Below, one piece after another: positions 1 through 64,000 of a stretch of DNA of 64,000 bases. The translations under genes and the position numbers were made by a program. The stretch covers positions 358,918,001 to 358,982,000 of the forward strand of contig OZ024740.1 in NCBI GenBank assembly GCA_964016885.1, written 5' to 3'. How positions within the stretch are numbered: position 1 is the first letter of the stretch; each line of letters begins with the position of its first letter. The notes under the pieces are model-generated. The model did not search any database. It saw nothing but the letters and a program-made list of their open reading frames with translations, and was not told the origin of the DNA. The stretch is from Eledone cirrhosa (Eukaryota).

Positions 1-210
1 AGAGAAGGGGACAAATACAAAGGGGAAAGTTTACATACAATAAAACGTGTAAAATGCTATCACATATGTAATTTAAAAATTAATCGATTTTCCCCAATAG
101 GGGGAGACATTTCATATGGGTAACACATACCCCCGAAAAAATGTGCAACACTCATCTCCAGGAGTACGAAGAGTTTGTACCCCTTTCTTCTCTTCCTCTT
201 TTTCCTCAAC

Positions 211-3200
211 CTACAGGCTGATATAGAGAGAAGGCCCATTCACTCGTGCCATTCTCGCCACTTTCACCCACCTTTCATAAAACTTGCTGATTCTTCTTCC
301 AAAGTGGTATTTGAAAAAAAGAATCAGTTGTTGGCCGGAGAGAAAGGTGTCTGACCTCAGCCCTTTTAACCTCGTCCACCATACAACCTCTTTCGCCATA
401 ACTATCACACAAAGGAAAACCGCCTCTCCTTTGTTTTTGAAGGAGGGTGTCGGTTTGATCATGACAGTGGACTCGGTGGTCAACTGGATTGGTCCCACCC
501 GCGACAATAGTCGTTCTACATAGCCCCACAGGTCGGTAACGCCCGGGCAGTGTATTAATGCGTGCGCGACGGTTTCTTCGTCTCGCACGCATTTCGGACA
601 GATCTTTTTCGAAGGTTCCTTGCCCGGGCGCTCATGTCTGTAGAGCTTGTCTCGAACTGGTAGAGCTCCTCGGTAGCACTTCAGGCCGGGTATATTTGGA
701 AGTTGTCCATCGGTCCCTGGCAGAAGGTCCTACCGAACAGACTGGCCAGTTCGTCTTCCTCTACGCCTAGAGTTTCTCCGAGCGCGTTGTCGTACTTGCT
801 GCGGATCAATCCTCTATAGAATGACGAAGTGAAGTCTCCACTGATCGCCGGGTCCGCCTGCCAGAGGGCTGTGGGCGCCTGAGCACATTCGATGTGCCAG
901 TCGCCCATTTTCCTCGGTCTCTGCTTGACCCAGGACTGCAGCTCGGTCAGCTAGACAAGTCGTGGGAAGGCTCGCGTCACGAACGGAGCCCACACCGGTT
1001 GTCCGGTGAGGAATACGTAGAGATGCCGCAGCCTGAGCGCGTGGTTGCGCATCGTCAGCCACGGCATCCCCAGCCCTCCGTTAGAAGGGTGTTGGCAGCA
1101 GATGGCTCTTCTCACCAAAGGAGGCCGCTTCTTCCAAAGGAATTGGAAGAGCGCGCGCTCCATTTTGGTGAGCGTTTTGGCTGGACAAGGCACGACGGTC
1201 AAGCGGTAGTAGATGGCGGACGCTATAAAAGTGTTCGCCACGTCCGCTCGACCTTTCAAGGATAGATTGCACTCGGCCCACTTCTGGGTGAGTGCAAACA
1301 CCTTGGCCGTCACCTCGTTCCAGTTTTTCTCCACCTGGAGGTCCGGACCAAACCAGACCCCGAGCAGCTTTACCGGTCCTTCCGTTCAGCATCCGACGAC
1401 GTCATCGGAAGGCATCGGTTTGCCTTTCCCCGATCCGAGTTGCAAACAGACGGACTTGTCCCGGTTCAGCTTCGCTCCTGTGAATCTTTCGTATTCCTTC
1501 AATATGGTGCCGACTTCCTCGATTTGCGAGGTGCTCGACACCACTACTGTCGCTTCGTCGGCGTAGGCCGACGCCGCTTTCTGGAGTCCCAGTTCTAGAG
1601 GGATGCCCTGCAGTAGATCCAACTTCCGCAGTAGTGGCTCGAGAGTAAGTACGTACAGAATGGAAGAGAGAGGGCATCCCTGTCGGATGGATCGCGTGAT
1701 ATGGAACGGCTCCGAGAGGTAGCCGTTCACCTTGACCGTTTAGCAGATGTTGCTGTTTTGCATTGCAGTAATCCAGCCCCTGATCACGGGTCCGAAGCCT
1801 GCCGCCTCGAGCAACGCATCCAGGTAACGATGGTCAACCCTATCGAAAGCCTTAGACTGATCCAAGTTGATCAGGGCCCCACCGAAGCCGGGTTTACACC
1901 CTACCCTCTCTATGATGTATTGCATGAGGTGTAGGTTGTCGTGTATGGACCTGGTCGGGATTGCGCATGTCTGCGCTTCTCCCACCAGGTTTTCGACGAC
2001 AAGCGCCAGCCTCTTTGCCAACACCTTGGCCAAAATCTGTAACTCTTTGTTTAGCAGAGTTATGGGCCGGAGGTTGCCTATGTCATCCCCCTTATTCTCA
2101 TCCTTCCTGACTAGTGTGACTACGCTCCTGGACACAGAACTGGGAATTCTCCCGTTCTTCTGCGAGTTGCAGTAGACCGCTTCCAGGAGACCGGAGAACA
2201 AGTCCGACATTGCTATGTAAAATTCGTAGAGTAGACCGTCGAGACCCGGAGATTTGCGTTTGCCGTATTGGCTCAACGCGTCCCCTATCTCAGCGGCTGA
2301 AATCGGCTTTTCGCAGAACTTCGTCTCGCTGTCCAAGAGTCGCGGTAGGCCGTCGAGGTATGGACCGAAATCGATAGCCCCTCCCGGCGCGCCGGTCTGC
2401 CCGAACAGCTGAGCAAAGTGCCGCTGAAAGGCCGCGCACATCTGCTTCGGCTCACGTATCACGCGTCCGTCTTGGTCCTTCAAAGACCGAATCGTGGACT
2501 TGTTGCCACTTTTCGCCTCCGTCACCGGGGCTCAGCTAACAGCTTTGGCTCCCTCGTTACCCAGGGCACGCATTTTGCTTCTGACAACGCAGCCCTCGTG
2601 CTTTGCGTCGAAGAACCGGTCCAAGGCCGTTCTCTTTGCTAGCACGCTGGTTACGTTGCCACTTCTAATTGCCTCTTCTACTTTATATACCAGTTCCTTC
2701 TCGGTCCTATTGCTATCTAACGCTAATTCTTTACTAAAAACTCACGAGTCTAATCTAACTGCCCTCTGGAGAGCGTTTCAAATTGGCCGATTAACTGTTT
2801 GAGGCTGTTACACTCCCCTTTATCGGGACATGCTCCCGCATAGTCCCAACGTGCATCTAGGATTCCATTCCAGTCCCCCACTAAAAGCAAGGAGTGGGAC
2901 GTTCCCAGAAAAGTCTCTAGACGTTTGAAGAAGTTTGGCCGTGGTGTCCCGTCAACGTCTAGGACCACCAGTCGACTCTCTGGGTCCAGATGTACCGTCT
3001 GTGTTACGAGGTCCAGGTGTTTCCGCAGCAAAACGGCAACCCCGCCCCCACCTCCCGGCTGACAGAGAGATGCGTAGATCTCAAAGTCGTCGAAGATGGG
3101 GGCCAGCTGTCGCTGCTGTGGATCCTGGACTCGCAAATGGCTACTACATCCATACTCTGCGACCTGAGGTCGTTTAAGAGTTTGCCCTGTATCCAGGGCA

Positions 3201-3246
3201 TCCCCAGGCCGCGTACATTCATACATCCAACTCTTATATTGGCCAT
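211..3246 (-). pseudogene. ORF2 (AP endonuclease + reverse transcriptase + C-terminal Cys/His motif), multiple stops/frameshifts
   Basis: GCMNVRGL, LVGDWNGILD, KSPGLDGL, RPITLLN, LDQSKAFDRVDH, IRQGCPLS, AYADE (catalytic YADD mutated), ETVAHALIHC. Confidence 0.92.
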
Positions 3247-4097
3247 GTTGGTGCTGAAAATTTAAAAGAAGAGGAAAAGAAATCACTCACCTCTTCGTCT
3301 CCTGGGGACCAGGCTGCACGATTTCCATGGGGGTGTTGGAGGGGTTGTCTGGGTGGGTGGTGGTTTCCGGCGGGGTGGGGACGGAGATATTTTGTGGGAA
3401 GGGGGTGTCTGGTGGGATGGGTTGTCTGGGGTGGGGGAGACATTTGAGAAGGACGCGGTTAAGTGGTTTCACGCAGGAATCCCCCACAACCTTTTCAAAT
3501 GTTTCTTTTAGGGACCTATAAGTTTGTATAGGGATCCTAATCAGTTTTAGGTTCAGTTTTTTGTTATTTTTATTAGAGTGGGCGAAAGTTTTCCCTTCGG
3601 TTTTCACCGAAGGGTTGTTCGTGATGGTCTCCATTAGTGTTTTGTTTTCAGTGTTTATGTATGTGTAAGTGTAATTTTCTTCTGTTTGTTTTTGTCTGTA
3701 GTTCCTGTGTGTGCTTTCGTTTTGTTGTAGGTATTTTGTTTTCAGGAGGTGGGGGTTCTGTTTGTGATGTTTTTATTGTTTATGTTGATGGTTGTATGTT
3801 TGTGGTAGTGTTGCTGGGTTTTTGTTTTTGTGGTGTCTTTTTTTTCTTTCGAACGATGGGGTTCTCCCTCGTCTTCACTGGGTGATGACGAGATAGCCTC
3901 ATCTGTTGTATCGTCTGTGTGATTGGGGAGCTGTTGTGTCTGTATGTGATTTTGCAGTGGTTTTAGGTGGTGTGGGGTTGGGTGGGACTGTGTTTGTTGT
4001 GGTTATTATTGTGTGTTGGTGTTGTTGTTGTTGTGGTGGTGGTGGTTGTGTTATTTTGATGGGTGTCGGCAGAAGAGTCTTTTTTTTTACTTTATGG

Positions 4098-4218
4098 TCC
4101 GAGTTCAAATCCCGCCGAGGTTAACTTTGCCTTTTATCCTTACGGGATCGATAAAAGGAAGTACCAGTAATACACTGGTATAATTGCTGGCCTTGTGCCA
4201 AAAGAAGAAACAATTATT
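4098..4218 (+). mobile_element. Nin-domain tRNA-derived SINE, 5'-truncated
   Basis: B box gagttcaaatcc followed by ggttaactttgccttttatccttacgggatcgataaaa; matches other copies in window. Confidence 0.8.
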
Positions 4219-4874
4219 AGAGGGGAAGGCTGCTATGGTAGTAATCATAGAGTCACCTTTCCATTTTCTTCTTCTGGCAAGGAAATTGTTTTCTTTTCCG
4301 TCATTCCTTCAGAATTGGCGAAAGTTGTGGTTGTAGTAGAAGATATAATGTCTTTTTTTTTACGATCTCCTTTCCATCCAAGAGCGTTCTCTGTTTAACG
4401 AAGGCAGCATTTCTGACATTTTAAAATTTTCACAAATAGTTTTTATTTTTATTTATTTTTAGATTGGAAAATAAATGTTTGCCCCTAAGAGCTGAAATTT
4501 AGAAAAAAAACGCCCTGGAGTTTCAGGTTGTTGGTTTATCTTTAAAATAATGTAAAAAAATTTGCAAAAATCAGAATTTTTACCAGAAAATTTAAACAAA
4601 AACTCACCAGCGAATCATCACACGTCTACCTACGTGGATGATAGATAGATTTGTAGATAGATATATTTCTTTATTTGCCACAAGGGCGCACATGAAAAGA
4701 GGACAATACAAAGACACATGCCGGTGATTTTACATATAATCGTGTAAAAATATTATTAAAACAAGTAAATTTAACAATCGAAATCCACAATAGGAGGGAG
4801 GCGTTAGAACAACCCTCAACTCCAGGAGCGTGTTGTGCAAGTGTTCTTTTCTTCCTTTTGCTCTCATCTTCAAC

Positions 4875-7800
4875 CTACAGGTTTATATACAGAGAAGGCC
4901 CAATCACTCGGACCATTTTTGTTACATTCACCCACCTTTCAGTAAATTTACTGGGGTGCAATGCCTCTCTCACCACTCTGATTCTCCTTCTAAAGTGGTA
5001 CCTAAAGAAGGGAATGAGTTGTTGTCCGGAGAGAAAGGCATCTGTCCTCAGTCCTCTCAATCTCGTCCACCATATAATCTCTTTTACCATAGCCACTATA
5101 CAGAGGAAAACCGCCTCTCTTTCGCTTTTGAAAGAAGTTGGCGGTTTGATCCTTACTATAGACTCAGCAGTCAACTGGATTTGTCCCATACGTGACAGCA
5201 GTTGTTCTGCGTAGTTCCACAGGTCGGTTATGCCCGGGCAGTGTACAATTGCGTGCAAGACGGTTTCAATGTCCTGCTCGCATCTTGGACACGTCCTCTT
5301 GGAAGGATCCCTGCCGAGGCGTCCGTGCCTGTAGATCTTGTCTAAAACTAGTAGAGCTCCTCGGTAGCACTGCCAGACAGACTGGGGAGCTCGTCATCTT
5401 CGACGCCCAGAGTCTCCCCGAGCACGTCGTCACACTTGTAACGTACTAACCCTCTATAGAATATCGAAGTGGAGTCTCCACTGATTGCCGTGCCCGCTTG
5501 AAAGAGGACTGTGAGCGCCTGAGCGCATTCAATGTGCCAAGCGCCAATTTTCGTCGGTCACCGCTTGACCCAGGACTGCAATTCCGCCAACGAGACAAGT
5601 TGCGGGAAGGCCTATCTCATAAACGGGGCCCACACCGGTTGTTCGGTGAGGAATACCTGGCGATGCCGTAGCCTCAGCGTGTGTTTGCGCATCATCAGCC
5701 ACGACATTCCCAGCCCACCGTTGGAAGGGTGTTGAAAGCAGACGGATCTCCTCACCAGTGGAGCCTGCTTCTTCCAAAGGAACTGGAAGAGCATGCGTTG
5801 CATCTTGGTGTGGTATTCACGGGGACAAGGCACGACGGTCAAGCGGTATTAGATGACGGACGCTATGAAAGTCCACTCGACTTTTCAAGGATAGTTTGTA
5901 CTATGCCCACTTCTGGGTGAGCGCAAATACCTTGGCCGTGACCTCGTTCCAGTTTTTCTCCACCTGGAGGACCGGACCTTACCAGACCCCGAGCAATTTC
6001 ACAGGTCCTTCCGTCCAGCGTCCGACAACGCTGTCGGACGGCATCGGTTTGCCTCTCCACGTTCCGAGTTGCAAACCGACAGACTTATCTGGGTTCAGTT
6101 TTGCTCCTTGAGCCCTTCGTATTCCTGCAGTAAGTTGCCGATCGCCCCGATTTCCGAGGTTCTCGACACCATTACTGTCACGTCGTCGGCTTATGCCGCT
6201 TTCTGCAGTCTCGGTTCCAACGGGATGCCCTGCAGAAGCTCCAACTTCCGCGTAGAGGCTCTAGAGTCAATACATACAGAATGGAGGAGAGAGGGCAAAT
6301 CTGTTGAATGGAACGTGTGATTGCGAACGGCTCCGCTATGTAGCCGTTCACCTTGACCGTCGAGCAGATGTTGGTGTGCATTGTTTTGATCCACCCTCTG
6401 AGACGGGTCCGAAACCGGCCGCCTTGAGAACCGCTTCCAAGTATTGATGGTCGACCCTATCGAACGCCTTAGACTGATCTAAATTGGTCAGAGCCCCATC
6501 GAAGCCGGGTTTACACCCCACCCTCTCTATGGTGTATCGCATGAGGTAGAGGTTGTCGTGGATGGGCCTGGTTGGAATTACACACGTTTGAGCTTTTCCC
6601 ACCAGGTTCTCGACGACAAGCGCCAGCCTCGTTGCTAACACCTTGGCCAAAATCTTTAAATATGTGTTGAGCAGAGTTATGGGCCTAAAGTTGCTTAGTT
6701 CGTCCCCCTTGTTCTCGTCTTTCCTGATCAGCGTTACTACACCCTTGCCAACAGAACTGGGAATTCTCCCGTTCTTCTGCCAGTTGCACTAGACGACTTC
6801 GAGAACGCCAGATAACAAGTCCGGCATGTCTATGTAAAACTCATAGGGTAGACCATCTAGACCATGCTCGAGAGACGCGGCAAGCCGTCGACGTATGCAC
6901 CGAAGTCCATTGCCCCGTTCGACGCACCGCCGCTCTGCTCGAACAGTTGCGCAAAGTACCGCTGAAAGGCCGTGCACATCCGCTTGGGGTCAAGTAGCAC
7001 GCGTCCGTTTTGGTCTTTCAAAGATCGAATCATGGATTTGTTGTCACTTTTCGCCTCTGCCACTCGGTCCCAACTAACAGCTTTTACTCCCTCGTTTCCT
7101 AGAACATGTGATCTACTGACCACGCAGCCTTCCTGTTTCGCATCGAAGAACTGGTCTAGTGCCGTTATCGTTGCTAACACACTAGCTGCGTTGCCACTCC
7201 TAAGCGCCTCCTCTACCTTGGCTCCTAGTTCTCTTTCTGTCTTGTTTTTCTCTAAGGCTAGTTCTTTGCTAAAGGCTATCGACTCTACTCTAATTGCTCT
7301 CTTGAGAGAGTACCACCCTCTATTGTTGACGATGGCTCCCGTCAACTGTTACTTAACTAATTTACTTGTCCGTCTACTGTAGGCTTTACGCGTCGGTAAC
7401 GACATGTTCAGCTTCCAGTATTCGGGTCCTTGTCTATGTGTTCTATCATGGTTGACTATGCAGGTGACTAGTTTGTGGTCTGAATAAGCAACTATGTACA
7501 TTTGTGGGCAGCTTAATATTTTCCTCTCTCTAATGAAGAACCTATCTAAATACGATCTAGATGTCCCGCAAAGATTTGTCCACGTCCACTGTGGTGCAGT
7601 CAGGAAATCTAGTCGATACCTATCGGCCTGTTGGAATTGGCCGATTAAAATTTTGAGGCTGTTGCACCCTTCTCTACTGGGACATGTTCCTACATAGTCC
7701 AAACGTGCGTCTAGGATACCATTCCAGTCCCCCACTAAAAGCAAGGAGTGAGACGTTCCCAGAAATCTGTCCACAATTGCCCAGTCGGGGCATAAACGGC

Positions 7801-8127
7801 CACTAGTCTGAAGGCTCCACCTCCAATACTGTTCACGTCTAGGACTACCAGTCTACCCTCCGGGTCCAAGTGTATATGCTGTATTTCGAGGTCCAGTTTT
7901 TTCCGAAACACAACAACCACTCCCCCTCCACCTCCTGACTGACAGGGAGATGCGTAGATCTCAAAGTCATTAAAGATGGGGATTAGTTGCTGCTTGTTGT
8001 GGATCCTGGACTCGGTGATGGCTATCACATCCATTCCGTATGACTTAAGGTCGTTTAAAAGTTGGCCCTGTCTCCGGGGCATCCCTAGGCCACGCACATT
8101 CACACTTCCGACTCGTAAATTAGCCAT
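4875..8127 (-). pseudogene. ORF2 (APE-RT) of Tx1-like copy 2, disrupted
   Basis: MANLRVGSVNVRGL, VIAITES, SYLDRFF, YSDHK, YWKLN, LDQSKAFDRVDH, HAIVHC. Confidence 0.92.
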
Positions 8128-8169
8128 GTTGGTGGAGAAGAGTTGGCGAAAAGGACGAAAAGATGCACT

Positions 8170-9593
8170 TACCTTTTCGTTTCCTGTCCTGGAGATTGGG
8201 TTGTTCAATCTCCATTTCGTTGTTGTTGGGGGTGTTGGGTGGGGTGGGGAAACGTTTCAATAGGACCGGTTTAAGGGTTTTTGGAAGGGATTTCCGACGT
8301 CCCGCGAAAATAGTTCCTTTAGTTTCTGGTAGGTTTCCATCGAAACCCTTATCAGTTTTAGGTGTGGTGCAGCGTCTGACTTGACAAAGGTTTTCCCCTC
8401 AGTTTATACTTTGGGGTCTTGGGAGATGACCCCCATCAGGTTTTTGTTGTTTGTGTTAATGTATGTGTATTGTTGTTTGTTTTTTTGTTGTGTTGTTTTG
8501 GTTCGTTGTTGGGCATTTGTGTTTGGGGTAGTGTTGGTGTTTGTTTTGCTGGGGAGGGGGGTGATTGTGGTGGTGTTTGTGTTGTTGTTTGTGTTGGTGG
8601 TTGTATGTTTGTGTTGGTGATTGGCGTTTTTGTGACTTTGCGGTATCTCTTTTTTTTCCGAGGCTCTCCTTCATCTTCACTTGGGGGTAGAGAAGTAGTC
8701 TCGTCTGACGATGAATAGTCATCAGGGGCGTGTGGGAGGGGTATGTTGTGTGGGGATGGTGTGTTTGTGTGTTTGATTGTGGTAGTGTTGGATGGAGTGG
8801 GATGGGGTGGGTCGGTGTTTTTCAGGGGAATTGTTTGTGTTTTCTCTGTTGTTTGTGGTTGAGCAGTTGTTTGTTTTTGTGTGTTTGCTTGTTTTGTGTG
8901 TTGCTTTTGTTGTGGTTTTGGAGTTGGTGTTGGTAAAAGTACTTTTTTTTTTGGGGGGGGGGGGGGTATTTGTTCGTAAGCGGGGACAGGATGCCTTTAA
9001 ATGCGATGTGCTTGCGCATTTAAAACAATGTCTTCTGCCGAAATGTGTATATAGTTTGTATTGTCTAGTGGCACTCTTTCTGGTATCTTGGAAATTCTGT
9101 CCGGTTTCATTTGGACCAAAATTTCTAAGCTTGTGCCGTTCCAGGTGTTTCTTGTGGATTTTTGAATCGACAGTATTGTGTCTTCATCTTCCTCCAAGAA
9201 CCCTGCCAGAATCCACCAGATATTAATGTTGGGTGCTATGTTGGAAATGTTTATTTTTTGTGTCCCTTTTCCCATGTATGTAGGGAAAAAGGTGTGTGTG
9301 GCAGAGGTAACCGGGGTTACTGAGTATTTTTTCGCAAAGGACTCACTTTTGAAGAGTACCGAAATGCTTCCACATAGTTTAGCTCTTTGTATGAAGTGTA
9401 TGTGCGGCATTGCCTCTTTCAAGACGATTTTAATTTCGCCTTGAGTAAGGAAAGCCGGGTTTTTTGGTGTGTTCGAAATCGTGCAAAAAATCACAGTCCT
9501 TCGCATTGTGTCGGCTTTGATTTGTGGCGGAGAGGTGATTTTAAATCCCCCTTTTTCCTCGAAGGTAACATATTTTTTTCCTTCATTGATCAT
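8170..9593 (-). pseudogene. ORF1 of Tx1-like copy 2, frameshifted
   Basis: 198-aa N-terminal ORF (8997-9593) resembles ORF1 of copy 3 (PTYMG vs PSYCG, WILAG vs WLMAA, GTSLEILVQ vs GSGMELLIQ), then low-complexity tail. Confidence 0.75.
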
Positions 9594-10959
9594 TTCTTTT
9601 GCATTGAAAATATCGATATTTGTAAAACTTCCTTTGCTTATTGTGGCAAAATATTTTTTATGGTTGCTGTTGCTGTTGTTGTCATTGTTGTCGTTGTTGT
9701 TGTTGTTATTGTTGTTTTTGCAAAATTAATATTCAACGAGTCACTTTGGCCTTAAAAAATAAACAGAAAAGCTATGACCACCTTTCACTTATTTAGTCGA
9801 GCCAGCATTTTCCTCGCACTTTTGCGACCTGACCTTTGGTAGAACTCCACTGCATCAGTTGTAGGTGGTGATAGTATTTGTTCTGAGTACGTCGCTGTTT
9901 AAACAGGCCTAAAATCAAAGGGATTCTACCTGGGTCCTTCTGTAATTTTATATATCTGCGATAACACTGCTCAATGAGTTCGTCTATTTTAAGTAAGGTG
10001 ACATTTGAGAATGATATAACTGTTAGTAGATAGAGTGAACTAGTAAAGATTCAATCATTGGCTCGTGTGAAACCCTTAATACGGTAGTGTTTTTTAGCTA
10101 GATAATCATTGGATCCTTTGAAGCATTTTAAAACTGTGTTGGCTTCGAACACAAATTTTCGCTAGTAAAGTTATACAAACCAATAACTCTTTACATTTTA
10201 GCCATGCACAATATAGAAATGCTACCAATCGATTATTATTAAATGTAAATTATTTCATCGTCTTTTAGGCTATTAACCCATTCACGCAAATCAGCACAAC
10301 ATGCTAACTAGACATTTTTCCACACGTTAATGCACATAACCCGAAGAACGATATTATAATTATGTTATGAACGTTTCCTTGCAAGGAAATTAAAAATAAA
10401 TTTAATGAAGCTATAATATTAGTTTTATTTGTTTTTTATCACTTCTATAAATGATCTGGAATTATTGTAATAGTTTCTTGCATTTTCATATTGTTTACGA
10501 TATTGCTTTCATTTCATCATGCTCCGGTCTTTAGAATATTAATCGATGTTTTTAATAATAGTCTATTTTATGTAATTAAAATGCGGGTGTGTAAATGACA
10601 CGTTTGAAAATATTTACTGAACTTACATTTTAACATTAATTGAATAACATTCCAATAAAGTACCAGTAATGTACTGAGTAATTGTGGCCTTGTGCCAAAA
10701 GTAGAAACAATTAATTGAATAACATTTCAAACAATTTTTTATATAAATTCTGGAACGCCTCCATAAATGATTGAAAAATCCATGTACCCATAAATATACC
10801 TTGGAATTGTTTGGCAAACTTTACACAAATGAATCAGGTCTAATTCATTGTTTTTTCTAAACAGAGTTGAAAAATTTAATAGAATAGTGCGATCGGAGTA
10901 ATAATTCAACCAACAAGCTTCTTTGAAAAGTAATGAAATGTGAAACTCAGAAGAACAGT

Positions 10960-11950
10960 TCACAGACCGTATCAAATTCTGCCTTTGCTCAGCCACTCCG
11001 GTATTTCTTCCCCATTTCCTATCAAGACGTTAAACTGTATGTTTTCGTTTGGTAATTCTTATCAATTTCCTTGTGAACCCGCCCAAACACTCCGGTACTA
11101 TGATACTTGCTACTCTAAGTAAATTGTTGGTCGCAGTAATTACTGGATTCGTTCACTTTCATTGTCTCCTGTTTCAATTTCCACTGATTGACCTTCCTTG
11201 GATTTCAGATACAATTGTACTCTTCACTAAGTTTTGCTATTATCTTATCGCGCAAATATTTCTGTTCCCGTATAAACTTTCTTCTTCAAACTCATTCATC
11301 TCATTGTGGAGAACCTCCTCATGTATCAATACAAGCAGCTTCATTTACATTTCCTTCACTTGTCATATTTCCATCTTCTCTTTTTCCGGATTCTTCAGAA
11401 CTTTCCTTTATTGTTTTCTAATAAAATCAAGCTCTACATAATTTAGCCACCCATTCTTTCTCATCGCCCTAGCTTGATCGCATATTCTCTGTTCAGTTGT
11501 TTCAAACATTCCCATTTCCTTCCATTGCCTGTGCATCTGTGTTCTGTATCCTCTTATCGGATATGCAAGTAGTAGCATTACATGATTACAACTTTCATTT
11601 GTTTGTTCCAACTCAGTCTTGCTTTTGGCTAGCAGTTGCTAGTTGACAACCGGGCCCACCCTGCTGCATAGCAGGACACCTGCCAGACGTGACACCTCCA
11701 CGACTTTTGGTTTCAGAATCGTTATTTACTACAATAGTATTTTGAGTCTTCACACAAATTTGAGTGATGTTTTATGGTTTCCACTAACCAGTATTTTATT
11801 CATGACTCCGTCAATAATAAGATTTCTTATAAACCTGGTTTGATTTTGGCGTTTCTGTCAACTAGAAGGGTTGTCATTTAAGAATAAACAGCCCCTCATG
11901 TCTATCCCCCGCCGGACGCTAACTCGGTATTTGGTGGTCACGGATCATTT
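10960..11950 (-). mobile_element. R4/Dong-like RLE retrotransposon 5' remnant, internally deleted
   Basis: GYRTQMHRQWKEMGMFETTEQRICDQARAMRKNGWL N-terminal motif; IPEWLSKG RT-start motif near 11000; 5' UTR motif shared with 55498-55544. Confidence 0.75.
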
Positions 11951-12169
11951 GCTTTTGTTTTTCTTTTTGATGTGGTTGACCGTGTTTTATTATGCCTGCT
12001 ATTGTTTTGTACCTCACCCCGTTTTATTTATTCAATTTATTATTATTATTTCCTCAAAGAAGCTTTCTAGATTGCATAATTGCTATTAATATATTTTTGA
12101 TTCAATTGAGTGTCTTCTTTCCTTGCAACGTTGGGATTTGTACAAATATGAGAAATAAATACTATAATA

Positions 12170-12340
12170 TTTGTTTCTACGTTTGGCACAAGGCCAGCAA
12201 TAACCCAGTACATTACTGGTACTTTATTTTATCGACCCAGTAAGGATGAAAAGCAAAGTTAACCTCGGCGGGATTTGAATTCAGAATGCAAGGGCCGTAA
12301 CTCTATGCGTCAAAGCATGGCGTCCGACCCTCTACCAATA
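12170..12340 (-). mobile_element. Nin-domain tRNA SINE
   Basis: tactttattttatcgacccagtaaggatgaaaagcaaagttaacctcggcgggatttgaa core. Confidence 0.8.
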
Positions 12341-13324
12341 CCATAATAATATGTCCCGATTGTAGTGGGTTGGTAAATGTCATTACAAGATAGCACTAAT
12401 TCATTGTGACTAATGGAGATAATTATTTTATGTAATTACTTGAAATGCATTTAAATGAAATAATTGTAAAATACTCTTTTAAAAAGGGTAGAATTTATTT
12501 TCAAATATTTGTTTATTTGAATATTCTCTATCAATATAAATAGCACTCAAAGTAAACAATCGAGAGGAAGATAGAGGAAAGGTTAAAATGTTATTATTAG
12601 ACAATAACTATATCTCCGGAAGCTAGAACTAGATTTTTTTCTGGGAAAAAAACCCAGTAAATGTCACTTTCGACGGCACAAGAACATAATTAAAAAGTAC
12701 TAAAGAAATTATCTTTTGAAGACTAATGTGAAAGCTAACTATGTCTAAGAGAGTAAAGATAAACATGCTTACTCAATTACTTTTTCAGGAAGTAGATCTA
12801 TGATGAAAAATATTCCGGCCATACCATGCCCCCTATTTGTTTCAGGCACTAGCTAAATTTATTCAATGTCTCTTTTTGTTACTTGTCTACTGAGGATGAT
12901 TTTGTCTGTGATATCTAACAGATGACGGAACTGATTGAAGGGTCTCAGTCCTAACGATTTTAATATGAAATATTAATTACTTTAAATAACGTATCGAAAA
13001 TGATATTGTGAATTCGTCAATATTGTGAATTCGAGGCACATGCCCACATTTTTTCGGAAGGTTTGTAATTAAATCAACCAAAGTACCAGATAACTATTGA
13101 TCTTAACTACTCATAAAAGATCAAGGATAAATTCAGGTATAATAACATAGGCGAACAAATGGTCGTATGCTTAAGAAGTCCGCTTCTAACAACGTGGCTT
13201 TGAAAAGTGTTTTTCTCCTATAACCTCAAATAGACCAAACCATTGTGAGGGACACATTATTATAGTACTGATCAATGGAAACTGTACTGAAAAACATGGT
13301 ATATGAATGTATATGTATATAAAA

Positions 13325-13625
13325 GGTAAAAAACACCCTTCGGTTAGGAATGACCATAGGTTTTGCACCCAGAAAGTTCCCCTCCGAGGTACAAATCCGG
13401 GCAAGGTTGTTTGTGGTTGACCAGCAGTCACCCATGGATAACAGTCTCCCCTCTGTTGTACGAGGTAAAGACAAAGGCCGATACAGTTTGGCACCAGTAA
13501 CGTCGCAACGCATTTGAGTGAACTGGGACAGCGTGAAAGAAAGTGCTTTGCTCAAGAACACAACGCAAAGCCCGAGAATCAAACTCACAACCTCACGATT
13601 GTAAGCCCGACGCTCTAACCACTAA
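13325..13625 (-). mobile_element. tRNA-derived SINE, second family
   Basis: Minus strand begins ttagtggttagagcgtcgggc...gtgagtttgattctcgg (A/B-box-like) then tgtgttcttgagcaaagcactt. Confidence 0.65.
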
Positions 13626-13754
13626 TCCATTTGTCTTCACATATATATGTGTGTGTCTGTGTGGGTGTGGGTGTGGGTGTATGTGTGTATGTGTGCGCGC
13701 GTGTGTGTGTGTTTGTTTGTGTGTGTGTATGTATGTATGTCTATATATATATGT

Positions 13755-14030
13755 TGTCAGGTCACCAGTTGCTGCTACTGGTAACATGTATCCCAGTACA
13801 ACCTGTCCCATGGTCGGGTCGTTGGCGACTAAACTGGCAACCCCACCAAGGTTTCTTGGTGAGGAGGGTGACTTTGGACATCCTGCAGGACTAAAAACAA
13901 CCTGTCAAAGGGCAAAGGAGGTCTTAAGAGTCAATGGCCATCCAAAATCACCGGGAGAGATGACCCCATATCCTATGTCAAGGCAGAATTCTAGAAGAAG
14001 GAAAACTCTGATATAACACCTGCAACTCTG
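13755..14030 (+). mobile_element. Probable RTE-type LINE 5' UTR remnant with decayed HDV-like fold
   Basis: ccagt-aca-acc-tgt...gtcgttggcga-ctaa-actgg arrangement; taaaaacaacctgtc and agaagaaggaaaactctg motifs recalled from RTE leaders. Confidence 0.4.
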
Positions 14031-14925
14031 ATGGTATCCAATGATGTTGACTTGTTCTTCTTTTTGGTAAATATCATCTTGGTTAAGAGAGTGGGACTGG
14101 CTTTGTGCAGTGCCTTTGCTCACTATAAAAGCTTCATAGCACAGGCATTGCTTTGTATCTGGAGATCTCTCTGCACTTGTCGTCACATGGTACCATGGGC
14201 CCAGCACTATGTGTCAATAATTGTACCAGAGTTTTCAAGTCGCTAGCTGGACTAGAAAGTCACACTTGTTCAGTGCATCGGTAGGGGTTCTCCTACATGG
14301 ATATAAAGTAGTGGCCGTACTCGAAAACGAGTTGGCAGCCACCATGTATATATATATATATACTACAGCAGAGGCCAGACGATCTTGATTCTAGAGTTCG
14401 GCTAGATCGTTACAGATCGAACCTTGAGCTGATCAATAGCAAAACGCGCGTCACTACTCAATAAACGTAATGAAGGCATAATAATTCGTTCTTTTATTAT
14501 CATATTTACACTCTGTTTAGTTCTACGCCGCGTTACAGACAGGAAAATACGCACTCCTTTCAATCAGGTTTTTTTTTAATATGGAAACCCTGAAAATAAT
14601 CTTGATTTCTCGTTTTGTAATTGGCTGCTGTGGCTCTGACTGTATCGTCCCAATTAGCAAAACCATGATGTAACAAATAAAAAAAGCACTAGATGTCATG
14701 AGTATTCTATCAATTTTGATATGGTATCGCATCGGTAACGTAGGACAAAGTTAATTGCATTTATAAGATAGTACGAAAGGTAGATTTCATAACTTCTTTC
14801 ATTGCGCAATACCCATACGACATTATTCTGTGGCGAAATGGTTATGTCATGATAATATGACGCAATCTATGACACGGCGTCTTCAGATGGCACATTTGGT
14901 AATCCATGGATTACCTAAAATATAT

Positions 14926-15156
<231 letters not shown>

Positions 15157-15810
15157 GAGATTTGAAGAATGTGCATAATTTTATATTTGAGTAGTATTTC
15201 ATAGTAAACATCTATTTCGATCATTTTATTTGTTTCAATAATAGTTTGGTTATTTCCATGTTGTGTATAGGCTATGGCTTATCTTATACAGACTTTCTGA
15301 CACACTGCATCACACCGTTAGATGATATGGTGTTTAGGGATTATACCTTGTCTGGGTCGTTCGCCTTGGGGAGTTTATTGTTCATTAGACGCAAAGAAAT
15401 AAGATATTTTATGCATAAACTACATATAACGACTGCAGGTTAATAATATCTGGGTATCGTATACCAGTGAATTGTACAAGTCTTCATTCGCGGAATGTAG
15501 GGATGCGTGTCGGTAGCGAACTTAACGTAAGTTATGAGTTGGGGTTACCTGTGAGTTCAACGTTATTTTCTGTACTTTGATTGCAGGTTAGGGCAATATA
15601 TATATGTATATATGTATTTATATATATATATATATATATATAAAGAAGGAAGAGTAGTAAGGAACCAGGTGGACCATAACGCACCAGAGTACTCAATAGG
15701 AAAATGGGGGGCGGGGGTTAATGAGTGTGGGAGTGAAGAAGTGTTGATGAAGATTTAAAGGAATTATATATATACACATATATATATATATACAAGAGCT
15801 GAAAGAAAAT

Positions 15811-15985
15811 TATTTTCTACTTTTGGCATAAGGCCAGCAATTACCCCAGTGCATTACAGGTACTTTATTTTATCGACCCCGTAAGGATGAAAGGCAAAAT
15901 TAACTTCTGCGGGATTTTAACTCAGAACGTGAAGGGCCATAACTCTATGCTGCAAAGCATGGTGTCTGGCGCTCTACCGATTCTG
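15811..15985 (-). mobile_element. Nin-domain tRNA SINE
   Basis: ttttatcgaccccgtaaggatgaaaggcaaa core. Confidence 0.8.
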
Positions 15986-16652
15986 GAAAGAAAATAGTGA
16001 ATGGTAAAAGCAAGATAATTGATTGAGTGTGATGGGGTGTTTAAGGAGTGTTTTAGAAAAATCTTGTGAAAGTGCCCTCCTGCTGGTTCTATTTCAATAG
16101 GCGACCTTTGGTGAATGAAATATAATGGCTGGATGCTTTTCAAATACTTTTCTTATAACCTATATTTACCTGATATGACAATTACGATTGAGTGGAATAC
16201 AGCCAGTTGTATTGAATATATAAATACAACTGTTTAATATTTTGACTTAAAATATGACATATATATAAAGAATCATTAGAACATCTGACTGATGAAATGA
16301 CAAGTCAGTCAATCATATTGGTGGCCTCCCCACAGCCCCGGCGGACAGAATGGAGAAGGCGTTTCCCCGGAAGACGGCAAGAGAGACGTGCTGGGGGGGG
16401 GGGGGGGTTAACGAGGTGTAAGATACATTTTGATAAAAAGGGGATGACAGCAAAAAGAAAAATAAGTTTAGTTTGGGAATATTTGTTGATAGAAATGTAT
16501 TGGTTTGTGAGGGGAGGGGGGATCATGCTAGGTCACATATTTACTTCCCTACATATAAACATACATACAGCCCCTATACATATTCTAGTTCATACACACC
16601 AATATCTCTACACATGCACATGCTCTCACACATATATACTTGAATATACTTG

Positions 16653-16738
<86 letters not shown>

Positions 16739-16739
16739 G

Positions 16740-16789
<50 letters not shown>

Positions 16790-17349
16790 TAGGGTGGCAC
16801 TTATTTTTCAACTTCTAAAAATTTAGCTCCCAACCCACTATCTTGTCCCAATCAACAAAAGACCAATCTCTGCAAACACCTGCAAGGCGACATGCATCGA
16901 CTGAGAAATGTTGACGTTTTCGCCCAGAAAGTCATTTTTTCAGATAAAACTTTTTTATCTCTTATATAATTTTCTCTAAAATTAAAAACTTGTACAGACT
17001 TATTCTTGGTATTAGAAGGATAAGTGACACTAAATATAATGGGGAAGGCAACTTGCAAAGCTGAGGAGAGAACGCAGGGATAGGGCAAACACCTATTTTT
17101 CGCTGAGGGAGCAGCAACATTTTTAGGAGAATTACCTATTGCTAAGGGCCACTCTAATATACATATATCCGTATGTGGTTGACAGCTGAGAGAAATGAGT
17201 ACTCGGTATTGAGTAATATATATATATATATATATATATATGATAAATATATATATATACCCTCCTTACTATCCTTGCTTTCATATTTCTCCTTGCTCCC
17301 CTCTTTTCATTGTATTTGTATATAAACATATAAACAAGTAGATTGATAC

Positions 17350-17930
17350 AATGAGAAGAGGAGAGCAAGGAGGAAAGGGGAGTAAGGAGAGCAAGGATAA
17401 AAGGAGAGCAAGGAGAGCAAGGAGAAAAGGGGAGCAAGAAGAGCAAGGCGAGGAAGGAGAAAAGGAGAACAAGAAGAGCAATGAGAAAAAGAGAGTAAGG
17501 AAACCAAGGATAAAAGAAGAGCATGGATAGCAAGGATAAAAGGAGAGCAAGGAGAACAATGAGAAAAGAAGAGCAACGAGAGCAACCAGAAAAGGAGGGC
17601 AAGGAGAAAAGAAAACACGAAGAGCATGGAGAGCAACGAGAAAAGGAGAGCAATGAGAAAAGGAGAGCAATGAGAAAAGGAGAGCAAGGAGAGGAAGGAC
17701 AAAAAGGAGAGCAAGGAGAGCAATGGGAAAATGAGACAAGAGTAAAAGGAGAGCAAGGATAGCAATGAGAAAAGGAGAGTAAGAAGAGCAATGAGGAAAG
17801 GAGATCAAGGAGAAAAGGAGGGCAATGAGAAAAGGAGAGCAATGAGAAAAGGGGAGCAATGAGAAAAGGAGAGCATGGAGAACAAGGAGAGCAAGGAGAG
17901 CAACGAGAAAAGGAGAACACAGAGAGGTTA
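17350..17930. repeat. Purine-rich degenerate minisatellite (ggagagcaa / tgagaaaa units)
   Basis: Repeating aggagagcaatgagaaa-like units; source of the long CSP/LLS ORFs. Confidence 0.9.
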
Positions 17931-17999
17931 AGGCAAATATTGCTCAAGTTATGCTGGAAGCAGACAAAGGTGAAGAAGAGGAAGAAGAAAAAACTCAAC

Positions 18000-18352
18000 T
18001 GAAGAGGTACATTCTGCATCAAAATGACTTTTCTTCCTTCACAAACATCGAGTTTTCGTCTTTTCTAACTCCTGGTACAAAAACTTACTTCACAAGATTT
18101 TCTATCAGCACCGATTTCCTCGACAAAGACCCTTCAGCATGGAAGGATGACCCTGGTTACAAAAGTGGACTTGAAAAACTTGAGAAGAGAGTTTTTGTAA
18201 ATGATGTTGCAGAAAGAGGTGTCAAACTCATTCAGGATTACAATAACGTTCTCACAAAAAATAAAACTGAGAAACAATTTGTTTTACAGATCGTTACCGA
18301 AAACTATAAAACATACCTAACAGCCAATAAATCCTCTCTTATGCAAAAATAA
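18000..18352 (+). pseudogene. Transposase C-terminal fragment (hATm-like)
   Basis: FLDKDPSAWKDDPGY...VFVNDVAERGVKLIQDYN motif inside the TIR pair. Confidence 0.75.
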
Positions 18353-18922
18353 TGTTCAAAGTTCAGTGTTCATTTTATGTTTTTGATTCTATAGAAATTA
18401 TTGTTGCAATTAATGTTATTTCAGGAATTTTTCAAACTATTGATAAATTTGATTCGGAACGTTTTTAAGCATTTGCTGGGGTTGCCTGGATGTCTCCACA
18501 TAAAGTTCTCTAAGAAGAAAAAAGAAAATGGTCGAGATAGGGAACGGTATACAGCTTTTGAACAGAATTAATCGTTGCGTATACTATGTTCCAACATCAA
18601 GGCGTTTGAGGGTCGCATAACAGTTGTCCGATTGAGGTGAAATTCTGCATACCCCTCTTTTTTGTTGAATGAAACAGGAAAATTACTATTTGCTAAGGGC
18701 CACCCTAATAAATATGTACATACACACATTCCAGTGTTTGACCAGATCGATACAGATCGAACCTTGAGCTGATCAATAGCGAAACGCGCGTCACCAATCA
18801 TTAAACATAATGTATTATCATTATACTACACTCTGTTTAGCTCTATACCTCGCCACTGACGTGGACCTAAACATTGAGTGCTCACCTGGGTGAACATGCA
18901 GTAACTTCACGTTACACTCCCT

Positions 18923-18995
<73 letters not shown>

Positions 18996-19035
18996 TATAT
19001 ACTTTCAAACGTTCAATCAATTGACAGGAGGGTAT

Positions 19036-19078
19036 ACGGTGCTGATGACAGCTAATAAGCTAGAAACTAGTTCATCGT
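19036..19078 (+). ncRNA. Minimal type I hammerhead ribozyme
   Basis: acggtg-CTGATGA-c(agct aata agct)a-GAAA-ctag-TT-catcgt; palindromic stem III aactagtt. Confidence 0.75.
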
Positions 19079-19331
19079 TCCTTTGTCAGTGTTGAACAAA
19101 ATGGCAACGATGGTAGCCGAACACTGTACGGCTAATAATTCGGGCTGTTTGTTTACAAACAAACCGAGCATTATAATAAATGTTCGGTAAACCCATACGT
19201 ACATATATATATATATGTGTGCATGTATGTATATACTTACTACTGTACATCTGTATACATATATGTATGTACGTGTTCATACTTATATTTAAGTATCAGC
19301 CGTACTAAGAGTGGGAAATGAAATTTCCTTT

Positions 19332-19419
<88 letters not shown>

Positions 19420-19429
19420 AAGAGAGAGT

Positions 19430-19465
<36 letters not shown>

Positions 19466-19723
19466 AAGAGAGAGAGATTTGTTTTATCATTTACTAGTTC
19501 CACTCACCAGACTGTGGAAATGGTGCGGTGACAGCCTAGTGTTTTAATCGATCACATTGTACCCGGTAATTATTTTCTTAGTCTTGGTTTATTGAAGTTA
19601 TTCATCACTCGCCATATTCAGACAGCAAAATTCTATTTATATGTATTCATTTGAAACGGTGCACTCCCCTAAGGTATTTTTCTTGTCTCACACACTCATA
19701 AACACATATATATTAATACAATT

Positions 19724-19867
<144 letters not shown>

Positions 19868-19912
19868 CATATATATATACATATATATATATATGTATAT
19901 ATATATACACAC

Positions 19913-19944
<32 letters not shown>

Positions 19945-20822
19945 TATATATATATATATATATATAGGTAAACCAAAGTTTGTTTTCTTTTCAATACATA
20001 TTAATGCTATGTGATGCTGCTTATTTTCCAATCTTTCGGATCTTAACTCTCGGAGCTTCCGGACCTTATCTCTGATTTATTTGATCTGCATGCTTATAAT
20101 CATAACAACATATTGAGCTTCCCATCATCTTGTTTAATAAAAATTGAGAATATCACCATTTATAAATCTTTGTACACACATATATATATATATATATAAA
20201 TATGTATGTGTGTGTTTGTGTGTGAATGCTTGTGTGTATTTTTATGCAAACACACATGCAGTGAACGCAGTGAATACACATACCACAACGATCATAGAAC
20301 GCTCGCTCCGCTTTCCCTCCTTTACTGTCACACATTATCGCTTACCCAATCTCTTGTTTGTTTTAATTTCAACTACGTTTGCTTCTCTCTTTATCCTATA
20401 TTTTTTATCCCTGATCTCTGATGCACATTCTAACATCCATGGCCATTAGATATATCTTTTTATATGTGTTTTCGAATTAATTCGGGTTTCTTTTACGAGA
20501 TTACATTCGTTCTATTGCCCTTTTTCGGTTAATGGTGGCAAGTGACTTTTCTCTATTGATTTATATAAGGTATATAAGAAAATGTCCTTTCATTTGAAGG
20601 ATTCCAATTAAAAAAATGTCCTGCTATATAATTTAGTTGAAGACGGATGCTTTAGAGTAACTTAGGGGAAAAAACACTACTGCTCAGTGAACTGTTTTGA
20701 ATTTATTCAAGAAACTCAAAATATCACATGCACAAACGCAAATAAACACACACAACATCCACACGTAGATACACGTACACCCACACACCCACATTTACAC
20801 ACACGCATACACAGAGAGAGGG

Positions 20823-20926
<104 letters not shown>

Positions 20927-20936
20927 CATATATTAC

Positions 20937-21006
<70 letters not shown>

Positions 21007-21007
21007 C

Positions 21008-21245
21008 AAAACGTATGACCCCGACGGCAGAGATCAAGCCGTTTCGACGGCTATTTCTGGACTAACGGCAGAGCTCAAGCCGTTTCGACGACTATTTCTG
21101 GACTAAATTTAGTCCAGAAATAGCCGTCGAAACGGCTTGAGCTGTGCCGTCGGGGTCATACTTTTTCCTATTTCCCACTCTACTACCCTAGGTATTGAGT
21201 ACTCAGGTGCGTTATGGTCCATCTGGTTCCTTACCACAATTCCTA
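21008..21245 (+). mobile_element. (TA)n-embedded fold-back insert carrying 3' half of a hammerhead (Penelope pLTR-like)
   Basis: Inverted arms centred at ~21107; GAAA-cggc...gccg-TC-ggggtc at 21129-21157; ~41-bp duplication in left arm; tail homologous to 15657-15700 (minus). Confidence 0.65.
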
Positions 21246-21274
21246 TGTATGTGTGTATATATATATATATACAT

Positions 21275-21627
21275 TTTAAACAAGGACAACATTTCACAGT
21301 TAAACGCAACTTTACATGTGCATCTGAAAACCTAATCTATGTTTGACCTGCTCAGGTTGTCGAGAGCACTAAATAGGACAGGCAAAAAACAGCCTCCGAC
21401 AACGTATGACCGTCCACAAATCACAATTCAAAATACAGGAATACAGAAAGATTGCGTTGCGTGAACATATCGCCAATTGTGCACCCAACCCACATCCAAA
21501 CTTTAAAATTTTTCCCCATTTACAAATTCATAGACAACGTTACTTTCACCCATCGTACCAATAAGGAAACGTATTTCATTATCAAATTCCAACCTCTACT
21601 TAATGGACTAAACTTCGGACTAAACTA
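21275..21627 (+). pseudogene. Penelope-like element GIY-YIG endonuclease fragment
   Basis: Hand translation across frameshifts: FTCASENLIYV/LTCSGCREH*IGQAKNSLRQRMTVH...KETYFIIKFQPLLN. Confidence 0.85.
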
Positions 21628-22047
21628 AAACTGGAACGAACAATCAAACATTTACAAATACCTATGTCTCTCTAAAGAGTCACCTCCCTTACACCCTACC
21701 TAATCCTTTTTCTTAAATAAATTAAATATGATCCAGCATGAATTAACTCCCCTGCATATTAACTCTCTAAAAAGGGAAAACATATCAAACCCCAGTCCAC
21801 CATTTGCCTCCATCATGGATCAACTAAGCACTCTTGCTATATTAACACATTTTGATCTGCTTATCTTCAAGAACTATGCCTGTAAATTACATTATTTTTT
21901 CTTACACATTGCCTTACTAAGCTCCACATTACGTACCTTTTCTTCTTTTTTATTTTCACTTCATAAACGTTGTTCGTAAATAACATTATTCTTTCTGCAC
22001 CATTTCTTTAACATGTCCATCACCTCCATTCTACACCAATACATATT

Positions 22048-22095
22048 ATTATCATTTGATAATGCATAAAAATGCTGAAACCGGTAATAGACAAT
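22048..22095 (+). ncRNA. Type I hammerhead, U3-A8 core variant, in 3' region of the Penelope fragment
   Basis: TTGATAA-t(gcat aaaa atgc)t-GAAA-ccgg-TA-atagacaat; weak bulged stem I. Confidence 0.6.
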
Positions 22096-22286
22096 TATTA
22101 AATATATAAATAAATAAATAAATGCCATTGTTAATTAATAAATAAATCAACTAATAACTTACCACTTAAACACAAAGTAAAATATTTCGTTTTAATCATT
22201 TTCTAACCCAGAAAAAAGAGAGAGGAAAATAAAAAGGGATAAAAATATATTTTTCTTCCTAATAATCGTCGTTTTCTCCCTGTTTT

Positions 22287-22572
<286 letters not shown>

Positions 22573-22637
22573 TCGGTTTCAACACACGTTTTCAAATAAA
22601 GAATCTTGCTAAACAAATTCAGAAACGAAATATATAT

Positions 22638-22753
<116 letters not shown>

Positions 22754-22758
22754 GATTA

Positions 22759-23238
22759 TATGAAATGATTACAAAGAAGAATATACCGTTAAAACCTGTT
22801 TATATAAGAAAGCACCTACATACGTTTCGCCCGAAAAGGGCTTCCCAGGGGCATAACACTCCGCTGGGCAGGCGGCGCAAATAAACATCTGTAAACCAAC
22901 TATGCATCTCAGACCCTGCTCGAATTGACAATAGTAAAGCAGCACCCACAAAATAGTAATGGGAAACACCATCATGTGGACGGGTAATGAGTAGTAGGGG
23001 GAAAATTATTCAAACACCGGCCAGAGTTACTCCCCTTGCTCTATGGCAAAAACAACACATGTGTTTGAACGAAGAATGAACTTTGATGTAGTTTTAACCT
23101 TAAAATCCCTCCCGAGTCATGTACTGAACATTTTTTAGTCTTCTATGCCCTTGAGAAGCTCTTTTCGGCGAAACGTACGTAGGTGCTTTCTCATATAAAC
23201 AGGTTTCAACGGTATATTCTCCTTTGTAATCATTTCAC
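22759..23238. mobile_element. Fold-back insert with ~95-bp arms, each carrying a hammerhead-like motif
   Basis: Right arm gccc-TTGAGAA-gctcttttcggc-GAAA-cgtacg-TA-ggtgc (23147-23186); left arm is a diverged reverse complement. Confidence 0.7.
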
Positions 23239-23398
23239 TTGTAACCGCTCTGCTTATATTCTTGCCCGCTAGATATGAACGCTTCTAATATTTAACCCTG
23301 TATGCACAAACTATTGGCAACTAACTATATGTTTCGCTTATCTCTTCTCTCTCTCTCGATAATTAAATATTCTATATATATATATATATATATATATA

Positions 23399-23788
23399 CT
23401 AGCAGTGTATCCCGGCGTTGCACGGGCAAGAACATTGATAATAGCACCTCCAATGAGAAACGTTTATTTGTGAGTGCCTGTTAAAAACTCACGAAAATAT
23501 ACCGACAGGAAACTTGTTTTATTTGGAGAAAATTAAGAAGTTGAAAGTACAGTTTAGCTGTCTACTTGCATTGTTCATAGAAATATTGTTGAGCCCCTTC
23601 TTTTCATACTCCTCTGTTTTGGCCTTTTGGAGTAAATGTGAAAGAGAAAGTCACAGGTTAAGTTGGCAGAAAGTTCCAGTGTCATAGCAGTAAGGCGTAG
23701 GCTACTGACCTCAAAAGTTCATTCGCACTCTTTCCACTAAGTTACTCTTTCTCTATCCCTCTCGGTGCACTCACACAGTACACACACA

Positions 23789-23790
<2 letters not shown>
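23399..23790 (-). mobile_element. Non-autonomous Helitron-like element (3' terminus recognisable; 5' boundary approximate)
   Basis: Minus strand ends in hairpin cccgtgcaacgccggg followed 8 nt later by CTAG|T. Confidence 0.6.
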
Positions 23791-23865
<75 letters not shown>

Positions 23866-24060
23866 TGTGGGATGTTCAAAGCATTCATATGCGGTAGGCC
23901 GTTCGAGCACTCGATGACATAGCAGAGTATAATATTACATAAGAAACAGAGAATCGGTGGTGCGACGAATTAACATTTATTAGACATATTACAATGATCG
24001 AACCTGACTAAATTGCAAGATTAATCGTCTTAATCTTGGAAAACCTGTTTCGAAAGATTA

Positions 24061-24157
24061 AGACGTATCTGAGGATCTTGCGATTTCAGAGTCAGGTTCG
24101 ATCATCGCATCGATCCTGCCTCGAGTTGGTCGCCAGAGAAACGATTGTAATATGTCT
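24061..24157 (+). ncRNA. Type I hammerhead with extended stem II, inside fold-back insert 23931-24207
   Basis: agacgtat-CTGAGGA-tct..gcgat..gtcgc..aga-GAAA-cgattg-TA-atatgtct (8-bp stem I). Confidence 0.78.
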
Positions 24158-24259
24158 AATAAATCTTAATTCGTCGCACCACTGATTCTCCGTTTCTTAT
24201 GTGATATATATATATCCTCTTTGGATTTTAGTCTTCAAATTTATTATTATTACTAGATA

Positions 24260-24360
<101 letters not shown>

Positions 24361-24372
24361 ATATATATATAT

Positions 24373-25062
24373 AATAAATGTAATCTGAGTTTTTCGAAAT
24401 TCGATTCGTTTGCAACTATGCAAACAAGCCTCAATTTTATAGCCATGTCAATAGAATAAACACTTCATTCTGTTCGCATGCCAACATAAGAGCAAGAATG
24501 AAATGTTCATTCTACTGACATGGCTATAAAATTGAGGCTTGTTTGCATAATTGCAAACGAATCGAATGTTATTACTAACATTCGAAAAACTCAGATTACA
24601 TTTATTGTATTCAGCCATGCAGAGCGAAATTTTCTTTTTTATTTGAATTTGGCAAAGCCGTCCATTTATCGCTCGTATACAGGAAACTGACTGGCCAGTC
24701 TGCTAATATGCAAATCTGGCTGATCAGTGGATCTGCTAATATGCAGATCTGACTGATCAGCCAGTCTGCTAATCAGGCCGATCATTCACTGTGTATTTTT
24801 GAAAATACCATGTTTTCACTAGCTCTGACAGTTTGGCAGGTGAACAGTGAGCTGTACTGATGAAGGATGATACCCAGAAACATTAGTGTCTGCAGTTCTG
24901 TTCGCATGCCAACATAAGAGCAAGAATGAAGTGTTCATTCTACTGACATGGCTATAAAATTGAGGCTTGTTTGCATAATTGCAAAAGAATCGAATGTTAT
25001 TACTAACATTCGAAAAACTCAGATTACCTTTATTGTATTCAGCCATGTAGAACGAAAATTTT
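24373..25062 (+). mobile_element. 428-nt hammerhead unit present ~1.4 times, plus inverted 5' arm, in (TA)n
   Basis: ttctgttcgcatgccaac at 24468 and 24896; 24373-24470 is reverse complement of ~24495-24607. Confidence 0.85.
24849..24898 (+). ncRNA. Type I hammerhead ribozyme
   Basis: gagctgta-CTGATGA-aggatgataccca-GAAA-cattagtg-TC-tgcagttc. Confidence 0.82.
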
Positions 25063-25145
25063 TTTATATATATATATAGAACAAGAAGTGTAAGTCAAAA
25101 GGTTAAAATTAACTTCGTTTATTCATATTCGCTGCAACACAAACT

Positions 25146-25198
<53 letters not shown>

Positions 25199-25450
25199 AA
25201 ATGTTCAAAGGCAAGAGAATGTGAAGATGGAAACATTGAGGCTTACAAGCTTCCAATATAATTCTTATTTAAACTAATAAAGTCTTAATTACTAACAAAT
25301 CTTCAAAATATGTATTAAGCCAGCAAGGGAACGCAACAAACCACAGTTGTTATTAATAAGTAATTGTTATTAATAAGTAATGAGGATTTAGAAAATACCA
25401 TTTTATAATTAAATTATAAATGTCATTATATATATATGGATATATATATG

Positions 25451-25503
<53 letters not shown>

Positions 25504-28029
25504 CTGTGTGTGTGTCTGGATCTGCGTCTCTCTTTATGTATAATTGTGTATAATTGTGTATATTTGTATGTGTGTGTGTGTGAGCATTCGTAATCTTTTA
25601 AAAGTGACGTATTTTTCTCTTAAATTAATTTCCACATGACTGATGAGAAAATATATCTTATTAATTAGATATCCAAATTTTCTGCATATATTTACTAAAT
25701 TATTAATGCAAAATTCTTTCCAATTCCGGTTACCATAAGTATCATAAGTGATTGAAATTGTTAGTTGCATTGTACTACTTCTAACCTTTACAGGGGTATT
25801 ATATAGTATATTAATGTTACTTATTTTATTAAGTTCGCACCATGGCAATTCAGAGTTGCCTATAGTGGAATTGTATAGCGGGTTCTCTCAGAAGCGTCTC
25901 CAATTTATCTAAAAGTATCCTCAAGCGTGACCATCCGAGCTCATCGATGTTACCCAATCTGGGCGGTGGAGTTTCTGTCTCCTTTCAAATGTACAGTACC
26001 AGAACCACGAAGAATTGTTAAAGAAATCCCCGATTCAAATCTGATATATAATACATTTTGCTATCTGTGGTGTACATTGATTTAGTAATAGGAAAACACA
26101 TGTATTAACAATGATTGTATAGCCTTATCGTTTACTTTATTTTGTTGCTTCCATTCTTTCAGAACTAATAAGATAATCAGGAATTTGTTGGGGTCATTTC
26201 AAACAATTATAGGTTTACTGCTTATAGAACATGCTTTGTTCTTAGTCAAATTAAATCATCAACTATTTGAACGAAAGGGTAATCCTGTTTATAATAATAT
26301 TTGGAAATCAAAGAGCTGTTTACAATTTTGTGGTCAACTCCGTAAGTTTATATCTATATATAATATCTCACAAAGTAATTGCCAATGAGAGCTTGAAATA
26401 ATATTTAACGTATAAATTAACTTTATTCTACACCCTCAAAGCACTCTCAGACACTCATAATTCTGAATCTGTGAATTACTGTATCAATAGAGTTCTCTCA
26501 GAAATAGTATGTTGGGTATCCAGAAAAACAATCAAGCTATACAGTTTGAATCCTTTTAGCGACAGAACGTACAACTTTAGCTACGGATACTTAACAGTAA
26601 TTAAGTACCACAAGGAAGGAACATATCGCTAGAGTACTGAACAACAGAGCTGTAGAATTGACATGTGCTACTTCAGATCATAATGCTGAGATGAGTTTGT
26701 ATTCTGTGTGTATACCTAGAAATGGGATGGATTCTGTCAAGAGAGTTTTTCCAAGACAACCAAGAAAGTCAATGACTATTTTCTTCTCTTCTGTGGTATC
26801 CGCATGACCAAATGGATAATGAAGGAGCTAATGTTATCAACTGAACTTGGTATATAGAGACAATATTCATTTAGGATTTACTCATGACACACCATAACTT
26901 GAGAGGCAGGAGAACTATCTGTCAGTTATCTACACCAGTCTCACTATATTCACCACTCGTGTTCTAATATAAAACAACTGAGCACATTAAACGTACCTTA
27001 TTAGTATTTCATACTCAATGTTACGAGTTAAAATTCTGCTGAATATTTTTGTAAAAAATATTTGTGTTAAGCGAAATGATTGTGAAATATACATTTTAAT
27101 TATGTACACTGAATGCATAGCGAATTCTCTAAGACGGCAGTTAAAATACGACTTAAATACATTTTGATAAAATTATTGACCAGATTTCTCTTACAGCATA
27201 AGCACACTATAATAAAGTTCTATTACAGTTTTGTTCAAATACATTAGTTTTTATTTAAACATAACAAAGCACGTGTATTTATGAGCTTTTACGTAGATTC
27301 GCAATACATTTCTGATGATAATTATGATAAATCTTTTTAATATAATTACTAAATTAATTATTTTTCAGAAAGTAAATCTGTCCTTAAATTTGATCATGCA
27401 AAATTTGAGGGTTTGTGCCAGTGGTAGCTATTAATAAAGTATATAACATGCTATGTAGGCCCTCGTAAAATCGATGAAATATCGATGAAATATCGTCAAT
27501 TACTATGAATTTTATTTGGAAGTCCTTAACAAGAATAGTCGTTGCTAAAACGGATCAACACCTCCTACTGAAATATAACTTAATCTAGAAATGTATTACA
27601 ATGTACCAATATAGGAACTTTATCTAAATAGGAGTTAGAATTATCAATTTTTAAAGATTTTAATAAGTCAAATATATCGATCAAGGTAATAGAGCAAGTG
27701 GGAAGTTAAAATAGATGAACGATGAATTGAACTCTTTGTCTGATGCTCTAACCTTATCCACTGAATAAAATTATGGTTTCTTATTTTATTTTCACACAAA
27801 GCTAGCAGTTTTTTTTTTTTGGGGGGGGGGGGGGTAGTTAGTTATATAGACCTCAGTTCTTGAGAAGTACTTTATTTTATCGACTCCGGGAGAATGAAAT
27901 TCCATTTGAACTCTTGGTATCATAATAATGGAAGGAGTAACATCATGTGAAAAGTATGAAACCTCGACACACTGAAATCTCTTGATATAGTAGCACCTAG
28001 TGAAAAAAGAACCTGAAAAGTAATGGAAG

Positions 28030-28900
28030 GATAAACTTATGCATAGACAATGCACTAGAGATAAAGCAGGCATTGACTGGGGAAAGAGCTCGTCGTGGGT
28101 TAGAAATGGTGATCTGAAAGGATGTGCCGAAACTCTGGTGACTGCACCCAAGAGCAGGTACTTCGACCAAACTACATAAAACATCATATTGACAAAATGA
28201 TAAAACCAGCATTATGTAGAATGTGTAAAACAAAAGGAGACAAGGCAGCCATATTGTAAGCGAATGTGTTAAGTTGGCACAGCAAGAGTACAATAGACAT
28301 GATAATGTTGCTAGATATATATATTGAGTGATATCTGAGAAATCTGGGTTTGACAGAGCAACTAAATGATATGAGCAGAGACCAGAAGGGCTGTTAGAGA
28401 ATGAAAAATTAAATCATTTGTAGGACTTCATCATTCAATGCGATAGAATGATTGAGGCAAATATACCAGGCATTTTAGCTGTGAACAAAAAGACAAAAGG
28501 GGCTCAAATTATCGATATATCTGTTCCAGGATTTAGTAGAGTGAAGAATAAAGAATTATGAGCCACCAAAGGAAGAGGCTGGAGAATTGTGTGGGATGAA
28601 GAAGGGTTTAGTGATTCCAGTGGTAATTGGAGTATTGGGATGTTTATCAGAGGGTCTTGAGAACTGTGTAACTAGAATCGAAATTGATGCAAGGTTACAG
28701 TTCATAGAGAAGAAATCACTCGTTGGTTTCACAACGATTTTAAGGAAAATCTTTTCTATGTCAGATACAGAAGCGAATTCAGTGAGGGACCTTTGTCAAC
28801 ATATTGACTGCTTTTTAACTGAAATATCTAAATCGTTTAACATCTAAGTGTTAGGGATTTACAAAAACGAACCATAATAATCATATTAAATTGTGATAAT
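28030..28900 (+). mobile_element. Old R4/Dong-like 3' remnant (zinc finger + RLE)
   Basis: LCRMCK..HIVSECVKLAQQEYNRHDNVA across frameshifts; VIPVVIGVLG...ILRKIF. Confidence 0.75.
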
Positions 28901-28913
28901 GATATAATAAATA

Positions 28914-29340
28914 ATAATATTAAAATAATTGTTTCTACTTTTGGCGCAAGGCCAGCAATTACCCAGTACATTACTTGTACTTTATTTTATCGACCCCGTA
29001 AGGATGAAAGGCAAAGTTAACCACGACAGGATTTGAACTCAAACCGTAAAGGGACGTAACTATGCTGGAAAGCATGGCGTCCAACCCTCTACTGATACTG
29101 CCAATTCACCGTCCTTTATAATATTAAAATAATTGTTTCTACTTTTGGCACAAGGCCAGCAATTATCCCAGTCCATTACTGGTACTTTATTTTATCGACC
29201 CCGTAAGGATGAAAGGCAAAGTTAACCTCAGCGGGATTTGAACTCGGAATGGCATGGACCGTAACTCTATGCGTCAAAGCATGGCGTCCGACCCTCTACT
29301 GATACTGCCAATCCACCGCCCTTTATAATATTAAAATAAT
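28914..29340 (-). mobile_element. Two tandem full-length Nin-domain SINEs
   Basis: Copies ~28926-29114 and ~29130-29321 with A box (tggcagtatcagtagag) and B box (gagttcaaatcc); ataatattaaaataat occurs three times as flank. Confidence 0.88.
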
Positions 29341-29599
29341 GAACGCTATTTCTGAAATTGTGTATCGAAGTCATTGCAGAAACGAAATGTGCAAAAACCT
29401 GAACTCTATAATCACAGTAAATACGAAAACAAACAGCCTTTAGATAACATATTCTGGAGACGGTCGATGGTCGTAGCTGAATAGGAGCTAGAGCCCTCTT
29501 GTTTTAGCGCAAATGTATTATGCAAGTAATCTAATAGTCTGATTTCTGGTTGGTTTAAAATCTTCTATCAATTACCATAACAGATGCTGCTATGAGAAA

Positions 29600-30260
29600 T
29601 AAGGAAGCAAGTGGTTATTCAATAGATATGTTAATTATGTAATTGTGTAAAGCGCCGCGATGAAGATTGATAAAGTTAGGACAATGAAGTTATTACTCAT
29701 GAAGAAATGAAGTTGGAAATGAGCTGGATAAAGAGATGGCTAGAATCGCAGGAATGCCCTGGGAAGTATCTATCATCCCACAAAATTTTCCAGCCTTTCA
29801 ATCTTTGTTATGTAAGCTGATGAATGAAATTGCTGAGGTTATTATGGCACTAAAGTACATTGATTTATCTGTTGTATCAGTTATCCAACAATTGGCATGT
29901 GTAATTGGATGAGCCATTAGATTATGTGGGGGAAAACGTCAGATAGTGATATCAATATGCTACATATGGAGTTGAGAATAAACACTTGACTAAAAGAGCA
30001 AGTGAAAAATAAAAAGAGGCGCGAGAAATGGAGTTTACCCTGAGTGTACGGGTTAAAAATCAAAGTTGCAAAGTTGGAGAAGAAAAACAGCAGCATATTA
30101 CTGTTAAGGCAAAGCAGATTAAGAGGTGGATAGCTAGGAAAAAGAAATTTACAAAGTCATATAATCTTAATTAATCAAATACAATTCAGAGAAGTTGGTA
30201 GCACATGAACTAAGCTACTAGGTTATATCGTGCTCTTTGTGGAGATCTTGTCAATTACTG
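29600..30260 (+). mobile_element. Possible highly decayed R4-like N-terminal remnant
   Basis: EEKQQHITVKAKQIKRW resembles IIKQKVSAKAARIRRF of the 55-59 kb element. Confidence 0.45.
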
Positions 30261-30439
30261 CAGTGGCACTAGTTGAAATGAATTTGGAAAAGGCAGGCCG
30301 AAAGAAAGTTGAACTGAAATATTTTATAAAGCAAGAAAGATGCCCTTTTAGATAGCAAGAAAGATCCAATTTTGGTGTCTAAGTAAAATGTTAAAAAAAG
30401 ATTTTCATCATCTGATTTTATAGATATTCTCCCTAACAC

Positions 30440-30478
<39 letters not shown>

Positions 30479-31457
30479 CACACTAACTAAAATATCGATT
30501 TCGGTTAAGAAAACTGAGTTGTAAAAACTTCAATTGCTTCTAAAATACAGATAGGAGAGGTTATTTCTGTATTATCATTTATAAATATCAGTTTCATGTA
30601 ATCAACTATGATATTTAAAAAAGAATGCACCGTATTTTGTTTAAATATTAACACATAATAATCAATTAAAGGATCCATTACTATTGAAGTCACACCAATC
30701 ACTTTTAAAAGTAATATGTCTGAATATGTAGTATTAAAAGTAATATAGTATTCATTGTAAAATCCATCAATGGGATAATTTGATGGCTGAATTCTTTAGA
30801 AAAGCTAATAGTATCATTTTAAAAGTAAATATTGAAATGATTAAACTATAGTACAGTTTAAATACAAAATTGCCAGCAATTTAGCTAGCAATTCATTTTC
30901 TATTAAATGGGTTTACGTTTTTGTTTGGTATTTTGTAATATTCTTCAATTTCCTAATTTACAGATGTTTCGAAAGTATTCATATTTTGACTATCGCTCGC
31001 AGAAATAGTTGCAATCTCAGACAAGAACTGATGGCCTGAAAACGGGGCCAGTCGGCATCGGGTTGCAATTTCAATGAGACATACCCCACCCTATATAGGC
31101 ATATGTTAAAGTTTTGCTTTATTTTATAATCGATACAGTACTTATCGATTATACTCTTTGTATGTATATCAAGTAGTTTACATTACACATATATAAACCA
31201 TATATAAATTATATCTATTTAGAACTAATTGCTAAACATTTTCAAACCGAGCTTACATTTTACATCTATATTGAACCTATAACCGATTGATATGAGGCCT
31301 ACATTTCATATTTGGGCCCACAACCAGTTTCACCTGAGCCTGAATGTTATTTTTTCATTCTTCTTGTACTTTTGTTTTTCACTATTATTTCATTCCCCTT
31401 TCCGTCCATATATTATATTTTTTCCTTTTCTCTCTTCTCTTTCAAACCTCTCTTTCT

Positions 31458-31581
<124 letters not shown>

Positions 31582-31737
31582 GTGTGTGTCTGTATCAGGA
31601 AAACGGAGAGCACATTTTGAAAATATTGAAGGCAACGACGTTATTTGTTATTTTATTTATCTTCCCTAATATTTCGCCTTCGAATAACAATACTTTATAC
31701 ACTACACACAATATTTCAAGCTAGCTACTACAAACTC

Positions 31738-31815
<78 letters not shown>

Positions 31816-31883
31816 GTAGGTCCCCCCGGGTTGAGTCGGGGATAACCACAGTAAGTAAGGTACTCAATACATGGCAGAGTAAA

Positions 31884-32011
31884 ATATATTTATTGTATAG
31901 AAGGAGCTTCTACAGGACTAGTACTGTTTCATTCAGATGAAATCTTCAGAGCTTCCTGAAGATTTCATCTGAATGAAACAGTACTAGTCCTGTAGAAGCT
32001 CCTTCTATACA

Positions 32012-32021
<10 letters not shown>
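31884..32021. mobile_element. Perfect fold-back insert in (TA)n containing a hammerhead (31949-32001, +)
   Basis: ~66-bp arms, 6-nt loop; gagcttc-CTGAAGA-tttcatctgaat-GAAA-cagtactag-TC-ctgta-gaagctc. Confidence 0.8.
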
Positions 32022-32070
<49 letters not shown>

Positions 32071-32657
32071 TTTATATATATATATATATATAAATGTGTT
32101 TATGTGTGCTGTGTGTAATGTGTGTGGCGGTGCCAGGGATCTATGTCAGTTGAATATATTGTAAATTAGACTATTCAATTTCTTTATAGCTGCATCTGCC
32201 TTCGTATCGATTTTTTCCCTTGAAACTATACCGTACTCTGATAAACTTAGTATGAAAAAAAAACGAAAGAACCGAATGCTCGTAATCAGTAAAATATTTT
32301 GAAATCGATATTCAAACGATTTTTTTGGCGTATATTTATATTTTTTTTAAATAATTATAAACATACTGCACTATATTAATTGCTTTTCGTCTAAGACAGC
32401 TGTTGCTGTTGTGGTGCTGCCGTTGCTGCTGTGATTCTTGTTTTTGCTGATGTTGCTTTATTAGTGGAAAGAGGAAAGATATTTGTAAATATTTACTGTA
32501 AAATAAAGTAAAACTTTCATTAAATGTGATACCGGCGTAGTGTTATGTTATCATTTTCAAGAATACCTTGCTAACATTACGTGATAAACAATAGACAATA
32601 TTTTACTTTATCAGCTTTATCATTATATGTATATATACATTATATGTATATGTGTGA

Positions 32658-32817
32658 GCTCCTACATGGACACGCACGAAGACCAAGGTTAACGTATGTT
32701 GATTCCCTAAGGACACATACTGGTCTGTTGGAGACACAGGACATGGCAGCGATAATGAGGGACAGAGACCGCTGGAGCGAACTCGTCCATGGATCTCGGG
32801 AATTTTACCCGCCCTAG

Positions 32818-32820
<3 letters not shown>
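32658..32820 (+). mobile_element. RTE-clade LINE 3' fragment
   Basis: HGHARRPRLTYVDSL...TGL...MRDRDRW C-terminal motif. Confidence 0.7.
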
Positions 32821-32873
<53 letters not shown>

Positions 32874-32874
32874 T

Positions 32875-33775
32875 TGTATTTGCGAATGGTAAATTTTGGT
32901 AAATTTTCTAATAAAAACATACGCACTATTTGGCATTTACTTTATTCGTTATTGGTTGTCAATGATCTTTCATCACACATTCTCTGGACTCTTCAAAGAC
33001 TATTTCTTCTTCTTCTATGTGTCATATACCGTTTACTCCATCTTGTGTTTCATTGGCACGTATTCTTCTAGGCACATGCGTTTGCGTCTGGGCGTGTATT
33101 TGTGTCTATGTGTTTAGGCATGTGAATATGTGTCTTGTGTGCGTGTGTGTAGCTTTTTATATTGCACTCTTTGTATCTGTATCTTCCTTTTGTTTTCTTC
33201 ATGCGTCCTATTTTGTTTTCTGTCGAAAGATTGTTGGGTGGCAGAGTTACTATTCCATTCGTAGTTCCTGTTGAGGTCTACTATATATTGTGCGTCTGGT
33301 CGGCATAAGCTGTGTGAGTGTTAAGTCAGATCTATGTGTGGATAGGAATTTAACTTCTATGTCATCTATCGAACCCCCATGTTATAGTTTGGCATATTGA
33401 TAAAGCATTGGAAAGCATAGTTTCTAATTAATTTCACGCCAGTGTTCTTTTAGCCTCTCTCCTATGCTATGAGCTGCCTCTCCTGTATATATCGTTGTCG
33501 CGCTTCTGCACCGTCTATCTGTACATTGTTACTTTAATACTTTGGTGGATGGATTTAGCTTATGTTCTACATGGGGCTAGCTTCTAGTTAAGGTTCAAGT
33601 TTACTCTCTTATGGGGGTGCTTTTAACACTATATCGATATCGAGAGTACATGGTTGGGGTTATGGAGCCCACTGCTAAGCATTCCTTGAAACTCCTGTCC
33701 TACCATAAACAGGTTAGCCAAGTCGCCAGTGATGGTGACGCTCTTCTTAATGCCTGTATGTTTTCTTATTGAATT
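32875..33775 (-). mobile_element. Internally deleted Penelope-like element remnant
   Basis: GIKKSVTITGDLANLFM (RT motif) near 33700-33760; IYTGEAAHSIGERLKEH (GIY-YIG) at ~33443-33493. Confidence 0.7.
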
Positions 33776-34765
33776 TAAACATGTGGCCCTTTAGAGTAAC
33801 TTTAGTACTCGCTCCTACCACATGTAATATAAGAAATATACCATAGAGTTCTTATGTTATGCAAGGTTTAATGAAGGGACGTAGGTCAGTGCTTACGGTG
33901 TGTGGCACGTGATCGCAAGGTCTTGCGTTCAATTCCCAGCGGCGCATTCTTTTCTCAAATAAAACACTTTATTTCACGTTGCTTTCTTCAGCCCTCCCAT
34001 ACAATGAGTTGTATCTGGGATTCAAGGGCTAGACTTTTTAGGCTGAATCTTCATGGGAACTACGTTATGTGTGCATGCTAGGTGAATTTCACGTTAATTT
34101 CTCGATTAGATTCTACTGTTGGTCGAAAAGTCTCCTACTTGCAAATATTAGATCTTCCCATTGTGTGAGGAGGAATAGATATCATGGAGAAAAGCAATTG
34201 CTGCCATTCATTTAAGAGACATTGTGGCTGGTGGAATGAAAGAAGGGATTTATCCTTAGACCGGAGCACTCCCATGAATGTTTGCAATAGAGTGGACTGC
34301 TCTAACAGTGACCACGAACCAGATGGTGGCCTAAAGCCCAATACTGATCTAAGAATATATCCAAGTATCCCGTTCAATAATCAGTCTATCAAATTTTAGA
34401 ATTTTACTCACGAGATTTTCGTCAAGCTTATTGTAAATGACACTTGCTCAAAGTGTCACGCAGTGGAATAGAATCCGAAATGACGTGGTTTCTAACAATC
34501 TTCTAAACCATAGATTTATATCAGAGCCGGATAATCCAGATAGAATTTAAGACGATATTATAATATTCTATGTTGATTGTAGTTAGTCAACCTACAATTT
34601 CTCAAATTATATGTTTTCAAAGGAATGAAAGCTAAAATATTAATAGTGAAATTAACTATGCTGTCATCTAAATAATGATTCAATTGGTATTTCTAAATTT
34701 GCCGTCATCGTTCATTATCTTTATATGAACATTTATAAGATGGTTCTACAAAAATAATGCTAATC

Positions 34766-34819
<54 letters not shown>

Positions 34820-34936
34820 ATGGAGGCGGTAAAAACCAGTTAGACCATTACTCACCAGAGCACTTGATACTTGGTGTAGTAGAATGGGTAATATATATAT
34901 AGTGGTAGAATGGGTAATATATATATATATCTATAT

Positions 34937-35589
34937 ACTATTAATAATGAGTTCAAAACTCAGGCAGTCCTTTACAATGAAATATCTCAAAGAAAGAAGT
35001 ATTTCTGAGCCGTGTAATACAAGTTAATATAAATTAACTTGTATTACACGGCTCAGAAATACTTCTTTCTTTGAGCTATTTCATTGTAAAGGACTGCCTG
35101 AGTTTTGAACTCATTATTAATAGTATCACTGCTCCTTTTTGTAGAGCTAATTGTAGCCTCATATAAACGGCTGTTATTTCTAGCAGCACGAGTATGCGGC
35201 AGCTAGACACTAGATAACCATGTGTGTAAAACCATGTGCCTTAAACAGTCTTTTTAAATATTTTGAAGTGAAACATACCAATTTTTTTAGTGCTTGCTGA
35301 GGAGATCTAAATGCGGCATTCTTTCACTTTTTCATTTTTCGAAACATATTTGGATTTTAAGGTTTAAACCTGTCTACGGAACAGGTTTGATTTTGAAATT
35401 TAAATTTGTCCAAGCACCACGGCCATTTGCCAATATGCTTTGTTTTTATTGATTTATTATTTTAAATCGAGACAGGCAAACTGTATTATTATAATTAGTA
35501 TTTTTCAATCTAGCTAACTTAGTCATTTACAATTCAAACACAGATATGTTGGTATTTGTGTTTATCAAATATATTAATTCATATTAACT

Positions 35590-35594
<5 letters not shown>
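34937..35594 (+). mobile_element. 550-nt hammerhead unit with ~90-bp inverted 5' arm, in (TA)n
   Basis: Near-perfect hairpin 34937-35125; attaacttgtat at 35033 and again at 35583. Confidence 0.82.
35290..35417 (+). ncRNA. Type I hammerhead with long stem III
   Basis: gtgcttg-CTGAGGA-ga..aaatg..cattt..tc-GAAA-[~28-bp imperfect hairpin incl. aaacctgt/acaggttt]-GTC-caagcac. Confidence 0.82.
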
Positions 35595-35624
<30 letters not shown>

Positions 35625-35632
35625 GAATGGGT

Positions 35633-35666
<34 letters not shown>

Positions 35667-35674
35667 AAATTATA

Positions 35675-35705
<31 letters not shown>

Positions 35706-35713
<8 letters not shown>

Positions 35714-37801
35714 GACGTAAAATAAGAAAATATTTTTTTAAAAAAATTTTAAAAAAAATTTTTTTCTTACTTAAATTTTCACTCCAACTAATTAGTTTCT
35801 GCAATGGGATAAAGACAGTTATGTAATCCAACTGTCGAGAATTCATTGCGTCATCAGGAAGTCTATTCTCAGTTAAGTCTCCAGGCAATGCGCGGACACT
35901 GGCGGCTCATATAAAAATAATAATAATTCGGTAGATCGAACAGCTTGCGAGGACTGAATTCTATGTACCGAAATTCTCACTGCTTCAAGTCAAATGGCCG
36001 ATTCTAAAGAATCAATCACGTGACACAGAGGCTAGTTAGAAGGAATGGGATGGTAAGATGACTGACGCCTACTAACACCCCAAAAAAAAATTTTTTTAGA
36101 AGTGGTTTTGACAAGTTTGCTCGACAAATCAGTGATTTGGAGATAAATATAGATAATTTAATATATCAACTAACATAAGCGCACAGATGCACGCCCATGC
36201 CAGCAAATACACAGGTTATGTCATAGTACCTAGGTGGTTCAATGCAGGAGAATGCAGAACAATAATATAAAGGACGTAAAATAAGAAAATATTTTTTTAA
36301 AAAAATTTTAAAAAAAATTTTTTTCTTACTTAAATTTTCACTCCAACTAATTAGTTTCTGCAATGGGATAAAGACAGTTATGTAATCCAACTGTCGAGAA
36401 TTCATTGCGTCATCAGGAAGTCTATTCTCAGTTAAGTCTCCAGGCAATGCGCGGACACTGGCGGCTCATATAAAAATAATAATAATTCGGTAGATCGAAC
36501 AGCTTGCGAGGACTGAATTCTATGTACCGAAATTCTCACTGCTTCAAGTCAAATGGCCGATTCTAAAGAATCAATCACGTGACACAGAGGCTAGTTAGAA
36601 GGAATGGGATGGTAAGATGACTGACGCCTACTAACACCCCAAAAAAAAAAAAAATTTTTTTAGAAGTGGTTTTGACAAGTTTGCTCGACAAATCAGTGAT
36701 TTGGAGATAAATATAGATAATTTAATATATCAACTAACATAAGCGCACAGATGCACGCCCATGCCAGCAAATACACAGGTTATGTCATAGTACCTAGGTG
36801 GTTCAATGCAGGAGAATGCAGAACAATAATATAAAGGACGTAAAATAAGAAAATATTTTTTTAAAAAAATTTTAAAAAAAATTTTTTTCTTACTTAAATT
36901 TTCACTCCAACTAATTAGTTTCTGCAATGGGATAAAGACAGTTATGTAATCCAACTGTCGAGAATTCATTGCGTCATCAGGAAGTCTATTCTCAGTTAAG
37001 TCTCCAGGCAATGCGCGGACACTGGCGGCTCATATAAAAATAATAATAATTCGGTAGATCGAACAGCTTGCGAGGACTGAATTCTATGTACCGAAATTCT
37101 CACTGCTTCAAGTCAAATGGCCGATTCTAAAGAATCAATCACGTGACACAGAGGCTAGTTAGAAGGAATGGGATGGTAAGATGACTGACGCCTACTAACA
37201 CCCCAAAAAAAAATTTTTTTAGAAGTGGTTTTGACAAGTTTGCTCGACAAATCAGTGATTTGGAGATAAATATAGATAATTTAATATATCAACTAACATA
37301 AGCGCACAGATGCACGCCCATGCCAGCAAATACACAGGTTATGTCATAGTACCTAGGTGGTTCAATGCAGGAGAATGCAGAACAATAATATAAAGGACGT
37401 AAAATAAGAAAATATTTTTTTAAAAAAATTTTAAAAAAAATTTTTTTCTTACTTAAATTTTCACTCCAACTAATTAGTTTCTGCAATGGGATAAAGACAG
37501 TTATGTAATCCAACTGTCGAGAATTCATTGCGTCATCAGGAAGTCTATTCTCAGTTAAGTCTCCAGGCAATGCGCGGACACTGGCGGCTCATATAAAAAT
37601 AATAATAATTCGGTAGATCGAACAGCTTGCGAGGACTGAATTCTATGTACCGAAATTCTCACTGCTTCAAGTCAAATGGCCGATTCTAAAGAATCAATCA
37701 CGTGACACAGAGGCTAGTTAGAAGGAATGGGATGGTAAGATGACTGACGCCTACTAACACCCCAAAAAAAAAAAAAAAATTTTTTTAGAAGTGGTTTTGA
37801 C
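35706..37801 (-). repeat. Left (inverted) arm of ~562-bp tandem array, ~3.7 units; hammerheads at 35781-35862, 36340-36421, 36904-36985, 37463-37544
   Basis: Reverse complement of right-arm unit; visible differences only in A/T homopolymer lengths. Confidence 0.97.
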
Positions 37802-40800
37802 TTAACTGAGAATAGACTTCCTGATGACGCAATGAATTCTCGACAGTTGGATTACATAACTGTCTTTATCCCATTGCAGAAACTAATTAGTTGGAGTGAA
37901 AATTTAAGTAAGAAAAAAATTTTTTTTAAAATTTTTTTAAAAAAATATTTTCTTATTTTACGTCCTTTATATTATTGTTCTGCATTCTCCTGCATTGAAC
38001 CACCTAGGTACTATGACATAACCTGTGTATTTGCTGGCATGGGCGTGCATCTGTGCGCTTATGTTAGTTGATATATTAAATTATCTATATTTATCTCCAA
38101 ATCACTGATTTGTCGAGCAAACTTGTCAAAACCACTTCTAAAAAAATTTTTTTTTTTGGGGTGTTAGTAGGCGTCAGTCATCTTACCATCCCATTCCTTC
38201 TAACTAGCCTCTGTGTCACGTGATTGATTCTTTAGAATCGGCCATTTGACTTGAAGCAGTGAGAATTTCGGTACATAGAATTCAGTCCTCGCAAGCTGTT
38301 CGATCTACCGAATTATTATTATTTTTATATGAGCCGCCAGTGTCCGCGCATTGCCTGGAGACTTAACTGAGAATAGACTTCCTGATGACGCAATGAATTC
38401 TCGACAGTTGGATTACATAACTGTCTTTATCCCATTGCAGAAACTAATTAGTTGGAGTGAAAATTTAAGTAAGAAAAAAATTTTTTTTAAAATTTTTTTT
38501 AAAAAAATATTTTCTTATTTTACGTCCTTTATATTATTGTTCTGCATTCTCCTGCATTGAACCACCTAGGTACTATGACATAACCTGTGTATTTGCTGGC
38601 ATGGGCGTGCATCTGTGCGCTTATGTTAGTTGATATATTAAATTATCTATATTTATCTCCAAATCACTGATTTGTCGAGCAAACTTGTCAAAACCACTTC
38701 TAAAAAAATTTTTTTTTTTTTTGGGGTGTTAGTAGGCGTCAGTCATCTTACCATCCCATTCCTTCTAACTAGCCTCTGTGTCACGTGATTGATTCTTTAG
38801 AATCGGCCATTTGACTTGAAGCAGTGAGAATTTCGGTACATAGAATTCAGTCCTCGCAAGCTGTTCGATCTACCGAATTATTATTATTTTTATATGAGCC
38901 GCCAGTGTCCGCGCATTGCCTGGAGACTTAACTGAGAATAGACTTCCTGATGACGCAATGAATTCTCGACAGTTGGATTACATAACTGTCTTTATCCCAT
39001 TGCAGAAACTAATTAGTTGGAGTGAAAATTTAAGTAAGAAAAAAATTTTTTTTAAAATTTTTTTAAAAAAATATTTTCTTATTTTACGTCCTTTATATTA
39101 TTGTTCTGCATTCTCCTGCATTGAACCACCTAGGTACTATGACATAACCTGTGTATTTGCTGGCATGGGCGTGCATCTGTGCGCTTATGTTAGTTGATAT
39201 ATTAAATTATCTATATTTATCTCCAAATCACTGATTTGTCGAGCAAACTTGTCAAAACCACTTCTAAAAAAATTTTTTTTTTTTGGGGTGTTAGTAGGCG
39301 TCAGTCATCTTACCATCCCATTCCTTCTAACTAGCCTCTGTGTCACGTGATTGATTCTTTAGAATCGGCCATTTGACTTGAAGCAGTGAGAATTTCGGTA
39401 CATAGAATTCAGTCCTCGCAAGCTGTTCGATCTACCGAATTATTATTATTTTTATATGAGCCGCCAGTGTCCGCGCATTGCCTGGAGACTTAACTGAGAA
39501 TAGACTTCCTGATGACGCAATGAATTCTCGACAGTTGGATTACATAACTGTCTTTATCCCATTGCAGAAACTAATTAGTTGGAGTGAAAATTTAAGTAAG
39601 AAAAAAATTTTTTTTAAAATTTTTTTAAAAAAATATTTTCTTATTTTACGTCCTTTATATTATTGTTCTGCATTCTCCTGCATTGAACCACCTAGGTACT
39701 ATGACATAACCTGTGTATTTGCTGGCATGGGCGTGCATCTGTGCGCTTATGTTAGTTGATATATTAAATTATCTATATTTATCTCCAAATCACTGATTTG
39801 TCGAGCAAACTTGTCAAAACCACTTCTAAAAAAATTTTTTTTTTTGGGGTGTTAGTAGGCGTCAGTCATCTTACCATCCCATTCCTTCTAACTAGCCTCT
39901 GTGTCACGTGATTGATTCTTTAGAATCGGCCATTTGACTTGAAGCAGTGAGAATTTCGGTACATAGAATTCAGTCCTCGCAAGCTGTTCGATCTACCGAA
40001 TTATTATTATTTTTATATGAGCCGCCAGTGTCCGCGCATTGCCTGGAGACTTAACTGAGAATAGACTTCCTGATGACGCAATGAATTCTCGACAGTTGGA
40101 TTACATAACTGTCTTTATCCCATTGCAGAAACTAATTAGTTGGAGTGAAAATTTAAGTAAGAAAAAAATTTTTTTTAAAATTTTTTTAAAAAAATATTTT
40201 CTTATTTTACGTCCTTTATATTATTGTTCTGCATTCTCCTGCATTGAACCACCTAGGTACTATGACATAACCTGTGTATTTGCTGGCATGGGCGTGCATC
40301 TGTGCGCTTATGTTAGTTGATATATTAAATTATCTATATTTATCTCCAAATCACTGATTTGTCGAGCAAACTTGTCAAAACCACTTCTAAAAAAATTTTT
40401 TTTTTTTTTGGGGTGTTAGTAGGCGTCAGTCATCTTACCATCCCATTCCTTCTAACTAGCCTCTGTGTCACGTGATTGATTCTTTAGAATCGGCCATTTG
40501 ACTTGAAGCAGTGAGAATTTCGGTACATAGAATTCAGTCCTCGCAAGCTGTTCGATCTACCGAATTATTATTATTTTTATATGAGCCGCCAGTGTCCGCG
40601 CATTGCCTGGAGACTTAACTGAGAATAGACTTCCTGATGACGCAATGAATTCTCGACAGTTGGATTACATAACTGTCTTTATCCCATTGCAGAAACTAAT
40701 TAGTTGGAGTGAAAATTTAAGTAAGAAAAAAATTTTTTTTAAAATTTTTTTAAAAAAATATTTTCTTATTTTACGTCCTTTATATTATTGTTCTGCATTC

Positions 40801-41464
40801 TCCTGCATTGAACCACCTAGGTACTATGACATAACCTGTGTATTTGCTGGCATGGGCGTGCATCTGTGCGCTTATGTTAGTTGATATATTAAATTATCTA
40901 TATTTATCTCCAAATCACTGATTTGTCGAGCAAACTTGTCAAAACCACTTCTAAAAAAATTTTTTTTTTTTTTTTTTGGGGTGTTAGTAGGCGTCAGTCA
41001 TCTTACCATCCCATTCCTTCTAACTAGCCTCTGTGTCACGTGATTGATTCTTTAGAATCGGCCATTTGACTTGAAGCAGTGAGAATTTCGGTACATAGAA
41101 TTCAGTCCTCGCAAGCTGTTCGATCTACCGAATTATTATTATTTTTATATGAGCCGCCAGTGTCCGCGCATTGCCTGGAGACTTAACTGAGAATAGACTT
41201 CCTGATGACGCAATGAATTCTCGACAGTTGGATTACATAACTGTCTTTATCCCATTGCAGAAACTAATTAGTTGGAGTGAAAATTTAAGTAAGAAAAAAA
41301 TTTTTTTTAAAATTTTTTTAAAAAAATATTTTCTTATTTTACGTCCTTTATATTATTGTTCTGCATTCTCCTGCATTGAACCACCTAGGTACTATGACAT
41401 AACCTGTGTATTTGCTGGCATGGGCGTGCATCTGTGCGCTTATGTTAGTTGATATATTAAATTA

Positions 41465-41471
<7 letters not shown>
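37799..41471 (+). repeat. Right arm of ~562-bp tandem array, ~6.5 units; hammerheads start at 37816, 38377, 38942, 39504, 40065, 40629, 41197
   Basis: Periods 561-568 bp measured between CTGATGA cores. Confidence 0.97.
37816..37897 (+). ncRNA. Type I hammerhead ribozyme, representative of 11 identical copies
   Basis: acttc-CTGATGA-c(gcaatg..gacagtt..aactgtc..cattgc)a-GAAA-ctaattag-TT-ggagt; predicted cut after 37892 (GUU). Confidence 0.88.
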
Positions 41472-41511
<40 letters not shown>

Positions 41512-41524
41512 GTAGAACACATTA

Positions 41525-41562
41525 CGAGCTGAGGATCGGCTAAGGTGAAACAATTGTTCTCG
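41525..41562 (+). ncRNA. Minimal type I hammerhead in an ~85-bp insert between (TA)n tracts
   Basis: cgag-CTGAGGA-tcggctaaggt-GAAA-caattg-TT-ctcg; stem II barely paired. Confidence 0.68.
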
Positions 41563-41589
41563 GTATGGTGAACTAACTGTTGTGTAACC

Positions 41590-41643
<54 letters not shown>

Positions 41644-41654
41644 GTGTGTGCGTG

Positions 41655-41697
<43 letters not shown>

Positions 41698-41867
41698 GTG
41701 TGTGCGTGTATGTATATATATATATATACCTGTGTGTGCGTGTATGTATATATATATATATATACCTGTGTGTGCGTGTATGTATATATATATATATATA
41801 TCTGTGTGTGCGTGTATGTATATATATATATATGTGTGTGTGTCTGTGTGTCTGAGTGTGTGCTTGT

Positions 41868-41979
<112 letters not shown>

Positions 41980-42535
41980 GTGTGAGTGTGTGCGTGACTT
42001 TGCATGAAAAAGAAAAGGAAAGCGTAAGAAAGTGAGTGGGCGATTGAAGAGGAGCGACGGTGGAACAGAACAAAGTATTTTATATGTTTCTCTCAATTTC
42101 TCGCTTATTGACAACCACATATAATATTACTTAATACTATATTCCCGGCTTTTAAAACGTAGAAACGTATAACTTCCTTTAATGGGTGATCATGATAGAA
42201 TATTTAGCTTCACACTGGAAATAGACAAAATATAGCACTAATGATTAATATAGATGTTTGATTGAAATCCTGTTTCAATTCATGCAATGGCGACAGGCAT
42301 TCGGCCAAAAACGGCTGAATTGCTCGTTAATACTTAATAATAACGAGTGTCTGCTGAACCTCGAAGCTGACAGCCAATGACCATACATCTTTTTCTTTGA
42401 TAATTTGATAATTTACTGCTATTGTATAGGTGCTCAGCATCACACAAATCAGTTCAGTGGAACTGTTTCAATGCCATCTCTGTTTACGTTATTTTCCAGT
42501 AACCAAGATAACTCAACATTTCAAAGATGGTATGC

Positions 42536-42594
<59 letters not shown>

Positions 42595-42595
42595 G

Positions 42596-42698
<103 letters not shown>

Positions 42699-43152
42699 TG
42701 TGTGTGTATGTTTGTTTATGTGTGGACACACGCACCAGTCGAATTTGTAGCGAGTTAAGAATTTAATATTTTCCTTAGTTAGTTTAGTGACCGGATGGTT
42801 TATTTAATTCACATATTTCTTTGTCAAATCTCTTTTGTCACTCACTCAGTCTCCTTCACAATAAGTATGGTTGCGCCCTGTGACTCCTCTTCTTTTTTTA
42901 TTTTGCTTTATTTACTCCAGCTTGTCATTCTGTGTTATGTATGCAGTATGTGCATGCCTACAGCCAACTGTTTACTGGCATTGGACAATAACATATTTGC
43001 ACTTTGACGAGTTCGCTTCTGTGTAATAGCTTTCGTATGTGGCAAATATTTGGTTCGACAGTTTATATTATTCCATATATGTATATATATATATATATAT
43101 AGTGAAAGAGTGAAGAATAACATAGTCAGCTGTACAAAAAGTGTTTTATTTA

Positions 43153-43267
43153 CAGTATTAACAATTGTTTCATTAATCAGGTGAGTCTAAAGGCCGCTGA
43201 TCGCTAGAAATTACGCCACTCGACTTTAAATACAGTGTGCGTCTCTGATCAAATCATCAGAATACTA
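43153..43267 (-). ncRNA. Type I hammerhead with large stem II insertion
   Basis: tagtatt-CTGATGA-t(ttgatcag...ctgattaa)t-GAAA(a)-caattg-TT-aatactg; one extra A in core. Confidence 0.68.
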
Positions 43268-46200
43268 GAGTGTGTAACACATGGCACTGGTGAATTAACT
43301 GAATGAAAACAATAACACCAATAATAAAAGATAATTAAAAAAATTAAAAAATCATAATTAAAAACATAATAAAAAAGTATAAAAGATATGAATGAGAATG
43401 ATAAAGATGTAAAAAATAAGTAAAAAATACGGTTACTAATAATAGTAGTAGTTGAAGTTATAATGGCGAGTAAGTGGATGTGTAAAATAGTGATGACACT
43501 AATGATAACAAAAATAACATGAAAAGAAATACGGTATATGATAGGCGAAATGTAGTGTATTGAGATTATGAGTTGGCGAAATAAAAATGCAAAAAGTACA
43601 AAACAATATCAGAGGATTAAAATAAAAAATAAAAAGAGAGAAAGAGAGAAAAAAATAGGAGATAGAGAATAAAGAATAAGGGTTCGAGGATGAGACATAA
43701 AGTGTATGACTAAGGATGAGGGAGTAGTAAATAGATAAATAGAGAATAAAAAGCGATCAAAGAACTAATGATAGCCTAGGCGAACTGGTGCCAACTCGGC
43801 CTCGGTTCCTATTTTGTGTAAGTCTCCCCTCCTCAATGCAAATGGAACGCAATCCAGAGCACAAGACTTTGGACAGCTTTGTGTACCTGCTTGACCAGCA
43901 CCGTCTGGTAAGTTTTTCGTCTGTCTCTCAACCCCATACCTGTTCTTGGCTAAACGCCGTGTCCTCGCAATCAACCGATATTATATTGAGCAGATTATAT
44001 ACGTATTGATGTTTGCTTGAGGTTCGGACTCTGGATCTGTCAGCAACAAAAATGCAGACGTGGATTCAAGGCTGACGCTTTCGGCCTTCGTCTACTCTCA
44101 TCCATCACAATGGCTATCGACTCTCACACAATGCTGCTCTCAACGAAACCATTGAATATGGCTTGAACGCCACTGACCCGGGTGTTAGTGGGTGAATAGA
44201 TGAGATGACAAAAGGCCACATAGTATCACAATCTTCTAGTTCCGCAGTATTGAGCTCTTCATCTGGGACGCGATATCTAAAAACCTATTCTCCAGTGATA
44301 ATTTGTGGCCTTTGGTGACACACCAAGGTCTCGTTATCCGACATGCTGCGAATAACGAAGTATCATCCACTTGCCGATAGGTTTGTCGTTAAACTTAAAA
44401 CGGTGGAAATTTATTGCGTCCCTGGCCCACCTCTCTACTCCCTGTTATCGGGGCAGAGTTGGCTACCCACAGGATAGGCCCCACGAGTGAGAATGGCAAT
44501 TTCAACCTGTCTAACGCTTTCACCATTGACTGCAGGGACCATGAGGTGGTTTACATCTGGGTTTTCAGCACACCAGAGAGCGTTTCTCACTCACGAACCG
44601 TGCATGTAGTATTGGGGCATCGATGATATAGTTTGTTGATATCTACAACTTCTATTGACACACACGCACACCACCACCACCACACTTACATTAGATTTAT
44701 AATAAAGAGATTATGTTATTTTTTACTATAATCTTTCGAATTTTTTCTTCAGTATTTTATTGTTTCCTACTGCTTTGTTCTTTTCAACATTACTGACCTA
44801 CAATTGAACATATCACAATCTAAGAAATAACTACACCCAACTCCAAATAAAAATGATCCCATTACCAGGTTGATATAAATTATCAATCCTGATCTCATTG
44901 CAAAACAAGCTGAAAACGTAGCTAATTAGAAGGAACCCAGACTAGACAGCAGAAGAACGCTAAAGTACACACGCAAACATTAAACGAAACTCTGCTGTAC
45001 AGAAGTATCACGAATTCGATGAATAAGGTCAAAACAATCCCAGTTATGAAGGAGAATGGGAAAGGAGCCTTCTACAAAATTTGTTGACACGTGAATGGGA
45101 ATGACGAGTATTGTCCGGTTAAACAGGTCTACGCTGTGTATGCACCTGGAGGAGAACAACTGAATAAAGGTACTTACTTTAGTGGCCGTGGTGATCGTGG
45201 TTTTTATGTGGTGCTTTCCACGAGTGATCCTTGGAAGTCTCCCTGCTTGGAGAATATTATTTGTTTTAATTTTATTACTTATTTTATTTTTGTTTTGTTT
45301 CTTATTATACATTTTTACGTTTCTAAAAAACCACTTTGTATAATGTTGTGCCGTCTTTAATGTACTATTTGCAAACTCTTCGTGATGAATAAAGAAATAA
45401 TCATTATTATCATCACCGTCATCACCACCATCATCATCATCATCCTCATCTTCAATACCATCAATATTATCATAATAATAATAATAATAATAACAACAAC
45501 AACCACAACAACAATTATCATTATTGCTGTTGCTGCTGTTAATCATTAGTATTCTCCCTAACAATTTAAATGGTTTCAGCTATCCTGTACGCTGCTTTGA
45601 TCAGACATTTTCATAGGATTGCAATAAAAGTTCACTTTTCAATTTGTTTGTACAATGATGCCAATAGAGTTTAGGATGTTGTTCCATTAACTGCATGTTA
45701 TTACTTGTTTACAAACTCTCAGATCTTACTGAAACATTACGTTGATGCTAATTCTGTTAAAACTATTTGATTTAATGGAATTAATTCGTAAATAATTACA
45801 AAATATTGTCTCTTGTTTAATTTCATTTCTTTTGCAAATATCAACTTGATAGCATACAGTCGTCTCGGATTTCAAATAAATTGGTAATGGGTACTCTATT
45901 CCTGTACAATAAATGGAAGCAAAAATCAATACTAACATGTCACGTAATTCTAAACTTACATTAATTTAATGCCTATCTAACAAACTAATTTGCTTGATGC
46001 AATCTTTAAGATGAATCTATGGTTGTATAAAATATGCTGAGACAACAAGTAATAAATGTGATCGAATTGCTTTCTCCTCTGCTATTTTACCTCGAGAAAT
46101 TATTTGGTTCTTTATATATTCTCTATAGGCATTGAAAGTTGTCGATTAACTAAATAAAATTTCTGACTTTTAAATATAACTGAAAAAGAATAGATTTCTC

Positions 46201-46371
46201 AATTCTATGTCTGTGAATGTATATTCGTATGCCTGTACTATTTAACATTTCCATGTCTTAGACACCAGCTGTTGCAATATATGATAACATTTCTCGAGAA
46301 ACGTAAATTCCTTTCAAAGTATCATATTCAAAACTAATACTGCATTCTTTTTGTGTTACTTTTTCTTCCAG

Positions 46372-46443
46372 AGATCTCAGTGTAAATAACATCTACCACC
46401 TTCCAGACTATGCGTTTGCCAACCTTCCAAAACTAGAAGAATT
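46372..46443 (+). CDS. Single 72-bp leucine-rich-repeat exon of a host gene, LGR (type B, LGR4/5/rickets-like) receptor candidate
   Basis: Polypyrimidine ttttcttccAG acceptor, GTAAGT donor, phase 2-2, encodes DLSVNNIYHLPDYAFANLPKLEEL. Confidence 0.85.
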
Positions 46444-46562
46444 GTAAGTTTTTTAAACTTTTAACATTGTTCAACTGTTTATCACCTAAACAACAGAGCA
46501 TCGAAATAAATGTCTTGCGAAATTAAGTTTCATTACCCCCACTATAAATACTAAACTACACA

Positions 46563-46750
46563 TAATTGTTTCTACCTTTTGCACACGGTCAGAAATTATC
46601 CCAGTGTATTACTGGTGCTTTATTTTATCGACCCCGTAAGCATGAAAGGCAAAGTTAATCTTGGTGGGATTTGAACTCAGACCGTAAGGATCGTAACTCT
46701 CTGCTGCAAAGATCGGCGTCCGGTCCTCTACAGATACTGCCAATTCACCT
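46563..46750 (-). mobile_element. Nin-domain tRNA SINE
   Basis: ttttatcgaccccgtaagcatgaaaggcaaagttaa core; head ...tactgccaattcacc. Confidence 0.8.
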
Positions 46751-46795
46751 AAACTACAAATAATGAACTCAGACAGACATGGCATTTGTGTCTCA

Positions 46796-49032
46796 GATGG
46801 TGCGCAGATGGTGTGCAGGAGTATGGGATTAAAAATATAACATCCCGAAACTGACAACCATGTTCAATGACTGCTTGATGTCAGGTGAGGTACCAGAGTG
46901 GTTGATAAAAGGTACCACAGTTCTGGTAATGAAAGACCGAATCAAGGGTAATGATGTTACCAACTATAGACCTATCACATGTCTGTCCGTAATGTGGAAA
47001 CTGTTGACAAGCTTTATATCTGAGGAAATCTACCATCACCTCCACACAAACAACTTGTTACCAGACGAACAGAAAGGATGCCGAAAGAAGTCCCGTGGTA
47101 CAAAGGACCAGTTACTTATTGATAAGATGGTAATGAGGAATTGCAAGAGGAGACACACTGGTCTTGCCATGGGATGGATAGACTACAAAAAGGCATTTGA
47201 CATGGTGCCTCATTCTTGGATCACCAAAAGCCTAGAGATCTTCAAGGCGGCAGATAACATCAGACAGTTGTTGGGCAAAAGTATGAAGTCCTGGAAAACA
47301 GAGTTAAGATCAGCTGGAGAATCCTTGGGAGGCGTGAAGATAAAGAGAGGTATCTTTCAGGGAGATAGTCTGTCCCCTCTGTTGTTTGTCCTTGCCCTGA
47401 TGCCCCTGACCATTATACTGCGAAAAGTGAGAGCAGGATACAAGTTGGGAAAGGGAGAGCTTACCATCAATCACCTCCTCTTCATGGACGATCTTAAGCT
47501 CTTCGGGAAGAGTGAGAAGGAGTTGGATGTGCTTGTTGAGACTGTCCGTATTTTCAGCAATGATATATGTATGCAATTTGGTATTAGTAAGTGTGGAGTC
47601 CTTGTGATGAAGAGGGGTAAATTGAGCAGAAGCAACGGAATCCAGGTACCAACAGGTGAGATGATAAAGGAAATTGACACTGAAGAAGGATACAAGTATT
47701 TGGGTGTTCTGGAGGCTGATGACATCAAGAACCAAAAATGAAGGAATTGATAAGATCTGAATACATTCGGAGAGTAAGGAGCGTATTAAAGTCACATCTG
47801 AACAGTAGGAATGTCATAAGTGCAGTAAATTCCCGAGCTGTGTCTATTATTAGGTACAGTGCGGGAATTCTGAGATGGAATGTTGCTGAACAAAAAGAAA
47901 TGGATAGGAAGCTATTGACTATCTACATGTTCCACAAGAGGAGTGATGTCGATAGACTCTACTTAAGGAGATCTGAAGGTGGAAGAGGTCTTATCAGCAT
48001 AGAGGACTGTGTTCAGATGGAGAAAAACAACCTACACAAATACGTGACTGATAGTAAGGAGCCAATGCTCAGAATTGTACTGAAGGAGAGGACAATAGAC
48101 CAGGGGATGTCCAAGGAGGAAATAACAACAAGGAGAAAGAGCAGCCTTCATGAAAAATCCCTTCATAGTACCTTCTTTGAGAAAACTGAATTCAGAGATC
48201 CACAGACATGGAACTGGTTGAAAAGAGGAGACCTTAAAAAGGCTACAGAAGGAATGCTAATGGCTGCGCAAGAGCAGGCTATCAAAACGAAGTGGTTGAA
48301 ACACCATATTTACAAGGAGGAGGCTAGCCCACTGTGCAGGATCTGTGGAGAGAGAGAGGAGACTGAGGTTCACATTGTATCCGAGTGTAAAGACCTAGCC
48401 CAGACTCACTATAAGGGCTGGAGACATGATGTGATGGGCAGGATGATCCACTGGCACCTATGCAAAGTAAACAATTTACCACATTCTGAGAAGTGGTATG
48501 AGCATAAGCCAGAGTCGGTGATAGAAAACGATCAGGTGAAGGTGCTGTGGGATTTTAGGATACAGACGGACAAGAAACTGGAACACAATAGACCTGACCT
48601 GGTGGTTTTGGACAAGGAAAAAAGATCGTGCCTGATTGTGGATGTGGCCTGCCCATTCGATACGAGAGTGCAAGAGAAGGAGAGAGTGAAAATTCACCGA
48701 TACCAGGACTTAAAGTGGGAGGTAAAAAGGATTTGGCACTGCCATGAAGTCAAAGTGGTCCCGCTTGTCATAGGCGCACTAGGTACTATCTCAAAAAGTT
48801 TCCAGGGATGGTTAAAGAAAATTGGCCCCGCCACGCTTTTTGGAACGCTTCAAAAGGCATGCTTGCTGGGAACAGCAAGAACCCTCCGATACGTCCTGAA
48901 TATCTGAGGCTGCAGGTAGTGGCTTGATATTCATTTCAACAAACTTTCCATTTAACTAACATCAATGACTGAGACTCAAAGAACAATAATAATAATAATA
49001 ATAGTAGTTATAATAATAATAATAATAATAAT
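46796..49032 (+). mobile_element. R4/Dong-like RLE retrotransposon, 5'-truncated, young, (TAA)n tail
   Basis: RT-zinc finger-RLE coding region followed by short 3' UTR and (taa)n. Confidence 0.92.
46860..48907 (+). pseudogene. RT + CCHC finger + restriction-like endonuclease, one evident frameshift at ~47738
   Basis: [71 protein letters not shown]. Confidence 0.93.
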
Positions 49033-49284
49033 GATTTCTTTATTAAACACAAGGGTTTACATAAAGTAGACATTAAGGACAGTACAGGATAATACGGGGC
49101 AGTACAAATGGGCATTTCTGCGTGTAAAAAAAACAAGAAACAGAGGATGTAATAATAGAACAATGAAAAAATTACCCAATAGGGGGGAGACTTCCGAGGG
49201 ACATTCGTGGAGAAAGCCCATTAAAAAGCCACAGTGACTCTGACCACCAGGGCAAGTGCCCTCTCCCAGTTTTCCACCTTTAAT

Positions 49285-52272
49285 TTACAGACACATACTC
49301 AGAGTAGGCCCATTCACTCGGGCCTTTCTTGCCTCTCTCACCCATCTTTCAACAAAATGCTGGGAAGAGAGCACTTCCCTTTCTACCCTGATTTTCCTTT
49401 TCAAATGAAATTTGAAAAAGTCAATCAGGGCATCACCGAAGGGGTAAGTGCTCGTCTTCAGCCCTTTCAAACGTGTCCACCATACTATCTCTTTCGCCAT
49501 GGTCACCAGACTGATAAAAACTGCCTGCCCTTCCCTGCTAAAGGAAGAGGGCGGGGCAATCCTCACGATGGACTCAGATGATAGCCGGATCCGTCCTACA
49601 CGCGACAGCAGGTGTTCGACATAAACCCACAAGTCAGCAATTTTCGGACACTGGACGAGTGTGTGCAGGACGGTTTCGTCACCCTGCGCGCATCTCGGAC
49701 ATGCCCGGCTGACGGCACATCCATGCCTGTAAAGTTTATCTCGAACAGGCAAGGCTCCTCGGTAGCACTGCCAGGCCAGAGATTTCTGGAAGTTGTCCAT
49801 AGGCCTCGGCGTCGCTCTTCCCCTCCACTAATCCTCTATAGAACGCTGAGGTGGAGTTTCCACCGATCACATTGCCCGATTGGTCGAGGGCTGTGAGCGC
49901 CTGAAGACATTCCAGTCTCCAGGCACTCCCTCTCGGTCTTCGCTTTACCCAGGATTGCAGCTCCATCTAGGAAACGAGCTGGGGAAATACGTGTTTAGCA
50001 AACGGCGACCACACCTGATCACCGTCGAGGAAGAGGTGGAGATGTCGTAGCCTGAGCGCGTGTCTGCGCATCATCAGCCACGGCATGCCCAGCCCTCCAC
50101 GTAGCGGGTGTTGACAACAGATGGACCGCCTGACTATCGGAGCGCGTCCCTTCCACAAAAAGCGAAAGAGCAAACGTTCCAGAGCAGTCAGGCGGGGCTT
50201 AGGACAAGGTACGACGGTCAGGCGGTAGCAGCTGACAGACGCGATGTACGCGTTGGCCACCTCCGCTCGACGTTTCAGGGATAGCTTCCTCTCCGCCCAT
50301 TTCTGGGTGAGAGAAGCCACCCTGCTCGTCACCTCGTCCCAGTTTTTGTCCGTCTGGATGTCCGGACCGAACCAGACCCCTAGCAATTTAAACGGTCCGT
50401 CCGTCCAACGTCCGACGACGCTGTTGGACGGCATAGACCTGCCTCTCCAGGTGCCGAGCTGCAGGCCCACTGACTTTTCCTGGTTGATCATTGCTCCTGT
50501 CACCGCTTCGTATTCTCTTAGTTTGTGCCGATCGCCTCGATGTGTTTGGCGTTCGACACGACTACGGTGACATCGTCCGCATATGCTGACACGGATCTTC
50601 CGCATCCTAGTTCGCGCGGGACGCCCCTCAACGTCTCCAGTTTGTGCAGTAATGGCTCGAGAGTCAATACGTACAAGAGGGACGAGAGGGGACATCCTTG
50701 GCGGACCGAGCGCATGATGTTGAACGGTTCCGAAAGGTGACCGTTCACTCTCACCACAGAGCAAATGTCGCTGTGCATGGCAGCGATCCAGCCTCTGAAG
50801 ACGGGCCCAAAGCCAGCCGCCCTCAGGACTGCCGCTAGGTAACGATGGTCGACCCTATCGAAAGCTTTCGACTGATCTAAATTGATCAAAGATCAACCCG
50901 TGCCAGGTTCTCTAGATACCTTCTCTACGATGTATCGCATGAGGTGGAGGTTGTCGTGGATGGATCTGTCGGGAATAGCGCATGTCTGCGCCTCTCCCAC
51001 CAGACCACCAACGACAAGCGCCAACCTCTTTGCTAGCACCTTGGCCAAAATCTTGAACTCTGTGTTTAGCAGAGTTATGGGTTTGAAATTATCTACATAC
51101 ATTTGCCCGGAATCGAGTAGCATGCGCCCGTCGTGGTCCACCAAAGACCGGATCTTTCCATGACGCGCCTCCGCCACTCGGGCCTATTGAACGGCTTTCG
51201 TCCCCTCGTGTCTGAGAGCACGCACCCTAGCTCTGACAACGCAGCCTTCGTGCTTTGCATTGAATAATTGGTCAAGGGCCAATTTCGCCGCAAGTACGTC
51301 GGTCGCGATGCCTTTGCTAAGCGCCTCGTCTAATTTTCTAACTAGTTCTCCCTCTGCTCTATTTTTCTCTATTGCTAAAGCCTTACTAAACCTAATGGAC
51401 TCTATTCTAATCGCTCTTTTCAGAGCAAACCACCACTTGTTGTTGACGTTGGCCCCCGTCAACGCCCGCTTAACTAGTTCGCTAATCGGGTCTCTGTAGG
51501 CCTTGCGCGCTGGTAAGGACGCGTTTAGCTTCCAGTAGCCGGGTCCTCGTCTATGAAGCCTATCTAAGTCAAGCAGACAGATCACCGATTTTTGGTCCGT
51601 GTAGCTGACTATCTTGAATTGTGGACAGCCTATGCTAGACCTATCTATTTCCCTACAAAATACTCTATCTAGATATGATCTGTATGACCCTATGCGATTT
51701 GTTCAAGTCCACATTTGTACATTCGGGAAATGCAATCATTACCTGTCAGACAGTTCAAAACGCCTGAGCAGGTTGGTGAGGCTCTTGCACCCTCCTCCCC
51801 TATCCGCTAATCCCACACAGTACCAGCGTGCATCTAAGATACCGTTCCAGTCGCCCACTAACACTAAAGAACGGGACGTTCCAAGAAAGGTCTCCAGACG
51901 CCGGAAGAAATCAGGCCGCCCTGCTCCTGTCGGGGCATATACGGCCACTTGCCTGAAAGCTTGCCCGTCTCCGCTCGTCACGTCTAGCACCACCAACTTA
52001 CCTTCTGGGTCCGGGAAGATGGCCCGTATGGCGAGATCCAAACCTCTCCGAAAAAGCACAGCAACTCCTCCCCCCGATCCCGGACGGCTGGGAGATGCGT
52101 ACACATCGTAGCCGCCGAAGATCGGTGCGAAGGCCCGTGCTTCGGAGATTCTGGTCCCGCTGATGGCCACTACATCTATATTTAGTAACCTGAGGTCGTT
52201 GAGCAGGTGGCCCTGCTTCCATGACGACCCCAAGCCACGCGCATTTATGCTGCCTATTCTGAGTGAGGTCAT
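49285..52272 (-). pseudogene. ORF2 (APE-RT-zinc finger) of Tx1-like copy 3, frameshifted with RT N-terminal deletion
   Basis: GSINARGL, VGDWNGILD, YWKLN, VRQGCPLS, AYADD, CPRCAQGDETVLHTLVQC; KSPGLDG block absent near 51100. Confidence 0.92.
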
Positions 52273-52306
52273 GTTGAAATGGAGTGGAAAAGATGGGAAA
52301 GACCAC

Positions 52307-53857
52307 TTACCTTACTTCTCGTAGAGGAAGTATGGTGTGTCCATCCTTTTCACTGCTTGTGGCCTCCTCCGGAAGGATGTCTTTATAAATCCTCCTGGAG
52401 AGTGTTTGTCGGAAGTCTCCGATGTCTTTGGGGAATTTTTGTTTTAGTGTCGTGTACGTTTTCTGTGTGATGTGAGTGATTTGTATGTGTGAATGTGGTG
52501 TGAAATTTTTAGTTGTTGTGTAGTCTTTTTCTGTGATGCTGGTGTTGTGTTGCATGTAGTGTAATAATTGGTTTTTGTTCAAATTTAATGCTGTGTAGTG
52601 TGTATCGTTTTGGTTGTTTTGTTTTGTTTGCGTTTGTTGTGGGTTTGTTTCTGTTACGCTTTTTGGTGATTTTTGTGGTGTTGGTGATGGTGGTGTTGGG
52701 GTTAATGATGGTAATGGTGTTGGTGTTTGTGGTGATGGGGTTGGTGATGCTGGTGTGGATGGTGGCATATCTGTCTTAACTTTCTTGTTTGCTAATTTAT
52801 TTGTTTCCCTCTGTATTTTGTTTTTGGAGAGGGAGGGAAGAGAATTTTTTCTTTTTTGGTTTCTTTTTTTCTTTTTTCCTGATACCGTTTCCCACTCCTC
52901 GTCGTCACAATCTGTCTCCAGTTGCGATAAGCCGGGGAGTGGAAAATCCTCCAGAGGCGTTGGTTTTGGTTGTGGCGTGGTGGATGGTGTAGGCGCTGGT
53001 GCTATTTCTGGGGCGTTGGGTGGTGGTGGTGTTGGTTTTGCTACTGTTGCTGGGGTTGTTGCTGTTACAGTTGCTTCTGTTGTTGCTGCTACAGTTGTTG
53101 CTGCCATTTCTGTTGCTGGTGATGTTGATGGTTGAGTCACTGGGGTGGGTAAGAGAGGTGGTCTCAACCTTTTAGCCTGAGGGCAGAAAGCCCTTAGGTG
53201 GTTTCCTTCACCACAAACGACACACCTTGGTCTTCTGCCCTCGACGATTACGGTGAGGTGGCTGCCGTCAGTGAGATCTATTACCTCTGGGAACTCCTCA
53301 ATGCTTTTATGGTCCGCTTGGATCAGGAGCTCCATCCCAGATCCTGACCTGTTCTCCTGCTTTTCTTTTGCTATTTCTATTATTTTGGTGTTGACCTCGA
53401 TGCCGGCGAGGACGGCAGCCATTAGCCAGGGAATTTCGATGGCCGGTGGAACGTGGGTCACCCTGATCTTCACAAGTCTCTGGCCACAATAGCTTGGGAT
53501 GAGTGTGAAGTCGTCACTTCTTAATGGGACCATGGAGTGTTCTCTGGCCTCCTGTGGTGTTTCAAAGAACACGTACACGGTTCCATACTTCTGCCCACGT
53601 CTGACGTGGGTTTTCTTTGCCCACACATGTCCCAGAGCTTTTTGGATTTGGGACTCAGATGCCCGTTTCACTCGGCGCGATTTTATATTTATTGTCCGAT
53701 AAGACACGGTGCATAGGCGACGTTGCTCAATTTTATTAGGTGGGGGGGTGAGGCTGACCCTGTACCCATCTTTCTTTACCATTTCTTTGGCTTCGTCTAA
53801 TTCTTCCTGAGTTACCTGGATCGCTTCGCACGTTTTTGCTACTCTGGCAAAACTCAA
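52307..53857 (-). CDS. ORF1 gag-like nucleic-acid-binding protein (open 516 codons; true start uncertain)
   Basis: CX2CX4HX4C knuckle CVVCGEGNHLRAFC; RRM-like N-terminus; EWETVSGKKKKR; Pro/Thr-rich tail. Confidence 0.8.
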   Translation of the reverse strand: MSFARVAKTCEAIQVTQEELDEAKEMVKKDGYRVSLTPPPNKIEQRRLCTVSYRTINIKSRRVKRASESQIQKALGHVWAKKTHVRRGQKYGTVYVFFETPQEAREHSMVPLRSDDFTLIPSYCGQRLVKIRVTHVPPAIEIPWLMAAVLAGIEVNTKIIEIAKEKQENRSGSGMELLIQADHKSIEEFPEVIDLTDGSHLTVIVEGRRPRCVVCGEGNHLRAFCPQAKRLRPPLLPTPVTQPSTSPATEMAATTVAATTEATVTATTPATVAKPTPPPPNAPEIAPAPTPSTTPQPKPTPLEDFPLPGLSQLETDCDDEEWETVSGKKKKRNQKRKNSLPSLSKNKIQRETNKLANKKVKTDMPPSTPASPTPSPQTPTPLPSLTPTPPSPTPQKSPKSVTETNPQQTQTKQNNQNDTHYTALNLNKNQLLHYMQHNTSITEKDYTTTKNFTPHSHIQITHITQKTYTTLKQKFPKDIGDFRQTLSRRIYKDILPEEATSSEKDGHTILPLREVR

Positions 53858-54446
53858 GGTAGTTTTCTTAATTTCATTGTTGCTGTTGTTATTATCGTTA
53901 TTTTTGCTATTGTTAATTTTAGTTTCAGTTGTTGTGTTGTGGTGGTGGCGTCAGTGGTGTTCGGTGTGGAAGAGTTCATTTTGGTTGAATTCATTTCGAT
54001 ATCATGAGTTAATTTATTTTTTTCTTTTCTTTCTGTTGTCGCTGTGGTGGTGGTGGGGGTGGTGGTTGTCGCGGTGGCGGCTCTAACACCTGCAGTCATT
54101 GGTAATAGCGGGAAATGAACGTCTGCCTGAGACAAATTTAAAATATTGCTACTGCTTACAATTCCAGTGTTGGCAAACGTAGCAATATTTACAATGGTGG
54201 TGTCGGTGTGAGGTGTTGGATTGTGAGGAAGGAGTGAATCTAAGAAAAAATTTTGTTTGATAATTATAAAAAGTTTAAATTTCGGCTCAAGGCCCCAATA
54301 TTTTTGAGTGTCCTTTTCAGAAATCAATGTATGTCCACTTATATACACTTAACAATAAAAAGTTTCCATAAATGGCAATTTTAAACAACTGAAAATAACA
54401 AACCTTTGCGGAGCTCACGATGATACGATGTATTACGTAGGTCGCC

Positions 54447-54481
<35 letters not shown>

Positions 54482-55469
54482 TAATAATAATAAGAAGAAG
54501 AATAAGGGAAGAAGACGCACGAGGTGGTAGAAGGTCATGAAATTGCTCCCGTAAGTTTTTGATTTTTAACATATTTAAATCAATTGTGAAATAACAATTC
54601 TTAGTACAAATGTCGCATAAACCACCGAATGATGTCCCATAAAATTTCGGATCCATATTATATTGTTATATCGCTCAAATATTCAATTTTGTATTATATA
54701 TTTTGTATTCAAAAAAAGAAAATGGTTATAAATGGAAGAAAACACCCTCTGTCTACACTATATAGAACAGCCAAATAACAGCAATTTCACCAACACCAGA
54801 AACTTGATACACCACCTATCCCATCACACTAAATGTAACACCCAGATAACGGAAATTTCACCACCACCACCATCAATCCCGGCATGATAATAATAATTAC
54901 TATTATTATTGTCTCAAATTTTAACAAAATGTTTAATTCCAATTTTACGGGAATATGTCAACACAATATATATTAAACATACGAACACAAACTCATAGAT
55001 ACTACATAACACAAAACCAAGTAACCACAACGCCACCGCCGCCACCACCCCTACCATCATCTTGCTACCACTATCCCATCGCCGCCGCCACCACTCCTTC
55101 ATTGCTACCACCACTATTCCCCTGTTAACTTGAGAGAGAAAGGGGAAGGTGGCGGTATCACTAGACAAGGGAGAGGCTAGCAAAAGATATAAATAGATTG
55201 ACTTAGTGACCTGGCCACCGGCCAAACGTCAACATCAACAACTATGGGACTGCTGGCTCACCCCTTCCTCACCAACAATATAAAAAAAACCCGGCACCAC
55301 CACCGACATAGCCAACAACAATAACAGGCAACTACAGCAAAAAGTATATTATATTATTGTAATGCACTGGGTGATTGCTGGCCTTGTGCCTGGAGTGGAG
55401 ACAATTATTAATAATTTCATTCTTAAGCCACGCAATGCTCACATTAAGGAACCACTCATGATAATAACA

Positions 55470-58400
55470 ATTTAAAAAAAACAACAAAAAGAAAACCCCG
55501 TGACCAAGAAATACCGGGATGGCGGCCGGCGGGGAATAGCCGTGTCTCTGGGGGAGAACGACTCCTCTAGTCTTGGTTGACACTCGTTCTAGAAGTGGTA
55601 ACACGAAATGATTACCCCTTGGCGGATAAGGATAAAACGCGACAAAATAAAGTAAATGTCTAATGATAAAGTCTCATACCGGATCGGCCGTCACCCGGGT
55701 AAAAAAGGGCCGCGTCCCTCAGAGAGGAACCAGACTGGGGTCGAAAAATCAGCTAATGGTTCAAACCTTCCCATCACTTCAGAGCTGGATACCTCCCATA
55801 ACAGGAATACTCCTACTGTTGGCCCTCCATGCTCACCACCAAGAAATCCAAAGAAAAAGAGAGAAAAATGGTCAAGGGAAGATAATAAAGAAGTCCTTGA
55901 GGCTTTCTACACTGCCATGTACTGCCCATCAAATACATCGAATACAGAACAGACATATATCAACTGGAAAAAGAAACATCCCGAAAACAGAGGCTATATT
56001 GACAGTAACAAACTAGCCAATATACGAAGAAATATTGTAAGAAAAAAGTTACTAACTGATATAGAAATTGATCAGATCAAGCTATTAGCACAAAGTCAGA
56101 GAAGGGAAAATGAAACATGTGTCAGTGAAAACGAGGTAAACTGTAACACTTCGAACCCCAGAGTTGGGGCGGAATCACTGGCAACAGAACAAATTAAAGA
56201 AAGGATCGAAAAAGTGGAGGGAGTGCATGCTCAGGATGAAACTCCAAATGAAAATAATGAGATCGTAAATGATAAAGAAATGAATGAGAATGAACTTGCC
56301 AACTTGAAGGATGAAATTATGATCGAATGGATGAAAATGAAAGAATCTGACATGGGGCAACGAGACACTCTCCCTAAGATCCAGAACTCCAAACAGAACC
56401 AAAAGATAATACACAAGATTAACATAATTCTCAAAAACATTATCATCACAAACAAACTAAACATTACTGATTTAAATCATCTCTATTATGCATCGGCTAA
56501 AGTCACCACTCACCTACGTGGAGTGAAGATGAAAAACAAAGGAATTCCCACAAAAAATCTACTTGGCAAGAGAACATCAATCGCCAAATAAACCTTCTCC
56601 GATCTGACATAGAAATTTTAACAAACTATAAAGTAGGTGAACATGTTAAACAAACTAAACTTAGAAAATTGAAAAGAAAATGCAGTATAAAATCAACAAG
56701 CGACATAGACATGCTGATAGAAATAATCAAGCAAAAAGTGTCGGCCAAAGCTGCTCGTATAAGGCGCTTTGAAAAACGATCTAGATTCTATAAGGACAAT
56801 AATATGTTCAAAAACAACCAAAGAAACTTCTACAGAAAAATTGGTAAGTCAACAATAACTGCTAAATCAATACCACCCAAGGAGGAAGTGCAAGAATTCT
56901 GGGAAAAGATCTGGGCCGAAGAAAAAATTCATAATATACATGCCCATGGATAGACAGACAAATGAAAGATACAGCTCACTTGAGGAACAAGTATGGGAAA
57001 ATATAACAGTTGAACAGTTGCGTTTGGCTCTAAGAAAAACCAGCAAATGGAAATCCCCAGGAAAAGACAAAATACAACATTTTTGGATAAATGCCTTCAC
57101 AGAGTCTCATGAGCTGTTAGCCCAACTTTACAATGATATAGTTAAGGAACCAGAAAAGATACCATCATGGCTAGTTAACGGCATTACATTCCTACTTCCG
57201 AAGAATGATGAGACAAAAAATCCCTAAAATTACAGACCGATAACTTGTTTGACCACAATGTATAAAGTTTTAACATCAGTCCTAACTGAATATACATATG
57301 ACCACCTGATAACAAATGACCTATTTCCCATTGAGCAGAAAGGGTGTAAACGAGGCTCATATGGCTGTAAGGATCAGCTTTTGGTTAACAAAATAATACT
57401 GGAAGATTGTCATAATAGACACAAAAATTTATCAATTGTTTGGATAGATTATAAAAAAGCATTCGATAGTTTGCCACACAGTTAGATTGAAAAATCTTTA
57501 GAGATTTTCAAAATATCTCCCGTTGTCAGGAGGTTTTTGTCATTCAGTATGAGGACATGGAAAACGACACTCCTTTTGAATAGTGAAACAAAATCACTGG
57601 AAGCTGGAGAAGTTAATATTAATTGTGGAATTTTTCAGGGTGACTCTTTATTACCGCTTTTATTCTGCATCGCACTTATACCATTAAGTAAAATGCTCAA
57701 TGAAACAAAGCATGGATATAAAGTATATGACAAAACCATTAATCACTTGTTCTACATGGATGACCTGAAACTATTTTCAAAAAATGATGAACAATTGCAA
57801 GGGCTATTATCCACTGTGGAGCAGTTCGGTGGTGATATTAAAATGGAGTTTGGACTAGATAAATGCGCCAAAGCAACGTTCACCAGAGGAAAGCTGCTGA
57901 AGATTTCAGACATTAATCTTGATCGGGGGAATGTGATAAGAGAACCTGATCAAGAGGAAACTTACAAATATCTAGGTGTTTGTGAAGGAGACGGAATCAA
58001 GCACTCGACAATGAGGGAAAGGATAAGGAAGGAATGTTACCGCAGAGTATGAACAATCTTAAGAACGGAATTGAATGCAAGGAATAGGATCGATGCCATA
58101 AACACGCTTGCCATACCAGTAGTAACCTACAGTTACAATGTCATCAACTGGTCAAGCACAGAGATCCGTAGGCTCGATACAAAAATTCGAAAATTCTTAA
58201 CCATGCAGAGAATGCATCACCCTAAGGCAGATATAGATAGAATATATCTCCCTAGGAAAGAAGGAGGACGTGGGTTAATCCAGTTAGACATTGCGTTGAA
58301 AACTGCAACAATTGGATTATCTACATATCTAAGGGAATCACATGATTGGATGATCAAACTCGTTTTGAAACACGAAAGCATCAAAAGATCATATTCCATT

Positions 58401-59444
58401 ACAAAAGATGCACAAAGATACAGTAATGGACTACAAATTTCAGAAGTCCCATTTACTGCTGAAATGGAAAACACAGAAAAAGCAAAGCAGGTAAAAGTAA
58501 CTGCAAAGAAAGAACTGCTACAGAAACTGGCTAAGAAATGGCAAGAAAAGCCTCTGTATGGAAAATACCCAGAGTGAGCTAACAATCCTGATGTTGACAA
58601 AACTTTAACCCATCAGTGGTTGGCATCCTCTGGACTGAAATCGGAGACTGAAGGACTGATTATATCAGCACAAGATCAGTGTCTGCCAACAAAAACTTAC
58701 CAAGCCAACATAATAAAAAATGGATGCAGCCCATTATGCCGTGTATGCAAAAAACAACCAGACCATTGACCATATAATTTCAATGTGCAGTCCTATAGCT
58801 TCAACCGAATACCTAAACAGGCATGACAGAGCTGCACAATACATACATTGGATAATGTGTAAGCATTTTGACCTGCCCCATCAAAAGAATTGGTGGGAGC
58901 ATCAACCACCTCCCATACTTGAAAAAGATCACATCTCAAACTTGTGGAACTTTAGCATCCAAACAGACCGAAAAATAGATGCAAATAGACCTGATATAAT
59001 ATTGAAGGACTTTAAAAAGAGGGTATGCCTGCTAATTGATATGTCTGTTCCAATAGCCAAGAATGTATCTATAAAAACATTTGAAAAATTGAGCAAGTAT
59101 AAGGACCTGGAGATAGATATTGGAAAAATGTGGAAATTGAGAACTAAAACAATACCAGTGGTTGTAGGCGCTCTGGGAATGATACCTAAGGGGTCTAATG
59201 ATTACTTATCGCAGATCCCAGGAAACCCGCGTATAGGAGAAATACAAAAGATAGTACTAATGGGAACTGCCCATATACTAAGGAAGATTCTGTCAATATA
59301 AGTACATCACAAGTCTAAACACTAAAGATGCATGTGTGAGTATGTATGTTCTTCCTTGAACATGGCGGACCTTGTTGTCTCTTGAGTTCACTGGTTGTGA
59401 CTTGGTGATAACTCGTATGAACATAAAGCAAGATAAATGCAACT

Positions 59445-59491
<47 letters not shown>
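55470..59491 (+). mobile_element. Full-length R4/Dong-like RLE retrotransposon, inactivated by stops/frameshifts
   Basis: Single long ORF remnant 55656-59301 ([37 protein letters not shown]); (taa)n tail 59447-59491. Confidence 0.93.
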
Positions 59492-59493
<2 letters not shown>

Positions 59494-59495
<2 letters not shown>

Positions 59496-59822
59496 CTAAA
59501 ACAATACCAGTGGTTGTAGGCGCTCTGGGAATGATACCTAAGGGGTCTAACGACTACTTATCGCAAATCCCAGGAAACCCGCGTATAGGAGAAATACAAA
59601 AGATAGTACTAATGGGAACTGCCCATATACTAAGGAAGATCCTGTCAATATAAGTACATCACAAGTCTAAACACTAAAGATGCATGTGTGAATATGTATG
59701 TTCTTTCTTGAACATGGCGGACCTTGTTGTCTCTTGAGGTCACTGGTTGTGACTTGGTGATAACTCGTATGAACATAAAGCAAGATAAATGCAAATAATA
59801 ATAATAATAGTAATAATAATAA
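59494..59822 (+). mobile_element. Second 3'-end copy of same R4/Dong family
   Basis: Repeats 59142-59440 with about six substitutions and its own (taa)n tail. Confidence 0.92.
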
Positions 59823-59946
59823 ATTTGAAGACTAAAATCCAAAGAGGGCTCGATAAGGATAAATATATATCAAATATATAAGAACTGTAGAGCAAATATT
59901 TATTAAAATAACAGATTAAAGTTTAAGCAAAGAATCGCTGCTTTCA

Positions 59947-60073
59947 CCCACTGATGAATTATAGGAGCCCACTTGAATATATATCTGTTGATGATATACA
60001 AGCTCCTACATAAATTGGTATAATTTCACCCAAATAGTAGGAATCCTATAATGAAACGAGACGTCCGTCTGGG
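59947..60073 (+). ncRNA. Type I hammerhead with ~77-nt stem II insertion
   Basis: ccca-CTGATGA-attatagga...tcctataat-GAAA-cg agacgtc cg-TC-tggg. Confidence 0.75.
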
Positions 60074-60244
60074 AAGATATATATATTCGATATGTCTCAT
60101 GAAATAATACAGCAAATTTTCCATGCAAAACAGTTAGTTAGCACCCCGAACGCTTAATTAGGAATATTCTCACTTATTTCCTAATGTTTGTTGAGTGAGT
60201 TGGAATTTGGCCGGAGTATCGCTAAAAAGCTTTTTCCGATAATG

Positions 60245-60297
<53 letters not shown>

Positions 60298-60507
60298 ACC
60301 GCTAGCCACGTGATGTTTTTCACCCCTTTTGTATTCGATACTAACGGTGATTAATTTGGAAATTTCGGTTGTGACTGAGGGAGTCTCTTGAAAAGCTCGG
60401 ATCCTCATGGATAATGCAACGATTAGACATTTCCACAAAGTACGAGCGATAGATAGTCGGGACTGGAGTAATTTTTGGTAACATTTATGTTTTTTTTCTT
60501 CAAATTT

Positions 60508-60718
60508 ACATTTTTGACTTAGCTCCGTTTAATTGATTATTTGTCTAGTTAATTTCTACGGACTAAGAGGAATGACTAAGTAAATTTTATCTGACTGTTC
60601 CTCATAAAGAAATATCGATAACATTTATCTGTTATTTCTTGAAAGTTACATTTTAAACTTAGCTCCGTTTAAATGATTATTTATCTAGTTAATTTCTACG
60701 GACTAAGAAGAAATAATT
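60508..60718. repeat. Direct repeat, ~70 bp core at 140-bp period
   Basis: acttagctccgtttaa.tgattattt.tctagttaatttctacggactaaga twice. Confidence 0.85.
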
Positions 60719-60725
60719 GGATAAA

Positions 60726-60762
<37 letters not shown>

Positions 60763-60934
60763 AAGAATATTTTCGAAACACCGAGAGGGTTTGAAATTAT
60801 TAGAAATTATTAGAAATTATTAGAAATTATTGCCGTATTTTGACTAAAGAAATTAAAGAAATTATTTAGCCTGATAGTGGGGTTAAGAACCCTCGGAGAA
60901 ATGGAAAAAGATGAGTATTGACGTACATATAAAT

Positions 60935-61080
60935 AAATCAACTAATACCTTAACACTTCACACAAATTAAACCATTTCGTTTTAATCATTTTCTAACCCA
61001 GAAAAGAGAGAGAGAGAAACAAAAAAGGAAAAAAATATATTTTTCTTCCTCATAATCGTCTCTTTCGACCTGTTTTCACA
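60935..61080 (+). mobile_element. Penelope 3' tail, same family as 22140-22290
   Basis: tttcgttttaatcattttctaacccagaaaa...cctgttttcaca then (TA)n in both places. Confidence 0.75.
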
Positions 61081-61190
61081 TATATATATATATAAATGAA
61101 GTAATTCCGTCGGAAAAGTCCAGGAAAAAAGAGTGCTCTATGTAGGTAACAGAGCTTAATAGTTATGTAATAAACAACATAAGGCAATTA

Positions 61191-61250
61191 TTTCATTTAC
61201 CAGTGGTTTCTTAAAAGCAAAAAATGTTGCTTTCAATCATCAGAATGAAA
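61191..61250 (-). ncRNA. Type I hammerhead ribozyme
   Basis: tttcatt-CTGATGA-ttgaaagcaa cattt ttgcttttaa-GAAA-ccactgg-TA-aatgaaa. Confidence 0.82.
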
Positions 61251-61398
61251 AATTCCTGGCGAATTTATTGACATTGGATTTTAAAAACAAAAATGCAATC
61301 TATATGAAAGTGAGGCTGGAGAAGGAAGAAGGAAAGGAAAAATAAAATAAAAACACACATGCAAACACACACACACACACACACACACTTATATACAT

Positions 61399-61523
<125 letters not shown>

Positions 61524-61992
61524 CACACATACATACACACACACATATACACACACACACATATACAATGCCCTAGAAAATTAAAATTGCCAAGATAACA
61601 ATAGAGTTTACCATAGCAAATTAATAATCCCAAATATTTAAAAACCCATTACCAAGGGAGTATCCCTGTGAGCGAGTTAAAGGGTCGATCGGACATGACT
61701 TGCTAGGAAGGCAGAAGGAAGTTAAATGTAATGAAAATACGTTAACATTTCGAGCGTACGCGTTGTATGATATATGCATGTGTGCACGTGAATATAAGTG
61801 TGCTTAATTGGATGTATGTATTGTTTATGTAGTGAAATGCGTGCGCGAATATGTATATAATAAAAAGGGGGAAATGTGTGTGTGATATATGTATGTATGT
61901 GTGTGAGTCTAAGTGTATTTGCTTAGTGCGGCCATAGATTTAATTTGAAAGAAAGAATGAAACGGGCCACTGAGATGTTGGAATACAGACTT

Positions 61993-62169
61993 TTAAATCA
62001 GCCATTCTGGTGCACTTCTTTCCATTCGATTATTGATCCTAGGTCTGAATTGTTTGATCAAGAGATCTCCCTTAATTCTCAGCGTGCCTATACTGCGTTT
62101 AGTAGCTAAGACTGTGGAGGTAATGTTGTCCCGGTTTCCGCATTTGATGATGTGTTTGCAGAAGAAGAG
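61993..62169 (-). pseudogene. Penelope GIY-YIG C-terminal fragment
   Basis: KHIIKC...TLRIKGDLLIKQFRPRIN; a GAAA-tgttaacg-TA half-hammerhead lies downstream at ~61738-61751 (minus). Confidence 0.65.
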
Positions 62170-62202
62170 TTGGTGTTAACACACACACACATATATATAT
62201 AC

Positions 62203-62251
<49 letters not shown>

Positions 62252-62347
62252 AAAGTTAAACAAGGTTCAATGAATAAATCAAAGAATGAGTTTTAAAATA
62301 GATTGGAAGCACTCAACAGTAATGGTTTTCCAGAGTTATTAATATTA

Positions 62348-62655
62348 ATTAAAAATATTAACAAAATAGATATTCTTGTGATCAAGTATATTTTATTATA
62401 CATATTTCAGAGGTACTGAGTTAAGTTCAACAGTACGTCCTCATCACATAAAATAAGATGATGCGACATACCCTGACATAGTAGATGGTTAAGATTCAGT
62501 CATGGTATTAACCATCTACTATGTCAGGGTATGTCATGCATCATCTTATTTTATCTGATGAGGACTTACTGTTGAACTTAACTCAGTATCTCTGAAATAT
62601 GTATAATAAAATATACTTGATCACAAGAATATCGATTTTGTTAATATTTTGAATA
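62348..62655. mobile_element. Fold-back insert (~140-bp arms) in (TA)n with hammerhead 62547-62613 (+)
   Basis: tattttat-CTGATGA-gga..tactg..cagta..tct-GAAA-tatgta-TA-ataaaata; left arm copy has core mutated to GTGATGA. Confidence 0.82.
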
Positions 62656-62670
62656 TATATATATATATAT

Positions 62671-62711
<41 letters not shown>

Positions 62712-63284
62712 ACAAATTCAGAATAGATTTTCTAAATCAATTAATACTTTACAATTCTTTCAAAACAGCAGCAAAACTATACTAATGCCATGCCAGGAAA
62801 ATATTATAGAATAAAATATAAAGTAAAACACTGTATATATTGAACATAGCTAAGTATCACCTGATAAAATTTAATTAAAAATGTAAAATTCCTGAAAACA
62901 TTTTCTCTCCCCTCAGGCTTGCTTTCGTACTAATTAATACCTGTCTAGAGGTATTGCAATTACTGATATTTAGCTTTGTTTAATACATTTCTTTTCCTAT
63001 CTATTTTATTATATGTTCCTGTCATTTGTAAGATATGACAGCTGTGCTGAAATAATTGTATGGTAATATATTATATGATTTAAGAAATATAATCCATCAT
63101 CTGAATGTGTAGTATATACTCTGTGGTATATATGTCATCTTTTTCTTTTAATCTTACATGATACCTCTTCTATAATTCTATTCATGGTGATGTTAACACA
63201 TTGCGCTTAAATGTATTATTGGTGGACAATTTTAATTCTCTTTAATTAACTATGTAAATATATATATCCATATAGTTGCTTTTA

Positions 63285-63900
63285 TGGGTAGACGTTGTCT
63301 GACGCAGCACTTACAGCATTATGACTGGATACTCAAACAGCTGCTAGACCTATCGAACGTAGATATGATATATCTCGACTTTGCGAAAGCCTTCGACAAG
63401 GTTGATCATGGAATGATATGTCACAAACTACGTAGCTTTGGCACAGCTGGAAAACAAGGTGAACGGCTTCATTCCTTCCTAAAAGACAGAAGCCAGGCCG
63501 TTACAGCCAATGGAGCCCTCTTAATGGAAACGTTAATAACAAGTGGCGGCCCCATGGAACCGTCAGGGGTCCACTAGTGTTTGTCGTGGGTCTCTCAGAC
63601 ATGCAATTTGTAATACGAACAGCCTCCCTCTCGACCTATGCTGATGACATAAAAGTAGCACAGGCAATGAAGAAACCGGCTGATTACAACAAGATTTAGA
63701 CGCCATATACGGATGGGCGAAAAACAATAATATACAATTTAATGCAGGTAATTTACAAGAGACATCTCGTCAGCCTACTCTCCAAGATCCTGGATGAACC
63801 CACAGCATGAGGCGAAGTTCAAATAAGAGTAGCAGAAACAAACTCCCTTTTTCGTCAATGCCCAGCCAGGGAAAGCTGACTATAGAATGTGTAGTATCAA
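63285..63900 (+). mobile_element. CR1-group LINE RT fragment, decayed
   Basis: VDMIYLDFAKAFDKVDH, SFLKDRSQAV, YADDIK. Confidence 0.82.
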
Positions 63901-64000
63901 TGGCAGTGCCCCAGCATGGCCTCAGCCCTTCGGTTAGAAAGTGTTATAGAGTAATAGAGTAATATATATATTTGTGTGTGTTCGCGCGCGCGAGTGTGTG

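Follow-up and report, generated by a model that had tools for sequence, protein, structure and literature searches.

Between two (TA)n runs of the window, the whole 64-kb stretch of DNA analysed here, lies a 550-nt unit that is most probably a solo, non-autonomous derivative of a Penelope-like element (PLE), of the non-LTR retrozyme type, inserted by target-primed reverse transcription and copied in trans, with two start sites inside the unit. The unit is non-coding, has a GC content of 31.6% and, read on the circle, contains no ATG-initiated ORF longer than 26 codons on the plus strand and 28 codons on the minus strand. Since an ORF encoding RT and GIY-YIG is absent from it, the unit, as judged by its sequence, is not an autonomous PLE. 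It belongs to a permuted, circular or tandem, multi-copy family, as its relatives cross the same end-to-start point in sequencing reads. Its main oddity is the unusually long hairpin predicted for its ribozyme.

The insert consists of two arms joined head to head, a truncated inverted copy (34935-35037) and a full copy (35033-35594), whose 5' ends meet at a 6-nt palindrome (Table 1). Positions 34935-35028 and the reverse complement of 35033-35126 are identical at 93 of 94 positions, with a 4-nt spacer (35029-35032) between them. The first-pass annotation had thus recognised a real inverted arm, but had let it begin at 34937, 2 nt to the right of its true start at 34935. From the sequence, the overlap of the arms could be either a microhomology or a snap-back point. 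Both 3' ends face outward into (TA)n and terminate in GTAT; they are termed A and B hereafter and lie 82 nt apart on the unit. For PLE insertions, an inverted 5'-truncated copy, a junction palindrome and a tail at one end have been described (PMC3846280; PMC8557442), and (TA)n targeting has been reported for Hydra and many Naiad PLEs (PMC8557442). The present insert shows the same arrangement, with (TA)n on both flanks, and a related contig from another sample (X4, see below) likewise ends in (AT)n. The one-sided tail of 82 nt compares with published tails of 30-40 bp; end B was encountered again in X4, while end A was seen in this copy alone. In the predicted fold of the circle, the tail pairs with 35520-35533. 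The 3' module contains a 12-bp hairpin (35536-35563) about 30 nt ahead of end A and is a candidate RT-binding region.

Table 1. Features of the 550-nt insert and its target, in window coordinates.
Feature	Position	Strand	Description
Left target	34878..34934		(TA)n runs interrupted by two short host-motif copies
Left arm	34935..35037	-	5'-truncated inverted copy, ~102 nt; ends in (TA)n at tailed end B (=35126)
Arm-joining overlap	35032..35037		self-complementary AATTAA; arms head to head
Right arm	35033..35594	+	one full 550-nt unit + 12 nt; ends in (TA)n at tail-less end A (35594 = 35044)
'Tail' of 82 nt separating end A from end B	35045..35126	+	among the deepest-covered parts in relatives
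Type I hammerhead motif	35290..35417	+	core 35297-35303 and 35341-44; predicted cut after C35410
Extended stem III	35344..35409	+	29 pairs
3' module	35432..35563	+	common to diverged subfamilies and a second organism, judged by read depth and loose ends
Right target	35592..35710		(TA)n with third host-motif copy; 562 array starts at 35711

The short host motif was found at 34878-34915 and at 35619-35635 (copy at 35622), with its first half at 41511 (41509-41517). Its copies lie around the (TA)n runs bordering both the 550-nt element and an adjacent array of 562-nt units, and may stem from duplication of the target or from a small tandem array of older date. The (TA)n cluster is common to the two insertions, as annotated in the first pass; one small (TA)n array received both. 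A tRNA scan gave no match and thus no sign of a tRNA-SINE head, and a bacterial promoter scan remained at chance level with models that are bacterial and not relevant to the host.

The insert ends with its own start: a 12-mer occurs on the plus strand at 35033 and 35583 and nowhere else in the window, and once on the minus strand (35017). A terminal overlap of at least 12 nt was obtained in none of 3000 dinucleotide shuffles of the insert, in which the maximum was 10. The inverted arm reads through the end-to-start point: of the 21 positions of 35037-35017 on the minus strand, 20 agree with 35574-35594, the end of the unit. Both observations had been made in the first pass and hold, as does the deduction of a circular or tandem template with a period near 550, given that other copies cross the same point. 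However, this point is not where a circle would have been closed. The X4 contig continues through 35583/35033 as far as 35126 and then enters (AT)n, so that the former junction is, on sequence grounds, ordinary internal sequence and not a ligation junction; a circle made by the hammerhead would close at 35410/35411. A reverse transcriptase stop after exactly one turn of the circle (one unit plus 12 nt) was considered and dropped as evidence, since a neighbouring insert with a period of 428 comprises one unit plus ~147 nt and the 562 array comprises many units.

Relatives were sought in 12 sequencing runs, none of them recorded as RNA, and part of the unit was present in nine of these, across five studies. 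Alignments cover four runs: X1, possibly the window's own sample; X4, another sample of the same study; X5, from another organism; and X10, raw RAD reads of an independent study with the same species label. Matches to the unit amounted to 949 contigs in X1, 29 in X4, three in X5 and 3023 reads in X10, mostly 85-99% alike, and the unit therefore represents a diverged multi-copy family. Copies crossing the end-to-start point, the check proposed with the first-pass annotation, were found in 85 of the 3023 RAD reads, distributed over six joints (20 + 10 + 13 + 33 + 8 + 1) with 15 start places, and in one X4 contig. An exact period of 550 is held by one X10 read and the X4 contig only; 538-551 is implied by the remaining joints. 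From the unit end, the X4 contig continues through 35033-35126 without a difference and enters (AT)n exactly where the left arm ends. A further X4 record (record 10, 35062-35195) bridges 35126/35127, i.e. end B, and the cleavage site is bridged by X1 record 3, X4 record 11 and X5 record 17. Among the aligned records none covers the whole unit, and neither a tandem source locus nor a circle of the exact subfamily was seen. Two strand-switch joints in X10 (42 and four reads) indicate that fold-backs recur in the family. Exact patterns gave no match in metagenome contigs and none in viral contigs.

Read depth peaked at about 35432-35526 and 35052-35089; the lowest values fell on 35128-35146, 35204-35241 and the hammerhead core and stem II. 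This distribution bears on the reading, unlikely in our view, that the unit is the pLTR or UTR remnant of an autonomous PLE joined by an internal deletion, with no separate non-autonomous family. Partial-match reads do run into other sequence, with loose ends at 35190, 35339 and 35439-35445 of 170-244 reads each, and retrozymes have been derived from pLTRs by Li et al. (10.64898/2026.07.22.740005). But X10 depth stays above zero throughout 35033-35583 (about 70 in the lowest bin), the sequences beyond the loose ends look, by eye, like diverged window sequence, and the unit lacks an ORF. A search for an autonomous partner with six exact 9-10-mers against the Naiad, Chlamys and Hydra consensi (supplement of Craig 2021) gave three hits, all in unrelated context, and the Octopus Naiad consensi and Hydra-1_Obim, compared at their 3' ends, showed no resemblance to the unit by eye. 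Of the six window ORFs scanned, none contained GIY-YIG and three contained RVT_1.

The ribozyme motif of the putative non-autonomous element is a type I hammerhead with the core CUGANGA (35297-35303), GAAA at 35341, the cleavage triplet GUC at 35408-10, which conforms to an NUH site, and the G10.1-C11.1 pair (G35304-C35340). Stem I comprises seven Watson-Crick pairs (35290-96/35411-17). The perfect stem I, the GUC site and a cut after 35410 were thus found as had been claimed. The hammerhead descriptor matched the plus strand only and none of 5000 shuffles of the unit. Stem III, previously put at about 28 bp, forms 29 pairs when folded at minimum energy (z = -7.0), and none of 500 shuffles was equally stable. 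In a fixed register it comprises 22 Watson-Crick and six G-U pairs and one U-U, with no A-C mismatch. A ratio of six G-U to zero A-C has a chance of 1/64 if decay is strand-blind, and this points to selection for stem III pairing on the plus RNA strand. Among the 40 of 202 variant rows listed, five of the seven variants in stems I and III keep or improve pairing, while those at 35372 and 35414 break a pair unless compensated. In the local fold, stems I and III form with pair probabilities of 0.89-0.94 and 0.77-1.0, respectively. In contrast, the stem II region (35304-35340, 37 nt) offers two closing pairs, a 3x1 loop and five distal pairs, with a predicted ensemble probability of about zero. 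In two loose-end consensi, the terminal sequence could pair into a longer stem II (3' strand only), which hints that other subfamilies have a firmer one. A tertiary contact between loops 1 and 2 was not obvious by eye. Rfam gave no match in the 64 kb at gathering thresholds; at E values up to 10, 33 sub-threshold matches were obtained in 34700-36400, none of them a hammerhead, and the top ones were miRNA models on the fold-back. The plus-strand circle folds at z = -5.9, compared with -2.3 for the minus strand (30 shuffles each), and is predicted to be 65% paired and branched.

By nearest-neighbour prediction, adopting the active fold costs the hammerhead of the unit 5.4 kcal/mol. The corresponding values for six neighbouring motifs are 3.0 (562 unit), 3.5 (24069), 6.5, 7.0, 8.6 and 15.4, so that the motif ranks third of seven. 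In the 550-nt circle the predicted cost rises to 8.9; the core pairs with an upstream U-tract and stem I is also lost (P = 0.003). Because these energies ignore tertiary stabilisation, activity is predicted to be lowered yet possible. The first-pass annotation had expected the ribozyme to work as a monomer, unlike its neighbours. The long stem III indeed suits a monomer and, as modelled, most probably makes dimer pairing unnecessary, but stem II closes with two pairs, the cost exceeds that of two neighbours and the core is predicted to be sequestered in the circle, so that the claim as worded is supported only by half. On the modelled energies, a ribozyme with so weak a stem II is probably slow or protein-dependent, and off in the circle, and the sequestration of the core suggests an off state there. 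In a fungal PLE hammerhead, a long helix III permits monomer cleavage, and the Serpula hammerhead cleaves as a monomer, at 1.97 per min in 10 mM Mg and 0.16 per min in 1 mM Mg (PMC4209133). Among predicted retrozyme dimers of Xenopus, one of nine was reported to cleave and eight were not (10.64898/2026.07.22.740005), and the anole PLE, the hammerhead of which required protein, could insert in vitro without that motif (PMC11167929).

The insertion can be accounted for by a series of steps in which (i) a tandem source locus would be transcribed in the plus sense; (ii) cleavage by the hammerhead after 35410 may yield a monomer that is then closed into a circle by ligation, both reactions having been shown for coral, mussel and axolotl retrozymes (PMC7229834), or an uncut multimer may serve as the template; (iii) a PLE RT/GIY-YIG protein supplied in trans would bind the conserved 3' module and nick both (TA)n strands, by extension from the anole PLE, in which both strands of the target are cut and then extended, the tail being the part that lies between two internal start sites of the RT (PMC11167929); (iv) cDNA synthesis would start at A (35594 = 35044) and B (35126), where GTAT would provide a few bases of pairing to the target; (v) the copy from A, as the arms show, ran for 562 nt, across the intact cleavage site and B, and that from B for ~102 nt; (vi) the two copies would have been joined head to head via 5-6 nt of the palindrome at 35032-35037, which leaves an inverted repeat with a one-sided tail. 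Since the right arm exceeds one unit in length and is unbroken at both the cleavage site and B, the copy from A needed a circle or a template longer than one unit. A linear monomer cut at 35410 would template only 184 nt from A, which leaves a sealed circle or an uncut multimer as the template.

More speculatively, the unit may stand for an animal retrozyme family in which the usual short, dimer-dependent stem III has been replaced by a selected helix of 29 bp, with monomer cleavage and a circle switched off by pairing of the upstream U-tract with the core, and whose insertion, together with the 428 and 562 neighbours, records a two-start-site PLE mechanism round circular RNA; we consider this scenario tentative and less likely than not. 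If true, it would be direct genomic evidence for PLE proteins reverse-transcribing retrozyme circles, as opposed to local tandem duplication only.

Somewhat less probable than the remnant reading is an event at the DNA level, in which a satellite unit was spread by rolling-circle replication of circular DNA or by repair synthesis and captured at fragile (TA)n, with the hammerhead as a passenger that is possibly dead. The weak stem II and the disfavoured active fold, as predicted, would agree with such a passenger, and repair can yield perfect fold-backs, but the G-U pattern and the folding are strand-specific and the fixed end B was reused in X4. Moreover, in four fold-backs with intact or near-intact cores the hammerhead sense points outward to (TA)n, like the 3' ends of retro-copies. 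A long-read fold-back chimera at 35030 is very improbable: palindromes beside microsatellites do assemble poorly, but the arms are not identical, with differences in the loop and at one of 94 positions, 8-9 nt of the left arm are otherwise found only 550 nt away, other fold-backs of the window have diverged to 63-97% identity, and fold-back joints of other family members are seen in short reads. The size, the hammerhead and the self-paired circle recall an endogenized viroid-like RNA replicon, an origin we practically dismiss, as the hammerhead occurs on the plus strand only and not in both polarities, the GC content is low, the circle is 65% paired and branched, the unit forms a dispersed multi-copy genomic family with PLE ends (949 X1 contigs) and viral contigs gave no exact 21-mer match.

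The preferred reading, a non-autonomous PLE derivative, places the unit close to the metazoan non-LTR retrozymes, which are likewise non-coding, low in GC and a few hundred nt long with one type I hammerhead, for which a self-paired predicted circle and solo 'monomer' copies have also been described, and for which the PLE machinery is the proposed mobiliser (PMC7229834; 10.64898/2026.07.22.740005). The unit matches the retrozyme definition (non-coding, GC below 50%, self-paired, about 50-1000 nt, type I hammerhead), and its length falls within the 51-972 range of Li et al., but is greater than that of the experimentally shown retrozyme circles of 170-400 nt. With 1.02 units, the present copy fits the 'monomer' class of Li et al. 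rather than their 'active' class of at least two tandem hammerhead-complete units. Stem III has 29 bp here as opposed to 1-2 bp in metazoan retrozymes, and its ribozyme is blocked in the predicted circle; for most metazoan circles, a free ribozyme has been predicted.

EN+ PLEs (Hydra, Naiad clades and Adineta Penelopes, and the anole Poseidon PAc; PMC8557442, PMC3846280, PMC11167929) share the inverted copy, the junction palindrome or overlap, the one-sided tail, (TA)n and a hammerhead near the 3' end, but have an RT/GIY-YIG ORF and shorter tails (30-40, compared with 82 nt here). By eye, the core and the base of stem III are most like the Hydra-clade hammerheads of File S2 (PMC8557442), which differ in their 3-4-bp stem III and firm stem II. 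A sequence link to a named PLE family was not found with short motifs and a by-eye comparison with the consensi of PMC8557442. The fungal and protist PLE hammerheads described by Cervera & de la Pena 2014 (PMC4209133) are also of type I with a long helix III and an irregular helix II, without a recognisable loop-loop contact; however, these reside in EN-deficient telomeric PLEs, and in the metazoan ones given there helix III is either a short palindrome or missing. MRC1 and other non-autonomous Chlamys PLEs (PMC8557442) are likewise ORF-less, with a pLTR-like wrap-around, head-to-tail copies and microsatellite targets, but they occur in green algae, mostly lack canonical hammerheads and share 3' sequence with known autonomous partners. 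PLE stem III has been described as extremely short (PMC6765202), and the words 'ribozyme' and 'hammerhead' are absent from the main text of a 2026 Octopus repeat annotation (PMC13282606). In the literature searched, for the most part main texts, we found no animal PLE or retrozyme hammerhead with a helix III of this length and no 82-nt tail, and a precedent may exist. Long-stem-III hammerhead families are probably undercounted, since a hammerhead of this kind escapes Rfam and short-stem-III descriptors.

For the mobility of animal retrozymes, one proposal is that PLE RT acts on circles (PMC7229834); the alternative is local amplification from pLTRs, with the mechanism called still to be elucidated (10.64898/2026.07.22.740005). 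The insert joins a retrozyme-type unit with a PLE insertion signature and names two candidate start sites, 35044/35594 and 35126. All component ideas have been published before, and long-helix-III PLE hammerheads are known from fungi and protists.

The unit had been set apart from its neighbours in the first pass. Its sequence is indeed unrelated, and no blastn match longer than 11 nt links it to the 562 array, but it is less singular than supposed: nine of the 49 segments between (TA)n runs in the window are fold-backs, and a third wrap-around unit lies at 24374-25064. In seven of the nine, one side overhangs by a net 60-128 nt, compared with ~33 nt in the 428 unit. This third unit has a period of 428, a left-end fold-back, a hammerhead at 24857 and a ~33-nt tail; it lies between (TA)n runs and has the architecture of the 550-nt element with unrelated sequence. 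The 562 array (35711-41466) is arranged head to head, with ~3.7 units on the minus and 6.5 on the plus strand and a switch near 37800; its hammerhead sense points outward on both sides, and its right end is 118 nt longer than its left. In the hammerhead of the 562 unit, the stem II region spans 51 nt and stem III is a palindrome of 3 bp. Six more fold-backs, with overhangs of 60-128 nt, were found at 21006-21255, 22402-22629, 22754-23372, 23864-24203, 31815-32015 and 62249-62652, three of them with hammerhead motifs (24069, 31949/31956 and 62555). The overhangs 21166-21255 and 31815-31890 have, by eye, an 11-nt motif in common. A tenth inverted-repeat segment (41834-42609) was dropped as a TG/AC microsatellite artefact. 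Isolated type I hammerhead-like motifs occur beside (TA)n at 19042 (+), 43260 (-) and 61243 (-).

The window also contains decayed non-LTR retrotransposons, which we take to be L1/Tx1-like and RTE/R4-like, at 146-9700, 46833-53950 and 55656-59822, with RVT_1 in three of six scanned ORFs; one of them terminates in a duplicated 3' end, 352 nt long, with (TAA)n. A dispersed SINE-like family of ~200 nt, 80-92% identical, is present at 4090-4222, 10654-10721, 12146-12341, 15806-15985, 28902-29340, 46544-46749 and 55359-55424, and forms a tandem dimer at 28914-29340.

Follow-up and report, generated by a model that had tools for sequence, protein, structure and literature searches.

Metazoan non-LTR retrozymes are non-coding, low-GC tandem units that carry one type I hammerhead each, reach thousands of copies, have a stable predicted fold and coexist with Penelope-like elements (PLEs) (PMC7229834; bioRxiv 10.64898/2026.07.22.740005), all of which the family described here shares; RNA circles have been demonstrated there and are predicted from the sequence here. 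What moves animal retrozymes has so far been argued from co-occurrence and pLTR similarity. PLEs themselves leave an inverted 5'-truncated arm and an extension at one end only, in AT-rich or (TA)n targets (PMC8557442), and the route to their tandem and inverted insertions with a one-end tail is described as undefined in the literature. A PLE protein was shown to cleave and extend both strands and is predicted to dimerize; it uses two internal initiation sites that lack homology to the target, hammerhead cleavage was dispensable, and the protein acted in vitro chiefly on uncleaved RNA (PMC11167929). Here, we describe a family that puts this two-start-site signature on a non-coding unit, bearing on both questions.

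The window, a 64,000-nt stretch of Eledone cirrhosa contig OZ024740.1, contains at 35706-41475 a locus that is best explained as a two-armed insertion, very young, from a dispersed family of non-coding hammerhead repeats, i.e., a non-LTR retrozyme (Table 1). The first-pass annotation had reported 11 hammerheads in near-identical non-coding units of 559-568 nt within (TA)n. Sequence inspection bore out the 11 motifs, nine complete cut-to-cut units were found, (TA)n flanks the array on both sides, and there is no ORF of at least 150 aa inside. The supposed single head-to-tail array proved instead to be two divergent arms on opposite strands, joined 5'-to-5' within the (TA)n-flanked insertion, which contradicts its reading as one rolling-circle cDNA. 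Units at the locus vary solely in the length of two homopolymer runs, with zero substitutions at 497 unmasked positions; that the insertion is recent and was copied from one template, as annotated, appears sound.

Table 1 Features of the two-armed insertion, in window coordinates.
Feature	Position	Strand	Basis
Left (TA)n target tract	35592..35710	.	TRF + sequence
Left arm (4 hammerheads in 3.73 units), ending 3' at site A and 5' at unit position 233	35706..37801	-	
Start site A (unit 76-80, TATAT), left arm's outer end, fused with TA tract	35706..35710	-	
Hammerhead, predicted cut after 35786	35781..35862	-	
Hammerhead, predicted cut after 36345	36340..36421	-	
Hammerhead, predicted cut after 36909	36904..36985	-	
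Hammerhead, predicted cut after 37468	37463..37544	-	
Arm junction, 5'-to-5', 3-nt microhomology, unit positions 233 and 468	37799..37801	.	
Right arm (7 hammerheads in 6.53 units), ending 3' at start site B	37799..41471 (or 41475)	+	
Type I hammerhead, predicted cut after 37892	37816..37897	+	
Stem I of this hammerhead	37816-20/37893-97	+	
Core of this hammerhead	37821-27	+	
C.A mismatch, base of stem II	37828/37878	+	
Stem II of this hammerhead	37829-34/37872-77	+	
GAAA	37879-82	+	
Palindrome (stem III)	37881-92	+	
Reference monomer, 561 nt cut to cut	37893..38453	+	
Site A, internal copy, predicted unpaired 0.82	37968..37972	+	
Site B, internal copy, predicted unpaired 0.75	38086..38090	+	
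Hammerhead, predicted cut after 38453	38377..38458	+	
Hammerhead, predicted cut after 39018	38942..39023	+	
Hammerhead, predicted cut after 39580	39504..39585	+	
Hammerhead, predicted cut after 40141	40065..40146	+	
Hammerhead, predicted cut after 40705	40629..40710	+	
Hammerhead, predicted cut after 41273	41197..41278	+	
Start site B (unit 194-198, TATAT), right arm's outer end, fused with TA tract	41467..41471	+	
Right (TA)n target tract	41468..41508	.	sequence + TRF

The motif has the 5-bp stem I, two-part stem II, 12-nt palindromic stem III and GUU site that had been annotated, and it qualifies as a type I hammerhead by its core CUGANGA, GAAA, NUH and three helices, the core being invariant. 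Covariation supports both stem I and stem II: 98% of cells are paired, there are 15 double changes, and 0 of 500 shuffles scored as high. The hammerhead is kept, with covariation, across families that are just 69% alike. The short helix I and palindromic helix III are those of PLE hammerheads (PMC4209133). A search against Rfam, the check that the annotation had proposed, gave no match in the window at the gathering threshold, and in 801 nt no hammerhead family up to E=10. Stem II lacks a Watson-Crick pair at its base, where 11/11 diverse copies have a C.A mismatch that the annotation had overlooked; the active axolotl hammerhead HHR_Amex2 has a U.U mismatch at the matching place. The lowest-energy monomer fold is predicted to trap the core (probability of the active fold, 1e-4), while the predicted two-molecule fold joins via the palindrome. 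Any cleavage would likely be dimeric, and it may be slow given the C.A mismatch, a GUU site and the misfolding of the monomer. Among Xenopus dimers, 8/9 showed no cleavage (bioRxiv 10.64898/2026.07.22.740005).

Genome-wide, a 29-nt hammerhead sequence has 4,189 exact matches and its reversed control none, so the family does not reflect chance; two sister families contribute 3,614 further hammerhead matches, and no match to the hammerhead pattern was found in metagenome contigs. Copies are scattered across the genome, as anticipated, and the fetched loci hold 167 head-to-tail cut-to-cut monomers of 522-594 nt. The unit (35% GC) is predicted to fold stably and with branches as a reference monomer (z = -4.25) and, when circular, into a branched structure with 64% of positions paired; 14 of 106 consensus pairs in the unit fold have double changes. 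Tandem type I hammerheads, the lack of an attached ORF, dispersal and the stable fold together support the proposed retrozyme identity. The unit, at about 500-590 nt, had been thought longer than typical; it exceeds the 170-400-nt circles of PMC7229834 and yet is unexceptional within the 51-972 bp of bioRxiv 10.64898/2026.07.22.740005. A viroid-like replicating RNA was ruled out, the predicted fold being branched rather than rod-like and the hammerhead being present in one polarity of the unit only, as was an autonomous PLE, an ORF with RT plus GIY-YIG being absent from the array and the surveyed loci. Template-level variants carry no A-to-I editing signature (3 A>G vs 1 T>C of 15).

Across 99 loci, 5' ends are scattered round the unit, whereas 3' ends are confined to two UAUAU sites, A and B, which lie 118 nt apart and are predicted to be unpaired; circular permutation, as expected from the annotation, thus holds for the 5' ends and fails for the 3' ends. 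There are four TATAT sites in the unit, and A and B are the most unpaired in the predicted circular fold (0.82 and 0.75 vs 0.09 and 0.48). Among the 59 two-armed loci, 52 combine one A with one B end and one has two A ends (excess of A+B over independent choice, p = 1e-14); six are unclassed, four of which look A+B by eye. The sister families keep both sites, and the one-of-each rule was seen in 3/4 distinct two-armed loci and, in a second set, in 6/6 loci with both ends readable. Two young PLE families of the same genome likewise show one-of-each ends (11/11 and 3/3, offsets 44-60 nt), and young PLE copies have multi-unit arms too. Fixed 3' ends at two sites are the Penelope 'tail' signature, and the inverted 5'-truncated arm and the extension at one end only are both present in family loci. 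Arm junctions are cDNA ends joined with 0-16 nt of microhomology. Both arms exceed one unit in 14 of 24 young loci, mean arm length is about 530 nt (consecutive sample), and arm lengths are uncorrelated between arms within either locus set. Target-site duplications are unreadable inside (TA)n tracts.

We consider it probable that a PLE RT/endonuclease cut (TA)n and used the two DNA ends as primers on a single RNA, a predicted circle of about 560 nt. Multimeric transcripts would self-cleave at GUU via paired hammerheads, and the monomers would be ligated into circles; the enzyme would cut (TA)n, and each 3' end would pair with one unpaired UAUAU, A or B; both cDNAs would then circle the template by strand displacement, stopping at random. 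Joining of the cDNA ends would leave what is seen at the loci, back-to-back arms with one outer end at A and the other at B. Counting against this reading are the dispensability of hammerhead cleavage for the published PLE protein, the lack of target homology at that protein's initiation sites, the length of the A-to-B offset and the failure to find a PLE with a related terminal repeat among the families searched. A more specific version, that a PLE RT/endonuclease dimer grips one ribozyme-made circle at two exposed UAUAU sites, holds both (TA)n ends and runs two rolling circles, is offered tentatively, as it may well be wrong. If true, this dimer-on-circle rule would explain the tandem, inverted and 'tail' structures of PLEs themselves, and gene insertion that is double-ended and circle-templated would have in the retrozyme a 560-nt substrate ready for use.

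Both arms share a haplotype (allele concordance 19/19 and 22/22 loci), and 10 variants, each private to a single one of the 99 loci, are nevertheless fixed in the two arms (at 6 loci, in as many as 8/8 units), indicating one source for both arms; the arms could also derive from a pair of RNAs expressed by one source locus. The nature of that source is where the strongest competitor lies, namely twin priming at A and B by the same PLE on an uncleaved linear multimer, or oligomeric circle, transcribed from an existing array, which would leave the hammerhead unneeded for mobility and which we regard as unlikely. Only 1 of 156 5' ends lies within 3 nt of the cut (1.9 expected), so no template end is placed there, and cut-site junctions are contiguous in 306/306 cases, in loci partly selected for contiguity; both observations fit a linear multimer too. 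At one locus (L056), the two arms have one minority variant in common at matching register (1 shared vs 20 unshared), which counts against a monomeric circle because in-register sharing is not predicted by it, and favours a multimeric template; a variant common to two neighbouring units at L048 also counts against the favoured reading. The use of mainly uncleaved RNA by the PLE protein in vitro points the same way, as do non-autonomous Chlamys elements, which insert in multicopy head-to-tail form in a clade mostly without hammerheads (PMC8557442). However, a monomer-to-multimer step is required for variants that are private to a locus yet fixed throughout the units of both arms, T-run lengths are out of register between arms (10/33 equal vs 11.8 after shuffling), linear copying into arms of such average length would shrink arrays, and a dispensable hammerhead sits poorly with its covarying conservation between such divergent families.

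The unit could also be the pLTR of an ORF-bearing Penelope, with the loci as truncated or locally amplified remnants. Its PLE-type hammerhead (PMC4209133), its PLE-like insertion signature and the published retrozyme-pLTR homology in Xenopus (bioRxiv 10.64898/2026.07.22.740005) agree with this, yet in 99 loci the unit never runs into an ORF at a fixed position, which argues against the pLTR-only case that the annotation had named, and 38 one-armed loci have no common 5'-flank extension. In the search for a partner, no related terminal repeat was found in three young PLE or PLE-like families and one older family, whose ends gave, among the matches listed, short TA-rich stretches only; the 3' ends of one of these young PLE families are blurred by a microsatellite-like UTR. 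Of the 39 matches to a short-stem-II hammerhead pattern, almost all look like deletion derivatives of the clan. A pLTR origin is accordingly very improbable, and a rare parent in under about 3% of loci is compatible with the survey. For one protein of 1,217 aa, neither Pfam nor PDB gave a match, and it is labelled a PLE because it resembles an RT + GIY-YIG protein (E 3e-16); from a Cys linker read by eye, it is putatively 'Neptune-like'.

Snap-back, in which one cDNA folds and copies itself into an inverted arm without second priming, would account for the common haplotype of the arms and for the 8/59 junctions whose two 5' ends map within 5 nt along the unit (p = 5e-5). A one-of-each rule does not follow from snap-back, though, and with 52/53 classed pairs mixed it is largely refuted; junction 5' ends are, moreover, mostly distant on the unit (median 115 nt, like shuffled pairs, p = 0.18), leaving it a slender chance. 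A fold-back assembly chimera, or an ordinary satellite grown by unequal exchange, is barely credible: the locus is known here from assembled contigs alone and two neighbouring units at L048 share a variant, a rare adjacent-unit exchange, yet the same architecture recurs at 59/99 loci that differ in their flanks, junctions and private variants, neither arm mirrors the other, and 111 single-unit variants are still unhomogenised.

Earlier publications cover retrozymes, inverted PLE copies and two-site initiation by PLEs, each separately. We did not find their combined footprint in the literature searched, where the term 'inverted' is absent from the main text of PMC7229834, the supplement of which may list related invertebrate retrozymes. 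Relative to other metazoan non-LTR retrozymes, the long stem II with its C.A base mismatch, the back-to-back arms and the two fixed 3' ends in (TA)n are features of the present family. Because the unit is short and repeated, thousands of copies would record that the two DNA ends were primed at separate fixed positions on a single source RNA. A 560-nt RNA, together with the genome's two young PLE families, thereby gives direct tests of twin priming, circular versus linear templates and the identity of the partner.

In L1 twin priming, two primers yield a product in which an inverted 5' segment adjoins a sense segment, the second primer annealing at variable internal sites and the arms covering non-overlapping RNA; here, in contrast, both start sites are fixed and the arms cover the same sequence repeatedly. 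The satellite-2 hammerhead repeats of newt and axolotl are also tandem, have a weak helix III and cleave better as dimers, but their 330-350-nt units form long arrays, unlike the short, dispersed, two-armed insertions seen here. The family resembles Poseidon PAc in its two internal start sites, which are not target-homologous there (PMC11167929), whereas UAUAU matches (TA)n here. It differs from PLEs in that the unit has no ORF and each arm holds several whole units, and the 118-nt offset between A and B exceeds the published 30-40-bp PLE tails.

Of the 11 hammerhead motifs of the insertion in the window, seven lie on the plus and four on the minus strand. They occupy two arms, built from a ~560-nt unit, that diverge from a 3-nt microhomology and adjoin (TA)n at their outer ends. 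The first-pass annotation had proposed a single tandem array of 11 hammerheads at 35706-41471; the motif count stands, but with hammerheads on both strands and diverging arms, the array is instead an inverted, two-armed insertion. We found no open reading frame of at least 150 aa within it, in line with the non-coding units described there, and its nine complete monomers (559-568 nt) vary only in homopolymer lengths, indicating a very young insertion and corroborating the recent origin already proposed. A transcript across 35706-41471 in either direction would include ~2 kb of inverted repeat, as long dsRNA, with sense units after it, and such dsRNA could conceivably attract editing or small-RNA silencing. 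A separate near-perfect inverted repeat nearby may be either a MITE or a very short insertion of the two-armed kind.

Features of the insertion and other repeats in the window
Feature	Position	Strand	Remark
Left arm	35706-37801	minus	3.73 units
Right arm	37799-41475	plus	6.53 units
Near-perfect inverted repeat	34935-35126		94 bp, 4-nt spacer, adjoins TA tract
Unrelated type I hammerhead motif	43165-43266	minus	long stem II, palindromic stem III, GUU site
Hammerhead-like motif, other repeat family	19042	plus	
Hammerhead-like motif, other repeat family	31956	plus	
Hammerhead-like motif, other repeat family	61243	minus	
Broken non-LTR retrotransposon frames	211-9725		
Broken non-LTR retrotransposon frames	46833-48907		
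Broken non-LTR retrotransposon frames	49285-53950		
Broken non-LTR retrotransposon frames	55656-59822		

The hammerhead has type I geometry (5-bp stem I, CUGAUGA, C.A mismatch, 6-bp stem II with an added second helix, GAAA, 12-nt palindrome and GUU site), matching the complete motif with two-helix stem II and palindromic stem III reported at first pass; the Rfam search for Hammerhead_1 named in the same annotation did not detect it. We infer that the hammerhead self-cleaves. The core does not vary among 11 divergent copies, stem cells are 98% paired, and double changes occur at 15 cells, a value equalled in 0 of 500 shuffles; two of five measures were not above shuffles. The best predicted fold of a single motif is an inactive form. 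Two copies are predicted to join via the palindrome with stem I swapped (-49.2 vs. 2 x -19.8 kcal/mol), which fits the dimer model for hammerheads with palindromic helix III in PMC4209133. The whole unit has a branched predicted fold that exceeds all 100 shuffles in stability (z = -4.25), with double changes at 14 of 106 consensus pairs among 13 monomers.

Dispersed copies, which the first-pass annotation had suggested seeking, occur genome-wide: an exact 29-nt hammerhead pattern has 4,189 matches in 3.0 Gb, against 0 for the control. The first 100 matches represent 59 loci, which by extrapolation suggests ~2,500 family loci. Patterns of two sister families gave 2,194 and 1,420 matches, one sister unit being 69% identical to the unit, and a fourth stem II variant was also found.

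We surveyed copy ends at the 40 best-scoring and 59 consecutive loci. The 3' ends adjoin (TA)n at unit position ~80 (site A) or ~194-202 (site B), which are the most unpaired two of the four TATAT sites in the predicted circular fold. Automatic classing of 59 two-armed loci gave 52 A+B, one A+A and six unclassed, so that 52 of 53 classed pairs were mixed (p = 1e-14); by eye, four of the six were A+B and two remained unassigned. One-armed loci ended at A (20), B (17) or elsewhere (3), two compound loci being counted among them, and at least four bear a short second arm of the opposite type. Sister families retain both sites and the one-of-each rule. Junctions between the arms (59) showed overlaps of 1-16 nt (35, the short ones partly an alignment effect), blunt joins (13) or inserted bases (11). 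The 156 5' ends are spread nearly uniformly round the unit (chi-square p = 0.07, Rayleigh p = 0.02) and are not enriched at the predicted cut. At some junctions (L032:5268-5332, L109 and L040; L-numbers denote fetched loci), short repeated unit copies or an extra small segment suggest repeated annealing during end joining. In older copies a (CT)n run often lies between the site-B end and (TA)n (L073, L078, L083, L093, L094, L099, L226, L229), reflecting either priming slippage or later expansion.

Paired ends of this kind recall Penelope-like elements (PLEs). Craig et al. (PMC8557442) report PLE insertions with a 5'-truncated copy in inverted orientation and a tail of 30-40 bp, often at one end only, by a mechanism called undefined. 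The Poseidon protein of Frangieh et al. (PMC11167929), a predicted dimer, cuts and extends both strands, initiating at two internal sites whose interval forms the tail. The Eledone cirrhosa genome holds young PLE families with long open frames and many near-identical copies. In two of them, divergent pairs selected from hit lists combine a short with a long end, both in (TA)n, at offsets of 44-60 nt (11/11 and 3/3); therefore, the retrozyme bears the local PLE signature, with an offset of 118 nt. No terminal sequence was shared with the retrozyme among the PLE families examined in the genome. We consider PLE-type priming from both DNA ends very likely. The 3' region of a young 1,217-aa Neptune-like PLE frame with an Asn-rich insert (L182:1046-4696, minus strand) shows three alternative ends and contains a minimal hammerhead-like motif; every two-armed insertion pairs a short end with a long one. 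A young 784-aa family (L129-L140, L175-L181) carries microsatellite-like TA/TG in its 3' UTR, copied into each insertion. Two autonomous copies (G000:C2:200827553-200837344 and G000:C2:359515902-359534021) comprise one inverted arm and 3 or 5 tandem copies spaced 3.1 and ~3.9 kb, resembling retrozyme arms; PLEs themselves may use circular or multimeric templates.

Both arms appear to derive from one template. The 40 young loci carry two common segregating alleles, for which the arms agree in 19/19 and 22/22 cases (the two sites are not independent); divergence is 0.055% within vs. 0.31% between loci, and 1.1% vs. medians of 5-11% in the consecutive set. Fifteen locus-private variants, each at 1 of 99 loci, are fixed in all units there, 10 spanning both arms, a count perhaps inflated by sparse sampling in older subfamilies. 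Together with 111 single-unit variants still unhomogenised, they imply a step amplifying one monomer. All 306 cut-site junctions are contiguous and 5' ends are lacking at the cut, both of which speak for a template that is closed or uncleaved rather than for end-to-end jumps. A circular template is reasonably probable. Against it, one minority variant at L056 is common to both arms in register (1 shared vs. 20 unshared), two adjacent units at L048 have a common variant, and the Poseidon protein used uncleaved RNA in vitro (PMC11167929).

Non-LTR retrozymes with circles are known in coral, mussel and axolotl, and PLEs have been proposed to mobilise them (PMC7229834); a review (PMC7761336) and a 2026 preprint (bioRxiv 10.64898/2026.07.22.740005) restate the life-cycle model and report retrozyme-PLE co-occurrence, pLTR (PLE terminal repeat) similarity and sizes of 51-972 bp, respectively. 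In the literature searched, which included few subscription papers, we found neither this family nor retrozyme arms placed back-to-back and starting at paired sites. The repeats flanking the copies look octopod-like; the words "hammerhead" and "ribozyme" are absent from the main-text passages searched of a 2026 Octopus vulgaris repeat annotation. The value of the element lies in its quantitative footprint, which connects a retrozyme with the PLE mechanism and renders twin priming on one RNA testable.

Elsewhere in the window, the unrelated type I hammerhead motif, followed ~70 nt downstream by a (TA)n tract, has a similar counterpart at L121:456 and may mark the 3' end of a different PLE-type element. 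Most of the three hammerhead-like motifs of other repeat families recur at further fetched loci, in some cases paired on opposite strands. The broken non-LTR frames, which from their motifs we take to be L1/Tx1-like and restriction-like-endonuclease types, include one that ends in (TAA)n and has a 352-bp duplication.
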